This document shows positions 1 through 64,000 of a stretch of 64,000 bases of DNA, one piece after another. The stretch comes from Heteronotia binoei (taxonomy: Eukaryota), in NCBI RefSeq assembly GCF_032191835.1, contig NC_083235.1, forward strand, positions 18,104,001 through 18,168,000, read 5' to 3'. The translations under genes were made by a program, and so were the position numbers. Each line of letters begins with the position of its first letter. Within the stretch, counting starts at the first letter, position 1. Under the pieces are notes generated by a model that ran no database searches, had not been told where the DNA came from, and saw only the letters and a list, made by a program, of their open reading frames with translations.

Positions 1-225
1 TACAAAAAAAGGCCAATAACTTTGAAATATATAGGAAGAATACCCCTGAGGAAGATTTTGACGAAATTAGCCTATATCTTGGTGCTCATTTGGATGGACT
101 TTCCTTTGGATTATTGTAATGTTGTACTTCTTTATAATGTGACAAAAGATTTATAAGAATCTTGATAAAAGTATTCTTGATAAATGTTTTACTAAATGTG
201 TTAACCAGCATATTGCAATGTATTT

Positions 226-1180
226 TCTCTAAGAGACTACCAGCCTTGCTGTCTTAGAATATTGGGCCTGTTGTGGTTCTACAAGTGATCCTTTCCCCAT
301 TACAGTTATTCACATGAGTGGGTTCTTCTAGTGCATGAGTTCTTTGACCTGGTACTTCGGTGCAAACAGTTGCAGGGATAGAGCTGCGGCGAAACACCAT
401 TATAAAAGAACTGCAGAATGGTTCTGTCAGAATCTTAGCAACAGACAAGGTCAGTGATTTCTTTATAATAATCCAATGTCAATAAAATGCCAGATAGAAA
501 GACACATCCAAAATACATGAACACCCAGAGGTATCTTAGGATAAGGAGATGTAGCCTAATCCAAGTTCTGTGGAAAGAGTCTTCCTTGCTGCTTCTGGCA
601 GATGCCTGGATATTCACGCTGACCAGTGTGGGGGAACAGCCTTAATCAATAGCATCTCTTAGTATATGTTCCGCCAGGCCTTTGGTTGGGGCCAGTGACA
701 GTTCTCCACATTTACCTGGCACCCCCCCCCCCATGACTGAATGCTAGCAATTCTAGCACTGCCACCCTGTTTCAAAATGTTTAAATGTTTCTGAATGTTT
801 AAAATATTGTGGGGGTTTTTTATGTTTTTATACTGTATTGAGCCAAATTGTTGCAAACCACCTGGAGCCCTGCACATGTGGGGGAGGGTGATTTTAAAAA
901 ATCTAATTAAAAAAACGTACATTTTTTATGTGCAGCAGCACACCACGAAAGAGCTGACAAGTTAGCAGCTAAGTACCTGGAGACAGAGCAGGAGGGCACA
1001 AGCACTGGAGAACCCATTGGTTAGCCCACTCTCCCCCACCTATAATAACTAATTATTAACAATCAATTAAATAAATTAATGAAGCCATCATTTAATCTAT
1101 TTCTCGTTTTTATGTCTTTCTTTTGGGGTGGGGAACCCATTAGTTTGCAATGCAATTGTGAAAAACAGATAAGTGCAAGC
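226..1180 (+). promoter_or_regulatory. Conserved non-coding block upstream of A/C-type ORs (candidate promoter/enhancer), split by an L2 3' fragment
   Basis: 226-645 and ~940-1180 align with 11590-12470, 29065-29945, 36160-37040 and 63225-64000; the first half also aligns with 18760-19207. Identical islands include gaacccattggttag, aattaatgaagcc, ccattagtttgcaatg and gaaaaacagataagtgcaag. Function is inferred. Confidence 0.4.
660..915 (+). mobile_element. L2-like LINE 3' end fragment
   Basis: ttccgccaggcctttgg (FRQAF, ORF2 end) followed by an AT-rich 3' UTR and a caaaccacctggagcc tail motif; absent from the paralogous blocks. Confidence 0.45.
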
Positions 1181-1183
1181 AGC

Positions 1184-1923
1184 AGAAGAAGACAAATTGC
1201 AGATTTATACCCCGCCCTTCTCTCTGAATCAGAGACTCAGAGCGGCTTACAATCTCCTATATCTTCTACCCCCACAACAGACACCCTGTGATGTGGGTGG
1301 GGCTGAGAGGGCTCTCACAGCAGCTGCCTGTCAGGCAATGTCAATTTCTTCTGATATAAAATGCTTATTAAATGTAGTTGCAATGCTTAACCTGTGTTAC
1401 TAATCATAAAAGGAGCTGGGCACTTCGAAGTAGGGAGTTAGCAGAGCCCTGTCTGGGCCTCTTTCACAGTTACTAACAAATGCAGGAATTTGGCCTTTGA
1501 AGATAAAGCGCCTCCAGGGAAAACTCTCCATCAAGTCCCAGGAAGAGAAACCACAGAGAAAAGATAAGAGACCTTTACCGTGTGAATCATCACACGTGAA
1601 TACAGCATTGTTTAGAATTTGTAGCTTTGTTTAGAGAACCTTTGATGTAGCACATTTAAGTATGCCCTGCAACGTTACTTAGTATCAGTCCCAATCTCGT
1701 TGTCCACTGCATATGGATTATCAAATAAAACCTTACTTTGTTTCAACTCCAAGATTGGTTACTTTGAAATCTGATTGCCTGACACTGCCCTTTCAAGGAC
1801 AACCTCTGCCAGAGCTAATGGCTAACCCAAGGCCATCCCAGCAGGTGCAAGTGGAGGAGTGGGGAACCAAACCCGGTTCTTCCAGATAAGAGTCCATGCA
1901 CTTAACCACTACACCAAACTGGC
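1184..1923 (-). mobile_element. tRNA-derived SINE (Squam3/Ther1-like), interrupted by a solo LTR
   Basis: Reverse strand begins GCCAGTTTGGTGTAGTGGTTAAG (A box) and has the B box GGTTTGGTTCCCC and a (gaa)n tail at ~1184. The halves 1184-1328 and 1785-1923 rejoin as cagcagctgccctttcaagg. Confidence 0.85.
1329..1784. mobile_element. Solo LTR (456 bp) inserted in the SINE
   Basis: TG...CA ends with an 11-bp terminal inverted repeat (tgtcaggcaat / attgcctgaca), 5-bp TSD CTGCC (1324-1328 and 1785-1789), and an internal AATAAA at ~1724. Confidence 0.85.
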
Positions 1924-2092
1924 AGAGGTTGTTTTGTAGAAAAATAGGCGGTGGAGCTCATCCAGGGATTGTTATGTAGCTGCACCTACTATTCAATGGG
2001 CAAGGAGGTGGAACTCTCAGAAGGAGGAGGAGGAACTCTCAGAAAGCTTCAGGAGCTGCGCTCCTGTGAGCTCCCACTGAATCTGAGGCCTG
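1923..2092. repeat. Short interspersed non-autonomous repeat (probably DNA-transposon derived)
   Basis: cagaggttgttttgtagaaaaatagg...gaggcctg with an internal duplicated gaactctcagaa; resembles a common gecko repeat. No TSD verified. Confidence 0.35.
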
Positions 2093-2248
2093 TGTTCAAG
2101 TGTGCAAAATTGTTAAATATCCTTTTTTCACTATATAACTGGAGTTACACAGTTCCTCAGTATTTTCTTACACTGGAGAGGAGTGTTTTCAATGAATAAA
2201 ATGAGTCAGTTCAGCATTCATAGCCAATAGTGAATTGAAATAAGCTAA

Positions 2249-2535
2249 GGCCGTTTTCGCACTCACGTTTTACTGGCGCCACGACCATCCTGACGCCGGC
2301 GAATCTGCATGGCTTTCGCACCAGAAGCTCCGGCGCTCCCAGAAGCGCCGGCTACTTCCGTCGCTAAGCCAGCGCAAACGGAAATCGCAAAGATGCAGGA
2401 AAACGTTTGCGCTGGCTTAGCGACGGAAAGCGCCGGCGCTTCTGGGAGCGCCGGCGCTTCTGTTGCGAAATCCATGCAGATTCGCCGGCGTCAGGAGGGT
2501 CGTGGCGCCAGTAAAACGTGAGTGCGAAAACTCCC
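2249..2535. mobile_element. PIF/Harbinger-type MITE, near-perfect 287-bp palindrome
   Basis: TIRs GGCCGTTTTCGCAC / GTGCGAAAACTCCC, TAA TSD at 2246-2248 and 2536-2538, ~135-bp complementary arms, CpG-rich. Confidence 0.85.
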
Positions 2536-2689
2536 TAAGTGTCCATTTTTTCCAGAGCAGGGTTGAGGGCTCAGTGCGAAACACCAGCTTTGCTTGTAGC
2601 AGGACCAGGATTCAGTCCTTAGCATATCCAATTTTAAAAGGATATGGTGATAAATAAATGACATGAAAGCCTGCTGGTTGTGACCGTGG

Positions 2690-2990
2690 CTGATTTATCC
2701 TTCAGGTTCTGGTCCTTACCTTCAAGGCCCTACATGGTCTTTGGCCAATGAAGCTGTGGGACCACCTCTCCGGGTATGTCTTCCAAAGAGCTTTACACTC
2801 AGAAGATCAGAATTTACTGGTGGTTCCTGGCCCCAAAGACATCTGGCTGTCCTCAACCAGAGCCAGGGCCCCAGCTTCTGCCTCGTGGAACTCTCTGCCT
2901 GGTGACATCCATGCCCTGAGGGACATTGCACAGTTAAGAAGGGCATACAAGACAGAGATGTTCTACCAGCCTATGGTTGAGGACACCCAC
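2690..2990 (+). mobile_element. L2 LINE ORF2 3' fragment
   Basis: Degenerate VLTFKALHGL...WNSLP...KTEMF motifs; paralogous copy at 37365-37650. Confidence 0.75.
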
Positions 2991-2993
2991 TGG

Positions 2994-2997
2994 ACAT

Positions 2998-3044
<47 letters not shown>

Positions 3045-3085
3045 TTCATTCATTCATTCATTCATTCATTCATTCATTCATTTAT
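2994..3085. repeat. Compound microsatellite (TTTA)n(TTCA)n
   Basis: Seen directly; probably the tail of the minus-strand L2 at 3085-3400. Confidence 0.9.
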
Positions 3086-3400
3086 TTCCGCAGATTTATA
3101 GACCTCCCTTTCCCATAGTGAGCTCAGGACAGCTTCCAACATAATAAAACAATCAAAACAATTTAAAACAGTTAAAACAATTTAAAATTAAAGCAATTGA
3201 GCCACCGCTCACATTAAGGCGGCATGGATGGTATGTACAGGTCAGTGCAATCAGTGTAGGGGGACCAGTTTAGATGGTAAGGACGTCCGTCCACCTCAGC
3301 CATAGGCCTGGTGGAACAGCTCCATCTTACAGGCCCTCCAGAATGATAACAAATCCGAGAGGACCCAAACCTCCGTAGGGAGCTGATTCTCATGACCCAT
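3085..3400 (-). mobile_element. L2 LINE 3' end fragment
   Basis: Reverse strand resembles the L2 ORF2 end and 3' UTR, similar to 8436-8720. Confidence 0.6.
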
Positions 3401-3605
3401 GTTCCACTTTTTACAGAGGGAGAGAAATACATAAATACCATCAATGATTATATCTTAATGGCTTTACTTTGGAATCGAGTGATATTTTGTTTATTTTACT
3501 GAATGTTTTAGCCTGACTGGCACCACCCTGGGCTCTTAGTGGAAGGGAGGTGGTTTATAAATGCAAATTAAAATACATAAACAAGTAAGGCAGCTCTGTG
3601 TGTCA

Positions 3606-3776
3606 CCCTGACCTGGATAGCCAAGGCTAGCCCAATCTCATCTGATCTCAGAAGCTAAGCAGGGCTGTCCCTGGCTAATAGACCAGGATCATTATGTGGA
3701 AGCAGGCAATGGCCAACCATCTTTGAACATCTCTTGCCTTGAAAAAAGTCAATTGTGACTGGATGGCATTTCCACC
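3606..3776 (+). mobile_element. 5S rRNA-derived SINE with Sauria/BovB-like tail (5S-Sauria-like)
   Basis: cccaatctcatctgatctcagaagctaagcagggc matches the 5S rRNA internal promoter region, followed by a gcaggcaatggc...ctcttgccttgaaaa tail. Not a 5S gene. Confidence 0.75.
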
Positions 3777-4063
3777 ATGTGTCAGAATGACATCTGTATG
3801 ATATTAATGGATTCATATAGCATGTCAACATCTCTCAAGAAGCAATGTCCTTCATCTTTAAGTCTAATTTCCATACTAGACATTATGTTTTTTAAAAAAA
3901 GAACCCAGACCCTACTGACTCTCTCTGCTACCATACAACAGCTGTGAGAAATATCACTTTTAAAATGAAAACACAGTTTAGCTCAGAACGACTGCCATTT
4001 CCCCAAAATATCTTCTTGCATTTTTCAGCTGGGGCTACCTTTGCAACAGCAAAGAAAACAAGA

Positions 4064-4109
4064 ATGGCCAAAGCAGTATGCAGAAAGAGCATAGAAGAAC
4101 AGGGGCAAG
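4064..4109 (+). CDS. Predicted upstream coding mini-exon of OR-A (MAKAVCRKSIEEQGQ + G, phase 1)
   Basis: Acceptor tttttcAG at 4027-4028, Kozak agaATGG at 4064, donor CAAG|GTGAAA at 4110; joins in frame to the acceptor at 5121-5122; conserved in OR-C. Confidence 0.6.
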
Positions 4110-5127
4110 GTGAAAAAAATATTTAAAATATTTATTAAAGTGGAAAGTGGATAACTTTGGAGACAATCCCTTCACAAGGTGAATTACAAAATGTGTAGAG
4201 GTCCACAAAAACTTAATATTTTTTCATCTTGTACCTGTTCTGCATACTTTCAGCTGGGGCTACCTATGCCTGGTTATTTTAAAAAAGTTATCATCCAGTT
4301 TGCCCCTCCTTCAACATTCATGGGAGTCTACTTAAGTCAACATTCAATTATTCTTTTCCCTCCTGTGCTTGAAACAAAATTAACTTGATCAGCCTCCAGC
4401 ACAGGGTGACAACCTTATCCATCCTTGATGAAAAACATGGCATGATTTTCTTCACTGATCAGATGCAACAAGGAGCACGGATAAACTTTGCACCAATATT
4501 GTACAAACTAAAATATTCAATCACTAGCAAACAGTCAAAATAAAAGATGACAAGCATTTGAAACAAATCACCATGCTGTTATTATGTACTAAGATTTTAA
4601 AGTCTAATTGTATAATGTTAAAGAGTTTTACGTAATTTTATATTAATGTTAGGTATTCTTTCTGTCTTGTGATCATGATTATTGGTTTTCTTCTTTGCTG
4701 TTAATCTATATTGGTTTTTAATTATTTGTAATGTGTTTTGTATTAACTGGCTTGTTTTATCTTGAGCTTAAGATCATTGGTCAAAGAAGCTAATAAATAA
4801 ATAAATAAAAGGAAAGGAAACAAATTATCCAGATTCATCTGATTTCATCTGAAAGCAGATCTCCTTCCCACTGCAATTTAATTTTTTAAATTAATATGAG
4901 TTTGCTTTATCCAGAGTTGGGAAAACAGTGGATAAAATAAAATTCATTCAGTAAACTGGTACAATAGGAAGAGGTGTACAGTCTGTGCATAGTCGCTCTG
5001 CTCTGGGTCCAAGGTATTCATCTGATTGTCCATTTGGATATTTTACCCATGGATGCACAAATATGTTTGCAAGGCAGAATTTCATGCAGATATTACTATA
5101 GTTTTCCATTTCCCTTTTACAGGTAAT

Positions 5128-6057
5128 ATGGAAGATAATGGAACCACTGTGACTGAGTTTGTACTCATGGGCTTCCCCAGACAACTCCACATGCGCACTG
5201 TATTCTTTGTCTTCTTCTTAGCAATGTATGCCGTCACCATAGCTGGGAATGGTCTCATTGTATTGTTAATTGTGGTGGATTCTCATCTCCACACACCCAT
5301 GTATTTCTTCCTTAGCAACCTCTCCTTCATTGATGTCTGCTATGTCACTACCACTGTCCCACAGATTCTGGCCCTTGGCTTCAAAGAAAAGCCCACTATA
5401 CCTCTGGGCAGGTGTTTTGCACAAATGAGCATCAGCCTTTTTTTGGGAATGGCGGAGTGCCTCTTATTAGCTGTCATGGCTTATGACCGCTTTGTGGCAA
5501 TATGTAGCCCACTACACTATAACTTAATCATGAGCCAGAAGGTGTGCATCATGCTGGCAGTCAGCCTGTGGCTCAGCTCTTTCCTCTTGACCATTGTACC
5601 CTTTTTTAGCATGCCAGCCCGCTTGTGTGGCCACAATGTGGTGAATCATTTTTCATGTGAGCTCCAAGCAGTGTTGAAATTGGCTTGCTCTGACACTCAT
5701 GCCAATGGGCTTATCATGTTGATAACGAGTGTCTTCACACTTCTGTTCCCCTTTGCCTTCATCCTGCTGACCTATGGGCGCATTGGTCTAGCTGTCCTGC
5801 GCATCCGTTCGGTTGAAGGCCGAAGCAAAGCTTTATCTACTTGTGGCTCTCATTTGGCTGTCGTGGGCATCTTCTATGGCACCGCCATGGCTGCATACCT
5901 GAGGCCTCAGACCAAGACTTTCACAGACAGGGAAAAAGTAGTGTCTATCTTTTATGGGGTTGTGACCCCAATGCTCAACCCCTTGATATACAGCCTGAGG
6001 AACAGGGATGTGAAGGGAGCCTTTTGGAGGCTGATTGGGAGGGAAACAGAGAAGTAA
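5128..6057 (+). CDS. OR-A: intact class II olfactory receptor (OR2/OR13-like), 309 aa from ATG 5128; 326 aa if spliced to 4064-4109
   Basis: Motifs NGT glycosylation site, LHTPMYFFLSNLS, MAYDRFVAICSPLHY, KALSTCGSHL, PMLNPLIYSLRN; acceptor ttttacAG at 5121-5122; AATAAA at 6483-6488. Confidence 0.96.
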   Translation: MEDNGTTVTEFVLMGFPRQLHMRTVFFVFFLAMYAVTIAGNGLIVLLIVVDSHLHTPMYFFLSNLSFIDVCYVTTTVPQILALGFKEKPTIPLGRCFAQMSISLFLGMAECLLLAVMAYDRFVAICSPLHYNLIMSQKVCIMLAVSLWLSSFLLTIVPFFSMPARLCGHNVVNHFSCELQAVLKLACSDTHANGLIMLITSVFTLLFPFAFILLTYGRIGLAVLRIRSVEGRSKALSTCGSHLAVVGIFYGTAMAAYLRPQTKTFTDREKVVSIFYGVVTPMLNPLIYSLRNRDVKGAFWRLIGRETEK

Positions 6058-6989
6058 ACCACTTGTGGACTCATTGTCTATACCAAGGGTGGCTAAACAT
6101 ACTTAACATAAGAAGCACACCGAATAAACATCAGATGTTTGAGAGCCACAAGACAGGAAGGAAAAAGGGAGTGAGGGAGAGATGGAAAGAAAGGAACTTT
6201 AAGTTTAAATGCATTCTCCAAGCCACCAGCTGCCTTAGCTTGGAGGAGTGGTTTAAAGAGAGAAATGCCTTCTACAAACTAACTGATGGGGCAGTGGGGG
6301 CTTCGAGAGCCACACAATATGTGTGAAAGAGCCACATGTGGCTCCTGAGCCACAGTTCAGCTACCCAGGTCTATACTGATATCCTTTTAGAATGAATATG
6401 TCTAACCATGTTTCTGTGTGTGACTTCAATGAACATTGTATGTTATTAATATCACGTTATCAGTGAACATTACTCTTTGCATAATAAATATATACATGAA
6501 TGAAGCAAATAGGTTTCCTTCTTTTTCTTGGTTGAAAGGCAAAATCCAATTTGTTGTCAGTGTTTGAAATAACTTTACTGACACAGAATTCAGGGGTATT
6601 GCAAGGGCAAAAGGTACCCTTTGGGGAAGAAGCGGGGTGTGTGTGTGTGCAGATGCACTCCAAGCCATAAATTTGTGGCTTGGAGTGCATGCTCACAAGC
6701 CCTCTGCTTCTTCTCAAAAGGACTCAATGGGACCCTTTAAATGCTTTCAAGAAGCGAGGATAGCACCCGCTCCTCTCCGTCCTGCAGGATCCAAATGGCC
6801 CTCCAGATGACCAATGGGCCATATGCTCCATGTCGATCAATTGAAGGGCCCCTCACATTCTGCAGGAGGGGAGGGAGAGGAGCAGCCGCAGGTGGTCAGG
6901 GTTGGTGGCAGGACTTCTCCTCACCTGACAGCTGCCTGGAGGTGCATTGGAGCCCCCAAAACCAGGGGAACCCCACTGGGCCTAGGAGG

Positions 6990-7655
6990 ATGGTAATCCT
7001 AGGAAGGCCTAGGCCTCTGCCCTGTTGTTGGCTCTCCAGAGGAACTGGCTGGCCACTGTGTGAGACAAGATGCTGGACTAGATGGCCCACTGGTCTGATC
7101 CAGCAGGGCTCTTCTGATGTTCCTATGAAGGCCTTGACCTTCATCGCTTCATCATTCTGATGTTCTTATGGAGGCTTTGCCCTTCATCACTTCATCACTT
7201 CATCACTTTATCAAAGTGTTGGTCCTGTGTGAATTTCTGCTGATGGGAGGGGGGGTTCATGCCCTTCTCCCACTGAAGCCTTCCAGTTCCTCCCCTGTGT
7301 TCCTGGAGGTTCCCTGTCCATGAGGAAAAGTGTTCAAAGAGGCATTCGGAGTCTAAGCAGAAGAGTGTCATAGGAGGTGGTGGTGGCTACAAGCATAGCC
7401 AGCTTCAAGAGGGGATTGGATAAGCATATGGAGCAGAGGTACATCAGTGGCTATTAGCCACAGCTTATTGTTGGAACTCTCTGTCTGGGGCATTAATGCT
7501 TGGTGCTTGGGGGGGCACAGTGGGAGGGCTTCTAGTGTCCTGGCCCCACTGATGGACCTCCTGATGGCACTTGGGTTTTTTGGCCAATGTGACACAGAGT
7601 GTTGGACTGGATGGGCCATTGGCTTGATCCAACATGGCTTCTCTCATGTTCTTAC
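6990..7655 (+). mobile_element. Two CR1-type LINE 3' ends (~6990-7170 and ~7370-7655)
   Basis: gatgctggactagatggccc...gatccagcagggc...atgttcttatg and gttggactggatgggcc...atgttctta tails. The first is repeated near 16.5, 26.8, 34.0 and 60.6 kb; the second only at ~60.9-61.2 kb. Confidence 0.6.
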
Positions 7656-7918
7656 TGAAACAAGAAATTCGCAACCCACAGATAGAATCCCAATGGAAAT
7701 TTCCCATGGACACAGGCCATTATGCTTTTAACTTTTAATTCTGTATGTACAGGAATCTCCAAATTTTGAATTTGTATTGTGCTGAAATGTCATTGGGAAT
7801 TATAATTCTAGGAGGGAAAGAAGATGAAGATAATAGCCTGATAATAACAATCTGGGGGGGGGGGGAGAAGGCATGCTAAAAAAGGCATTCCAAGCCAGAA
7901 ACTGGAGTAAATCCCTTA

Positions 7919-8435
7919 NNNNNNNNNNNNNNNNNNNNNNNNNNNNNNNNNNNNNNNNNNNNNNNNNNNNNNNNNNNNNNNNNNNNNNNNNNNNNNNNNN
8001 NNNNNNNNNNNNNNNNNNNNNNNNNNNNNNNNNNNNNNNNNNNNNNNNNNNNNTCCCCTGCCGAAGCAGGCTCAGGGCGGCTAACAATACGGTGCCCCAT
8101 GGTGCACCAACAATAAAACAGTTACATTGGAAACATTAAATTAAACATTAAATTAACCTTAAAAGCCTGAATTAAAACAATTAACTAAAACATATTATAA
8201 CGCTATCCTTGACACTCTTCTAGNNNNNNNNNNNNNNNNNNNNNNNNNNNNNNNNNNNNNNNNNNNNNNNNNNNNNNNNNNNNNNNNNNNNNNNNNNNNN
8301 NNNNNNNNNNNNNNNNNNNNNNNNNNNNNNNNNNNNNNNNNNNNNNNNNNNNNNNNNNNNNNNNNNNNNNNNNNNNNNNNNNNNNNNNNNNNNNNNNNNN
8401 NNNNNNNNNNNNNNNNNNNNNNNNNNNNNNNNNNN
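7919..8435. other. Assembly gaps (7919-8053 and 8224-8435) flanking a 170-bp island resembling an L2 tail
   Basis: N runs seen directly. Confidence 0.99.
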
Positions 8436-9762
8436 ACAAGCAGGCTCAGGGCGGCTCACAACATACAAATGCAACACAATACAATAAAATCATACATAGC
8501 AATAAAATCATCTTAAATCAATATACAGTTACATTAAAATTAACATTAAGGTGCTAAATAGATCTTCTTAAGTTCAGTGGAAAGAAAAGAAAACATACAC
8601 AGCGACATTATCTTAGCTCGGTATGGGCGAAGGCTATTTTGAAGAGGTATGTCTTACAGGCCCTGCGAAATTGGTCTAAACATCGCAGGGCCCGTACCTC
8701 CTCCGGGAGTTGATTCCACAGCAGTGGGGCCGCAATGGAGAAGGCCCGATCCCGGGTGGTCTTTAATCTGGCCTCCCTTGGCCCAGGGATATTCAGCTGG
8801 TGCTTACCAGCTGACCTCAGTGCTCTCTGGGGCTCATATGGGGAGAGACGGTCCCTCAGGTAGACAGGCCCTCGGCCATATAGGGCTTTAAAGGTCATGA
8901 CCAGCACCTTGTAACGAACTCGCTAAACCACTGTCAGCCAGTGCAGTTCGCGCAGCTCCCATCTTGGGAGCCCCAATAGCAGCCTAGCCGCTGCGTTCTG
9001 CACCAGCTGCAACTGCTGAGTTTGGCACAGGGGCAGCCCCATGTAGAGGGCGTTGCAGTAATCCAGTCTCGAGGTGACCGTAGCATGAATCACCGTTGCC
9101 AGGTCCCGGCGCTCCAGGAAGGGGGCCAGCTGCTTTGCCCGCCGAAGATGAAAAAACGCGGACTTGGCAGTGGCCGCTATCTGTGCCTCCATTGATAATG
9201 ACGGCTTCAGAAGAACCCCCAAGCTCCTGACCCTGTGGGCCGCTTTCAGCGGGACACCGTCAAGAGCTGGCAAGGGAATTTCCCTTCCCGGGGCAGCGCG
9301 ACCCAAGCAAAGGACCTCCGTCTTCGCCGGATTCAACTTCAGCCCACTCAGCCTGAGCCAGCCAGCCACGGCCTGCAATGCAAGGTCCAGGTTTTCTGGG
9401 ACGCAGTCAGGTCGGCCATCCAATAGTAGATAGAGCTGGGTGTCATCTGCATATTGATGGCACCCAAGCCCAAACCTCCGAGCAATCTGGGCAAGGGGGC
9501 GCATGTAGATGTTAAACAACATCGGAGAGAGGACTGCCCCTTGTGGCACTCCACACACTAGTGGGTGCCTCCGGGACAGCTCTCCCCCAATTGTCACCCT
9601 TTGTCCCTGACTATCAAGGAAGGAGGAGAGCCACTGTAAGGCCGACCCCCTAATCCCTGCGTCGGCGAGCCGGCAGGTCAGTAACCGATGGTCGACCGTG
9701 TCGAACGCAGCCGACAGGTCTAACAACATCAGCACCGCCACGCCGCCTCGATCCAGATGCCG
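8436..9762 (-). mobile_element. Young 5'-truncated L2 LINE, RT domain and 3' UTR
   Basis: LLDLSAAFDTVDH, GVPQGAVLSPMLFNIY and YADDTQLY motifs; ORFs 8923-9741 and 8608-8907 are in the same frame, separated by one TAG; absent from other copies of this segment (cf. 16920-16950). Confidence 0.92.
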
Positions 9763-12041
9763 CTATCTAGATATTTAAGATATCTAGAGAAATGTCCTCA
9801 TTAACTAGTTCAATCTGAAGTGATGCAACTTCAAGTTTACAATTTGAGCTTCTGCTCTCCTTGTCATGGCTAATTGTCTCCATGGGATGTTGTCTTCTGG
9901 GCTCCCAAAGACAATTATGATCTTCAGGATGGAATCTTTTAAAATGTTCATGGATAGACTATAACTGCTTTGGTGAAACCATTCTAGATTTTGCATGCTG
10001 CAATGAAAGAGAAGATAAAGTGAGTCATGAGGTATCTTCATTTTTTCAAATTCCAGAATATAAAACCCATTCACATTTTTTTCAGAACCTATTCTAGAGT
10101 GTTTGAGTTCATTCACAGTTGCATTGGATGGATTTGCAAAAAAACTATTAACATTCCATGTTAGGAGTGGTCCTTGAAAGGGGATTAAATATTGAACCAT
10201 GAGCAAAGGAGGTGTAGTTCCACTGAGCTATACTTTTTATTTTTTTCATGAGAAAGACGTTAAGCTATGGCCCAGTTTCTAGTGGAACATGAGAAAAGTG
10301 CAGCTGCATCCCTAACACCACCAGTCAAAATGATCTGGTGGTAGGTGATCGGAAAGACTTTTGGCAATTAACCCAAAGAGGACAACACTAACCTTGACAG
10401 ACTCTCAGGCAGCTTCGCATTGTTATGCTCTTAATTTGTGGATGTGAGACGGATTTAAGAGGTGTCATGTATTTGACGGAGACACCGATTCCCAGATCTT
10501 TGGTTATCATCGAATTCCTACTGTGGTTCTTATTCCTCCATCTAATACATGACAACATACAGAGAAACTCGTACATTATCTTTTGGTATGAACCTTTCCC
10601 CCCCAGAAAATTATACAAACACTTGGGGATAATAATCGAGTGTTTTGTGTCATATTCACTCTTGCTGAGAAATGTTAACTAAACTTAATGGATATGAAGG
10701 AAACACTTTCTCCTCAGTTAGTTTTTAAAAAGTTGTTATAGAAGTATAAGGGGAGAGTGGACTTGGAGATACAAACCCATAGCTATACAGTTTTTTCCTT
10801 GGGAAGAAACCTCACTAAATACAATGGGTCTTCTTTGTTTCCAGCAAGTGTGAGAAGGATCACAACACAAAATCCCATCTGCACCTCAAAGAAAACCCTG
10901 TTGAACTGAGCGGGACTTAAGTAAGATTGAACGGCATCTATAGATTCAATGTAGAACTTCTAGTGTGGTTGGAAAATCATTATGTTAATGTTTGTATTAT
11001 AATGATGGAGAGTGGGAAGATTGAATGTTATCACAAAGAAAGCATTCGGCAGGGGAAACAGTACAGATGTCTTTGAGGTTTATTAAATGAAACAAGATCT
11101 GTAATGTGGACTTCCATCGTGAACATCTGAATGGCTTTGTCTCCAAACCAAGCTGCTACTTCAGTTGCATCTAGATCAAGCCCACGGCACTAGATGACTG
11201 GAAACGCCCATTGCTTGTACATAGATGATTAACCAAAGGGGAAAGCACAGCCCAACCTATGAGTTCTGCAGTACTAGAACAAATTTCCACCTATTTCAGT
11301 ATTCTGTTTCCAGTAGTGGCTAGCAAAAACTAACTTACCTTTTCAGGAAGGACAGAACCAGATAAAGACTTGGAAGCGATTGGATACACTTCAGAGATAA
11401 ATTCAAAATTTTTGGAAGTGTCTGCTCCAGGGCTGGTGTCCAGATCTTCAGACCATGAGACTTTGTTACGTGTCATAGCTAATACTTATGGATAGATCCG
11501 TTCTATATGTTCTACACCCCTGTTAAAAATTATCCTCTTTCTCTGCTTCTGAAATTTCAGGAGTTCCTGTCAGAGAAGCTGATTTCCTTTTGCCCTAAGA
11601 GGGTACCAGCCTTGCTATCATAGAATATTGGCCCTATTGTGGTTCTACAAGACTTGGGGTTTCCTTCCCCCTCCCGTACCCTTACAGCTATTCACATGAG
11701 TGTGTTCCACTACTGTATGAGTTTTTCTTTGACCTGGCACTTTGGTGCAAACTGTTGCAGGGATAGCGCTGTGGTGAAACTCCATCATAAAAGGACTGCA
11801 GAATGTTTCTGTCAATCTTCAAAACCAACAAGGTCAGTGGTTTCGTTATAATAATCAAATGTCAACAGTATTTAGAAATAGACATCGAAAACATGTGAAT
11901 ATCCAGAGGAATCTTAGGATAGGGGGATGTAGTCAAATTGGACACTTTGGACTGTCTGATCCAAGTGCTGTGGAAAGAGACTTCATCTCTGCTCTTGGTG
12001 GATGCCTGTTTCTTCAGGTTGACCAGTGTGGGGAACAGCCT

Positions 12042-12175
12042 TAGAATCATAGAATTGGAAGGGACTTCCAGGGTCATCTAGTTCACCGTCCAACCCCATG
12101 CAAAATTCAGGAAATTCACAAATGCCTTTCCCACACACCCCCAGTGACACCTGCTCCGTGGCCAGACTCATGCCC
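12042..12175 (-). mobile_element. CR1 3' end fragment (copies at ~29517, ~36611, ~63675)
   Basis: tagaatcatagaattggaagggac tail is the reverse of the CR1 (ATTCT/ATGATTCT) terminus. Confidence 0.7.
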
Positions 12176-14030
12176 AGTCTTGATCAAAAGCTTAGTAAAT
12201 GTTTTGATGCGGAGCAAGAGACCAAGAAAGAGCTGCCAAGTTAGCTGCTAAGTTTCCCTGAAGCCAGGGCAGAAGGGCACAAGATCAGTGAACCCATTGG
12301 TTAGGCTATCGGGGTGCTAGCTCTCATCTACCTATAACAATTCATTATTAATAATCAGTTAAAATAATTAATGAAGCCTTCATTAATCCAGTTGTGGTGT
12401 TTAAGTCTTTCTTTTGTGGTAGGGGATCCATTAGTTTGCAATGCGGTCATGAAAAACAGATAAGTGCAAGTGTGCAAAATCGCTAAATATCATGTGTTGC
12501 TTTCTGCTCAAATTCGTGTTCGTTACATCAGTAATGCTGTCCAGTCATCTCAACTTTTGCTGTCCCCTTCTTCTTTTGCCTTCTGTCTTTCCCAGCATCA
12601 GGAACTTCTCCAGTGACTACTCCCTTCTCATTTGATGGTCAAAATATTCGAGCTTCAGCATCTGGCCTTCCAGGGAAATGTCAGGGTTCATTACCCTTAG
12701 GACTGACTGATTTGATCATCTTGCAGTCCAAGGGACTCTCAAGATTCTTCTCCAGCACCACTGCTCGAAAGCATTTATTCTTCTGCTCTAGGGCTTCCTT
12801 ATGGTCCAACTCTCACAGTCACAACAACTCACAAATACTGCCCCCCCCCCCTAAATTCACACAATCTTCATTGCTTTCAGATGGCCACCTAGCCTCTGTT
12901 TAAAAACCTCCACGGAAGTAAACCAGGGCTTCACACGCACAAACGCACACACACAAATAAAGATATTATACAATAATGATGTTAGCACCAGTCTTCTTAT
13001 CACCCTTAGAAGGAATGCACACAACATGGTCTTCTCAGATGAGCAGGCTGCCCAGAACTCTAACCAAATGAGTTGCCCATCAGTAATTAAGAAAACATAT
13101 TTCTCTTTGACATGTGAGCCAAAAAGCAGAAATGTATGCTAGTATGAATTCACTTTATTACTCTGTTATACACAGATGCACATAGCCACACATGAACAAA
13201 ACAAAACTAGGAAATAAAACCCAAAAGGTAGATGCAAAACAAAATACCGAATTATGAGGGGAAAGGAAATAAAGAATATGTTGACAGGGATGGTCACAAA
13301 CCAACTCACAAATGAAAAGTTCATTGTGAATTTCGGGCAGTTCATGGTTCATGAAGCAATGATTGCAAACTGAAGAGCTCGGCCCTCTTTTTTACATCTA
13401 GCTGGTTAATATTGAATCAATAAAAGGGGCTAATAAATGCTTCCATAAAGAAGTATGGGAGATGAGGTAACTATTGCATACTAACTTGTGTTTTTCAGAG
13501 CACTGTGAAAATAGGATTTACAGTCTCCAAAAATTTTTAAAGAATTCTAAATGTTTAAAGTAGTTAAAAAGTCAATTTGGGTAAACTGGTAATAAGACAG
13601 GCTACACAAACATTTTGTAATCTTAAATCTGCTCCTGATATTTCTGACAAGAGAAACTGTCTTTAACAAAATAGATAAATCACTGTGGTTTCTGTTTTTG
13701 CTTCCTCTCTCTGCTAAAAATAAGTAAATTAATATTAATGATACAGGAACTATATTTACCTTTTATGCTTATGTTAACTGCTAATATTGTTAAACCAATT
13801 AGTTAGCTTTTATTTTTAATGATGTTAAAATTAACCAGTCAGCTCTGTTTCAGAGTTGGTTCTTCTGCTTTTCTCATTTGTATGTACTTAAGATGAAAAG
13901 TTTAGATTTATATTATAAGCTACAGAATAGTTAAAAGTATATAACAAAATAAGTGGACTGTAAAGGGCTATAATGGGTAAAATTGTAAGGCTTTCAGGTA
14001 GAAAGAATTTGGTATTTTGTCTTGAGGTAT

Positions 14031-14758
14031 ATTTCGGCCCCTTAGGGCAAGGGCCACGTTTGCCTCCCCGGAAGAAGGGGAGGCCAACAAGCTTACCCGC
14101 CCATCCGGGGAGCTGGTGGGGGCGGAACGCCAGGGCTTGTAAGCCCTGGTTCCGCCCCAAACAATGCAGCTCCATTTCGGGTCTAGGCCCACCCTCCCAC
14201 CCTTTAATAGTACAGGCTTTGCCGGTCGCCGTGTTGTCGGGGCCAGCTAGGAATTTTTTCATCTCAATCGATTGGCCATGATTGGGGTGTTTTTCACCTA
14301 CCTTGTACTGTTTGGATTTTGGAGGTGGAATTATCTGGGTTTTAAGTTATTGCTCACTTGGCTGGAGTTGGCTAGGGCTTTTAAGAGCTTCGGTGAGCAC
14401 CCCTGGCTTACCCCATTTTGATGGGTAAGTGGTGGGCTGAAACGGCAGCTGGGCTGTACGGCTCTCTGCGGTAAGAGACTGCCACACGGTTCCCTCCTCT
14501 GTATGCACTAGTTTGTTTACGGCTGGGCATGGACAGGGAGGGCATTCACGCCAGGCAGGCCCAACATTAGCCATAGTGAATGGCTCAGGTTGGGGGCAGG
14601 GTGCTTCGCCATTACTGGACAGGGAAGGGTCATGGGTTTCCCTTGGCCTGTCCTGTTAGTTCAGTTTGCCCCATGCCGGTTGATGCAAGTTAATAAAGTG
14701 GTCCTGTTTATACCCAGATTATGTTTGTTGCCTCGTTATTCCGACTGGGGGGGGGGGC
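14031..14758 (+). mobile_element. Ngaro-related solo A-spacer-B terminal remnant (copy 1)
   Basis: Colinear with the reverse complement of 43051-43779: starts atttcggcccc, contains gtttgcctccccgga and taatagtacaggct...ccggtcgcc, ends cgttattccgactggggggggggc(aa). No ORFs. Confidence 0.75.
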
Positions 14759-15131
14759 AAATACTGCTTCTCTTTGTATTTTTGTTTATGTTTTTCTATT
14801 TTGTTTCCCTTCACTTTTTTGCTTCTGTAACCCTGCATTTCCTATCCTTTTTATATTCAAACTTAATAAAATTTTAAAACAAATTTCCACAAATTTTAAA
14901 GCAGTTTGTGGGGGTTTATGAAGAGCAGAAAATGGCAGTAAGCCATTTAAACCTCTGCTTTTTTGCTCTTTACAAAAACTGGGGTTAAAATTGCTCCAAG
15001 CCATTTAACCTCCAGCTTTCTCCTCCACACAAAAATGACCCCTAAGTAGGACGATTCCAGAACCCCATCCTGGTCTTGCAAAAGAGAATTTACTTGATAT
15101 ACTTTTCACTTTAAAAAAAATTAAGTGAATG

Positions 15132-15490
15132 CTCGCGCCAATGGGCTTAACATGTTGATAACGAGCGTCTTCACACTTCTGTTCCCCTTTGCCTTCATCC
15201 TGCTGACCTATGGGCGCATTGGTCTAGCTGTCCTGCACATTCACTCAGCTGAAGGCCGGGGCAAAGCTTTATCCACTTGTGGCTCTCATCTGGATTCCGT
15301 GGGCATCTTCTATAGCACCGCCATGGCTGCATACCTGAGGGCTCAGGACAAGACTTTCAGACAGGGAAAAAGTAGTGTCTATCTTTTATGGGTTGTGACC
15401 CCAATGCTCAACCCCTTCATCTACAGCCTGAGGAACAGGGATGTGAAGGGAGCCTTTTGGAGGCTGATTGGGAGGGAAACATAGAAGTAA
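15132..15490 (+). pseudogene. 5'-truncated OR pseudogene fragment (TM5 to end, OR-A type), copy 1
   Basis: Homology to OR-A starts at ctc..gccaatgggc; 2-nt deletion ttca(ca)gacagg frameshifts TM7; GAG>TAG near the end. Confidence 0.92.
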
Positions 15491-18400
15491 ACCACTTGTG
15501 GACTCATTGTCTATACCAAGGGTGGCCAAACATACTTCTCATAAGAGCCACACTGAATAAACCTCAGATGTTTGAGAGCCACAAAACATGAACATCAGAT
15601 GTTTGTGAGTCACAAGACAGGAAGGAAGGAGGGAGGAAGAGAGAGATGGAAAGAAAGGAACTTTAAGTTTAAATGCATTCTCCAAGCCACCAGCTGCCTT
15701 GGCTTGGAGGAGTGATTTAAAGAGAGAAATGCCTTCTACAAACTAACTGATGGGGCAGTGGGGGCTTCGAGAGCCACACAATATGCGTGAAATAGCCACA
15801 TGTGGCTCTCGAGCCACAGTTCAGCTACCCTGGTCTATACTGATATCCTCTTAGAATGAATATGTCTAGCCATGTTTCTGTGTGTGACTTTAATGAACAT
15901 GGTATGTTATTAATATCACGTTATCAGTGTACATTAATTTTTGCATAATAAATATATACATGAATGAAGCAGATAGGTTTCCTTCTTTTTCTTGGTTGAA
16001 AGGCAAAATCCAATTTGTTGTCAGTGCTTGCAATAACTTTGCTGACACTGAATTCAGAGGTATTGCAAGGGCAAAAGGTACCCTTTGGGGAGGAAGCAGG
16101 ATGTGTGTGTGTGCAGATGAACTCTGATTCATGAATTTCTGGCTTGGAGTGCATGCTCACAAGCCCTCTGCTTCTTCTCAAAAGGACTCAATGGGATCCT
16201 TTAAATGCTTTCAAGAAGAAGCGAGGATAGCACCCGCCCCTCTCCCTCCAGCAGGATCCAAAGGGCTCTCTAGATGACCAATGGGCTACATGCTCCCTGT
16301 CTATCAACTGAAGGACCCCTCACATCTTGCCGGAGGGGAGGGAGAGGAGCAGCCGCAGGTGGTCAGGGTTGGGGGCAGGACTTCTCCCCACATGACAGCC
16401 GACTGGAGGTGCATTGGAGCCCCCAACACCAGGGGAACCCCACTGGGAGTAGAAGGATGGTAATCCTAGGAAGGCCTAGGCCTCTGCCCTGTTGTTGGCT
16501 CTCCAGACGAACTGGCTGGCCACTGTGTGAGACAAGATGCTGGACTAGATGGCCCACTGGTCTGATCCAGCAGGGCTCTTCTGATGTCCTTATGAAGGCC
16601 TTGACCTTCAACACTTCATCATTCTGATGTTCTTATGGAGGCTTTGCCCTTCATCACTTTATCAAAGTGTTGGTCCTGTGTGAATTTCTGCTGATGGGAG
16701 GGGGGTTTCATGCCCTTCTCCCACTGAAGCCTTCCAGTTCCTCCCCTGTGTTCCTGGAGGTTCCCTGTCCATGAGGAAAAGTGCTGAAATGTTATTGGGA
16801 ATTATAATTCTAGGAGGGAAAGAAGATGAAGATAATAGCCTGATAATAACAATCTGGGGGTGGGGGGAGGGGGGAGAAGGCATGCTAAAAAAGGCATTTC
16901 AAGCCAGGAACTGGAGTAAATCCCTTTACCAACTTTTGGATTTTTAAGATATCTAAAGAAATGTTCTCATTAACTAGTTCAATCTGAAGTGATGCAACGT
17001 CAAGTTTACAATTTGAGCTTCTGCTCTCCTTGTCATGGCTAATTGTCTCCATGGGATGTTGTCTTCTGGGCTCCCAAAGACAATTATGATCTTCAGGATG
17101 GAATCTTTTAAAATGTTCATGGATAGACTATAACTGCTTTGGTGAAACCATTCTAGATTTTGCATGCTGCAATGAAAGAGAAGATAAAGTGAGTCATGAG
17201 GTATCTTCATTTTTTCAAATTCCAGAATATAAAACCCATTCACATTTTTTTCAGAACCTATTCTAGAGTGTTTGAGTTCATTCACAGTTGCATTGGATGG
17301 ATTTGCAAAAAAACTATTAACATTCCATGTTAGGAGTGGTCCTTGAAAGGGGATTAAATATTGAACCATGAGCAAAGGAGGTGTAGTTCCACTGAGCTAT
17401 ACTTTTTATTTTTTTCATGAGAAAGACGTTAAGCTATGGCCCAGTTTCTAGTGGAACATGAGAAAAGTGCAGCTGCATCCCTAACACCACCAGTCAAAAT
17501 GATCTGGTGGTAGGAGATCGGAAAGACTTTTGGCAATTAACCCAAAGAGGACAACACTAACCTTGACAGACTCTCAGGCAGCTTCGCATTGTTATGCTCT
17601 TAATTTGTGGATGTGAGACGGATTTAAGAGGTGTCATGTATTTGACGGAGACACCGATTCCCAGATCTTTGGTTATCATCGAATTCCTACTGTGGTTCTT
17701 ATTCCTCCATCTAATACATGACAACATACAGAGAAACTCGTACATTATCTTTTGGTATGAACCTTTCCCCCCCAGAAAATTATACAAACACTTGGGGATA
17801 ATAATCGAGTGTTTTGTGTCATATTCACTCTTGCTGAGATATGTTAACTAAACTTAATGGATATGAAGGAAACACTTTCTCCTCAGTTAGTTTTTAAAAA
17901 GTTGTTATAGAAGTATAAGGGGAGAGTGGACTTGGAGATACAAACCCATAGCTATACAGTTTTTTCCTTGGGAAGAAACCTCACTAAAGACAATGGGTCT
18001 TCTTTGTTTCCAGCAAGTGTGAGAAGGATCACAACACAAAATCCCATCTGCACCTCAAAGAAAACCCTGTTGAACTGAGCGGGACTTAAGTAAGATTGAA
18101 CGGCATCTATAGATTCAATGTAGAACTTCTAGTGTGGTTGGAAAATCATTATGTTAATGTTTGTATTATAGTGATGGAGAGTGGGAAGATTGAATGTTAT
18201 CACAAAAAAAGCATTCGGCAGGGGAAACAGTACAGATGTCTTTGAGGTTTATTAAATGAAACAAGATCTGTAATGTGGACTTCCATCGTGAACATCTGAA
18301 TGGCTTTGTCTCCAAACCAAGCTGCTACTTCAGTTGCATCTAGATCAAGCCCACGGCACTAGATGACTGGAAACGCCCATTGCTTGCACATAGATGATTA

Positions 18401-20283
18401 ACCAAAGGGGAAAGCACAGCCCAACCTATGAGTTCTGCAGTACTAGAACAAATTTCCACCTATTTCAGTATTCTGTTTCCAGTAGTGGCTAGCAAAAACT
18501 AACTTACCTTTTCAGGAAGGACAGAACCAGATAAAGACTTGGAAGCGATTGGATACACTTCAGAGATAAATTCAAAATTTTTGGAAGTTTCTGCTCCAGG
18601 GCTGGTGTCCAGATCTTCAGACCATGAGACTTTGTTACATGTCATAGCTAATACTTATGGATAGATCCATTCTATATGTTCTACACCCCTGTTAAAAATT
18701 ATCCTCTTTCTCTGCTTCTGAAATTTCAGGAGTTCCTGTCAGAGAAGCTGATTTCCTTTTGCCCTAAGAGGGTACCAGCCTTGCTATCATAGAATATTGG
18801 ACCTATTGTGGTTCTACAAGACTTGGGGTTTCCTTCCCCCTCCCCCACCCTTACAGCTATTCACATGAATGTGTTCCACTACTGTATGAGTTTTTCTTTG
18901 ACCTGGCACTTTGGTGCAAACAGTTGCAGGGATAGTGCTGTGGTGAAACTCCATCATAAAAGGACTGCAGAATGTTTCTGTCAATCTTCACAACCGACAA
19001 GGTCAGTGGTTTCTTTATAATAATCAAATGTCAACAGTATTTAGAAAGAGACATCGAAAACATGTAAATATCCAGAGGAATCTTAGGATAAGGGTGTGTA
19101 GTCAAATTGGACACTTTGGACTGTCTGATCCAAGTGCTGTGGAAAGAGACTTCCTCTCTGCTCTTGGTGGATGCCTGTATCTTAAGGTTGACCAGTGTGG
19201 GGAACAGAATTAGAAATCAAAAGTGGTTGCAGATGATTGGAAGAGATGCATGGATATTGTGAGGCAGAGTCCAGTTCTGAGATTTATCTCTTGAAAGGAG
19301 CCATGTAGATATTCCTGTTTAGGATTCTAGTGGGTTCTTTTTAAAAACAAACAAACAAACAAACCTGTGTCTTCTATCACCCATTACATTTAGATTTTGC
19401 TGAAAGATAAATTAATTGAATCATCTCAAAGGCTGAGAAGAACAGGGCTCTTTCTTGACCTCCATCCCAGTACTTACGTTGTATGTCTCACAAAGGATCG
19501 GATATACAGATCTTCTGCTAGTAGTATTATCTGCTTTGGGTTTTTCAAATACCCACAGTTCAAGCCAGTATTTTCACAAGTCTTTCAATGCAAACATCCG
19601 CAGTCTGTTACCATACAGAATGCTGCCAACTGTTCATGAAAGATGACTGAAATTGCTGCTCTTTTTGTGAACACAGACTTTATACAATCATATGAGAGTC
19701 TCAACTCAAGAGTATTTATGCCATTAAAGCTTCTGAATCTGAATCAGCGCAGGAGGAAACGGGTAGAGTAAGCAAGGTAAGCAAACCATTGCAAAGTAAA
19801 CCACTGCAAACCATTGCAAAGCAAAGTTTATTTTCAATGATTTACAATTATTGCTATACATTTTGTTCTACAGTTTTCAACAAGATGTTATTTAGTGGCT
19901 GACATACAATAATGTGATGCACGATTTGAGGCCCAGAGAGAATTCAGTTCAATCCTCAGTTTGACCTCACTCATGCAGTTATTGTGAGAATGAAATGAGG
20001 GAGTAGAAAACTATGTGTGTTATTCTAAATGCCTTGGAGGAATCGATGTATAGAAACATAGTAGGTAGATATTCTTCAAGGTCAACTTACTTTTCAAGGA
20101 CAATTGCTGATGTTCCACAAATGGACTTCCGTTGCCTTTTCCTAACATTTCACTAGCCTTCTCTGATCTATTGTGCTACTATCTGAACCACAATTCAGAA
20201 GCCCAGAGAATATCCAAGATGTGCCGTGTCCCAAGAAGTATGTTTCTATTTCTTTTACAGGGAACAAAACAGGAAAGGACCAT

Positions 20284-21225
20284 ATGGGGGACAGCAACAC
20301 GACTGAGGTGAACGAGTTCATCTTGCTTGGGATTTCCGATCACCCCAGGGCTCAGGTGGTGATGTTTGTGGTTTTTCTCATCTTCTACCTCCTCACACTA
20401 TTCGGTAACAGCCTTCTCATTGCCCTAATCATTCTGAGTCCCCTTCTTCACACACCAATGTATTTCTTTCTTTGCAACCTCTCCTTCTTGGACATGTTCT
20501 ACACCACCAGCAGCATTCCTCAGATGCTGATTAACTGTTTCTTCCGCCGACCCACCATATCCTATACCCGATGCATAATTGGGATGTATGTCAGTCTCTT
20601 TCTCGGCATAGCAGAGTGTTTCTTGCTGGCTGTCATGGCGTATGACCGCTTTGCCGCCGTATGCAACCCTTTGCATTACACTGTCATAATGAGTTGGAAA
20701 GTTTGTATCCAGTTGGCTGCCTCGACTTGGGGCAGTGCCATTGTGATGACTCTGATCCCTCGGTTGCTTCAACCCACTCAGTTTTGTGGACACAACATCA
20801 TCAACCACTTCACTTGTGAGCTACAGGCATTCCTCAAGCTGGCTTGCTCAGATACACGTGTGGCTGAGATTGTCATCATGACCAACAGCTTTATTGTCCT
20901 TGTTGCGCCCTTCAGTTTCATCTTGGTGACCTATGGGCGCATTGCCCAGGCTGTGATGCGCATGCACTCAGCCAAGGGACGAGGCAAGGCTTTTTCAACC
21001 TGTGGGTCCCATCTGGTGGTGGTCAGCATCTTCTATGGATCAGCCCTCTCCATGTACTTGCGGCCTCAAGGCAAAACCATCTCTGACCTTGACAAAATTG
21101 TCTCCCTGTTTTATGGAGCGGTGACCCCAATGCTCAACCCTTTGATTTACAGCTTTAGAAATAAAGATGTGAAAGGAGCCTTTTGGAGACTACTTGGGAA
21201 GAAAATGAAGACTTTGCCCTCCTAA
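20284..21225 (+). CDS. OR-B: intact class II olfactory receptor, 313 aa
   Basis: NTT glycosylation site, LHTPMYFFLCNLS, MAYDRF, KAFSTCGSHL, PMLNPLIYSFRN; acceptor tcttttacAG at 20259-20260; candidate upstream donor AAG|GTAAGC at 19777. Confidence 0.96.
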   Translation: MGDSNTTEVNEFILLGISDHPRAQVVMFVVFLIFYLLTLFGNSLLIALIILSPLLHTPMYFFLCNLSFLDMFYTTSSIPQMLINCFFRRPTISYTRCIIGMYVSLFLGIAECFLLAVMAYDRFAAVCNPLHYTVIMSWKVCIQLAASTWGSAIVMTLIPRLLQPTQFCGHNIINHFTCELQAFLKLACSDTRVAEIVIMTNSFIVLVAPFSFILVTYGRIAQAVMRMHSAKGRGKAFSTCGSHLVVVSIFYGSALSMYLRPQGKTISDLDKIVSLFYGAVTPMLNPLIYSFRNKDVKGAFWRLLGKKMKTLPS

Positions 21226-21822
21226 CTGTACCTCCACATATAAGATGAAACAGAAGACCAGCAATGGCCACAGAGGCTCAACATCTAACCAAATGCCAAA
21301 TGTATCTGAGTGAGAGAATTCTCCTAACCCTTTCCTGGCCAGATCCTCTGGCATGCAGAGTTATAATATCCAACAAATATGCTCTAGATACAACCTTGGG
21401 AGAAATCTGTCCAGAAATCACCTAAAGTCAAGCCTAATTTACCTATGAGTTTGTGTACTATTTTATGACTCACAATTCAGAAAACCCTTTGTAGGGGAGG
21501 GGGACTAATAGCCAGTGGTGGGGCCAGGGGATATCAACAAATCTTTGGGTTGACTTTTTATTATAAGTATGGTGTTGTTCAATGTTAGGTAAATTGTGAA
21601 ATATTATTTTACAGTAGCTAAAGGATCAGAGAGAGGGTTGCAGAAGCAGAGAACCCACACACATGAACACAGTTACTGCAAAGCGGTTTACTTTACTGGT
21701 ATCTAATTTTTAAAAATTGAGAGTAATTGGGCAGTGGATCAGATGGTTGTCTGTCAGGAGCTCAACTTTTCATCCTTAAAAACAAAATTTAAAAAAACCA
21801 ACAACATTATTGTCTACATGGC

Positions 21823-22398
21823 TGTCATGATCTGGGGGCCAAAGGTCAGTGGAGGAAGGGGTCAGGGGCTCCAGGACATGGTCTCTCTTGTTGCAGACAG
21901 CATCACCTCAGACTGCAAGTGAAGGGAGATTTAACCACCTGCTTCCCTTTTATTCACACCCTTGCTCCTTTCTCTCTCTGAGTATGCCTTTCAAGTGGAA
22001 TTTCAGGCTTTTCCTCCCCAGCAGGTGCATTTCAGTTGAGTTAAATCCCCAACCCACACCCACCTCCCCCTTCCTCAACCAACCCCCAGACAATATCTGA
22101 CCAAGGGGAGGGACAGACAGGAGCCATCTCAACTGTTTGAGGGTTGTGTAGACTTCACTCCACTCCGATATTCTCTCAGCATTTGGTAGGTGTTCCTCCT
22201 TGAGGCAGTTGGGTCTCAAACCCGGCAGTGGCTTCTCTCCCAGGACACAAAGTTAGGTAGCCCCAAAGGCAGAAGGCAAGGAGGATGGTTCCCTGGAGGA
22301 GTTGTAAGTGCTGGCCGGTTGTTGCATATTTGCAACAGGGGTAGGGGTTGAGGCCGGGGGCTGGTCCAGGGATGTGGTGCCCAGAAAAAGGCATGACA
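21823..22398 (-). mobile_element. Possible solo LTR
   Basis: tgtcatg...catgaca ends and a reverse-strand AATAAA at ~21950, but no matching TSD. Confidence 0.3.
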
Positions 22399-22464
22399 CA
22401 CTTCACACATGCTATAAGGGAGAAAGGAATAGGTTTTGGTACATGCAATAAATATAAAACTATG

Positions 22465-22615
22465 CCCTGACCTGGATAGCTCAGACAAGTCCAATCTCAT
22501 CAGATCTCAGAAGCTAAACAGGGTTGACTCTGCCAAGTACTTGGAAGGGACACCTCCAAAGAATAGCAGAGCCCAGACACAGAAGCAGGCAATAGCAAGC
22601 CTCCTCTCTAAAACA
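22465..22615 (+). mobile_element. 5S-derived SINE (partial)
   Basis: ccaatctcatcagatctcagaagctaaacaggg...tacttggaaggga matches 5S; followed by gcaggcaatagcaagcc. Confidence 0.65.
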
Positions 22616-22714
22616 TCCAAGCCTCATTAGACAGAGAATCATAGACTCATAGAGTTGGAAGGGACCTCCAGAGACATCTAGTCCAAACCCCTGCACAATG
22701 CAGGAAACACACAA

Positions 22715-23128
22715 TTTTTTGTTGTTCAGTCCCACAGTCAAATCCGACTCTTTGTGACCCCATAGACGAAGTCGTGCCATGCCCTCCTGTTTTCTACCAT
22801 CCTCTGAATTCTGCTCAAATTCGTGTTCGTTACATCAGTAATGCTGTCCAGTCATCTCAACTTTTGCTGTCCCCTTCTTCTTTTGCCTTCTGTCTTTCCC
22901 AGCATCAGGAACTTCTCCAGTGACTACTCCCTTCTCATTTGATGGCCAAAATATTCGACCGTCAGCATCTGGCCTTCCAGGGAAATGTCAGGGTTCATTA
23001 CCCTTAGGACTGACTGATTTGATCATCTTGCAGTCCAAGGGACTCTCAAGATTCTTCTCCAGCACCACTGCTCAAAAGCATCTATTCTTCTGCTCCAGGG
23101 CTTCCTTATGGTCCAACTCTCACAGTCA
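22715..23128 (-). mobile_element. RTE-BovB LINE 3' end inserted in a CR1 3' fragment (22632-22714, 23135-23225)
   Basis: gttgttcagtc...ccgactctttgtgaccccat...gcagtccaagggactctcaag...ctccagcaccac are BovB 3' motifs; tail-less copies at 12504-12825 and 29979-30296. Confidence 0.8.
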
Positions 23129-24336
23129 CAACAACTCACAAATACTGCCCCCCCCCCTAAATTCACACAATCTTCATTGCTTTCAGATGGCCACCTAGCC
23201 TCTGTTTAAAAACCTCCACGGAAGTAAACCAGGGCTTCACACGCACAAACGCACACACACAAATAAAGATATTATACAATAATGATGTTAGCACCAGTCT
23301 TCTTATCACCCTTAGAAGGAATGCACACAACATGGTCTTCTCAGATGAGCAGGCTGCCCAGAACTCTAACCAAATGAGTTGCCCATCAGTAATTAAGAAA
23401 ACATATTTCTCTTTGACATGTGAGCCAAAAAGCAGAAATGTATGCTAGTATGAATTCACTTTATTACTCTGTTATACACAGATGCACATAGCCACACATG
23501 AACAAAACAAAACTAGGAAATAAAACCCAAAAGGTAGATGCAAAACAAAATACCGAATTATGAGGGGAAAGGAAATAAAGAATATGTTGACAGGGATGGT
23601 CACAAACCAACTCACAAATGAAAAGTTCATTGTGAATTTCGGGCAGTTCATGGTTCATGAAGCAATGATTGCAAACTGAAGAGCTCGGCCCTCTTTTTTA
23701 CATCTAGCTGGTTAATATTGAATCAATAAAAGGGGCTAATAAATGCTTCCATAAAGAAGTATGGGAGATGAGGTAACTATTGCATACTAACTTGTGTTTT
23801 TCAGAGCACTGTGAAAATAGGATTTACAGTCTCCAAAAATTTTTAAAGAATTCTAAATGTTTAAAGTAGTTAAAAAGTCAATTTGGGTAAACTGGTAATA
23901 AGACAGGCTACACAAACATTTTGTAATCTTAAATCTGCTCCTGATATTTCTGACAAGAGAAACTGTCTTTAACAAAATAGATAAATCACTGTGGTTTCTG
24001 TTTTTGCTTCCTCTCTCTGCTAAAAATAAGTAAATTAATATTAATGATACAGGAACTATATTTACCTTTTATGCTTATGTTAACTGCTAATATTGTTAAA
24101 CCAATTAGTTAGCTTTTATTTTTAATGATGTTAAAATTAACCAGTCAGCTCTGTTTCAGAGTTGGTTCTTCTGCTTTTCTCATTTGTATGTACTTAAGAT
24201 GAAAAGTTTAGATTTATATTATAAGCTACAGAATAGTTAAAAGTATATAACAAAATAAGTGGACTGTAAAGGGCTATAATGGGTAAAATTGTAAGGCTTT
24301 CAGGTAGAAAGAATTTGGTATTTTGTCTTGAGGTAT

Positions 24337-25064
24337 ATTTCGGCCCCTTAGGGCAAGGGCCACGTTTGCCTCCCCGGAAGAAGGGGAGGCCAACAAGCTT
24401 ACCCGCCCATCCGGGGAGCTGGTGGGGGCGGAACGCCAGGGCTTGTAAGCCCTGGTTCCGCCCCAAACAACGCAGCTCCATTTCGGGTCTAGGCCCACCC
24501 TCCCACCCTTTAATAGTACAGGCTTTGCCGGTCGCCGTGTTGTCGGGGCCAGCTAGGAATTTTTTCATCTCAATCGATTGGCCATGATTGGGGTGTTTTT
24601 CACCTACCTTGTACTGTTTGGATTTTGGAGGTGGAATTATCTGGGTTTTAAGTTATTGCTCACTTGGCTGGAGTTGGCTAGGGCTTTTAAGAGCTTCGGT
24701 GAGCACCCCTGGCTTACCCCATTTTGATGGGTAAGTGGTGGGCTGAAACGGCAGCTGGGCTGTACGGCTCTCTGCGGTAAGAGACTGCCACACGGTTCCC
24801 TCCTCTGTATGCACTAGTTTGTTTACGGCTGGGCATGGACAGGGAGGGCATTCACGCCAGGCAGGCCCAACATTAGCCATAGTGAATGGCTCAGGTTGGG
24901 GGCAGGGTGCTTCGCCATTACTGGACAGGGAAGGGTCATGGGTTTCCCTTGGCCTGTCCTGTTAGTTCAGTTTGCCCCATGCCGGTTGATGCAAGTTAAT
25001 AAAGTGGTCCTGTTTATACCCAGATTATGTTTGTTGCCTCGTTATTCCGACTGGGGGGGGGGGC
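24337..25064 (+). mobile_element. Ngaro-related solo A-spacer-B remnant (copy 2)
   Basis: Near-identical to 14031-14758. Confidence 0.75.
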
Positions 25065-25437
25065 AAATACTGCTTCTCTTTGTATTTTTGTTTATGTTTT
25101 TCTATTTTGTTTCCCTTCACTTTTTTGCTTCTGTAACCCTGCATTTCCTATCCTTTTTATATTCAAACTTAATAAAATTTTAAAACAAATTTCCACAAAT
25201 TTTAAAGCAGTTTGTGGGGGTTTATGAAGAGCAGAAAATGGCAGTAAGCCATTTAAACCTCTGCTTTTTTGCTCTTTACAAAAACTGGGGTTAAAATTGC
25301 TCCAAGCCATTTAACCTCCAGCTTTCTCCTCCACACAAAAATGACCCCTAAGTAGGACGATTCCAGAACCCCATCCTGGTCTTGCAAAAGAGAATTTACT
25401 TGATATACTTTTCACTTTAAAAAAAATTAAGTGAATG

Positions 25438-25796
25438 CTCGCGCCAATGGGCTTAACATGTTGATAACGAGCGTCTTCACACTTCTGTTCCCCTTTGCCT
25501 TCATCCTGCTGACCTATGGGCGCATTGGTCTAGCTGTCCTGCACATTCACTCAGCTGAAGGCCGGGGCAAAGCTTTATCCACTTGTGGCTCTCATCTGGA
25601 TTCCGTGGGCATCTTCTATAGCACCGCCATGGCTGCATACCTGAGGGCTCAGGACAAGACTTTCAGACAGGGAAAAAGTAGTGTCTATCTTTTATGGGTT
25701 GTGACCCCAATGCTCAACCCCTTCATCTACAGCCTGAGGAACAGGGATGTGAAGGGAGCCTTTTGGAGGCTGATTGGGAGGGAAACATAGAAGTAA
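25438..25796 (+). pseudogene. 5'-truncated OR pseudogene fragment, copy 2
   Basis: Same translation and lesions as 15132-15490. Confidence 0.92.
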
Positions 25797-28700
25797 ACCA
25801 CTTGTGGACTCATTGTCTATACCAAGGGTGGCCAAACATACTTCTCATAAGAGCCACACTGAATAAACCTCAGATGTTTGAGAGCCACAAAACATGAACA
25901 TCAGATGTTTGTGAGTCACAAGACAGGAAGGAAGGAGGGAGGAAGAGAGAGATGGAAAGAAAGGAACTTTAAGTTTAAATGCATTCTCCAAGCCACCAGC
26001 TGCCTTGGCTTGGAGGAGTGATTTAAAGAGAGAAATGCCTTCTACAAACTAACTGATGGGGCAGTGGGGGCTTCGAGAGCCACACAATATGCGTGAAATA
26101 GCCACATGTGGCTCTCGAGCCACAGTTCAGCTACCCTGGTCTATACTGATATCCTCTTAGAATGAATATGTCTAGCCATGTTTCTGTGTGTGACTTCAAT
26201 GAACATGGTATGTTATTAATATCACGTTATCAGTGTACATTAATTTTTGCATAATAAATATATACATGAATGAAGCAGATAGGTTTCCTTCTTTTTCTTG
26301 GTTGAAAGGCAAAATCCAATTTGTTGTCAGTGCTTGCAATAACTTTGCTGACACTGAATTCAGAGGTATTGCAAGGGCAAAAGGTACCCTTTGGGGAGGA
26401 AGCAGGATGTGTGTGTGTGCAGATGAACTCTGATTCATGAATTTCTGGCTTGGAGTGCATGCTCACAAGCCCTCTGCTTCTTCTCAAAAGGACTCAATGG
26501 GATCCTTTAAATGCTTTCAAGAAGAAGCGAGGATAGCACCCGCCCCTCTCCCTCCAGCAGGATCCAAAGGGCTCTCTAGATGACCAATGGGCTACATGCT
26601 CCCTGTCTATCAACTGAAGGACCCCTCACATCTTGCCGGAGGGGAGGGAGAGGAGCAGCCGCAGGTGGTCAGGGTTGGGGGCAGGACTTCTCCCCACATG
26701 ACAGCCGACTGGAGGTGCATTGGAGCCCCCAACACCAGGGGAACCCCACTGGGAGTAGAAGGATGGTAATCCTAGGAAGGCCTAGGCCTCTGCCCTGTTG
26801 TTGGCTCTCCAGACGAACTGGCTGGCCACTGTGTGAGACAAGATGCTGGACTAGATGGCCCACTGGTCTGATCCAGCAGGGCTCTTCTGATGTCCTTATG
26901 AAGGCCTTGACCTTCAACACTTCATCATTCTGATGTTCTTATGGAGGCTTTGCCCTTCATCACTTTATCAAAGTGTTGGTCCTGTGTGAATTTCTGCTGA
27001 TGGGAGGGGGGTTTCATGCCCTTCTCCCACTGAAGCCTTCCAGTTCCTCCCCTGTGTTCCTGGAGGTTCCCTGTCCATGAGGAAAAGTGCTGAAATGTTA
27101 TTGGGAATTATAATTCTAGGAGGGAAAGAAGATGAAGATAATAGCCTGATAATAACAATCTGGGGGTGGGGGGAGGGGGGAGAAGGCATGCTAAAAAAGG
27201 CATTTCAAGCCAGGAACTGGAGTAAATCCCTTTACCAACTTTTGGATTTTTAAGATATCTAAAGAAATGTTCTCATTAACTAGTTCAATCTGAAGTGATG
27301 CAACGTCAAGTTTACAATTTGAGCTTCTGCTCTCCTTGTCATGGCTAATTGTCTCCATGGGATGTTGTCTTCTGGGCTCCCAAAGACAATTATGATCTTC
27401 AGGATGGAATCTTTTAAAATGTTCATGGATAGACTATAACTGCTTTGGTGAAACCATTCTAGATTTTGCATGCTGCAATGAAAGAGAAGATAAAGTGAGT
27501 CATGAGGTATCTTCATTTTTTCAAATTCCAGAATATAAAACCCATTCACATTTTTTTCAGAACCTATTCTAGAGTGTTTGAGTTCATTCACAGTTGCATT
27601 GGATGGATTTGCAAAAAAACTATTAACATTCCATGTTAGGAGTGGTCCTTGAAAGGGGATTAAATATTGAACCATGAGCAAAGGAGGTGTAGTTCCACTG
27701 AGCTATACTTTTTATTTTTTTCATGAGAAAGACGTTAAGCTATGGCCCAGTTTCTAGTGGAACATGAGAAAAGTGCAGCTGCATCCCTAACACCACCAGT
27801 CAAAATGATCTGGTGGTAGGTGATCGGAAAGACTTTTGGCAATTAACCCAAAGAGGACAACACTAACCTTGACAGACTCTCAGGCAGCTTCGCATTGTTA
27901 TGCTCTTAATTTGTGGATGTGAGACGGATTTAAGAGGTGTCATGTATTTGACGGAGACACCGATTCCCAGATCTTTGGTTATCATCGAATTCCTACTGTG
28001 GTTCTTATTCCTCCATCTAATACATGACAACATACAGAGAAACTCGTACATTATCTTTTGGTATGAACCTTTCCCCCCCAGAAAATTATACAAACACTTG
28101 GGGATAATAATCGAGTGTTTTGTGTCATATTCACTCTTGCTGAGAAATGTTAACTAAACTTAATGGATATGAAGGAAACACTTTCTCCTCAGTTAGTTTT
28201 TAAAAAGTTGTTATAGAAGTATAAGGGGAGAGTGGACTTGGAGATACAAACCCATAGCTATACAGTTTTTTCCTTGGGAAGAAACCTCACTAAATACAAT
28301 GGGTCTTCTTTGTTTCCAGCAAGTGTGAGAAGGATCACAACACAAAATCCCATCTGCACCTCAAAGAAAACCCTGTTGAACTGAGCGGGACTTAAGTAAG
28401 ATTGAACGGCATCTATAGATTCAATGTAGAACTTCTAGTGTGGTTGGAAAATCATTATGTTAATGTTTGTATTATAATGATGGAGAGTGGGAAGATTGAA
28501 TGTTATCACAAAGAAAGCATTCGGCAGGGGAAACAGTACAGATGTCTTTGAGGTTTATTAAATGAAACAAGATCTGTAATGTGGACTTCCATCGTGAACA
28601 TCTGAATGGCTTTGTCTCCAAACCAAGCTGCTACTTCAGTTGCATCTAGATCAAGCCCACGGCACTAGATGACTGGAAACGCCCATTGCTTGTACATAGA

Positions 28701-31504
28701 TGATTAACCAAAGGGGAAAGCACAGCCCAACCTATGAGTTCTGCAGTACTAGAACAAATTTCCACCTATTTCAGTATTCTGTTTCCAGTAGTGGCTAGCA
28801 AAAACTAACTTACCTTTTCAGGAAGGACAGAACCAGATAAAGACTTGGAAGCGATTGGATACACTTCAGAGATAAATTCAAAATTTTTGGAAGTGTCTGC
28901 TCCAGGGCTGGTGTCCAGATCTTCAGACCATGAGACTTTGTTACGTGTCATAGCTAATACTTATGGATAGATCCGTTCTATATGTTCTACACCCCTGTTA
29001 AAAATTATCCTCTTTCTCTGCTTCTGAAATTTCAGGAGTTCCTGTCAGAGAAGCTGATTTCCTTTTGCCCTAAGAGGGTACCAGCCTTGCTATCATAGAA
29101 TATTGGCCCTATTGTGGTTCTACAAGACTTGGGGTTTCCTTCCCCCTCCCGTACCCTTACAGCTATTCACATGAGTGTGTTCCACTACTGTATGAGTTTT
29201 TCTTTGACCTGGCACTTTGGTGCAAACTGTTGCAGGGATAGCGCTGTGGTGAAACTCCATCATAAAAGGACTGCAGAATGTTTCTGTCAATCTTCAAAAC
29301 CAACAAGGTCAGTGGTTTCGTTATAATAATCAAATGTCAACAGTATTTAGAAATAGACATCGAAAACATGTGAATATCCAGAGGAATCTTAGGATAGGGG
29401 GATGTAGTCAAATTGGACACTTTGGACTGTCTGATCCAAGTGCTGTGGAAAGAGACTTCATCTCTGCTCTTGGTGGATGCCTGTTTCTTCAGGTTGACCA
29501 GTGTGGGGAACAGCCTTAGAATCATAGAATTGGAAGGGACTTCCAGGGTCATCTAGTTCACCGTCCAACCCCATGCAAAATTCAGGAAATTCACAAATGC
29601 CTTTCCCACACACCCCCAGTGACACCTGCTCCGTGGCCAGACTCATGCCCAGTCTTGATCAAAAGCTTAGTAAATGTTTTGATGCGGAGCAAGAGACCAA
29701 GAAAGAGCTGCCAAGTTAGCTGCTAAGTTTCCCTGAAGCCAGGGCAGAAGGGCACAAGATCAGTGAACCCATTGGTTAGGCTATCGGGGTGCTAGCTCTC
29801 ATCTACCTATAACAATTCATTATTAATAATCAGTTAAAATAATTAATGAAGCCTTCATTAATCCAGTTGTGGTGTTTAAGTCTTTCTTTTGTGGTAGGGG
29901 ATCCATTAGTTTGCAATGCGGTCATGAAAAACAGATAAGTGCAAGTGTGCAAAATCGCTAAATATCATGTGTTGCTTTCTGCTCAAATTCGTGTTCGTTA
30001 CATCAGTAATGCTGTCCAGTCATCTCAACTTTTGCTGTCCCCTTCTTCTTTTGCCTTCTGTCTTTCCCAGCATCAGGAACTTCTCCAGTGACTACTCCCT
30101 TCTCATTTGATGGCCAAAATATTCGACCGTCAGCATCTGGCCTTCCAGGGAAATGTCAGGGTTCATTACCCTTAGGACTGACTGATTTGATCATCTTGCA
30201 GTCCAAGGGACTCTCAAGATTCTTCTCCAGCACCACTGCTCAAAAGCATCTATTCTTCTGCTCCAGGGCTTCCTTATGGTCCAACTCTCACAGTCACAAC
30301 AACTCACAAATACTGCCCCCCCCCCTAAATTCACACAATCTTCATTGCTTTCAGATGGCCACCTAGCCTCTGTTTAAAAACCTCCACGGAAGTAAACCAG
30401 GGCTTCACACGCACAAACGCACACACACAAATAAAGATATTATACAATAATGATGTTAGCACCAGTCTTCTTATCACCCTTAGAAGGAATGCACACAACA
30501 TGGTCTTCTCAGATGAGCAGGCTGCCCAGAACTCTAACCAAATGAGTTGCCCATCAGTAATTAAGAAAACATATTTCTCTTTGACATGTGAGCCAAAAAG
30601 CAGAAATGTATGCTAGTATGAATTCACTTTATTACTCTGTTATACACAGATGCACATAGCCACACATGAACAAAACAAAACTAGGAAATAAAACCCAAAA
30701 GGTAGATGCAAAACAAAATACCGAATTATGAGGGGAAAGGAAATAAAGAATATGTTGACAGGGATGGTCACAAACCAACTCACAAATGAAAAGTTCATTG
30801 TGAATTTCGGGCAGTTCATGGTTCATGAAGCAATGATTGCAAACTGAAGAGCTCGGCCCTCTTTTTTACATCTAGCTGGTTAATATTGAATCAATAAAAG
30901 GGGCTAATAAATGCTTCCATAAAGAAGTATGGGAGATGAGGTAACTATTGCATACTAACTTGTGTTTTTCAGAGCACTGTGAAAATAGGATTTACAGTCT
31001 CCAAAAATTTTTAAAGAATTCTAAATGTTTAAAGTAGTTAAAAAGTCAATTTGGGTAAACTGGTAATAAGACAGGCTACACAAACATTTTGTAATCTTAA
31101 ATCTGCTCCTGATATTTCTGACAAGAGAAACTGTCTTTAACAAAATAGATAAATCACTGTGGTTTCTGTTTTTGCTTCCTCTCTCTGCTAAAAATAAGTA
31201 AATTAATATTAATGATACAGGAACTATATTTACCTTTTATGCTTATGTTAACTGCTAATATTGTTAAACCAATTAGTTAGCTTTTATTTTTAATGATGTT
31301 AAAATTAACCAGTCAGCTCTGTTTCAGAGTTGGTTCTTCTGCTTTTCTCATTTGTATGTACTTAAGATGAAAAGTTTAGATTTATATTATAAGCTACAGA
31401 ATAGTTAAAAGTATATAACAAAATAAGTGGACTGTAAAGGGCTATAATGGGTAAAATTGTAAGGCTTTCAGGTAGAAAGAATTTGGTATTTTGTCTTGAG
31501 GTAT

Positions 31505-32231
31505 ATTTCGGCCCCTTAGGGCAAGGGCCACGTTTGCCTCCCCGGAAGAAGGGGAGGCCAACAAGCTTACCCGCCCATCCGGGGAGCTGGTGGGGGCGGA
31601 ACGCCAGGGCTTGTAAGCCCTGGTTCCGCCCCAAACAACGCAGCTCCATTTCGGGTCTAGGCCCACCCTCCCACCCTTTAATAGTACAGGCTTTGCCGGT
31701 CGCCGTGTTGTCGGGGCCAGCTAGGAATTTTTTCATCTCAATCGATTGGCCATGATTGGGGTGTTTTTCACCTACCTTGTACTGTTTGGATTTTGGAGGT
31801 GGAATTATCTGGGTTTTAAGTTATTGCTCACTTGGCTGGAGTTGGCTAGGGCTTTTAAGAGCTTCGGTGAGCACCCCTGGCTTACCCCATTTTGATGGGT
31901 AAGTGGTGGGCTGAAACGGCAGCTGGGCTGTACGGCTCTCTGCGGTAAGAGACTGCCACACGGTTCCCTCCTCTGTATGCACTAGTTTGTTTACGGCTGG
32001 GCATGGACAGGGAGGGCATTCACGCCAGGCAGGCCCAACATTAGCCATAGTGAATGGCTCAGGTTGGGGGCAGGGTGCTTCGCCATTACTGGACAGGGAA
32101 GGGTCATGGGTTTCCCTTGGCCTGTCCTGTTAGTTCAGTTTGCCCCATGCCGGTTGATGCAAGTTAATAAAGTGGTCCTGTTTATACCCAGATTATGTTT
32201 GTTGCCTCGTTATTCCGACTGGGGGGGGGGC
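31505..32231 (+). mobile_element. Ngaro-related solo A-spacer-B remnant (copy 3)
   Basis: Near-identical to copies 1 and 2; terminal G run one base shorter. Confidence 0.75.
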
Positions 32232-32604
32232 AAATACTGCTTCTCTTTGTATTTTTGTTTATGTTTTTCTATTTTGTTTCCCTTCACTTTTTTGCTTCTG
32301 TAACCCTGCATTTCCTATCCTTTTTATATTCAAACTTAATAAAATTTTAAAACAAATTTCCACAAATTTTAAAGCAGTTTGTGGGGGTTTATGAAGAGCA
32401 GAAAATGGCAGTAAGCCATTTAAACCTCTGCTTTTTTGCTCTTTACAAAAACTGGGGTTAAAATTGCTCCAAGCCATTTAACCTCCAGCTTTCTCCTCCA
32501 CACAAAAATGACCCCTAAGTAGGACGATTCCAGAACCCCATCCTGGTCTTGCAAAAGAGAATTTACTTGATATACTTTTCACTTTAAAAAAAATTAAGTG
32601 AATG

Positions 32605-32963
32605 CTCGCGCCAATGGGCTTAACATGTTGATAACGAGCGTCTTCACACTTCTGTTCCCCTTTGCCTTCATCCTGCTGACCTATGGGCGCATTGGTCTAG
32701 CTGTCCTGCACATTCACTCAGCTGAAGGCCGGGGCAAAGCTTTATCCACTTGTGGCTCTCATCTGGATTCCGTGGGCATCTTCTATAGCACCGCCATGGC
32801 TGCATACCTGAGGGCTCAGGACAAGACTTTCAGACAGGGAAAAAGTAGTGTCTATCTTTTATGGGTTGTGACCCCAATGCTCAACCCCTTCATCTACAGC
32901 CTGAGGAACAGGGATGTGAAGGGAGCCTTTTGGAGGCTGATTGGGAGGGAAACATAGAAGTAA
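32605..32963 (+). pseudogene. 5'-truncated OR pseudogene fragment, copy 3
   Basis: Same translation and lesions as copies 1 and 2. Confidence 0.92.
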
Positions 32964-35900
32964 ACCACTTGTGGACTCATTGTCTATACCAAGGGTGGCC
33001 AAACATACTTCTCATAAGAGCCACACTGAATAAACCTCAGATGTTTGAGAGCCACAAAACATGAACATCAGATGTTTGTGAGTCACAAGACAGGAAGGAA
33101 GGAGGGAGGAAGAGAGAGATGGAAAGAAAGGAACTTTAAGTTTAAATGCATTCTCCAAGCCACCAGCTGCCTTGGCTTGGAGGAGTGATTTAAAGAGAGA
33201 AATGCCTTCTACAAACTAACTGATGGGGCAGTGGGGGCTTCGAGAGCCACACAATATGCGTGAAATAGCCACATGTGGCTCTCGAGCCACAGTTCAGCTA
33301 CCCTGGTCTATACTGATATCCTCTTAGAATGAATATGTCTAGCCATGTTTCTGTGTGTGACTTCAATGAACATGGTATGTTATTAATATCACGTTATCAG
33401 TGTACATTAATTTTTGCATAATAAATATATACATGAATGAAGCAGATAGGTTTCCTTCTTTTTCTTGGTTGAAAGGCAAAATCCAATTTGTTGTCAGTGC
33501 TTGCAATAACTTTGCTGACACTGAATTCAGAGGTATTGCAAGGGCAAAAGGTACCCTTTGGGGAGGAAGCAGGATGTGTGTGTGTGCAGATGAACTCTGA
33601 TTCATGAATTTCTGGCTTGGAGTGCATGCTCACAAGCCCTCTGCTTCTTCTCAAAAGGACTCAATGGGATCCTTTAAATGCTTTCAAGAAGAAGCGAGGA
33701 TAGCACCCGCCCCTCTCCCTCCAGCAGGATCCAAAGGGCTCTCTAGATGACCAATGGGCTACATGCTCCCTGTCTATCAACTGAAGGACCCCTCACATCT
33801 TGCCGGAGGGGAGGGAGAGGAGCAGCCGCAGGTGGTCAGGGTTGGGGGCAGGACTTCTCCCCACATGACAGCCGACTGGAGGTGCATTGGAGCCCCCAAC
33901 ACCAGGGGAACCCCACTGGGAGTAGAAGGATGGTAATCCTAGGAAGGCCTAGGCCTCTGCCCTGTTGTTGGCTCTCCAGACGAACTGGCTGGCCACTGTG
34001 TGAGACAAGATGCTGGACTAGATGGCCCACTGGTCTGATCCAGCAGGGCTCTTCTGATGTCCTTATGAAGGCCTTGACCTTCAACACTTCATCATTCTGA
34101 TGTTCTTATGGAGGCTTTGCCCTTCATCACTTTATCAAAGTGTTGGTCCTGTGTGAATTTCTGCTGATGGGAGGGGGGTTTCATGCCCTTCTCCCACTGA
34201 AGCCTTCCAGTTCCTCCCCTGTGTTCCTGGAGGTTCCCTGTCCATGAGGAAAAGTGCTGAAATGTTATTGGGAATTATAATTCTAGGAGGGAAAGAAGAT
34301 GAAGATAATAGCCTGATAATAACAATCTGGGGGTGGGGGGAGGGGGGAGAAGGCATGCTAAAAAAGGCATTTCAAGCCAGGAACTGGAGTAAATCCCTTT
34401 ACCAACTTTTGGATTTTTAAGATATCTAAAGAAATGTTCTCATTAACTAGTTCAATCTGAAGTGATGCAACGTCAAGTTTACAATTTGAGCTTCTGCTCT
34501 CCTTGTCATGGCTAATTGTCTCCATGGGATGTTGTCTTCTGGGCTCCCAAAGACAATTATGATCTTCAGGATGGAATCTTTTAAAATGTTCATGGATAGA
34601 CTATAACTGCTTTGGTGAAACTGCTTTCATTTTTTTAAATTCCAGAATATAAAACCCATTCACATTTTTTTTCAGAACATATTCTAGAGTGTTTGAGTTC
34701 ATTCACAGTTGCATTGGAAGGATTTGCAAAAAAATATTAACATTCCAAGTTAGGACTGGTCCTTGAAAGGGGATTAAATATTGAACCATGAGCAAAGGAG
34801 GTGTAGTTCCACTGATCTATACTTTTTCATTTTTTCATGAGAAAGACATTAAGCTATGGCCCAGTGAGAAAAGTGCAGCTGCATCCCTAACACCACCAGT
34901 CAAAATGATCTGGTGGTAGGAGATTGGAAAGACTTTTGGCAATTAACCCAAAGAGGACAACACTAACCTTGACAGACTCTCAGGGAGCTTCGCATTGTTA
35001 TGCTCTTAATTTGTGGATGTGAGATCGATTTAAGAGGTGTCATGTATTTGATGGAAACACCGATTCCCAAATCTTTGGTTATCATCGAATTCCTAGTGTG
35101 GTTCTTATTCTTCCATCTAATACATGTCAACGTACAGAGAAACTCGTATATTCTCTTTTGGTATGAACCTTTCCCCCCAGAAAATTATAGCAAACACTTG
35201 GCGATAATAATCGAGTGTTTTGTGTCATATTCACTCCTGCTGAGAAATGTTAACTAAACTTAATGGATATGAAGGAAACATTTTCTCCTCAGCTAGTTTT
35301 TAAAAAGTTGTTATAGAAGTATGAGGAGAGAGTGGACTTGGAGACACAAACCAATAGCTATACAGTTTTTTCCTTGGGAAAAAGCCTCACTAAATACAGT
35401 GGGTTTTCTTTTTTTCCAGCAAGTGTGATCAGGATCACAACAGAAAATCCCATCTGCACCTCAAAGAAAACCCTGTTGAACTGAGAGGGACTTAAGTAAG
35501 ATTGAACGGCATCTATAGATTCAATGTAGAACTTCTAGTGTGGTTGGGAAATCATTACATTAATGTTTGTATTATAGTGATGGAGAGTGGAAAGACTGAA
35601 TGTTATCACAAAGAAAGCATTCAGCAGGGGAAACAGTACAAATGTCTTTGAGGTTTATTAAATGAAACAAGATCTGCAATGTGGACTTCCATCGTGAACA
35701 TCTGAATGGCTTTGTCTCCAAACCAAGCTGCTACTTCAGTTGCATCTAGATCAAGCCCACGGCACTAGATGACTGGAAACACCCATTGCTTGTACATAGA
35801 TGATTAACCAAAGGGGAAAGCACAGTCCAACCTTTGAGTTCTGCAGTACCAGACCAAATTTCCACCTATTTCAGTATTCTGTTTCCAGTAGTGGCCAGCA

Positions 35901-37364
35901 AAAACTAACTTACCTTTTTTCAGGAAGGAAAGAACCAGATAAAGACTTGGAAGTGATTGGATACACTTCAGAGATAAATTTTGGAGGTTTCTGCTCCAGG
36001 GCTGGTGTCCAGATCTTCAGACCATGAGACTTTGTTACATGTCATAGCTAATACTTATGGATAGATCCGTTTTATATGTTCTACACCGCTGTTAAAAATT
36101 ATCCTCTTTCTCTGCTTCTGAAATTTCAGGAGTTCCTGTCAGAGAAGCTGATTTCCTTTTGCCCTAAGAGGGTACCAGCCTTGCTATCATAGAATATTGG
36201 CCCTATTGTGGTTCTACAAGACTTGGGGTTTCCTTCCCCCTCCCCCACCCTTACAGCTATTCACATGAATGTGTTCCACTACTGTATGAGTTTTTCTTTG
36301 ACCTGGCACTTTGGTGCAAACAGTTGCAGGGATAGTGTTGTGGTGAAACTCCATCATAAAAGGACTGCAGAATGTTTCTGTCAATCTTCAAAACCAACAA
36401 GGTCAGTGGTTTCGTTATAATAATCAAATGTCAACAGTATTTAGAAATAGACATCGAAAACATGTGAATATCCAGAGGAATCTTAGGATAGGGGGATGTA
36501 GTCAAATTGGACACTTTGGACTGTCTGATCCAAGTGCTGTGGAAAGAGACTTCATCTCTGCTCTTGGTGGATGCCTGTTTCTTCAGGTTGACCAGTGTGG
36601 GGAACAGCCTTAGAATCATAGAATTGGAAGGGACTTCCAGGGTCATCTAGTTCACCGTCCAACCCCATGCAAAATTCAGGAAATTCACAAATGCCTTTCC
36701 CACACACCCCCAGTGACACCTGCTCCGTGGCCAGACTCATGCCCAGTCTTGATCAAAAGCTTAGTAAATGTTTTGATGTGGAGCAAGAGACCAAGAAAGA
36801 GCTGCCAAGTTAGCTGCTAAGTTTCCCTGAAGCCAGGGCAGAAGGGCACAAGATCAGTGAACCCATTGGTTAGGCTATCGGGGTGCTAGCTCTCATCTAC
36901 CTATAACAATTCATTATTAATAATCAGTTAAAATAATTAATGAAGCCTTCATTAATCCAGTTGTGGTGTTTAAGTCTTTCTTTTGTGGTAGGGGATCCAT
37001 TAGTTTGCAATGCGGTCATGAAAAACAGATAAGTGCAAGTGTGCAAAATCGCTAAATATCATGTGTTGCTTTTTTAAACATATAACAGGGGTCACACAGA
37101 TTCTCAGTATTTTCTTAGACTGGAGGCGAATGTTTTTAATAAATAAAATAAGCGAGTTCCGCATTCATAGTCAATTGTGAATTAATTCATCTCACCACTT
37201 GGATGATAAAGCCAAATGTTAATTTTTCCTTAGGCATGGAGGGGGGTTGTTTTGAGGCAACAGCTTTGCTCGTAGCAGGACTTTTATCTAATTTTGAAAG
37301 TATTTGGCAACAAATAAATGACGTGAGAGCCCGTTGCTTGAGACCAAGCAACTGATTCAGCATT

Positions 37365-37650
37365 CTGGTTCTGGTTTTTATCTCCAAGGCCCTACGTGGT
37401 CCAAGGCCAATGTACCTCTGGGACCGCCTCTCCCAGTATGTCTCCCAAAGAGCTTTACACTCAGAAGATCAGGATTTATTGGTAGTCCTTGGTCCAAAAG
37501 ATGTCAAGCTGTCCTTGATCAGAACCAGGACCCTGGCTCCTGCCTGGTGGAACTCTCTGCCTAGTAACATCCATGTCCTGCGGGACATTGAACAGTTAAG
37601 CAGGGCATGCAAGACAGATGTTCCACCATGCCTATGATTGAGGACAGCAA
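37365..37650 (+). mobile_element. L2 ORF2 3' fragment, paralogous to 2690-2990
   Basis: Same start and end and same downstream flank as the copy upstream of OR-A. Confidence 0.75.
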
Positions 37651-37875
37651 TCCCCCCTCCCAATCGCAACTGGCCCATGTTCTACCTATTTCAGATGGAA
37701 AGAAACACACCAACCATCAATGATTATATTATAATGATTTTATTCTGGAATCGATTAACTGATATTTCGATTAATTTGTTGTACACCTAATGTACACCAC
37801 CCTGAGCTTTTCAGGGGAGGGGGGTTTATAAATTAATAAGTATAAATAAGCGATAAGGCAGCTCTGTGTATCAGA

Positions 37876-38086
37876 CTGACCTGGATAGCCCAGGCTAGCC
37901 CAATCTTGTCAGATCTCAGAAGCTAAGCACGGCTATCAAAGCTAGTATTGGATGGGAGACCTCCAAGGAAGACCAGGATCATGGTGTGGAGGCATATAGT
38001 GGCGAACCACCTCTGAACATCTCTTGCCTTGAAAACCCTACGAGGTCACCATAAATCACTTGTGACTTGATGGCACTTTCCACCAC
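37876..38086 (+). mobile_element. 5S-Sauria-like SINE, paralogous to 3606-3776
   Basis: cccaatcttgtcagatctcagaagctaagc...gtattggatgggagacc (5S boxes) plus a Sauria tail. Confidence 0.8.
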
Positions 38087-38168
38087 CGTGTCAGAATGAC
38101 ATCTGTTATGGTATTATTGGATTCACATAATGCATCTCTCAAGAAGCCATGTCCTTCATCCTTAAGTC

Positions 38169-38336
38169 CAGGGCTCTTTTTCTAGCAGGAGCTCCTCTGA
38201 ATATTGGGCCATGCCCCCCTGATATAGTCACTCCTCTGAGAGTTTAAAGGGCCTACTGTAAGGTCCAGAAAGACTGGCTACATTAGGGGGACATGGCCTA
38301 ATATCCAGAGTAGCTCCTGCTAGAAAAAGAGCCCTT
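38169..38336. mobile_element. hAT-type MITE (168 bp)
   Basis: TIR cagggctctttttctagcaggagct / agctcctgctagaaaaagagccctt; 8-bp TSD CTTAAGTC (38161-38168, 38337-38344); empty site in the OR-A paralog at ~3860. Confidence 0.85.
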
Positions 38337-38561
38337 CTTAAGTCTAATTTGCAACTGAAATTTTATTTTTAAAGAGAACCCAAACTTGACTGACTCCTAG
38401 AACCACACAACAGCTGTGAGATATATCACTTTTAAAATAAGGGAGAACCTAATTTGACTCAGAACTGTGATGGAAGACCTTCCTCCCATGCCACCAATTT
38501 CTTAAGGCAAAATATCTCCCTGCATTTTTCAGCTGGAGCTACCAGCAGTGAAGAAACAAGA

Positions 38562-38607
38562 ATGGCTGCACCAGGAGGCAGAAAGAATGCAGAAGAACAG
38601 ATGCAAG
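38562..38607 (+). CDS. Predicted upstream coding mini-exon of OR-C (MAAPGGRKNAEEQMQ + G, phase 1)
   Basis: Acceptor tttttcAG at 38531-38532, Kozak agaATGG, donor CAAG|GTGAAT at 38608; in frame with the acceptor at 40318-40319. Confidence 0.6.
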
Positions 38608-38834
38608 GTGAATTTTTTATTATTATTAAAAATATTTATTAAGGTGGAAACTGGATAACTTTGGAAATGATCCCCTGACAAAGTGAATTGTGAAACATGT
38701 AGGGATCCAGAAGAACTTAATCAATATTTTTTCACCTTGCACCTGTTCTTCAAGATCCTTTCAGCTGGGGCTATCCATGCCTGGCTATTTTTTAAAAAGT
38801 ATCATCTAATTTGACTCCCGCTCTACATTCATTA

Positions 38835-39146
38835 GCGGTCCCGTGACGCAGAGTGGTAAAGCAGAAGTACTGAAGTACTGTGATCTGAATTCTCTGCTCA
38901 CGACCTGAGATTGATTCCGGCGGAAGCTGGATTCAGGTAGCCGGCCCAAGGTCGACTCAGCCTTCCATCCTTCCGAGGTCGGTAAAATGAGTACCCAGCT
39001 TGCTGGGGGGAAAGCGTAAAAGACTGGGGAAGGCAATGGCAAACCACCACGTAAAAAGTCTGCTGTGAAAACGTTGTGAAAGCAACATCACCCCAGAGTC
39101 GGAAACGACTGGTGCTTGCACAGGGGACCTCTCCTTTTTCCTTTTC
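38835..39146 (+). mobile_element. Full-length Sauria SINE
   Basis: tRNA-like head gtgacgcagagtggtaaag, core gactcagccttccatccttccgaggtcggtaaaatgagtacccagc, BovB-like tail; 12-bp TSD ctacattcatta (38823-38834, 39147-39158). Confidence 0.9.
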
Positions 39147-39226
39147 CTACATTCATTAAGTCTACTTAAGTCAACATTCAATTATTATTTTTTCTTCTGC
39201 GCTTGAAACAGAATTAACTTAATCAG

Positions 39227-39831
39227 AGGAAATGTGGAGAAATTGGAACTTTCAGTCACATGTGGTGGGATTGTCCCTTAGTGAAAAAATTCTGGATGCA
39301 GGTTGGCATAGAGATGACAAAGATTATGGGATGGAAAATAAGTATATCCAAAGCAATGGCAATTATTAATTTGGATGGTGTGGGATTAAGATTAAAAGAG
39401 GATAGTAAATGGATTAATTTGATGTTAGTAGCAGCAAGACAAGTGATAGCAAGGAATTGGAAAGAAGCTGAGGAATTGACAATTAATCACTGGAGGGATA
39501 GAATGAATAGTATAATTATTTTGGAGTATTTAACGATGAAGATACGAAGAATGAATGGATTAAAGGTTAGGGAACAGGAGGAGGGATGGTTTAGGAAGAT
39601 GGTGAGATATTTGGAAAAGTTTAAACAATTTAAGACGATTGGTTGGTTAATAAGAAAATGAATGGATAAGATGTTTAAATAGAGTGACGGAGTTGTATTT
39701 GGACGGAATGTTAATAGTTATAAATTTATGGAATATTATAATGTATCTATGGCCTGGGACTCTCACAGAGGTGGATTGGTGGTGGAATACATAACAATAA
39801 AAAATTTTATTAAAAAAAAAAAAAAAAAAAA
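39227..39831 (+). mobile_element. L1-clade LINE 3' end with poly(A)
   Basis: HMWWDCPLVKKFW and LVAARQVIARNWK are L1 ORF2 C-terminal cysteine-rich motifs; 20-nt poly(A) at 39812-39831; absent from the OR-A paralog. Confidence 0.85.
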
Positions 39832-40324
39832 CAATTTAATTCACCCTCAATGAAAAATGTTGTATGATTTTCTTCAATGATGCAATTGCAGAGTCAACAA
39901 AGAGCACATATAAACATTGTTCCAATATTGTACAAATTAAACTATTAGATCAGTGGAAAACACTCAAAATAAAAAGTGGCATATTTGAAACAAATTACTC
40001 ATTTTCATCTGAAAACAGATTTCCTTCCCACTGCAATTTAATTTCTTCTTTCTCCAGAGTTGCAGATAACTGTGGGTAAAATCAAATTCATTTAGTAAAG
40101 TATGGTAAGTTGTGAACTGGACCAATTTTGTGGTTGAGATTTAAAGGCATACAATATACATTGTGAGCATATTCAGTCCACTCTGGGTCCAACTCCACTC
40201 TGGGTCCAAGATATTTATCTGAATGTCCATTTGGACATTTAATCAAAGGATGCACTGACATGTTTACAAGATGGAATTTCATACAGATATTACTATGATT
40301 CTCCATTTCCCTTCTACAGGAAAC

Positions 40325-41260
40325 ATGGAAGACTGGGATAATGGAACCACTGTGACTGAGTTTGTACTCATGGGCTTTCCCAGACAGCTCCACATGCGCA
40401 TTGCAATGTTTGTCCTCTTCTTAGCCATGTATACAGTCACCATAGTTGGGAACGGTCTCGTTGTATTATTGATTGTGGTGGATTCTCATCTCCACACACC
40501 CATGTATTTCTTCCTTTGCAACCTCTCCTTTATCGATGTCTGCTATGTCTCTACCTATGTCCCACAGGTTCTGGCAGATAGCTTCAAAGACAAAGCTGTT
40601 ATACCTTGGGGTAGGTGTTCTGCACAAATGAGTGTCGGCCTTTTTCTGGGAGTGTCTGAATATCTCTTACTAGCTGTCATGGCTTATGACCGCTTTGTGG
40701 CCATATGCAGCCCATTGCACTATAATGTAATCATGAGCCAGAAGCTGTGCATCATACTGGCACTCGGCCTGTGGTGCGGCTCTTTCTTCTTGACCATTGT
40801 ATCCTTTTATAGCATGCTGGCACAGTTGTGTGGCCACAACACGGTAAATCATTTTACATGTGAGCTCCAAGCAGTGTTGAAATTCGCTTGCTCTGACACT
40901 AAAGCCAGTGGACTTAACATGCTGATAACGAGCGTCTTCACTCTTCTGTTCCCCTTTGCCTTCATCCTGCTGACCTATGGGCGCATTGGTCTGGCTGTCC
41001 TGCGCATCCGCTCAGCTGAAGGCCGGGGCAAAGCTTTATCCACCTGTGGCTCTCATCTGGTTGTCGTGAGCATCTTCTATGGCACTGCCATGGCCGCATT
41101 CCTGAGGCCTCAGGCCAAGACTTTCACAGATAGTGAAAAAATAGTGTCTATCTTTTATGGGATTGTGACCCCAATGCTCAACCCCTTGATCTACAGTCTG
41201 AGAAACAGAGATGTGAAGGGAGCCTTTTGGCGGCTGATCAGAAGGGAAACAGAGAAGTAA
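40325..41260 (+). CDS. OR-C: intact class II olfactory receptor, 311 aa from ATG 40325; 328 aa if spliced; paralog of OR-A
   Basis: All canonical OR motifs; acceptor cttctacAG at 40318-40319; AATAAA at 41405-41410. Confidence 0.96.
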   Translation: MEDWDNGTTVTEFVLMGFPRQLHMRIAMFVLFLAMYTVTIVGNGLVVLLIVVDSHLHTPMYFFLCNLSFIDVCYVSTYVPQVLADSFKDKAVIPWGRCSAQMSVGLFLGVSEYLLLAVMAYDRFVAICSPLHYNVIMSQKLCIILALGLWCGSFFLTIVSFYSMLAQLCGHNTVNHFTCELQAVLKFACSDTKASGLNMLITSVFTLLFPFAFILLTYGRIGLAVLRIRSAEGRGKALSTCGSHLVVVSIFYGTAMAAFLRPQAKTFTDSEKIVSIFYGIVTPMLNPLIYSLRNRDVKGAFWRLIRRETEK

Positions 41261-41519
41261 ACCACTTCAGACTCAGCGTCCCTACTGATATCTTTTCAGC
41301 ATGAATATGTCTAGCAGGTTTCCATGATCCTGTATGCTACTTCTATTGATTTCAACATTGTATTTTGTTAATATCACAATATCATTATACATAATGTTTT
41401 GCATAATAAATAAATATATGAATGAAGCAAATAGGAGGCTTCCTTCTTTTTCTTAGTTAGAAGGCAAAAACCCTTTTGTTACCAATGTTTGTAATGACTT
41501 GGTTGACATTGCATTGGGG

Positions 41520-41704
41520 AAGGGCTTTTTTTGTAGCAGGAACTCCTTTGCATATTAGGCTACACTCCTCTGATGTAGCCAATCCTCCAAGAGTTTACAG
41601 GGCTCTTCTTACAGGGCCGACTGTAAGCTCTTGGAGGTTTGACTACATCAGGGGGTGTGGCCTAATATGCCAAGGATTTCCTGCTACAAAAAAAAAAGTC
41701 CTGC
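41520..41704. mobile_element. hAT-type MITE, same family as 38169-38336 (partial relatives at ~42625-42793)
   Basis: agggcttttttgtagcaggaactcc ... ttcctgctacaaaaaaaaagtcctg inverted ends. Confidence 0.7.
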
Positions 41705-44177
41705 ATTCGGTCATACTGAGAGACCTAAAGTTACCCCAAGCCAGGAATATTTTTGCAAGATTTCTCCAACTTTTAAATATCAGTCAAGTGAGTCAAACTT
41801 TATTATGGGTTATAAGCCATACAAAATCAGAACCCCCCCCCCCCAATATTAATTACTTACATCAAATCTCTACATATATCATTTTCCCTAGAATATCTAA
41901 TAATGTAAGGGTTGACTCAGATTCTGAGTAAATTATACACAAGATATTATCTTGGCCCATATTTTCATTGAAGATAGCAGAAATTTAGCTACAGATAAGA
42001 GTAATCCTTTGGTCAATACAATAATCCTTTGGTTAGCGCATCTGCTCAAACAACATGCATATTGACGTGGAATCGTTGGAGCTAAATTGAAAAGACATAA
42101 AGACACTTGGTGGGCTGTAGCTGAAGTTTCTTGAAAATCAATATCCTTCATACAGTCATTGATTGCTAAAATAGCTACACTTTGCACAACTGAATTTTTT
42201 AAAAGCAAGGGAAAGACCCAATATGGTGAATTTCTCATCTATTGGGTTAAGTGGATACAGTATCAGAATTAGATATTAGGCTACTAGAAAATTGATCCTT
42301 TTGTTGATGAACAAAAGTCAGATTCTGATTATAAGCGCTTAGTGGCCAGGCCAAATTTACCAGTGGTGTGATATCTATTTTACCTTTGGTTTGTAATGAC
42401 CTATGGCTAAATACAAATACATGCTTTCACCAAAGCAACCAAGGTCATAACATTTCAGAGTGTCCCAGGGTCTTGTCTTCTATTATGTATAGTTATCAAA
42501 AACCAAATAGTCCTCTAACACAAATATTGAGACAGTTTCTCTTTGCAGTAAAAAAAAAAAAAACCTTTCAAGCATGTGCACTTTCATCAATGATAAAACT
42601 AAAAATGAGAAAATAATAAATCCCGCATCCATTTAGCTTGGCTTGGCTTCAGGGGGTATGACCTAATATGCAGATTAGTCCCTGATGGGCTTTTTCTACA
42701 AAAAAAGCCTGTGTGGAAACAATGGTGATGTGGAGGTGTGGCCTAATATACAAATGAGTTCCTGCTGGGCTTTTTCTACAAAAAAAGTCCTGCTCTCAAT
42801 AGATCATGATTCTACATACCAATGGTTATTCATATTTGTTTATTTATTAAAACATTTATATCTTGACTTTGTTCTTGGTTCAAGGTGGCTTACAATGGTT
42901 CACAAAACATCCACAGGTATCATTGCTTTCATTTAATCACTGAGGACAACTGTGAATATCTGCCAACATACGCACTTACTTCTTCTTGGAGCCCATGTAC
43001 TCCTCCCCCAAAGTGTGCCTTTCCTATATTAAAAAGCAGAGTCCCAGCTTGCCCCCCCAGTCGGAAGAACGAGACAACACAGGTATATGGATATAAAACA
43101 GGGCAACTTTATTGAACCAACAGCCTGGGGCAACCTAACAACTAACTGGACAGGCTAAGGGAAAACACCCAATCCCTTCCCTGTCCGGATGGGGCGAGCC
43201 ACCCGGCCCCCAGCAGCAGCCATTATGAAACAGCTGCGACCAGGCAGGCAGAGGCCGGGTATCCCCTCAACTGGCCATGCCGCCCACCCAGGAACGGCAT
43301 GCCAGATGAGGTAACCCTGTAGCGGGAAAGACAGCAGAGAGCCGTACAGCCCCGCTGCCGTCCGCCCCCCGCTACTTCCCTTAAACCAGGAAAACCGTGG
43401 GTGCCCACCAAATGCGAACTTGACTTCAAGTCCCGCCATATAAAGTTACCTAAAATAAATAACCCAACCTAAAAGCAACAGTACAAGGTAGGCGAAAAAA
43501 TCCCAACCTATGGCCAATTAGTTGATATGAAAAAATTCCTACCTGGCCCCGAAAATATGGCGACCGGAGGAGCCTGTACTATTACAGGGAGGGAGGGAGG
43601 GCCAAAACGGCCAGCAGAACTGCGTGGCCTCGGGCGTGGCCGGGCTTATAAAGCCCCTCCAGACCACGCCCGATGCTTCCCCAGATGAAGAGGCCGTTGC
43701 CTTGCTCCATCCGGGGAGGCAAACTCGGCCCCCGCCCTAGAGCCGCCTGAAGTCGGCGCGGGCAGGAAGGGGCCGGATTGCCCCCCCAGTCGGAAGAACG
43801 AGACAACACAGGTATATGGATATAAAACAGGGCAACTTTATTGAACCAACAGCCTGGGGCAACCTAACAACTAACCGGACAGGCTAAGAGAAAGCATCCA
43901 ATCCCTTCCCTGTCCGGAAGGGGCAAGCCACCCGGCCCCCAGCAGCAGCCGTTATGAAACAGCTGCAACCAGGCCGGGTATCCCCTCAACTGGCCATGCC
44001 ACCCACCCAGGAACGGCCTGCCAGATGAGGTAACCCTGTAGCGGGAAAGACAGCAGAGAGCCGTACAGCCCCGCTGCCATCCGCCCCCCGCTACTTCCCT
44101 TAAACCGGGAAAACCGTGGGTGCCCAACAAATGCGAACCTGACTTCAAGTCCCGCCACCACAATGCCAAGCCTCTGC

Positions 44178-44819
44178 TTAGGCAATTGGGCCCACCGACT
44201 GGCCTAAAGCCAGCCGAAGCCCCAGCTGCAGGTCAAGCAAGAACGCCCTGTTACCCGCTACGGACAGGTGGACACCGTCCTGCCGATACAGGTCAGCCCT
44301 ATCCGACCTTATAACCGGGTGTGGCAAATAAATGCCAAGGCCGCCGGAGAGCGCTTTCCTGATTGCCCTCTTGGCCTTGCGTCGAGCTCTCTCAACCCCT
44401 GCGGGGTTCCAAGCAGCTCTCCACACCCGACGGGGAAGGATGGCTGACCAAATAATTAGCACCTCGGACCACCTGCTCCGTATCACCCGGAGGTCTTCAA
44501 TCGCCTGCAGTGACAGGGCCTGGACCTGTACCAAGCCAAGATCGTTACCCCCAAGGTGTATCACAAGGATCTGAGGCGGAGGACTGTTCCTCCCCTGAAA
44601 CAACAGAATCAGGAGGCCATCCCAACGCAGGCCCCGGTGCCCCTGCCATTCAACTACTGCCCGCTCGCTGAGGCCCAGCTGCGAAACGATGGGCGAACGA
44701 CGAGCCTGGTAGGCAGCCCAAAAAATCATGCTGTGGCCGGCGATCAAGATCCTCTTTCTCTCGCCCCACGCCACAGCACCTGAAAAAGAAAGAACAAAGT
44801 AACCAAAAGTGAAGAACAA
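44178..44819 (-). CDS. SGNH/GDSL-type hydrolase ORF of the Ngaro element
   Basis: ILIAGHSMIFWA (block I), VIHLGGNDL (block III), DGVHLS (DxxH block V); open for 213 codons immediately after the YR stop. Confidence 0.8.
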   Translation of the reverse strand: MFFTFGYFVLSFSGAVAWGERKRILIAGHSMIFWAAYQARRSPIVSQLGLSERAVVEWQGHRGLRWDGLLILLFQGRNSPPPQILVIHLGGNDLGLVQVQALSLQAIEDLRVIRSRWSEVLIIWSAILPRRVWRAAWNPAGVERARRKAKRAIRKALSGGLGIYLPHPVIRSDRADLYRQDGVHLSVAGNRAFLLDLQLGLRLALGQSVGPIA

Positions 44820-45790
44820 CTAACGCCCGCACTGGGGAATGGGGAGGACGAAGCTCTTGTATGCCGCGGACCTCCATTGCCCCATGTGCTGAATGGCAGG
44901 TCCCAGATACCCCATGGCAGCAGCAGTAGATGCCGCTCCGATACGAAAGGAATGGGTCCCGAACTGAACACCACCGAGGCCAAGCTTCTCCAAGGCACGG
45001 CTGGTTATAGACCAGAATTGAAATTTGGTCAATGGCGACCCATCCTTGTGACAAAATAAAGGACCCACATCAACCCCCCTAACAGCGATGTAGTCTTTCA
45101 GTGCGACCACCAGACAAATATCCCAATCCTGACATGAGCCCAAGATAATACACGTACCTCGCTGCCTCTGGTCGGTCTTGGACTTGTGGATCGTAATGAC
45201 TACGCGGTCCCCCTGAATTTTCAAGTCACCAGACTGCAGGGCCCGCCCCGAACGATCCTCCCATGAGCTGACAACCAGCTCGCTGACCCTGAGCGCCCTG
45301 AAAAAGGCAGTCATTGCAGCCGCCTGAAATAGTACAGCTTCAAACCCAGAAAAACATCCTGAAGACCAAACCGCCTTCAAACCTTTCAGAACAACTGGAG
45401 AAAAGGGTTGCCATGTATCCGGCCGTGGCCCTTGCTCGCGGGCCCAACCCTCCAGCATCTTACGAAGTCTGAAATCGTCAGACCTATCAGGCAAACCTTT
45501 AACTTTAGAATTGAACGCAAGAACTGCTAACTTGGCTCTGATGGTCTTAACCACAAGCCCCTTACCTTTTAGGTGTACACAGAACTGCATAAGGTGAGGC
45601 CAGGTATAGGCCACCGGTTGGCCAACCCTACCTGTTCCCTAAAAACCTGGAACTGCTCAAAAGAGCGATCATAGGCCTTCTGGGTAGAAGGCGCCAAAGC
45701 CAGCATCATTGCCCAGTCGGCCTCGAGTCTCCAAGCCACCACATCTCTGGAGGCATCCGATCCGGCAGGAGGTCGGCCTCTGGTGTGAGA
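44820..45790 (-). pseudogene. Tyrosine recombinase of the Ngaro element (frameshifted)
   Basis: LAPSTQKAY N-terminus (ORF 45569-45844) shifts into 44820-45614 carrying ALRVSEL, KSKTDQ, HSFRIGAAS and GQWRSAAYKSFV. Confidence 0.88.
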
Positions 45791-47334
45791 AGACGAAATC
45801 GCTCCATCTGCCGATGAGACAAAGCATCCGCAACTCCATTGCACACACCGGGCACATGCTTAGCAAGAAATAGAATATTCAAACGTAAACAATGCAAAAC
45901 AAACGCCCTAACCAGGTGCATAACAGGAACCGATTTGGAAGACAGGGTGTTAATCACGTGAACGACAGCTAGATTGTCGCACCAAAAAATGGACAACGTG
46001 ATTAGCCAAGTCATCTCCCCATAACTGCACTGCTACAACTATGGAAAAAAATTCCAAAAAGGTCAAATTGCGGCAAAGGTTGCTGGTAAGCCACTCAGCA
46101 GGCCAACCCTCCGTGCACCAATGCCCACGGAAATAAACCCCAAAACCAATAGAACCGGCTGCATCAGATGCAATCTGGAGCTCGGCTTCGAGCTTCATAT
46201 CATCGCGCCAAAAGGACACCCCATTAAAGTCAACCAAAAAATGGTCCCAAACCTCCAGATCCTGCCTCATTCCGAGGGTGATCCTAACCCTGTGGTGGGG
46301 GCTACGTAACCCCGACATAGCGTCACACAGACGCCGTAAAAAGGCTCTACCAGGGGCCACAACCTTGCAGGCAAAGTTGAGGTGGCCGACGATTTGCTGG
46401 AGCTCCAAAAGAGTCAGCTTACGCTTAGCCTTCGCTGATATCAACGTCTGCCGTAACTTAAGGATCTTATCACTCGGCAACCTTGAAGCCTGCCGAACTC
46501 GATACCTAAAAAAGTCAACGTTGAAGCCGGACCTTCAGTTTTTTCGTGCGCAAGCGGGACACCCAATTCCTCAGCCAAATGCAGAAAGGAATGCAGCAGC
46601 TGGGCACATTGTCCCGACTCTCGCCGGCCCGTGAACAAAAAATCATCTAAATAATGAACCGTGTTGACGGAGCCGGCTCGCTCGCGCAGAGCCCACTCAA
46701 GGAAAGTGCTAAAACGCTCAAAAGCTGAACACGAGACAGCACACCCCATAGGTAAGGCCCAGTCCATATAAAACTTCCCCTCAAACATAAAACCAAGGAG
46801 CTCAAAATCGTGGGAGTGCACCGGCAGCAGGCGAAACGCAGACTTAATGTCTCATTTTGCCATTTCAGCCCCTACTCCACAACTCCGCACGATCCTGACT
46901 GCCTGGTCGAAGGAGGTATACAGGACTGTGCAAAGGGAGTCTGGAATAGCATCATTCACAGACCCGCCTTTTGGGTATGAAAGGTGGTGAATCAGGCGAA
47001 ACTCCCCCGGCGCTTTCTTGGGCACTACCCCCAATGGGGATACCCGCAAATTGTGAACCGGGGGTGAATCGAACGGGCCAAAAACCCGGCCTTCCCTGCA
47101 CTCTTTCTCAATCTTTTCTTTAACCACCTGTTCCATACCCAAAATGGAGCGCAGGTTTTTGGCCATACAGGGGCCCCTAGGCCCCTGAAATGGAATACGA
47201 AAACCGTAACTAAAACCGTCTAACAAGTAAACACGATCCCTCACTCTGGGGTAGCTAACCAACAGGTTCCTAAGAACTGCCACCTTGATGGGGCTGGGGC
47301 CCTTTGTTAACAGCCTGGGTGTTCCCGCCTCCAC
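45706..47334 (-). pseudogene. RT-RNase H of the Ngaro element (one nonsense, two frameshifts)
   Basis: VSPLGVVPKK, FRLIHHLSYP, AK*DIKSAFR, YLDDFLF, SDAAGSIGFG, CDNLAVV, KHVPGVCNGVADALS; TGA at 46852; frame changes near 46490 and 45985. Confidence 0.9.
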
Positions 47335-48661
47335 CTGTCAACTTACCCCCAACTCGGGGTTTGGATTTGCTGCATGACGACAGTGCATGGGAGCCCCCGC
47401 ATAACGGACATTCGTGCTTGTATTTGCACGACTTCTGATTACACACTCCCTGGGACGAGTACTCCCAACAAAAAAGCCAGGGTTGAACCAACTGCCCCGC
47501 CGGTAAGCGGGGACCTGACGTGCTCGACTGCTTGCTCACCAAGTGACTGCTGTCTGACCTATCACCCGTGTTAGGTTTGGCCGGAGACATAAGCTGCAGC
47601 CAAAGCTGCTGGTGAATATGGTCCCAGGGAATAGCGGGGTTCAAAGCTGCCCTCATTCGGAATTCCTCGTCTTACTGCAGCCAAGCTGCACCCGAGAAGT
47701 CTGTGTAGGCTTTGTATATAATATCAACATATTGAAATAGCGGTGCCGCCCGTAAAGGCTGTGCGCGCGCTATAACCCCCGCATAAATCAGGAACCCGGG
47801 CAACCAATTGGCCCAGTTCCTCTCAACCTTTCTGCGTTTAATCTTTTCCTTATCCTTATCGTCCAACTCATCTTTGTCCTTCTTCTCGAGCTCTCGATAC
47901 AGAAGGCCAAAAACGTCCACATACTCCCCTCGCAGGATTTTCTCCCTAGTGGCTACTGTTAAGTGATCCCCTAATGGCATGGCAGTATCGCCAAAAGGGC
48001 GACACTGAAAAGGAACAGACCCTAAAGCGCTTGGGGGCCAACCCCAGCCCCCGAACTGAGAAACCGGCCAACCAGATGACCCCTGGCCGCCCCACTGGTG
48101 TCCCCAGGGAAGGGAACCAGAGGGAGACTGCTGACTCGGAGCCCCCTGGGAAGTGGAAGTAGAAGCAGCTGTCCCAGCCCCTTGAGACGAACCCCATGGC
48201 AGAATTTGCCCCTCCCCGAAAGGACCCCAAACACCTGCCACTCCAGGAGCACTTAAGGCCGCAACCGAAACCACAGGGGCCAACATGGACGGCTGACCAG
48301 CAGATCCAGCCGGATAAATTGGACACAACCCGCCCCAAGGCCACGCACCAATGCTACCCGGCCGCCCTTGCTTACCATCGGAATGATCGACACCAACCGC
48401 CAGAACAACTGGAGTAGCACCGCCGGCATTGCTCGGGCGAGCTGGCCCCTCTGAAGCGTTACCTTCCTCTTCAGAGCCAGAGTTGTTGTCGTGACGCTCC
48501 TGGTGAGACATGCCCGAAGGCCCAGGCAGAGCTGCCATATCCTGCAAAGAAGAAAGACAAGCCAGGACCTCTTGCTCAAAGGCCCTGGTAGAAGTTCGAG
48601 CAGCTTTACGCCCCCGGGCTGGACCAGTTGATCCCGGAGCCAACCCGTGTTGATGCTCCAA
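47270..48661 (-). pseudogene. Gag-like ORF1 of the Ngaro element with C-terminal Cys/His zinc finger (one nonsense)
   Basis: REKILRGEYVDVFGLL, WLQ*DEEFRMRAA (TAA at 47672, same frame on both sides), CWEYSSQGVCNQKSCKYKHECPLCGGSHALSSC. Confidence 0.85.
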
Positions 48662-48959
48662 GGCATCTAACCTATCAACTATGGCATGCCTGGTCTGAGC
48701 CTCAACATCCTCGCCAGAAACAGGCCTTTTTTGCTGGGCTTCAAGGGCTGCTTGCCCTTGGACTTACCTTGCCCTTTCCAAGGGGCCATACCTATGGCAA
48801 GCACTCCACGCAGCAGTGTAAGCTGCCGACCGTCTGTATGGCTGCAACCCCTGGACGAGGGGGAGAAGCGAAGAGGGGAGATGGGCCCACACCTACCAGG
48901 CCTGCAGAGGCTACCCTCCTCACAACAAACTCAGACTGGCAGCAGCTTTCTAGGTTCAT

Positions 48960-49105
48960 TGAGATTTTTATTTATTTATTTACTTACTTACTTACTTACT
49001 TACTTATTTATATTTACTCCAAATAGCCTAGACACTCTTTAATTGCTGGGGATTGAACCTGGGACCTTCTGCTTTCCAAACAGATGCTCCACCACTGAGC
49101 CCCCC
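48960..49105 (-). mobile_element. tRNA-derived SINE fragment with (TAAA/TAAG)n tail inside the Ngaro 5' region
   Basis: Reverse strand gctcagtggtggagcatctg...ccaggttcaatcccc gives A and B boxes; microsatellite at 48968-49012. Confidence 0.6.
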
Positions 49106-51150
49106 AGTCACTCCCAGAAATACCCCGGAGGGAAGAAGCCTAGAAAAGCGCTGACTAGCGCCTGAACTGGGCCAAAGGGGAGGGGGGGGCAAAACAAAGA
49201 AACGTGCCAAAAGCGGCGCCTGGAAAGGGCTCCCCGCCCACACGCACAACAGCGGACCAGAAACCGCCCGCTCCCAGACCCCCGGCTATAAAGTGGAGGG
49301 GAGGGGAAGCGGAGCGAAGCACACGCCAACAGCGAGAAAGGCCCCCCGCATGCCTGATTGGCGGTGTGCAAGAAAATGCCGCTCAGAACCGATCCACGAG
49401 GGGGGTGGGGGAGCGGAGCAACGAAACACGCCACACGCGGCGCCAGGAAAGGCTCCCCGCCCGCCCGCAATGAAGTGAAAGAGGGGATGGGAGGACCGAA
49501 GGAACGTCGGGAGGCTCCAAGCCCATCCGACCGTCAGCGGGCAAGACAGCGCCCGAAGGTAATCCCGCCGGAAGGAGGGGGGGAGCGAAAAGACTCAGCC
49601 AAGTAGATTCGCTGACGGGAGAGAAGATGAAGGGAGACTTCAGCCTCGAACGCCGAGGCCAGGCCCTGCTACGCCGCACCGCAGAGGAGTGGGGGAAGAT
49701 GCTATCTTCCTCCAAAACGGCCAGCAGAACTGCATGGCCTCGGGCGTGGCCGGGCTTATAAAGCCCCTCCAGACCACGCCCGATGCTTCCCCGGATGAAG
49801 AGGCCATTGCCTTGCTCCATCCGGGGAGGCAAACTCGGCCCCGGCCCTAAAGCCGCCTGAAGTCGACGTGCGCGGGAAGGGGCCGGATTTCCTCTCCTTA
49901 ATGGGAGAAGGAAGTGCTTTGGAGGAACCTAGAAGGCATCCTCCAATCAGATCTGTGGTATTGTTCTTCCTCCTCACCCTCACTCATTCAGTTGCTCCAA
50001 GGACTGCAAAGTTTTAAACTCTGTGATCAGTGAACAAAAATAGCATTCTCATAAGAAGAGGGTTTAATCTAGTTGCCTGGCCTTAAGGAATGAAAATGAT
50101 ATCCTAAAGACCAAATGGATATGTCACCCCAGCCTCTGCTCATTTCAGTCACCAAAACTCTCTTCTACAAGTTTGTTCTTTGAGCAGCTGAATAACCTTT
50201 GGGTTTGGTCTACCGTAGAGGTTACCTATCAGCCAGTTTGTTGTTGCATCAGCCCCAGGCTTGTTTGTTTTGCTCTAATTAGACCTGCCATGATGAAGCC
50301 AAAGATTCATAAACCGCTAGAGAATACAGCTAATTTAGAAATCAAACCTGGTTGTAGATGACTGGAAGAGATGCCTGGATATAGTGAAGCAGAGTCCAGT
50401 TCTGAGATTTATCTCTTGAAAGGAGCCATGTAGATATTCCTGTTTAGGATTCAAGTGGGGTTTTTTTTAAGGTACTGTGTCTTCTATCACCCATTACATT
50501 TCCCTTCTTGGACAGAGTATGCTGAAAGATAAATTAATTGAATCATCTCAAAAGCTGAGAAGAACAGGGCTCTTTCTTGACCCCCATCCCAGTACTTATG
50601 TTGTATGTCTCACAAAGGATCGGACATACAGATCTTCTATTAGTAGTATTATCTGCTTTGGGCTTTTCAAATACCCACAGTTGGTTCAAGCCAGTATTTT
50701 AAAAAGTCTTTCAATACAAACATCCCCAGTCTGTTACCATACAGAGTGCTGCCAACTGTTCATGCAAGACAACTGAAATTGCTGCTCTTTTTGTGAACAC
50801 AGACTTTATACAATCATATGAGATTCTCAACTCAAGAGTATTTATGCCATTAAAGGTTCTGAATCTGAATCAGTGCAAGAGGAAATGGGTATAGTAAGCA
50901 AGGTAAGTAAACCATTGCAAAGTAAACAATTGCAAACCGTTGCAAAGCAAAGTATATTTTCAATGATTTACAATTATTGCTATACATTTTGTTCTACAGT
51001 TTTTAACAAGATGTTATTTAGCGGCTGACATACAATAATGTGATGCAGGGGTATATATGATTCGAGGCCCAGAGAGAACTCAGTTCAATCCTCAGTCTGA
51101 CCTCACCCATGCAGTTATTGTGAGAATGAAATGAGGGAGTAGAAAACAAT

Positions 51151-51331
51151 GACCAATTTCACACTAGAGCTTTAATCCTGGTTTAACTCTGTCCCCAAGC
51201 TGACATTCTACACTGGAATCATAGAATCAGAAAAACCAACTCTATGACTCCATGATTCTATGTTTTTAGTGTAGAATGTCAGCTTGGGAACAGGGCTAAA
51301 CCAAGATTAAAAGTCTAGTGTGAAATCAGTC
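51151..51331. mobile_element. Palindromic MITE (181 bp, Harbinger-like) upstream of OR-D
   Basis: gaccaatttcacactag...ctagtgtgaaatcagtc inverted arms of ~65 bp; empty site in the OR-B paralog at ~20010. Confidence 0.8.
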
Positions 51332-51603
51332 TGTGTGTGTTATTCTAAATACCTTGGAAGAATCGATGTCTAGAAACATAGTAGGTAGATATACTTCAAG
51401 GTCAACTTACTTTTCAAGGACAATTGCTGATGTTCCACAAATGGACTTCCGTTGCCTTTTCCTAACATTTCACTGGCCTTCTCTGATCTATTGTGCCACT
51501 ATCTGAACCACAATTCAGAAGCCCAGAGAATATCCAAGATGTGCCGTGTCCCAAGAAGTATGTTTCTATTTATTTTACAGGGAACAAAACAGGAAAGGAC
51601 CAT

Positions 51604-52536
51604 ATGGGGGATAGCAACACGTCCGAGGTGAACGAGTTCATCTTGCTTGGGATTTCCGATAACCCCAGGGCTCAGATGGTGATGTTTGTGGTTTTTCTCA
51701 TCTTCTACCTCCTCACACTATTCGGTAACAGCCTTCTCATTGCCCTAATCATTCTGAGTCCCCTTCTTCACACACCGATGTATTTCTTTCTTTGCAACCT
51801 CTCCTTCTTGGACATGTTCTACACCACCTGCAGCATTCCTCAGATGCTGATTAACTGTTTCATCCGCCGACCCACCATATCCTATACCCGATGCATAATT
51901 GTGATGTATGCCGGTCTCCTTCTCGGCATAGCAGAATGTTTCTTGCTGGCTGTCATGGCGTATGACCGCTTTAACGCCATATGCAACCCTTTGCATTACA
52001 CCGTCATAATGAGTTGGAAGGTGTGTATCCAGTTGGCCGCCTTATCTTGGGGCAGTGCCATTGTGATCGCTCTGATGCCTCGGCTGTTTCAACCCACTCA
52101 GTTTTGTGGCCACAACATCATCAACCACTTCACTTGTGAGCTTCAGTCGTTCTTCAAGCTGGCTTGCTCAGATATACATGTGGCTGAGATTGTCATCACG
52201 ACCAATGGCTTTATTGTCCTTGTTGTGCCCTTCAGTTTCATCTTGGTGACCTATGGGCGCATTGCCCAGGCTGTGATGCGCATGCACTCAGCCAAGGGAC
52301 GAGGCAAGGCTTTTTCAACCTGTGGGTCCCATCTGGTGGTGGTCAGCATCTTCTATGGATCAGCCTTCTCCATGTACTTGCGGCCTCAAGGCAAAACCAT
52401 CTCTGACCTTGACAAAATTGCCTCCCTGTTTTATGGAGTGGTGGCCCCAATGCTCAACCCTTTGATTTACAGCCTTAGAAATAAAGATGTGAAAGGAGCC
52501 TTTTGGAGAGTGCTTGGGAAGAAAATGCCTGAATGA
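51604..52536 (+). CDS. OR-D: intact class II olfactory receptor, 310 aa; paralog of OR-B
   Basis: All OR motifs; acceptor tattttacAG at 51579-51580; upstream donor AAG|GTAAGT at 50903; an 8-nt insertion at the C-terminus gives an earlier stop than in OR-B. Confidence 0.96.
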   Translation: MGDSNTSEVNEFILLGISDNPRAQMVMFVVFLIFYLLTLFGNSLLIALIILSPLLHTPMYFFLCNLSFLDMFYTTCSIPQMLINCFIRRPTISYTRCIIVMYAGLLLGIAECFLLAVMAYDRFNAICNPLHYTVIMSWKVCIQLAALSWGSAIVIALMPRLFQPTQFCGHNIINHFTCELQSFFKLACSDIHVAEIVITTNGFIVLVVPFSFILVTYGRIAQAVMRMHSAKGRGKAFSTCGSHLVVVSIFYGSAFSMYLRPQGKTISDLDKIASLFYGVVAPMLNPLIYSLRNKDVKGAFWRVLGKKMPE

Positions 52537-54402
52537 AGAATTTGCCCTCCACCTCTCTGTCCAGTCATCCCCTCCACGATAAAACAGTTTCCTTCATTTC
52601 CCCTTCCTTCCTTTTCCTCTTTCCTTTTGTCAATCAGATTTTCTACTTTGTTTCGTCAAATCTTTCTTTATTTTCCCACCCATCTTTCTTTCCTTCCAAA
52701 TCACAGAAATTAGGACCACTCCTGAAAGTTGTACTGGTTTTACAAAATCTAGTTTACTTATTATAACAATATAGGATGAGTTTACATTTTTGAAAATGTG
52801 CTCCTAGTGCCCTTCAAGTAGGGAATTTGTGGAGATTTGGGGACAGAGGTAAGGGAAAGAGTCTAGCGAGAGGGGAAGAAGATCAGAAAGGATATAGTAT
52901 AAGAGCATCCATCCTCTGAAGCTGTCATTTCCTGATTTCTGTTGTGTAGAGACTGGGGATAACTGACAGCAACATCTGGAGGGAGGCAATCCTAGATTTT
53001 GAGAAGGAAGTTATATGGACATGGCCAGTCCGTTTGACCTGAGGGTACAGAGAGGAGTGTACAGAAGAAGGTATTCCAAACACTATGGAACTGAATGAAT
53101 TGTCATATGTCATTGTGCGTAGTATAGCCAGGAGGTCCTAAGATTGTCTGGTAGCCACAGAAATCTGTTCAGAATCAGAACTACAACAGGGCAAATGTCA
53201 GGGCTGAATCTGAGAGTTTTGGCTCTATCTCCCAGTCTTACTTGAAAGGTTAACCTTTGGCCAGTCACATAGTCTCCACCAAACCTACTTCACAGAGTTG
53301 TGGGGGCAGGGGGGGGGGAATGAACAGAGAATGATGTATGCCACTCTGTGCTCTTTAAAATGTGACAGATCATTTCTAGTCTGTTTGGCATTTGAATGCA
53401 AGAGATACTGCCAGTACCAGGTTATTCTGACTGTGTAACCCATTTTCTCTACTGATGGTTTGTATTTTCTGCATATGGTCAAACAAGTTCAGAAGAAAAC
53501 AGGATGCAAATGAAAATAAATGTGTTCAGTCGGTCTTCATCTTCTAATATTTCTTACTTCAAAGTGATGTTATTGCGCTCTATATAGCAACAAAACTGGC
53601 CTCTCTTTGTAACCTGTCCTTACATCTTCTTTTCCACAAGTTCAAGTATAGGTTGTGGTCAGACGAGCTGTTTGATCTGATGTTATTGCTGTTACCCTGC
53701 AGATTGAAAATGCACGATCAAACAGCATCATCCCTATCTCGCCCCGCAGTTATCATTGTCACTCCTCTCCGATTGTGTGTTTTCCAACACCGGGGAGAGT
53801 CTAAGGTTTAAAGATGTCAGCTGTTTCTGTTGGAGCAAGAATCTACATAAACCCAGTCTGACAGCCACAGTATGACAGCTGGTGATCTAGCTGCCAGGCT
53901 AGGTCACAGTGACCTGATCAGCAGACCGGCTTGAGCCGGCAGAAGCCAAGTGATGCAATCTGCTGAGTCAGCACGGCCAGGATTGGCTGCTTGGACTATA
54001 TATGATCTGTGTGTGCATCACACAGGTCTCTCCCTGTGAGATGGTGGTTAGGCGAAGCACTTTGTCCGTGGAGGTGATATTGTATAGACTGCACAAGAGA
54101 GCACTTGTCGTGTATATATGTTAATACACCTTTTGGCACTAGTTGCACGTGTCTGCCTGATTTTCTTTCCTGAAGCCCTGTGTCGGGCAAGTCATCTCCC
54201 TCACTCTGCTACTCCCGCTCCGACAGGGTTATGGGCCCAGGGCGGTTCCGCTGCGCGGAGGAGAGAGTTGAGAGTTGAGCTGACTGTGAGTTTGGAAAGA
54301 GCCGGAGGCGAGGAACGCCGGTGAAGGACACAGAAGCACCACCGTTCTCTGTTTGAGAGCCAGAGGGACGTCGGCAGCCAGCCGTGAGGAGGAGTCGGCA
54401 CG

Positions 54403-56238
54403 ATGGCTCAGCAACAGCTTGGAGTAGCCGTTGAGAAGCTCACCTCAGCCAACTACGCGGTGTGGAGCCTGAGAATGCAACACTACCTCAAGCGTGAAGG
54501 GCAATGGCTGTTCGTGAGTAACCCCCCTGCTGACTTATCTCCTGCCGAGACTGTGTTATCGGATAAGGCACTGGCCAACATAGTGCTATCTATAGGAGAT
54601 GACCAGCTGGTTTATGTGCGAGGGAAGGACACTCCCAAGGCTGCCTGGGACGCGTTGAGTGCGGTGCATGTTAGCACCACTGCTGGTTCCCTCATGGCCT
54701 TGACAAGGAGGATGTTCCGCACCGTTATGCCGGCTGGAGGGTGTGTGAAAGATCACATCAAACGGCTAACGGACTGTTTCGTTGAGCTGGAGGCAAGAGG
54801 CAAGACTGTAGCTCCAGACGACAGAGTGTACATTTTGCTGTCGTCGTTGCCACCTGAGTACACTCCCCTGATAACTTCTCTGGAGACGGTGGACGTAGCG
54901 ACCCTGACCATGGAATACGTCTGTGCCCACCTGCTTGACTTCCAAGAGAGAATTGCGGCCGTGAGCTGTCCGGGGGTGTCGGCCAGGCAGCGTGCTGTTA
55001 TCGGTGTGTCCGGGAAGACAGCCAAGAATGAGCCAGCTTTTGCTGCTGGCAGGCGTCCGAAGGTGGAGGAAGTGGAGCCGACTGCGTTTGCAGTCCGTCG
55101 CTGCTATGGATGCGGGTCGTCGCAGCACCTGCTCCGAGCTTGCCCTGAGAGGGAGAAGAGGCGGGGGCGTGTGCGGCGAGAGCGGAGGACCGCCAGCCCG
55201 TGTGAGGAAGCAACCCGGCTGGTCACGTCTGCAGTAGAGAGCACAGGGTCTGCTTGGATTTTAGACTCCGGGGCAACGAGCCATCTCTGCTGCGAGAAGG
55301 AGTTGTTGAAAAACATTGACAGTCCTGAGCATAAGTATGTGAGATTGGCTGATGGGACCACTGCCAATTCTGTTTGCTCAGGCAATGTGGAATTTCCTGC
55401 ACTGAAATGTATGTTGCAAAATGTGTTGTATGTACCCTCACTGCAGTCTAACCTGTTGAGTGTTAGCACACTGTTTGACCAGGGATACCAGGTGAGATTT
55501 GAGAAAACCTGCTGCAAAATCCTGGGAGGTGGGGGAAAGTTGCTTGTGACAGGAAAAAGGGAAGGTAAACTGTATGTGGTCCAGAGTGATTGTGCCCAGG
55601 TGGCTCAGGTGTCGAATGAGCCTGTGCACAATAATTGTATACATTTGCTCCATAGGAGACTTGGGCACTGCGGATTTAGGGCGTTAAAGAAAACCCTGGA
55701 GCTTGTGCCCAGTTTGAAAGTAAATCCTTGCAAATGTTACTTGGATTGCCAGGTCTGCAAGAAGACCAAAAGCAAGGCGTGTGCTGTTGCTAAAGAAAGC
55801 TCAAGGGAAAGCACACGAGCCCTGGAACTAGTCCATTTAGACGTTATTGGCCCATTGCCAAAGAGTCTGTCGGGGAGGAGATACTGCTTGGTGGCCACCG
55901 ACGACCACACGAGGTACGCGTGGGTTTTCACCATGGTGCATAAGTCTGAGGTGTATAAGACATTCACCAAGTGGGTCAAAGCAGTGGAGAGACAATTAGG
56001 GGTTAATCTCCTAGCTGTACAAACCGACAGAGGGGGGGAATTCTTATCTAACCAGATGAAACGTTGGCTGGAGAACAAGGGCATCGCCCACCGTCTGACG
56101 AACCCGGCAACGCCCCGAGAAAATGGGCATGGGGCTGTATTGCAGAATGTGATGCATTGCATGTTAGAGGATGCACAACTGCCAATGACCTATTGGGCAG
56201 AAACCATACATGCAGCTGTTTTTTTGCAAAATATGTAA
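54403..56238 (+). CDS. Copia Gag-protease-integrase ORF (611 aa)
   Basis: KLTSANYAVW, zinc knuckle CYGCGSSQHLLRAC, protease WILDSGATSH, HRRLGH...CQVC, HLDVIGP, TDRGGEF; PR-IN order is diagnostic of copia. Confidence 0.92.
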   Translation: MAQQQLGVAVEKLTSANYAVWSLRMQHYLKREGQWLFVSNPPADLSPAETVLSDKALANIVLSIGDDQLVYVRGKDTPKAAWDALSAVHVSTTAGSLMALTRRMFRTVMPAGGCVKDHIKRLTDCFVELEARGKTVAPDDRVYILLSSLPPEYTPLITSLETVDVATLTMEYVCAHLLDFQERIAAVSCPGVSARQRAVIGVSGKTAKNEPAFAAGRRPKVEEVEPTAFAVRRCYGCGSSQHLLRACPEREKRRGRVRRERRTASPCEEATRLVTSAVESTGSAWILDSGATSHLCCEKELLKNIDSPEHKYVRLADGTTANSVCSGNVEFPALKCMLQNVLYVPSLQSNLLSVSTLFDQGYQVRFEKTCCKILGGGGKLLVTGKREGKLYVVQSDCAQVAQVSNEPVHNNCIHLLHRRLGHCGFRALKKTLELVPSLKVNPCKCYLDCQVCKKTKSKACAVAKESSRESTRALELVHLDVIGPLPKSLSGRRYCLVATDDHTRYAWVFTMVHKSEVYKTFTKWVKAVERQLGVNLLAVQTDRGGEFLSNQMKRWLENKGIAHRLTNPATPRENGHGAVLQNVMHCMLEDAQLPMTYWAETIHAAVFLQNM

Positions 56239-57055
56239 TACTGTGAAAAATGTGCCTTACAGGTTACTGTTGAACAAGACCCCAGATTTGAGTTCTTTAA
56301 AAGTCTTTGGGTCACGGGCTCGGGTTGGCATCCACTCCACGAGTAGCGGGGAGGGGGATGTCCGGGCAGAGAGCCTAATTTTTCTGGGCTACAAGCCAAG
56401 GGCCAGGTGTTATCGCTTCTGCAATAGCAAAAGCAAGATAACACTTAATAAGAGTGCCCAGTTCAATGAAGAAAGCAGCTGGCCAAGGTTGCACTCCTTG
56501 CAGAAACAATTTGTCCTGCTGCCAAGTAGCGATAACGATGTTGGAGCGCAGCCCAGAACTCCAGCCCAGGAGGTGGCACCCAGTGGGGCTGGAGAAGGTG
56601 AGCCGAATGCTGGCACAGAGCCCGACGAGCAGAGTCAGGAGGCAGAGCCTCAAATGCAGGAACTGGAGGTAAAGTGTGAGAGTCAGGAGGTTCAACACCC
56701 AATTACAGGGGCAGAGCAACCAGCCCAGGAGGTGGGAACAGAGCAACCCGAAGAAGACAAAGCTGGTCCAAGCACAGGGCCACGGGTGTCTGCCAGGTCC
56801 ACCAAAGGCCAACGTCCCGCTAGGTACAAGTGTCCCTATGTCACTCTGACTGTCAATCCAGACCCACCCGGATTAGAGGAAATGTTAAAAGAAAAGGCTA
56901 AGAAATGGAAAGCCTGGGTGGCAGAGTGCGAGGCAAGGGAGAAGGAGGCTGAAGCCAAGCGTCTGAAAGAGCTGGCTGAACAGGAACACGATGATGTGTT
57001 TTACAATCATGATGAGTTCCTGAACGAATTCCGGAAAGGGTTCCGAGCTACGTAA
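56210..57055 (+). CDS. Frameshifted copia continuation: SH3-like integrase C-terminus, acidic linker, charged tail; no RT
   Basis: LKVFGSRA...LIFLGY...YRF then a P/E/Q-rich linker; no YVDD or RNase H motifs before the 3' LTR. Confidence 0.75.
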   Translation: MQLFFCKICNTVKNVPYRLLLNKTPDLSSLKVFGSRARVGIHSTSSGEGDVRAESLIFLGYKPRARCYRFCNSKSKITLNKSAQFNEESSWPRLHSLQKQFVLLPSSDNDVGAQPRTPAQEVAPSGAGEGEPNAGTEPDEQSQEAEPQMQELEVKCESQEVQHPITGAEQPAQEVGTEQPEEDKAGPSTGPRVSARSTKGQRPARYKCPYVTLTVNPDPPGLEEMLKEKAKKWKAWVAECEAREKEAEAKRLKELAEQEHDDVFYNHDEFLNEFRKGFRAT

Positions 57056-57741
57056 ATATGAACTGTAATGTTGCTGGTGGACATGTATGTAAACTGTGTA
57101 AAGTGTTTTGGGTATACTGGGTTTAAATAGATTAGGAGGTGTGTTGGAGCAAGAATCTACATAAACCCAGTCTGACAGCCACAGTATGACAGCTGGTGAT
57201 CTAGCTGCCAGGCTAGGTCACAGTGACCTGATCAGCAGACCGGCTTGAGCCGGCAGAAGCCAAGTGATGCAATCTGCTGAGTCAGCACGGCCAGGATTGG
57301 CTGCTTGGACTATATATGATCTGTGTGTGCATCACACAGGTCTCTCCCTGTGAGATGGTGGTTAGGCGAAGCACTTTGTCCGTGGAGGTGATATTGTATA
57401 GACTGCACAAGAGAGCACTTGTCGTGTATATATGTTAATACACCTTTTGGCACTAGTTGCACGTGTCTGCCTGATTTTCTTTCCTGAAGCCCTGTGTCGG
57501 GCAAGTCATCTCCCTCACTCTGCTACTCCCGCTCCGACAGTTTCACCCTGTATTTCCAGATGTCTGATTTTTCCATCGCAGTCTCAAGCCATATGGGAAG
57601 TTTGAACCTTTCCTTCCGTTTTTGTCAAATATTTTTTGAAGCAATTAGTGGTGTTTGCATCATCAGATCTTCACACAAGGGTTTTGAATCACTACTTGCA
57701 TGATTGTTTGCTGCAATATTTTGTTGTGATAGGGAGCACAT

Positions 57742-58255
57742 CATAGAATCATAGAGTTGGGAGGGACCTCCAGAGTCATCTAGTCCAACCCCCTGCACAA
57801 TACAGGAAACTCACAAATACCTCCCCCTAAATTCACAGGATCTTCATTGCTAGCAGATGGCCATCTAGCCTCTGTTTAAAAACCTCCAAGGAAGGATAGC
57901 CCACCACCTCCCAAGGAAGCCTGTTCCACTGAGGAACCACTCTAACGGTCAGGAAGTTCGTTCTAATGTTGTGCCGGAAACTCTTTTGATTCAATTTCAA
58001 CCCATTGGTTCTGGTCTAGCCTTCTGGGGCCACATAAAACAATTCCACACTATCCTTTAGATGACTGCCTTTCAAGTAGTTGAAGACAGTGATCGTATCA
58101 CCTTTCAGCCATCTCCTCTCCAGGCTAAACATGCCCAGCTCCTTCAACCTTCTTCATAGGACTTGGTCTCCAGACTGCTCTCCATTTTCGTCACCCTCCT
58201 CTGGACCTGTTCCAGCTTATCTATATCCTTCTTAAAATGTGGTGCCCAAAACTGA
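57742..58255 (-). mobile_element. CR1 LINE 3' fragment
   Basis: catagaatcatagagttgggagggacc tail followed by typical reverse CR1 ORF2 sequence to cccaaaactga. Confidence 0.8.
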
Positions 58256-58619
58256 TGGTGGGGTGGCTGTATTAGAGTGACAAATTCAAGAAAAAGAACC
58301 CTTTCTGCTGTTACTTGGGTTAGAAATAGTCCCTATCAGCAGCCAGGATTCCACCCCCAGAATTCAAGCCACTTCATAATATTGCTCTGGCAGGAAAGCT
58401 CTAAGGTGAGAGAAAAATGGGTGGGAAATGGGTGGGAAACGGAGTAAGATCAAGCAGGAAAGGGAGTGATTTCTCATTGAGAAATACAGTTGTACAGGAA
58501 CTTTACTTACAAAATGACCGCTGGAAACGCCTATGCGATCTGGGAAATCTCCAGCTCGTTTCTGGAGATAGTTTTTGGGGCTGTAATGCCAGGGGCTAAA
58601 TTCCTCCCTACCCCCTTTC

Positions 58620-58886
58620 AGTATCTGACCTTCCAGGGAACTGTCAGGGTTGATTTCCCTTAGAACTGACTGATTTTATCTTCTTGCAGTCCAAGGGACT
58701 CTCAAGAGTCTTCTCCAGCACCACAATTGGAAAGCATCTATTCTTCTGCGCTCAGGAAGGGACAGGGGTTTCCCTTGGCCTGTCCTGTTAGTTCAGTTTG
58801 CCCCATGCTGGTTGATGCAAGTTAATAAAGTGGTCCTGTTTATACCCAGATTATGTTTGTTGCCTCGTTATTCCGACTGGGGGGGC
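58620..58886. mobile_element. BovB fragment (58620-58755, minus) fused to the end of the Ngaro B remnant (58756-58886, plus)
   Basis: gcagtccaagggactctcaagag... then gggtttcccttggcc...ttccgactggggggc, matching 14625-14758. Confidence 0.7.
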
Positions 58887-61800
58887 AAATACTGCTTCTC
58901 TTTGTATTTTTATTTATGTTTTTCTATCTTATTTCCCCTTCCCTTTTTTGCTTCTGTAACTCTGCATTTCCTACCCTTTTTATATTCAAACTTAATAAAA
59001 AAATTTAAAACAAACTTCCACAAATTGTAAGGCAGTTTGTGGGGGTTCATGAAGAGCAGAAAATGGCACTAAGCCATTTAAACCTCTGCTTTTTTGCTCA
59101 GGGGTTAAAATTGCAGAAAACAGGGGTTAGAATTGCTCCAAACCATGTAACCTCCAGCTTTCTCATCCCCACAGAAATGACCCCTAAGAAGAATTCCAGA
59201 ACCCCATCCTGGTCTTGCAGAAGAGAATTTACTTGATATACTTTTCACTTTTTCACTTAAAAAAAAATAAGTGAATGCTCGTGCCAATGGGCTTAACATG
59301 TTGATAACGAGCGTCTTCACACTTCTGTTCCCCTTTGCTTTCATTCTGCTGACCTATGGGCGCATTGGTCTAGCTGTCCTGCACATTCACTCAGCTGAAG
59401 GCCGGGGCAAAGCTTTATCCACTTGTGGCTCTCATCTGGATTCCGTGGGCATCTTCTATAGCACCGCCATGGCTGCATACCTGAGGCCTCAGGACAAGAC
59501 TTTCAGACAGGGAAAAAGTAGTGTCTATCTTTTATGGGTTGTGACCCCAATGCTCAACCCCTTCATCTACAGCCTGAGGAACAGGGATGTGAAGGGAGCC
59601 TTTTGGAGGCTGATTGGGAGGGAAACAGAGAAGTAAACCACTTGTGGACTCATTGTCTATACCAAGGGTGGCCAAACATACTTCTCATAAGAGCCACACC
59701 GAACAAACCTCAGATGTTTGAGAGCCACAAAACATGAACATCAGATGTTTGTGAATCACAAGACAGGAAGAAAGGAGGGAGGAAGAGAGAGATGGAAAGA
59801 AAGGAACTTTAAATGCATTCTCCAAGCCACCAGCTGCCTTGGCTTGGAGGAGTGGTTTAAAGAGAGAAATGTCTTCTCCAAACTGGTGATGGGGCGGTGG
59901 GGGCTTCGAGAGCCACACAATATGTGCGAAAGAGCCACAGTTCAGCTACCCCGGTCTATACTGATATCCTCTTAGAATGAATATGTCTAGCCATGTTTCT
60001 GTGTGTGACTTCAATGAACATGGTATGTTATTAATATCACGTTATCAGTGTACATTAATTTTTGCATAATAAATATATACATGAATGAAGCAGATAGGTT
60101 TCCTTCTTTTTCTTTGTTGAAAGGCAAAACCCAATTTGTTGTCAGTGTTTGCAATAACTTTGCTGACACTGAATTCAGAGGTATTGCAAGGGCAAAAGGT
60201 ACCCTTTGGGGAGGAAGCGGGGTGTGTGTGTGTGCAGATGCACTCTGAGTCATGAATTTCTGGCTTGGAGTGCATGCTCACAAGCCCTCTGCTTCTTCTC
60301 AAAAGGACTCAATGGGATCCTTTAAATGCTTTCAAGAAGAAGCGAGGATAGCACCCGCCCCTCTTCCTCCTGCAGGATCCAAAGGGCCCTCCAGATGACC
60401 AATGGGCCACATGCTCCCTGTCTATCAACTGAAGGACCCCTCACATCTTGCCGGAGGGGAGGGAGAGGAGCAGCTGCAGGTGGTCAGGGTTGGGGGCAGG
60501 ACTTCTCCCCACATGACAACTGACTGGAGGTGCATTGGAGCCCCCAAAACCAGGGGAACCCCACTGGGACTAGGAGGATGGTAATCCTAGGAAGGCCTAG
60601 GCCTCTGCCCTGTTGTCGGCTCTCCAGACGAACTGGCTGGCCATTGTTTGAGACAAGATGCTGGACTAGATGGCCCACTGGTCTGATCCAGCAGGGCTCT
60701 TCTGATGTTCTTAAAAGGCTTTGCCCTTCATCACTTCATCACTTTAATAAAGTGTTGGTCCTGTGTGAATTTCTGCTGATGGGAGTGGGGGTTCATGCCC
60801 TTCTCCCACTGAAGCCTTCCAGTTCCTCCCCTGTGTTCCTGGAGGTTCCCTGTCCATGAGGAAAAGTGTTTAAAGGGGCATTCAGAGTCTAAGCAGAAGA
60901 GTGTCATAGGAGGTGGTGGTGGTTACAAGCATAGACAGCTTCAAGAGGGGATTGGATAAGCATATGGAGCAGAGGTACATCAGTGGCTATTAGCCACAGC
61001 TTATCGTTGGAACTCTCTGTCTGGGGCATTAATGCTTGGTGCTTGGGGGGAGCACAGTGGGAGGGCTTCTAGTGTCCTGGCGCCATTGATGGACCTCCTG
61101 ATGGCACTTGGGTTTTTTGGCCAATGTGTGACACAGAGTGTTGGACTGGATGGGCCATTGGCTTGATCCAACATGGCTTCTCTCATGTTCTTACTGAAAC
61201 ACGAAATTCACAACCCACAGATAGAATCCCAATGGAAATTTCCCATGGATACAGGCCATGATGATTTTAACTTTTAATTCTGTATGCACAGCAATCTCCA
61301 AATTTTGAATTTGTATTGTGCTGAAATGTCATTGGGAATTATAATTCTAGGAGGGAAAGAAGATGAAGATAATAGCCTGATAATAACAATCGGGGGGGGG
61401 GGGGGAGAAGGCATGCTAAAAAAGGCATTTCAAGCCAGGAACTGGAGTAAATCCCTTTACCAACTTTTCAAGTTTGCAATTTGAGCTTCTGCTCTCCTTG
61501 TCATGGCTAATTGTCTCCATGGGATGTTGTCTTCTGGGCTCCCAAAGACAATTATGATCTTCAGGATGGAATCTTTTAAAATGTTCATGGATAGACTATA
61601 TCTGCTTTGGTGAAACCATTCTAGATTTTGCATGCTGCAATGAAAGAGAAGATAAAGTGAGTCATGAGGTATCTTCATTTTTTCAAATTCCAGAATATAA
61701 AACCCATTCACATTTTTTTTCAGAACGTATTCTAGAGTGTTTGAGTTCTTTCACAGTTGCATTGGATGGATTTGCAAAAAAATATTAACATTCCATGTTA

Positions 61801-64000
61801 GGAGTGCTCCTTGAAAGGGGATTAAATATTGAACCATGAGCAAAGGAGGTGTAGTTCCACTGAGCTATACTTTTTTTATTTTTTCATGAGAAAGACATTA
61901 AGCTATGGCCCAGTTCCTAGTGGAACATGAGAAAAGTGCAGCTGCATCCCTAACACCATCAGTCAAAATGATCTGGTGGTAGGTGATCAGAAAGACTTTT
62001 GGCAATTAACCCAAAGAGGACAACACTAACCTTGAGAGACTCTCAGGCAGCTTCGCATTGTTATGCTCTTAATTTGTGGATGTGAGACGGATTTAAGAGG
62101 TGTCATGTATTTGACGGAGACACTGATTCCCAGATCTTTGGTTATCATCAAATTCCTAGTGTGGTTCTTATTCTTCCATCTAATACATGACAACGTACAG
62201 AGAAACTCATATATTCTTTTTTGGTATGAACCTTTTCCCCCAGAAAATTATAGCAAACACTTGGGGATAATAATCGAGTGTTTTGTGTTATATTCAGTCT
62301 TGCTGAGAAATGTTAACTAAACGTAATGGATATGAAGGAAACACTTTTCCCTCAGCTAGTTTTTAAAAAGTTGTTATAGAAGTATGAGGGGAGAGTGGCC
62401 TTGGAGATACAAACCCATAGCTATACAGTTTTTCCCTTGGGAAGAAGCTTCACTAAATACAGTGGGTCTTATTTGTTTCCAGCAAGTGTGAGAAGGATCA
62501 CAACAGAAAATCCCAACTGCACCTCAAAGAAAACCCTGTTGAACTGAGCGGAACTTAAGTAAGATTGAACGGCATCTATAGATTCAATGTAGAACTTCTA
62601 GTGTGGTTGGGAAATCATTATGTTAATGTTTGTATTATAGTGATGGAGAGTGGAAAGACTGAATGTTATCACAAAGAAAGCATTCAGCAGGGGAAGCACT
62701 ACAGATGTTTTTGAGGTTTATTAAACGAAACAAGATCTGTAATGTGGACTTCCATCGTGAACATCTGAATGGCTTTGTCTCCAAACCAAGCTGCTACTTC
62801 AGTTGCATCTAGATCAAGCCCACGGCACTAGATGACTGGAAACCCCCATCGCTTGTACATAGATGATTAACCAAAGGGGAAAGCACAGCCCAACCTTTCA
62901 GTTCTGCAGTACGAAACCAAATTTCCACCTATTTCAGTATTCTGTTTCCAGTAGTGGCCAGCAAAAACTAACTTACCTTTTTTCAGGAAGGAAAGAAACA
63001 GATAAAGACTTGGAAGTGATTGAATACACTTCAGAGATAAATTTTTGGAGGTTTCTGCTCCAGGGCTGGTGTCCAGATCTTCAGACCATGGGACTTTGTT
63101 ACCTGTCATAGCTAATATTTATTGATAGATCCGTTTTATATGTTCTACATTGCTGTTAAAAATTATCCTCTTTCTCTGCTTCTGAAATTTCAGGAGTTCC
63201 TGTTAGAGAAGCTGATTTCCTTTTGCCCTAAGAGGGTACCAGCCTTGCTATCATAGAATATTGGCCCTATTGTGGTTCTACAAGACTTAGGGTTTCCTTC
63301 CCCCTCCCCCACCCTTACAGCTATTCACATGAGTGTGTTCCACTACTGTATGAGTTTTTCTTTGACATGGCACTTTGGTGCAAACTGTTGCAGGGATAGC
63401 GCTGTGGTGAAACTCCATCATAAAAGGACTGCAGAATGTTTCTGTCAATCTTCAAAACAAACAAGGTCAGTGGTTTCGTTATAATAATCAAATGTCAACA
63501 GTATTTAGAAAGAGACATCGAAAACATGTGAATATCCAGAGGAATCTTAGGATAGGGGGATGTAGTCAAATTGGACACTTTGGACTTTCTGATCCAAGTG
63601 CTGTGGAAAGAGACTTCATCTCTGCTCTTGGTGGATGCCTGGATCTTCAGATTGACCAGTGTGGGGAACAGCCTTAGAATCATAAAATTGGAAGGGACTT
63701 CCAGGGTCATCTAGTTCAACGTCCAACCCCATGCAAAATTCAGGAAATTCACAAATGCCTTTCCCACACACACCCAGTGACACCTGCTCCATGGCCAGAC
63801 TCATGCCCAGTCTTGATCAATAGCTTAGTAAATGTTTTGATGTGGAGCAAGAGACCAAGAAAGAGCTGCCAAGTTAGCAGCTAAGTTTGCCAGAAGCCAG
63901 GGCAGAAGGGCACAAGATCAGCGAACCCATTGGTTAGGCTATCGGGGTGCTACCTATAACAATTCATTATTAATAACAATTAAAATAATTAATGAAGCCT
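58756..64000 (+). repeat. Older, more diverged copy IV of the tandem unit (runs off the window)
   Basis: Same order of segments; keeps the second CR1 piece as in the OR-A flank; many SNPs and indels versus copies I-III. Confidence 0.88.
59278..59636 (+). pseudogene. 5'-truncated OR pseudogene fragment, copy 4
   Basis: Same 5' junction and same 2-nt deletion, but retains LRPQ and ETEK* like OR-A. Confidence 0.92.

What the first reader, a model, noticed from the sequence alone, without database searches (positions are those of the whole stretch)
4029..6057. OR-A appears to have a split coding region: in-frame upstream mini-exon adds 17 aa
Seen: exon 4029-4109 has an AG acceptor, a strong Kozak ATG (4064), 15 codons plus one G, and donor GTGAAA. 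Splicing to 5123 gives MAKAVCRKSIEEQGQ-G-N-MEDNGT in frame. Known: OR coding regions are usually intronless, though two-exon coding ORs are described in human and mouse. A single-ORF annotation would miss this; the ORF track instead reads through intron sequence from 5026.
Basis: partly seen in the sequence, partly recalled or inferred. Interest (0 to 1): 0.7.

Follow-up and report, generated by a model that had tools for sequence, protein, structure and literature searches.

The report
Optional upstream start in gecko smell-receptor
A smell-receptor gene of Bynoe's gecko has a short upstream piece whose start codon would, if spliced in, add 17 amino acids to the receptor, but the piece is a young insertion that drifts like neutral DNA, the public annotation of this gene uses another upstream exon, and the same kind of thing is known in mouse and human, so it is ordinary.

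Summary
AG 4027-28, exon 4029-4109, ATG 4064 (A at -3, G at +4), 15 codons plus G and donor GTGAAA join AG 5121-22 / exon 5123 in phase: MAKAVCRKSIEEQGQ-G-N-MEDNGT.

It is not more than chance: 31% of GT sites in the 3 kb upstream would also give an in-frame ATG extension.

The genome is Heteronotia binoei. OR-A is an intact OR13H1-like receptor wholly encoded in 5128-6057. RefSeq models OR-A differently (XP_060109279.1, MDGN+MEDNGT: ATG 3224, donor after 3230). A third paralog with an intact mini-exon is modelled without any extension.

ATG and donor lie in a 225-bp foldback insertion flanked by an 18-22-nt direct repeat. It is present in the three Heteronotia paralogs and absent in Gekko and Eublepharis. 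The peptide is unconstrained (dN/dS 1.17 against 0.32 for the receptor exon). No RNA run was listed, so the junction is untested.

Best reading: a young, optional leader exon with an in-frame upstream ATG, not an obligatory split coding region. This kind is known from Barnes et al. 2020. The scan had already reached the same conclusion on paralog OR-C (s1-338026) and noted similar cases elsewhere in this genome.

The parts
5128..6057 (+). Canonical single-exon coding region of OR-A (309 aa plus stop), an OR13H1-like olfactory receptor
   Evidence: Pfam 7tm_4 E=1e-52. 100% identical to residues 5-313 of RefSeq XP_060109279.1 of Heteronotia binoei.
5107..5122 (+). Pyrimidine tract plus AG acceptor 5 nt before the start codon; exon 2 begins at 5123
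   Evidence: The tract and AG are kept in 8 of 9 gecko genes aligned, and shifted by 1 nt in Sphaerodactylus. RefSeq uses it for OR-A: the gene span 3224-6057 and the 313-aa length fit 7 nt plus 5123-6057.
4029..4109 (+).
   Evidence: Homologous exons lie at window 38533-38607 (OR-C) and L002 8784-8858 (OR-E). Only the OR-C copy is used in RefSeq.
4064..4109 (+). In-frame upstream ATG plus 15 codons plus the first base of a split Gly codon
   Evidence: A versus C: 12 of 46 nt differ, dN/dS 1.17. Identity is 0.739 against 0.77-0.86 in the flanks.
4110..4115 (+). Donor AAG|GTGAAA, weaker than the paralogs' AAG|GTGAAT
   Evidence: Rough scores are 2.9 (OR-A) against 4.6 (OR-C).
4110..5122 (+). 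Putative intron of 1013 nt
   Evidence: The length lies within the range of last introns of mouse ORs (550-22628 bp, PMC7055050).
4041..4247 (+). Heteronotia-lineage insertion that carries the ATG and the donor
   Evidence: Absent from Gekko japonicus (L003 about 8342-8360) and Eublepharis macularius (L006), present in OR-A, OR-C and OR-E. No other copy in the window or the fetched loci.
4023..4044 (+). Direct repeat copy 1 (TTTCAGCTGGGGCTACCT...), which holds the AG 'acceptor' of the mini-exon; the sequence is ancestral
   Evidence: It is single-copy in Gekko and Eublepharis.
4248..4269 (+). Direct repeat copy 2
4096..4118 (+). Left arm of an inverted repeat; it includes the donor site
   Evidence: 23 nt, 87% complementary to 4219-4241. 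The RNA fold has z = -4.1 in both the OR-A and OR-C copies.
4219..4241 (+). Right arm of the inverted repeat
3224..3230 (+). Start codon plus 4 nt (ATGGATG|GTATGT) of the RefSeq model of OR-A (MDGN...)
   Evidence: It lies in repeat-like DNA just after an (ATTT)n/(CATT)n run.
38533..38607 (+). Paralogous mini-exon of OR-C (ATG 38562; MAAPGGRKNAEEQMQ plus G), joined to 40320 in RefSeq XP_060109280.1

Best explanation
OR-A is an ordinary, intact OR13H1-like olfactory receptor gene of Heteronotia binoei. The whole receptor is encoded in one exon (5128-6057). As in most vertebrate OR genes, a conserved acceptor just before the start codon (AG 5121-22) receives non-coding leader exons. The stretch 4029-4109 is a candidate alternative leader exon. 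It was created when a 225-bp foldback insertion, specific to the Heteronotia lineage, placed an ATG and a GT donor next to an older, conserved pyrimidine-AG block. If that exon is spliced 4109^5123, its ATG (good context, in phase, no stop) would be met first by scanning ribosomes, and the receptor would carry 17 extra hydrophilic residues on its extracellular tail. That makes it an in-frame upstream ATG, or N-terminal extension isoform. Shown here: the anatomy, the phase, the origin by insertion, retention in three paralogs, neutral drift of the peptide, and the use of the equivalent exon in RefSeq's OR-C model. Inferred: that OR-A uses it at all. Its donor is weaker than in OR-C, and RefSeq's OR-A model uses a donor at 3230 instead. 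The extension, if made, is most likely selectively neutral and not required for function.
For: The coordinates and phase are verified. The acceptor before the ATG is conserved across four gecko genera. The same exon, phase and joint form a RefSeq protein for paralog OR-C (P0121, 328 aa). The ORF, donor and acceptor are intact in all three Heteronotia paralogs. The insertion is polarised by Gekko and Eublepharis, both single-copy, and by a tree in which OR-A+(OR-C,OR-E) form a clade with support 98. dN/dS is 1.17 in the mini-exon against 0.32 in the receptor exon, and mini-exon identity is no higher than in flanking non-coding DNA. Barnes et al. 2020 report in-frame upstream ATGs in 13.6% of human and 21.5% of mouse ORs, and OR isoforms with alternative N-termini (PMC7055050).
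Against: No RNA run was listed, so no junction read supports 4109^5123. RefSeq's model of OR-A uses donor 3230, and its model of OR-E uses no extension although that mini-exon is intact. OR-A's donor lacks the +5 G and the +6 T. The donor lies in the stem of a predicted long hairpin, which could hinder its use. In-frame ATG extensions arise by chance at about 31% of GT sites. Neutral retention of the ORF between the paralogs has probability 0.13-0.21, so retention is no proof of selection.
Confidence: 0.55

Rival explanations
1. RefSeq reading: OR-A's leader exon ends at 3230 (ATGGATG|GTATGT) and joins 5123, giving MDGN-MEDNGT (313 aa). On this reading the 4029-4109 stretch is simply intronic in OR-A.
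For: P0001 = XP_060109279.1 begins MDGNMEDNGT. The only ATGGAYGGT in the window is at 3224. The gene span of 2834 bases equals 3224-6057. The donor score of 3.5 is slightly better than that of 4110. Most H. binoei RefSeq ORs of this subfamily start at the canonical Met, and OR-C and OR-E are modelled differently despite 97% identity at the mini-exon. Both facts suggest, by inference, that the spliced starts rest on transcript evidence rather than ab initio habit.
Against: I could not see the evidence behind the RefSeq model. The exon lies in repeat-like DNA with no counterpart upstream of OR-C or OR-E. OR genes commonly have several alternative leader exons, so this does not exclude use of 4109. 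An mRNA holding both exons would still be in one frame (81-nt exon; ORF 3944-4126 is open).
Confidence: 0.3
2. One reading: the functional OR-A protein starts at 4064, and the coding region is truly split, maintained by selection.
For: The ATG has a good context and is first in the exon. The ATG, the 15-codon length, the phase and the donor are kept in three paralogs at dS of about 0.28. RefSeq adopts this for OR-C.
Against: dN/dS is 1.17, with 10 non-synonymous changes where about 3 are expected at the receptor exon's rate. The piece is absent in Gekko and Eublepharis. Retention is compatible with neutrality (p of about 0.13-0.21). The conserved downstream Met gives a full-length receptor on its own. 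By the criteria of Barnes et al. such cases are excluded from split ORs. RefSeq's OR-A model differs.
Confidence: 0.1
3. No exon at all: the mini-exon is a chance ORF in promoter-proximal or intronic DNA in all three paralogs, and the OR-C RefSeq model is a prediction artefact.
For: The chance rate of in-frame extensions is 31%. There is no RNA evidence. The three paralogs are modelled inconsistently. The sequence drifts neutrally.
Against: An ab initio artefact should treat OR-C and OR-E alike, since they are 97% identical here. The GT donor is kept in all three copies, and the intron length and acceptor are typical.
Confidence: 0.15

Closest known systems
[quoted passage not shown] 2020, BMC Genomics 21:196, PMC7055050)
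   Same: A short upstream exon supplies the initiator Met and a few residues of the extracellular N-terminus. The intron lies before TM1 and is of ordinary last-intron length. An alternative isoform is encoded in a single exon.
   Different: The curated mammalian cases have RNA-seq junction support and a Met and junction conserved in orthologues. Cases with a conserved downstream Met that gives a full-length single-exon ORF were deliberately excluded. Here there is no RNA evidence, the exon is lineage-specific, and the downstream Met is conserved.
In-frame upstream ATGs in OR 5' leaders (13.6% of human and 21.5% of mouse protein-coding ORs; PMC7055050)
   Same: An ATG in a leader exon lies in phase with the receptor ORF and has no intervening stop. 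It is expected often by chance (31% of GT sites here).
   Different: Nothing essential, provided the exon is transcribed. That is the unproven step.
RefSeq XP_060109280.1, olfactory receptor 13H1-like of Heteronotia binoei (OR-C, window 38562-38607 plus 40320-41260)
   Same: A homologous mini-exon with the same length (15 codons plus G), the same phase and the same G-N-M joint.
   Different: 12 of 46 nt differ. OR-C has the better donor (GTGAAT). RefSeq does not apply this model to OR-A or OR-E.
Exonisation of inserted DNA as new 5' exons (general phenomenon; from my own knowledge, not tested)
   Same: Inserted DNA brings a donor site, and here also an ATG, next to a pre-existing acceptor-like or promoter-proximal sequence.
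   Different: The insert is not a recognisable high-copy element in the sequence I hold. It is a foldback flanked by an unusually long 18-22-nt direct repeat.

Membership tests
Vertebrate olfactory receptor (Pfam 7tm_4; OR13H1-like) | Full-length match to the 7tm_4 profile above the gathering score | tested here: met
   PF13853 scores 180 bits against a cut-off of 27, covering residues 30-303 and profile positions 1-277 of 280.
Vertebrate olfactory receptor (Pfam 7tm_4; OR13H1-like) | Intact ORF of about 310 aa with an N-terminal N-x-T site and the motifs PMYFFL, MAYDRF, KALSTCGSH and PMLNPLIY | tested here: met
   All are visible in the translation. The closest relatives are named olfactory receptor 13H1-like in geckos.
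Split-coding OR genes in the sense of Barnes et al. 2020 | Intact ORF spanning two exons with canonical GT-AG | tested here: met
   The phase was checked by reading; the joined sequence was not built or searched.
Split-coding OR genes in the sense of Barnes et al. 2020 | Transcript (RNA-seq) support for the exon junction | not testable with these tools
   No RNA run was listed for the stretch, so no reads could be laid.
Split-coding OR genes in the sense of Barnes et al. 2020 | Initiator Met and splice junction conserved in orthologues (or in the closest paralogues if there are no orthologues) | tested here: not met
   The ATG and donor are absent in the Gekko japonicus and Eublepharis counterparts. 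They are kept only in the lineage-specific paralogs OR-C and OR-E.
Split-coding OR genes in the sense of Barnes et al. 2020 | No conserved downstream Met that yields a full-length single-exon ORF (their exclusion rule) | tested here: not met
   Met 5128 (MED..N.T) is conserved in all relatives and gives a 309-aa receptor. The rule is quoted.
In-frame upstream ATG in an OR leader exon | An ATG upstream of the canonical start, in phase after splicing, with no stop between | tested here: met
In-frame upstream ATG in an OR leader exon | The exon is part of the mature mRNA | not testable with these tools
   The only indirect support is RefSeq's model of paralog OR-C.

The most novel reading that the evidence does not exclude
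A foldback insertion gave birth, within the Heteronotia lineage, to a new coding first exon that is really spliced and translated in three duplicated receptor genes. These receptors would then carry a de novo 17-residue N-terminal tail that affects membrane insertion or trafficking. The donor-masking hairpin would tune how often the long form is made.
Probability: 0.1. Interest if true: 0.4.

Novelty: new member of a known kind. Interest (0 to 1): 0.15.

Why it matters
If the exon is used, it is a dated example of how an OR gene gains an N-terminal extension. The insertion came after the Heteronotia/Gekko split and before a local triplication. It would also be one of the few such cases outside mammals. 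In practice it mainly matters for annotation. Three near-identical paralogs carry three different RefSeq start models, so OR start sites in this genome should not be taken at face value. It does not change what is known about OR biology.

Tried and rejected
1. RNA evidence. The look-up of sequencing runs on window 3000-6200 listed no RNA run. Read laying could therefore not be used and the decisive junction test was not possible.
2. Transcript assemblies. The clusters of P0001 and P0121 hold only the genome-derived RefSeq proteins, seen on one contig each.
3. The joined (spliced) protein was not built, searched or looked up. The exons were handled separately by reference, and the phase was checked by reading and by walking back in genomic sequence only.
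4. Selection on the ORF. Retention of the ATG, frame, absence of stops and donor in OR-A versus OR-C was simulated under neutrality. The probabilities were 0.13-0.21 for the ORF and 0.07-0.14 with the donor. I rejected retention as evidence of constraint.
5. A high-copy transposon as the source of the insert. There are no further copies in the window or in seven fetched loci, so the source remains unknown.
6. A deletion in Gekko instead of an insertion in Heteronotia. This was rejected because Eublepharis, the outgroup, also has the uninterrupted single-copy site and because OR-A, OR-C and OR-E form one clade.
7. A paper search for an H. binoei genome or RNA-seq description found nothing useful.
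8. The Sphaerodactylus locus (L005) gave no alignable counterpart of the mini-exon region, so it is uninformative.

Full report
**1. The observation**

- Reading the window confirms every coordinate.
- A pyrimidine tract and cAG end at 4028, and the candidate exon is 4029-4109 (81 nt).
- ATG 4064 sits in aagaATGg, with A at -3 and G at +4.
- Window 4064-4108 translates to MAKAVCRKSIEEQGQ. G at 4109 is followed by GTGAAA.
- Downstream, ccctttta-cAG ends at 5122 and the next exon begins GT AAT ATG. The joint therefore reads Gly-Asn-Met, followed by EDNGTT....
- The ORF that the mechanical list starts at 5026 is a TTG-started read-through of the last 100 nt of the intron.
- I did not build or search the joined sequence.

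**2. Is it more than chance?**

- No. I walked back from every GT in 2123-5090, in the phase that joins 5123.
- Of 134 GT sites, 42 (31%) reach an ATG before a stop.
- Among the 8 sites whose donor score is at least that of 4110, 4 do. The scoring matrix is approximate and recalled from memory; it serves only as a ranking device.
- An in-frame ATG in a possible leader exon is therefore expected often.
- This fits the 13.6% (human) and 21.5% (mouse) of ORs with in-frame upstream ATGs reported by Barnes et al. 2020 (PMC7055050).

**3. What the gene is**

- The 309-aa product of 5128-6054 matches Pfam 7tm_4 at 180 bits.
- It is 100% identical to residues 5-313 of 'olfactory receptor 13H1-like [Heteronotia binoei]', P0001 = XP_060109279.1.
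- The window is CM063337.1 of GCA_032191835.1. Window position 1 is about 18,104,001.
- The acceptor 5 nt before the start codon, with its pyrimidine tract, is kept in 8 of 9 related gecko genes from Heteronotia, Gekko, Eublepharis and Sphaerodactylus.
- This is the usual OR layout, in which non-coding leader exons are spliced on just before the ATG (established knowledge).

**4. What the public annotation does**

- RefSeq's OR-A protein begins MDGN-MEDNGT.
- The only ATGGAYGGT in the window is at 3224, and the called gene spans exactly 3224-6057.
- That start lies in repeat-like DNA right after an (ATTT)n/(CATT)n run. It has no counterpart upstream of the paralogs.
- For paralog OR-C (window 40325-41260), RefSeq's XP_060109280.1 (P0121, 328 aa) begins MAAPGGRKNAEEQMQGN-MEDWDNGT.
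- A third paralog, OR-E, lies just beyond the window (L002 10001-10936). Its mini-exon is intact (MAAPAGRKNAEEQMQ plus G, with GTGAAT donor and acag|gaaacATG acceptor). RefSeq nevertheless models it without extension (P0004, 311 aa).
- Most other H. binoei ORs of this subfamily also start at the canonical Met.
- OR-C and OR-E are 97% identical around the mini-exon yet are modelled differently. I infer that the spliced starts follow sparse transcript evidence rather than ab initio habit. I could not see that evidence.

**5. Origin of the mini-exon**

- A 17-22-nt motif, TTTCAGCTGGGGCTACCT, occurs twice, 225 nt apart: at 4023-4044 and 4248-4269. It also occurs twice upstream of OR-C.
- The counterparts in Gekko japonicus (L003 about 8342) and Eublepharis macularius (L006) have one copy. 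There the left flank of copy 1 runs directly into the right flank of copy 2.
- Eublepharis is the outgroup to Gekkonidae. In a maximum-likelihood tree of the receptor exons, OR-A+(OR-C,OR-E) form a clade (support 98) sister to Gekko P0002.
- The extra 225 bp is therefore an insertion. It arose in the Heteronotia lineage after the split from Gekko and before the local gene duplications.
- The AG 'acceptor' at 4028 is ancestral sequence. The ATG and the GT donor came with the insert.
- The insert folds back on itself. Arms 4096-4118 and 4219-4241 are 87% complementary, and the RNA fold has z = -4.1 in both the OR-A and OR-C copies.
- The donor lies inside the stem.
- No other copy of the insert exists in the sequence I hold, so its source is unknown.

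**6. Is the peptide under selection?**

- OR-A and OR-C differ at 12 of 46 nt in the coding part of the mini-exon.
- dN/dS there is 1.17, against 0.32 for the receptor exon at the same dS of about 0.28.
- Ten non-synonymous changes are seen where about three would be expected at the receptor exon's rate.
- Identity in the mini-exon coding part is 0.739, no higher than in the surrounding non-coding DNA (0.77-0.86).
- A neutral simulation used the observed divergence and indel rate. It gives 0.13-0.21 for keeping the ATG, the frame and an open reading frame, and 0.07-0.14 if the donor must also be kept.
- Retention in the paralogs is therefore no proof of constraint.
- The canonical Met 5128 has A at -3, G at +4 and the NGT glycosylation site right after it. 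It is conserved throughout.

**7. How it most likely works**

- OR-A's receptor is complete in one exon.
- Stretch 4029-4109 is a young candidate leader exon.
- If it is included, scanning ribosomes would meet ATG 4064 first and make a receptor with 17 extra hydrophilic residues on the extracellular tail (three basic, two acidic, no signal-peptide character, by inspection). Leaky scanning would still give the normal protein.
- This is an in-frame upstream ATG or N-terminal extension isoform, most likely neutral.
- Whether OR-A uses it is open. Its donor (AAG|GTGAAA) is weaker than the paralogs' (GTGAAT; 2.9 against 4.6). It sits in a hairpin stem. RefSeq prefers donor 3230 for this gene.
- OR genes commonly have several alternative leaders, so the two models do not exclude each other.
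- The 81-nt exon also keeps the phase. An mRNA carrying both leader exons would read through from 3224, because ORF 3944-4126 is open.

**8. Comparison with what is known**

- Barnes et al. [quoted passage not shown]
- They required transcript support and a Met and junction conserved in orthologues.
- They excluded cases in which a conserved downstream Met gives a full-length single-exon ORF.
- OR-A fails the conservation criterion and falls under the exclusion rule. The transcript criterion could not be tested.
- It therefore works like their second class (alternative N-terminal isoforms), or like the common in-frame upstream ATGs. It would not be filed as a split OR.

**9. Earlier notes of this scan**

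- Note s1-338026 on OR-C made four claims: a gecko genome, a RefSeq model, an insertion after the split from Gekko, and neutral drift.
- I re-derived each of them independently and agree.
- Notes s1-325723 and s1-338009 report similar upstream-start cases elsewhere in this genome. I did not test those.

**10. Limits**

- No RNA run was listed, so no reads were laid.
- The donor scores rest on a matrix recalled from memory.
- The reasoning about how RefSeq built its models is inference.

**Verdict**

- It is a new member of a known kind, of low interest.

Noticed in passing
window 4041-4247 (and 38545-38762): The Heteronotia-only 225-bp insert is a foldback. Arms 4096-4118 and 4219-4241 pair, and the RNA fold has z = -4.1 in both paralog copies. 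The putative splice donor lies inside the stem. The flanking direct repeat of 18-22 nt is unusually long for a target-site duplication, and the source of the insert is unknown.
   Followed up: partly
window 5040-5127; L002, L003, L004, L006 and L007 just upstream of the OR start: The last 80 nt or so of the intron are 82% identical across nine gecko OR genes. An in-frame ATG (MEFH.D.T...) lies 54 nt upstream of the canonical start and is kept in 6 of the 9. RefSeq uses it as the start of 329-aa models in Euleptes and Eublepharis, and a 329-aa gene is called in Gekko (source not checked). In OR-A it is lost (ATG to GCA), and another in-frame ATG sits at 5053.
   Followed up: partly
window 3940-4040: A block including CTTTTAAAAT (3957-3966) and CATTTTTCAGCTGGGGCTACC is conserved between Heteronotia, Gekko and Eublepharis, more than its surroundings. 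It may be the ancestral promoter or transcription start, or a leader-exon boundary. If transcription starts here, the AG at 4028 is not an acceptor.
   Followed up: no
window 2999-3343: RefSeq's start codon for OR-A (3224) lies just after a long (ATTT)n/(CATT)n microsatellite in repeat-like DNA. Pieces of that DNA (3300-3343) match non-homologous places in the Gekko and Sphaerodactylus loci. It looks like a transposon-derived alternative first exon.
   Followed up: partly
window 38840-39150 and 39226-39832; L002 9085-9390: The introns of OR-C and OR-E hold a SINE-like insertion of about 300 bp that is absent from OR-A. OR-C alone has a further insertion of about 600 bp ending in a poly-A run. 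These explain the longer intron (1712 nt against 1013 nt).
   Followed up: no
window 5128-6057, 20173-21225, 40325-41260, 51493-52536; L002 10001-10936 and 14575-15507: This is a tandem array of duplicated OR pairs with a period of about 32-35 kb. OR-C and OR-E are very recent copies (dS 0.05). OR-A split from them at dS 0.28, about as old as the split from the Gekko orthologue.
   Followed up: partly
window 3224-3230 + 4029-4109 + 5123: The mini-exon is 81 nt long and the frame is open from 3944 to 4126. A transcript containing both the RefSeq leader exon and the mini-exon would therefore stay in one reading frame from ATG 3224, adding 31 residues before the canonical Met.
   Followed up: no

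Follow-up and report, generated by a model that had tools for sequence, protein, structure and literature searches.

A candidate lineage-specific first coding exon, carried by an inserted palindromic segment, in an OR13H1-like olfactory receptor gene of the gecko Heteronotia binoei

The window that we analysed is a stretch of 64,000 nucleotides of the Heteronotia binoei genome (RefSeq assembly GCF_032191835.1, contig NC_083235.1, positions 18,104,001 to 18,168,000), and positions below refer to its + strand unless another locus is named. It contains OR-C, an intact class II olfactory receptor gene of the OR13H1-like type. The main exon of OR-C (exon 2; 40320..41260) encodes 311 aa from the usual ATG at 40325 to a stop codon ending at 41260. 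The translation of 40325-41257 is an intact frame of about 310 aa with N-x-T in the N-terminal tail, MAYDRFVAIC, KALSTCGSHL and PMLNPLIYSLRN, and all best database matches of this exon are named olfactory receptor 13H1-like. The corresponding RefSeq protein, XP_060109280.1 (P0122, 328 aa), matches the Pfam families 7tm_4 (E = 6e-47, residues 49-322) and 7tm_1 (E = 3.4e-41). Its residues 18-328 are identical to the main-exon translation from 40325, and the complete protein is an exact match to a spliced model in which exon 2 is preceded by a mini-exon, whose 46 coding nt provide the N-terminus.

This mini-exon was drawn by the first-pass annotation at 38533..38607; its 3′ end is the donor CAAG|GTGAAT, and its 5′ end is putative. 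The coding part (38562..38607) consists of an ATG, 14 further codons and one base, and reads MAAPGGRKNAEEQMQ followed by the G of a split glycine codon. The donor after 38607 is joined in phase 1 to the acceptor TTCTACAG|G before 40320, five nt ahead of the usual ATG, across a GT..AG intron (38608..40319), and initiation at the upstream ATG would lengthen the receptor N-terminus by 17 amino acids. The paralog OR-A has the same layout, with a mini-exon at 4029..4109 (ATG at 4064, donor after 4109) and a main exon at 5123..6057 (usual ATG at 5128, acceptor before 5123). All the figures previously given for the position, phase and frame of the OR-C mini-exon could be reproduced. The same is true of the 15 codons plus one base in both mini-exons (MAAPGGRKNAEEQMQ-G-N-MEDWDNGT in OR-C, MAKAVCRKSIEEQGQ-G-N-MEDNGT in OR-A), of the shared Kozak context of the upstream ATG (acaagaATGg, with A at -3 and G at +4) and of the indels in the untranslated part of the exon (two, of 5 nt and 1 nt, with none in the 46 coding nt). 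A further in-frame ATG with an open frame lies at the 3′ end of the intron (MEFHTDITMILHFPSTGN; 40271..40324, ORF 40271-41260) and would offer an alternative start to OR-C transcripts that are unspliced or begin within the intron. This ATG, at -54, is retained in Gekko (two genes), Eublepharis (P0012 and P0019) and Euleptes (P0005), and has been lost in OR-A.

The introns that follow the mini-exons measure 1712 bp in OR-C, 1013 bp in OR-A and 1137 bp in OR-C2, a third H. binoei copy. In OR-C, 316 bp (38833..39148) correspond to a SINE insertion of tRNA type, as judged by eye, which has no counterpart in the OR-A intron and is also found in OR-C2 (L002 9078-9383); it is a putative Sauria SINE. 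A second block of 623 bp (39227..39849), present in OR-C only and absent from both OR-A and OR-C2, resembles the 3′ part of an L1 element with its poly(A) tail. It contains an open frame (39230-39658) with a C-x7-H-x4-C motif, and an A-run at about 39810-39832; this frame had no match in Pfam, and the L1 assignment is one by motif and poly(A) tail only. The earlier view that the intron grew from 1013 to 1712 bp through a SINE and an L1 is therefore right as to the sizes and the two OR-C blocks, but not in placing the growth in OR-C alone, since the OR-A intron has gained its own insertion of 268 bp (4575-4842) and both introns have grown.

An insertion of about 215 nt (38544..38758) is the source of the ATG, of the coding bases and donor that follow it, and of the 151 nt with which the OR-C intron begins. 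It is flanked by a direct repeat of 16-22 nt, assigned to family D1 in the repeat search, whose left copy (38527..38543) reads TTTCAGCTGG(A/G)GCTACC and whose right copy (38759..38775) also offers a potential second acceptor, CTTTCAG|CTGGGG. The homologous insertion in OR-A has 203 nt (4045-4247), between direct repeats at 4023-4044 and 4248-4269. OR-C2 carries the insertion as well, with an intact mini-exon; OR-C and OR-C2 share about 99% identity in mini-exon, donor and acceptor. In alignments, the insertion is absent from the two Gekko japonicus genes, from H. binoei P0008, the next paralog in this species, and from Eublepharis macularius; each of these empty sites has a single copy of the repeat. 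Two features expected of an exon derived from a transposable element, a flanking target-site duplication and an empty site in relatives, are found here. The phylogenetic tree has the topology (Gekko P0003,(OR-A,(OR-C,OR-C2))), with support values of 99/96 and 100/93. We also considered that the exon might be ancestral and lost elsewhere, and rejected this scenario because the tree would then need at least four independent precise deletions. The mini-exons of OR-A and OR-C are, as judged from these comparisons, inherited from one insertion event.

A BLAST search of the window and six further loci (approximately 150 kb) for other copies of the inserted segment matched OR-A, OR-C and OR-C2 only, and the insert shows neither poly(A) nor terminal inverted repeats. 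It contains an imperfect palindrome (inverted repeats I1 and I2) whose arms are internal and asymmetric: the left arm (38578..38643) spans codons 6-15 and the 5′ splice site, and the right arm (38716..38765) abuts the right direct repeat. The predicted RNA fold of the palindrome in OR-C reaches -58.2 kcal/mol (z = -4.2; none of 200 shuffled sequences was as stable), and that in OR-A has a z of -3.3; an Rfam scan of 38400-40400 returned no match. The donor lies within this long stem, which could impede its use. We considered an origin of the left arm by inverted duplication of the older polypyrimidine-acceptor region just upstream, but the resemblance, judged by eye, is weak.

That upstream region is older than the insertion. 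A conserved block (38400..38532) ending in a polypyrimidine tract and CAG is 81% identical to Gekko japonicus L001 8219-8358, and an nhmmer profile of it found matches in Gekko (two genes), H. binoei P0008 and Eublepharis (L004 5203-5491). The same profile search detected nothing in Sphaerodactylus (L003) or around Eublepharis P0019 (L006). The end of the block, TTTCAGCT, is invariant in all six Gekkonidae sequences; Eublepharis reads TTTTTAATCTGGGG at this site, without AG, so that the supposed mini-exon acceptor is absent there. The block may serve as the mini-exon acceptor, or else as a promoter-proximal element. Of nine A/C-type gecko genes compared, eight keep the acceptor of the main exon, YTTTTACAG|GAAAY-ATG, and only that of Sphaerodactylus does not; the genes OR-B and OR-D have a similar acceptor, TTTTACAG|G, 23 nt ahead of their ATG.

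RefSeq has treated the three H. binoei copies in three different ways, near-identical as their situations are. The OR-C model includes the mini-exon. The OR-A model (P0002, XP_060109279.1) begins MDGN, the rest being identical to the OR-A translation; its coding start, ATGGATG|GTATGT (MD-G-N-MEDNGT; 3224..3230), is the only match to this pattern in the window. This model joins 3230 directly to 5123, skipping the mini-exon and using the acceptor that is homologous to that of OR-C, five nt ahead of the ATG. Its start lies inside an OR-A-specific repeat insertion (approximately 2993-3400), of which we found no counterpart upstream of OR-C. The OR-C2 model has neither exon and starts at the usual ATG.

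One possibility, which we regard as somewhat unlikely, is that the mini-exon is mostly skipped, or serves as an occasional 5′UTR exon, that transcripts pass over it or begin nearer the coding exon, and that most OR-C protein starts at 40325, the upstream ATG being incidental. The path from 3230 to 5123 in OR-A, the start of OR-C2 at the usual ATG despite an intact mini-exon and the burial of the donor in a stem all point in this direction, as do the neutral evolution of the peptide (see below) and the presence of in-frame upstream ATGs in the 5′UTRs of 13.6% of human and 21.5% of mouse protein-coding olfactory receptor genes (PMC7055050). However, RefSeq includes the mini-exon in the OR-C coding sequence, and the context is strong at both upstream ATGs, where any transcript bearing the exon should therefore initiate. 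The inconsistent models could also mean that the exon is an artefact of prediction, the junction 38607^40320 never being spliced and the RefSeq model being an ab initio extension. The donor is indeed moderate (GTGAAT or GTGAAA) and paired in the hairpin, and the sequence pattern alone fits neutral drift. We nevertheless consider an artefact improbable: the acceptor is strongly conserved, and an ab initio rule should treat the almost identical OR-C and OR-C2 alike, the differing models suggesting locus-specific evidence instead. Our literature search found no primary paper on the H. binoei genome and RNA-seq.

The first-pass annotation regarded the conservation of the frame in two diverged paralogs as the strongest evidence that the extension is translated, and suggested that it might affect trafficking. 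The initiator ATG, the phase, the open frame and the R-K and E-E-Q residues are indeed retained in OR-A, OR-C and OR-C2. However, because both exons derive from a single insertion event, the conservation of the frame in OR-A and OR-C does not amount to two independent observations. In simulations of neutral evolution (local substitution rates of 16-26%, 0.034 indels per nt), the ATG, the phase and the open frame all survived in 10-17% of the runs; the retention of the frame in OR-A and OR-C is real but statistically unremarkable. At the nucleotide level, 12 of the 46 coding positions differ between OR-A and OR-C (74% identity, against 82-87% in neighbouring segments), and no other segment near the exon is as diverged. 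The dN/dS ratio is 1.17 for the mini-exon, a very small sample of 15 codons, and 0.31 for exon 2. Path averaging by the Nei-Gojobori method gives 10 nonsynonymous and two synonymous differences in the mini-exon (11 and one by direct codon count), and the differences fall 5/5/2 on the three codon positions, as against 40/19/51 in exon 2. With a single ancestral insertion, survival of the frame under neutrality and this dN/dS, the argument from frame conservation is a weak one. The mini-exon peptide shows no sign of amino-acid constraint and drifts like neutral sequence.

It is extremely unlikely that the extension is a functional N-terminal peptide under selection, acting for instance in membrane insertion or trafficking; no observation supports a role in trafficking. 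The retained features listed above would fit such a peptide, as would the lack of indels in 46 coding nt when the flanks have 0.034 per nt. Yet seven of the 15 residues differ between OR-A and OR-C, beside the elevated dN/dS and the local peak of divergence, and none of the other geckos examined has the exon. A coding explanation is unnecessary for the purine-rich stretches that are retained, since these are part of the palindrome arm. A reading of the extension as a signal peptide was likewise rejected, as it has no hydrophobic core.

Taken with these observations, the sequence leads us to favour, by a little more than even confidence, the interpretation that the OR-C mini-exon is an alternative, lineage-specific first coding exon encoding an N-terminal extension that drifts neutrally. 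A palindromic segment of approximately 205-215 nt was inserted after the split from Gekko and before the duplication that produced OR-A and OR-C, and landed upstream of the gene, just 3′ of a conserved polypyrimidine-CAG site that was already there. With it came an ATG whose context is strong (A at -3, G at +4) and a donor that can be used, CAAG|GTGAA; a splice from this donor to the pre-existing acceptor, five nt ahead of the usual ATG, is by chance in frame (phase 1). Transcripts containing the exon would then start at the upstream ATG and yield a receptor with 17 extra residues in its extracellular tail. At most, selection would preserve the open frame, since an upstream ATG out of register with the receptor would lower its output. 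The layout, the origin by insertion, the neutral drift and the agreement with the RefSeq model are established by the comparisons above; we infer that the 38607^40320 junction is used in olfactory neurons and that translation begins at the upstream ATG. It is tempting to go further and to suggest that the palindromic insertion is a de novo coding exon in which a hairpin of about 50 bp on the 5′ splice site decides whether the 17-residue peptide is added, a switch kept since the separation of Gekko and Heteronotia to tune receptor output or surface delivery; we consider this very unlikely.

If the junction is used, OR-C would provide a datable case of an olfactory receptor gaining a new N-terminus, through an insertion beside old splice signals that happened to give an in-frame start. 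The mammalian finding that olfactory receptor coding regions are not always confined to one exon would then extend to squamates, and the case would show that N-terminal extensions of this kind need not be conserved but can be neutral and confined to one lineage. As regards annotation, the comparison of paralogs alone is no ground for calling in-frame upstream starts of olfactory receptors functional.

Olfactory receptor genes with a split coding sequence have been described in human and mouse (Barnes et al., 2020, BMC Genomics 21:196; PMC7055050), and a second class of them combines a single-exon isoform with another that starts in an upstream exon (PMC7055050). OR-C is similar in that an initiator Met in a short upstream exon is in frame across a GT-AG intron located in the extracellular N-terminal tail and that the usual ATG is kept, so that two N-termini are possible, which in these genes are distinguished by anything from a few to about 30 residues. 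For the mammalian genes, acceptance required an RNA-seq model as well as conservation of the Met and of the junction in other species (PMC7055050); the OR-C model comes from sequence and RefSeq annotation. In addition, Gekko and Eublepharis lack the exon in their orthologous or co-orthologous genes; a conserved Met and junction were found neither in Gekko japonicus (two genes) nor in Eublepharis macularius, and the upstream coding part shows no purifying selection, within the limits of so short a sample.

The in-frame upstream ATGs of mammalian olfactory receptor genes offer another parallel, as the ATG in the 5′ exon of OR-C is in the receptor frame and the residues that it adds have no evident importance. 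Unlike these, the 46 coding nt of the gecko exon are open in three paralogs and RefSeq makes the upstream ATG of OR-C the start. Finally, as in the exonization of inserted DNA, OR-C obtained a new donor and ATG from an insert flanked by direct repeats and joined to older splice sites, although, in contrast to exonized transposable elements, its insert is an internal palindrome without recognizable transposon hallmarks. The OR-C mini-exon is a minor variant of a phenomenon already known in mammals, and its model is already in RefSeq.

Four intact olfactory receptor genes lie in the window, all on the + strand and OR13H1-like by their best database matches; OR-A (usual ATG at 5128) and OR-C (usual ATG at 40325) form one subfamily, and OR-B (ATG at 20284) and OR-D (ATG at 51604) the other. 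OR-A and OR-C each carry a mini-exon, a short upstream exon with an in-frame ATG (4029-4109 and 38533-38607, respectively). In OR-C, the ATG is at 38562, the donor CAAG/GTGAAT follows 38607 and the acceptor TTCTACAG/G precedes 40320 (intron of 1712 bp); in OR-A, the ATG is at 4064, the donor follows 4109 and the acceptor precedes 5123 (intron of 1013 bp). Both mini-exons have a coding part of 46 nt (15 codons plus one base), a phase 1 junction to G-N-M-E-D and the ATG context acaagaATGg; between the two genes, the untranslated part has two indels (5 and 1 nt) and the coding part none. The first-pass annotation, which had reported this shared length, phase and ATG context, was correct, and the gene model is plausible. 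It had also described growth of the OR-C intron, and two blocks missing from OR-A were indeed found there: one of 316 bp that is SINE-like (38833-39148), and one of 623 bp that resembles an L1 3' end and carries poly(A) (39227-39849). However, the OR-A intron has its own 268-bp insertion (4575-4842), and therefore both introns have grown, from an ancestor of about 750 bp.

The spliced OR-C model is already annotated in RefSeq, as XP_060109280.1. The exact single-exon translations of OR-C (311 and 329 aa) had no match in the protein collection, and the 90% cluster of the nearest match includes this 328-aa protein, whose residues 1-15 are the mini-exon translation and whose residues 18-328 are the exact translation of exon 2, the main receptor exon. 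RefSeq OR-A (XP_060109279.1) begins with M-D-G-N-MEDNGT; its model keeps the acceptor at 5123 and bypasses the OR-A mini-exon. The sequence ATGGATG/GT matches the window once, at 3224-3230, within an OR-A-specific repeat insertion, and the RefSeq coding start of OR-A would be an exonised repeat fragment. This insertion (2993-3400) opens with a (TTTA)n/(TTCA)n microsatellite, and the 7-nt coding start within it reads ATGGATG/GTATGT. A third A/C-type copy, OR-C2 (locus L002; protein 97% identical), has an intron of 1137 bp, and its mini-exon is intact and differs by one nonsynonymous change; despite this, its RefSeq start is the usual ATG. Since ab initio prediction would be expected to model OR-C and OR-C2 in the same way, we infer that locus-specific evidence shaped the RefSeq models of the three copies.

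Judged from an upstream alignment of OR-A, OR-C, OR-C2, two Gekko japonicus genes and P0008, the next H. binoei paralog, the mini-exon is born from a palindromic insertion, a result that adds to the existing annotation. One insertion of 203-215 nt (38544-38758 in OR-C, 4045-4247 in OR-A) supplies the ATG, coding bases and donor of the mini-exon as well as the beginning of the intron; the direct repeat TTTCAGCTGGGGCTACC lies on both sides of it (15-17 nt in OR-C, 22 nt in OR-A). Both Gekko genes and P0008 have a single repeat copy and no insert, and a profile search with the empty site also detected it, once and without interruption, in Eublepharis macularius (L004 5203-5491). The protein tree groups the genes as (Gekko P0003,(OR-A,(OR-C,OR-C2))), with support of 99/96 and 100/93; together with the empty sites, a single insertion, placed on the stem lineage of the Heteronotia genes, therefore explains the pattern. 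Since synonymous distances are about equal (OR-A/OR-C 0.284, OR-A/Gekko 0.28, OR-C/Gekko 0.275), insertion and duplication came soon after the Gekko-Heteronotia split. The insert is an imperfect palindrome whose arms (38578-38643 and 38716-38765) are 83-94% complementary, the left one containing codons 6-15 and the donor; its predicted RNA fold reaches -58.2 kcal/mol (z = -4.2) in OR-C, and z = -3.3 for the OR-A version. It has neither poly(A) nor terminal inverted repeats, and apart from OR-A, OR-C and OR-C2 no further copy was found in the window or the six loci compared.

The conserved frame had been proposed as the strongest evidence that the extension is translated; neither that reading nor a function deduced from the conservation is borne out by these data. 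The two mini-exons were inherited by descent and are not independent cases. Their 46 coding nt are 73.9% identical, the lowest value among reliably aligned segments around the gene (upstream block 86%, untranslated part 86%, intron parts 82-87%, exon 2 88%). Between OR-A and OR-C, dN/dS (Nei-Gojobori) was 1.17 in the mini-exon versus 0.31 in exon 2, with dS about 0.29 in both, and differences at codon positions 1/2/3 number 5/5/2 versus 40/19/51. Noncoding flanks have 23 indels per 675 aligned nt; in simulations at flank rates, ATG, phase and open frame were jointly kept in 10-17% of runs, and the pattern therefore fits drift. The R-K and E-E-Q stretches are retained in both genes, as first noticed, and map to the purine-rich palindrome arm. 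All this is compatible with a peptide drifting neutrally, which is likewise new relative to the annotation. It is plausible that selection acts weakly to keep the frame open, whatever the residues, since receptor synthesis would drop if an upstream ATG with so strong a context were out of frame.

The array is built on a recurring pair of genes, in which an A/C-type receptor precedes a B/D-type one, with at least three occurrences: 5128-6057 and 20284-21225 (spacing about 15 kb), 40325-41260 and 51604-52536 (about 11 kb), and L002 10001-10936 and 14575-15507 (about 4.6 kb). Runs of N occupy 7919-8053 and 8224-8435. A 4.6-kb duplicate (12525-17148 and 30000-34621; 99.8% identity, surrounding matches 92-98%) holds 3' fragments of OR-A/OR-C-type receptors at about 15137-15497 and 32610-33065, and suggests that segmental duplication occurred very recently within the array, or that the assembly duplicated the sequence. 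In the protein tree, the OR-C plus OR-C2 stem is about twice the OR-A branch (0.15 versus 0.071). Measured to Gekko, the two genes have equal dS, but dN is higher in OR-C (0.089) than in OR-A (0.058), suggesting that the OR-C lineage has evolved faster at the protein level.

Of nine A/C-type gecko genes compared, eight conserve the 75 nt upstream of the usual ATG, including YTTTTACAG/GAAAY-ATG; the exception is Sphaerodactylus, with a shifted AG. A similar acceptor, TTTTACAG/G, occurs in OR-B and OR-D, but 23 nt upstream of the ATG. An intron ending just 5' of the start codon is therefore old in the family, and the upstream exons feeding this acceptor look changeable. At its 5' end, the mini-exon has a putative acceptor, the CAG before 38533, which all the Gekkonidae sequences share and Eublepharis lacks. 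The intron's final 75 nt show strong conservation between gecko families, exceeding that of a normal polypyrimidine tract, and keep an in-frame ATG 54 nt upstream of the usual start (MEF[HNQ].D...FP.TGN; window 40271-40324, Gekko japonicus L001 9948-10000, Eublepharis L006 6001-6054), at which several Euleptes and Eublepharis RefSeq models begin. The right direct-repeat copy has a second acceptor-like site, CTTTCAG/CTGGGG, then a short upstream ORF (ATGCCTGG...), within 38759-38800 in OR-C and 4248-4290 in OR-A. As the ATG of this ORF also occurs in the uninterrupted Gekko sequences, a short uORF may already have been present in the older 5' exon.

In mammals, 13 human and 41 mouse olfactory receptors have a coding sequence split over two exons, mostly within the N-terminal tail, and some of these loci also make a single-exon isoform; the share of receptors with an in-frame uATG is 13.6% in human and 21.5% in mouse (Barnes et al., 2020, PMC7055050). 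The acceptance criteria of that study include RNA support and conservation in other species, the latter being absent for OR-C in the Gekko and Eublepharis sequences compared. By its sequence and RefSeq model, OR-C resembles their second class, loci with one single-exon isoform and another starting in an upstream exon (Barnes et al., 2020, PMC7055050).
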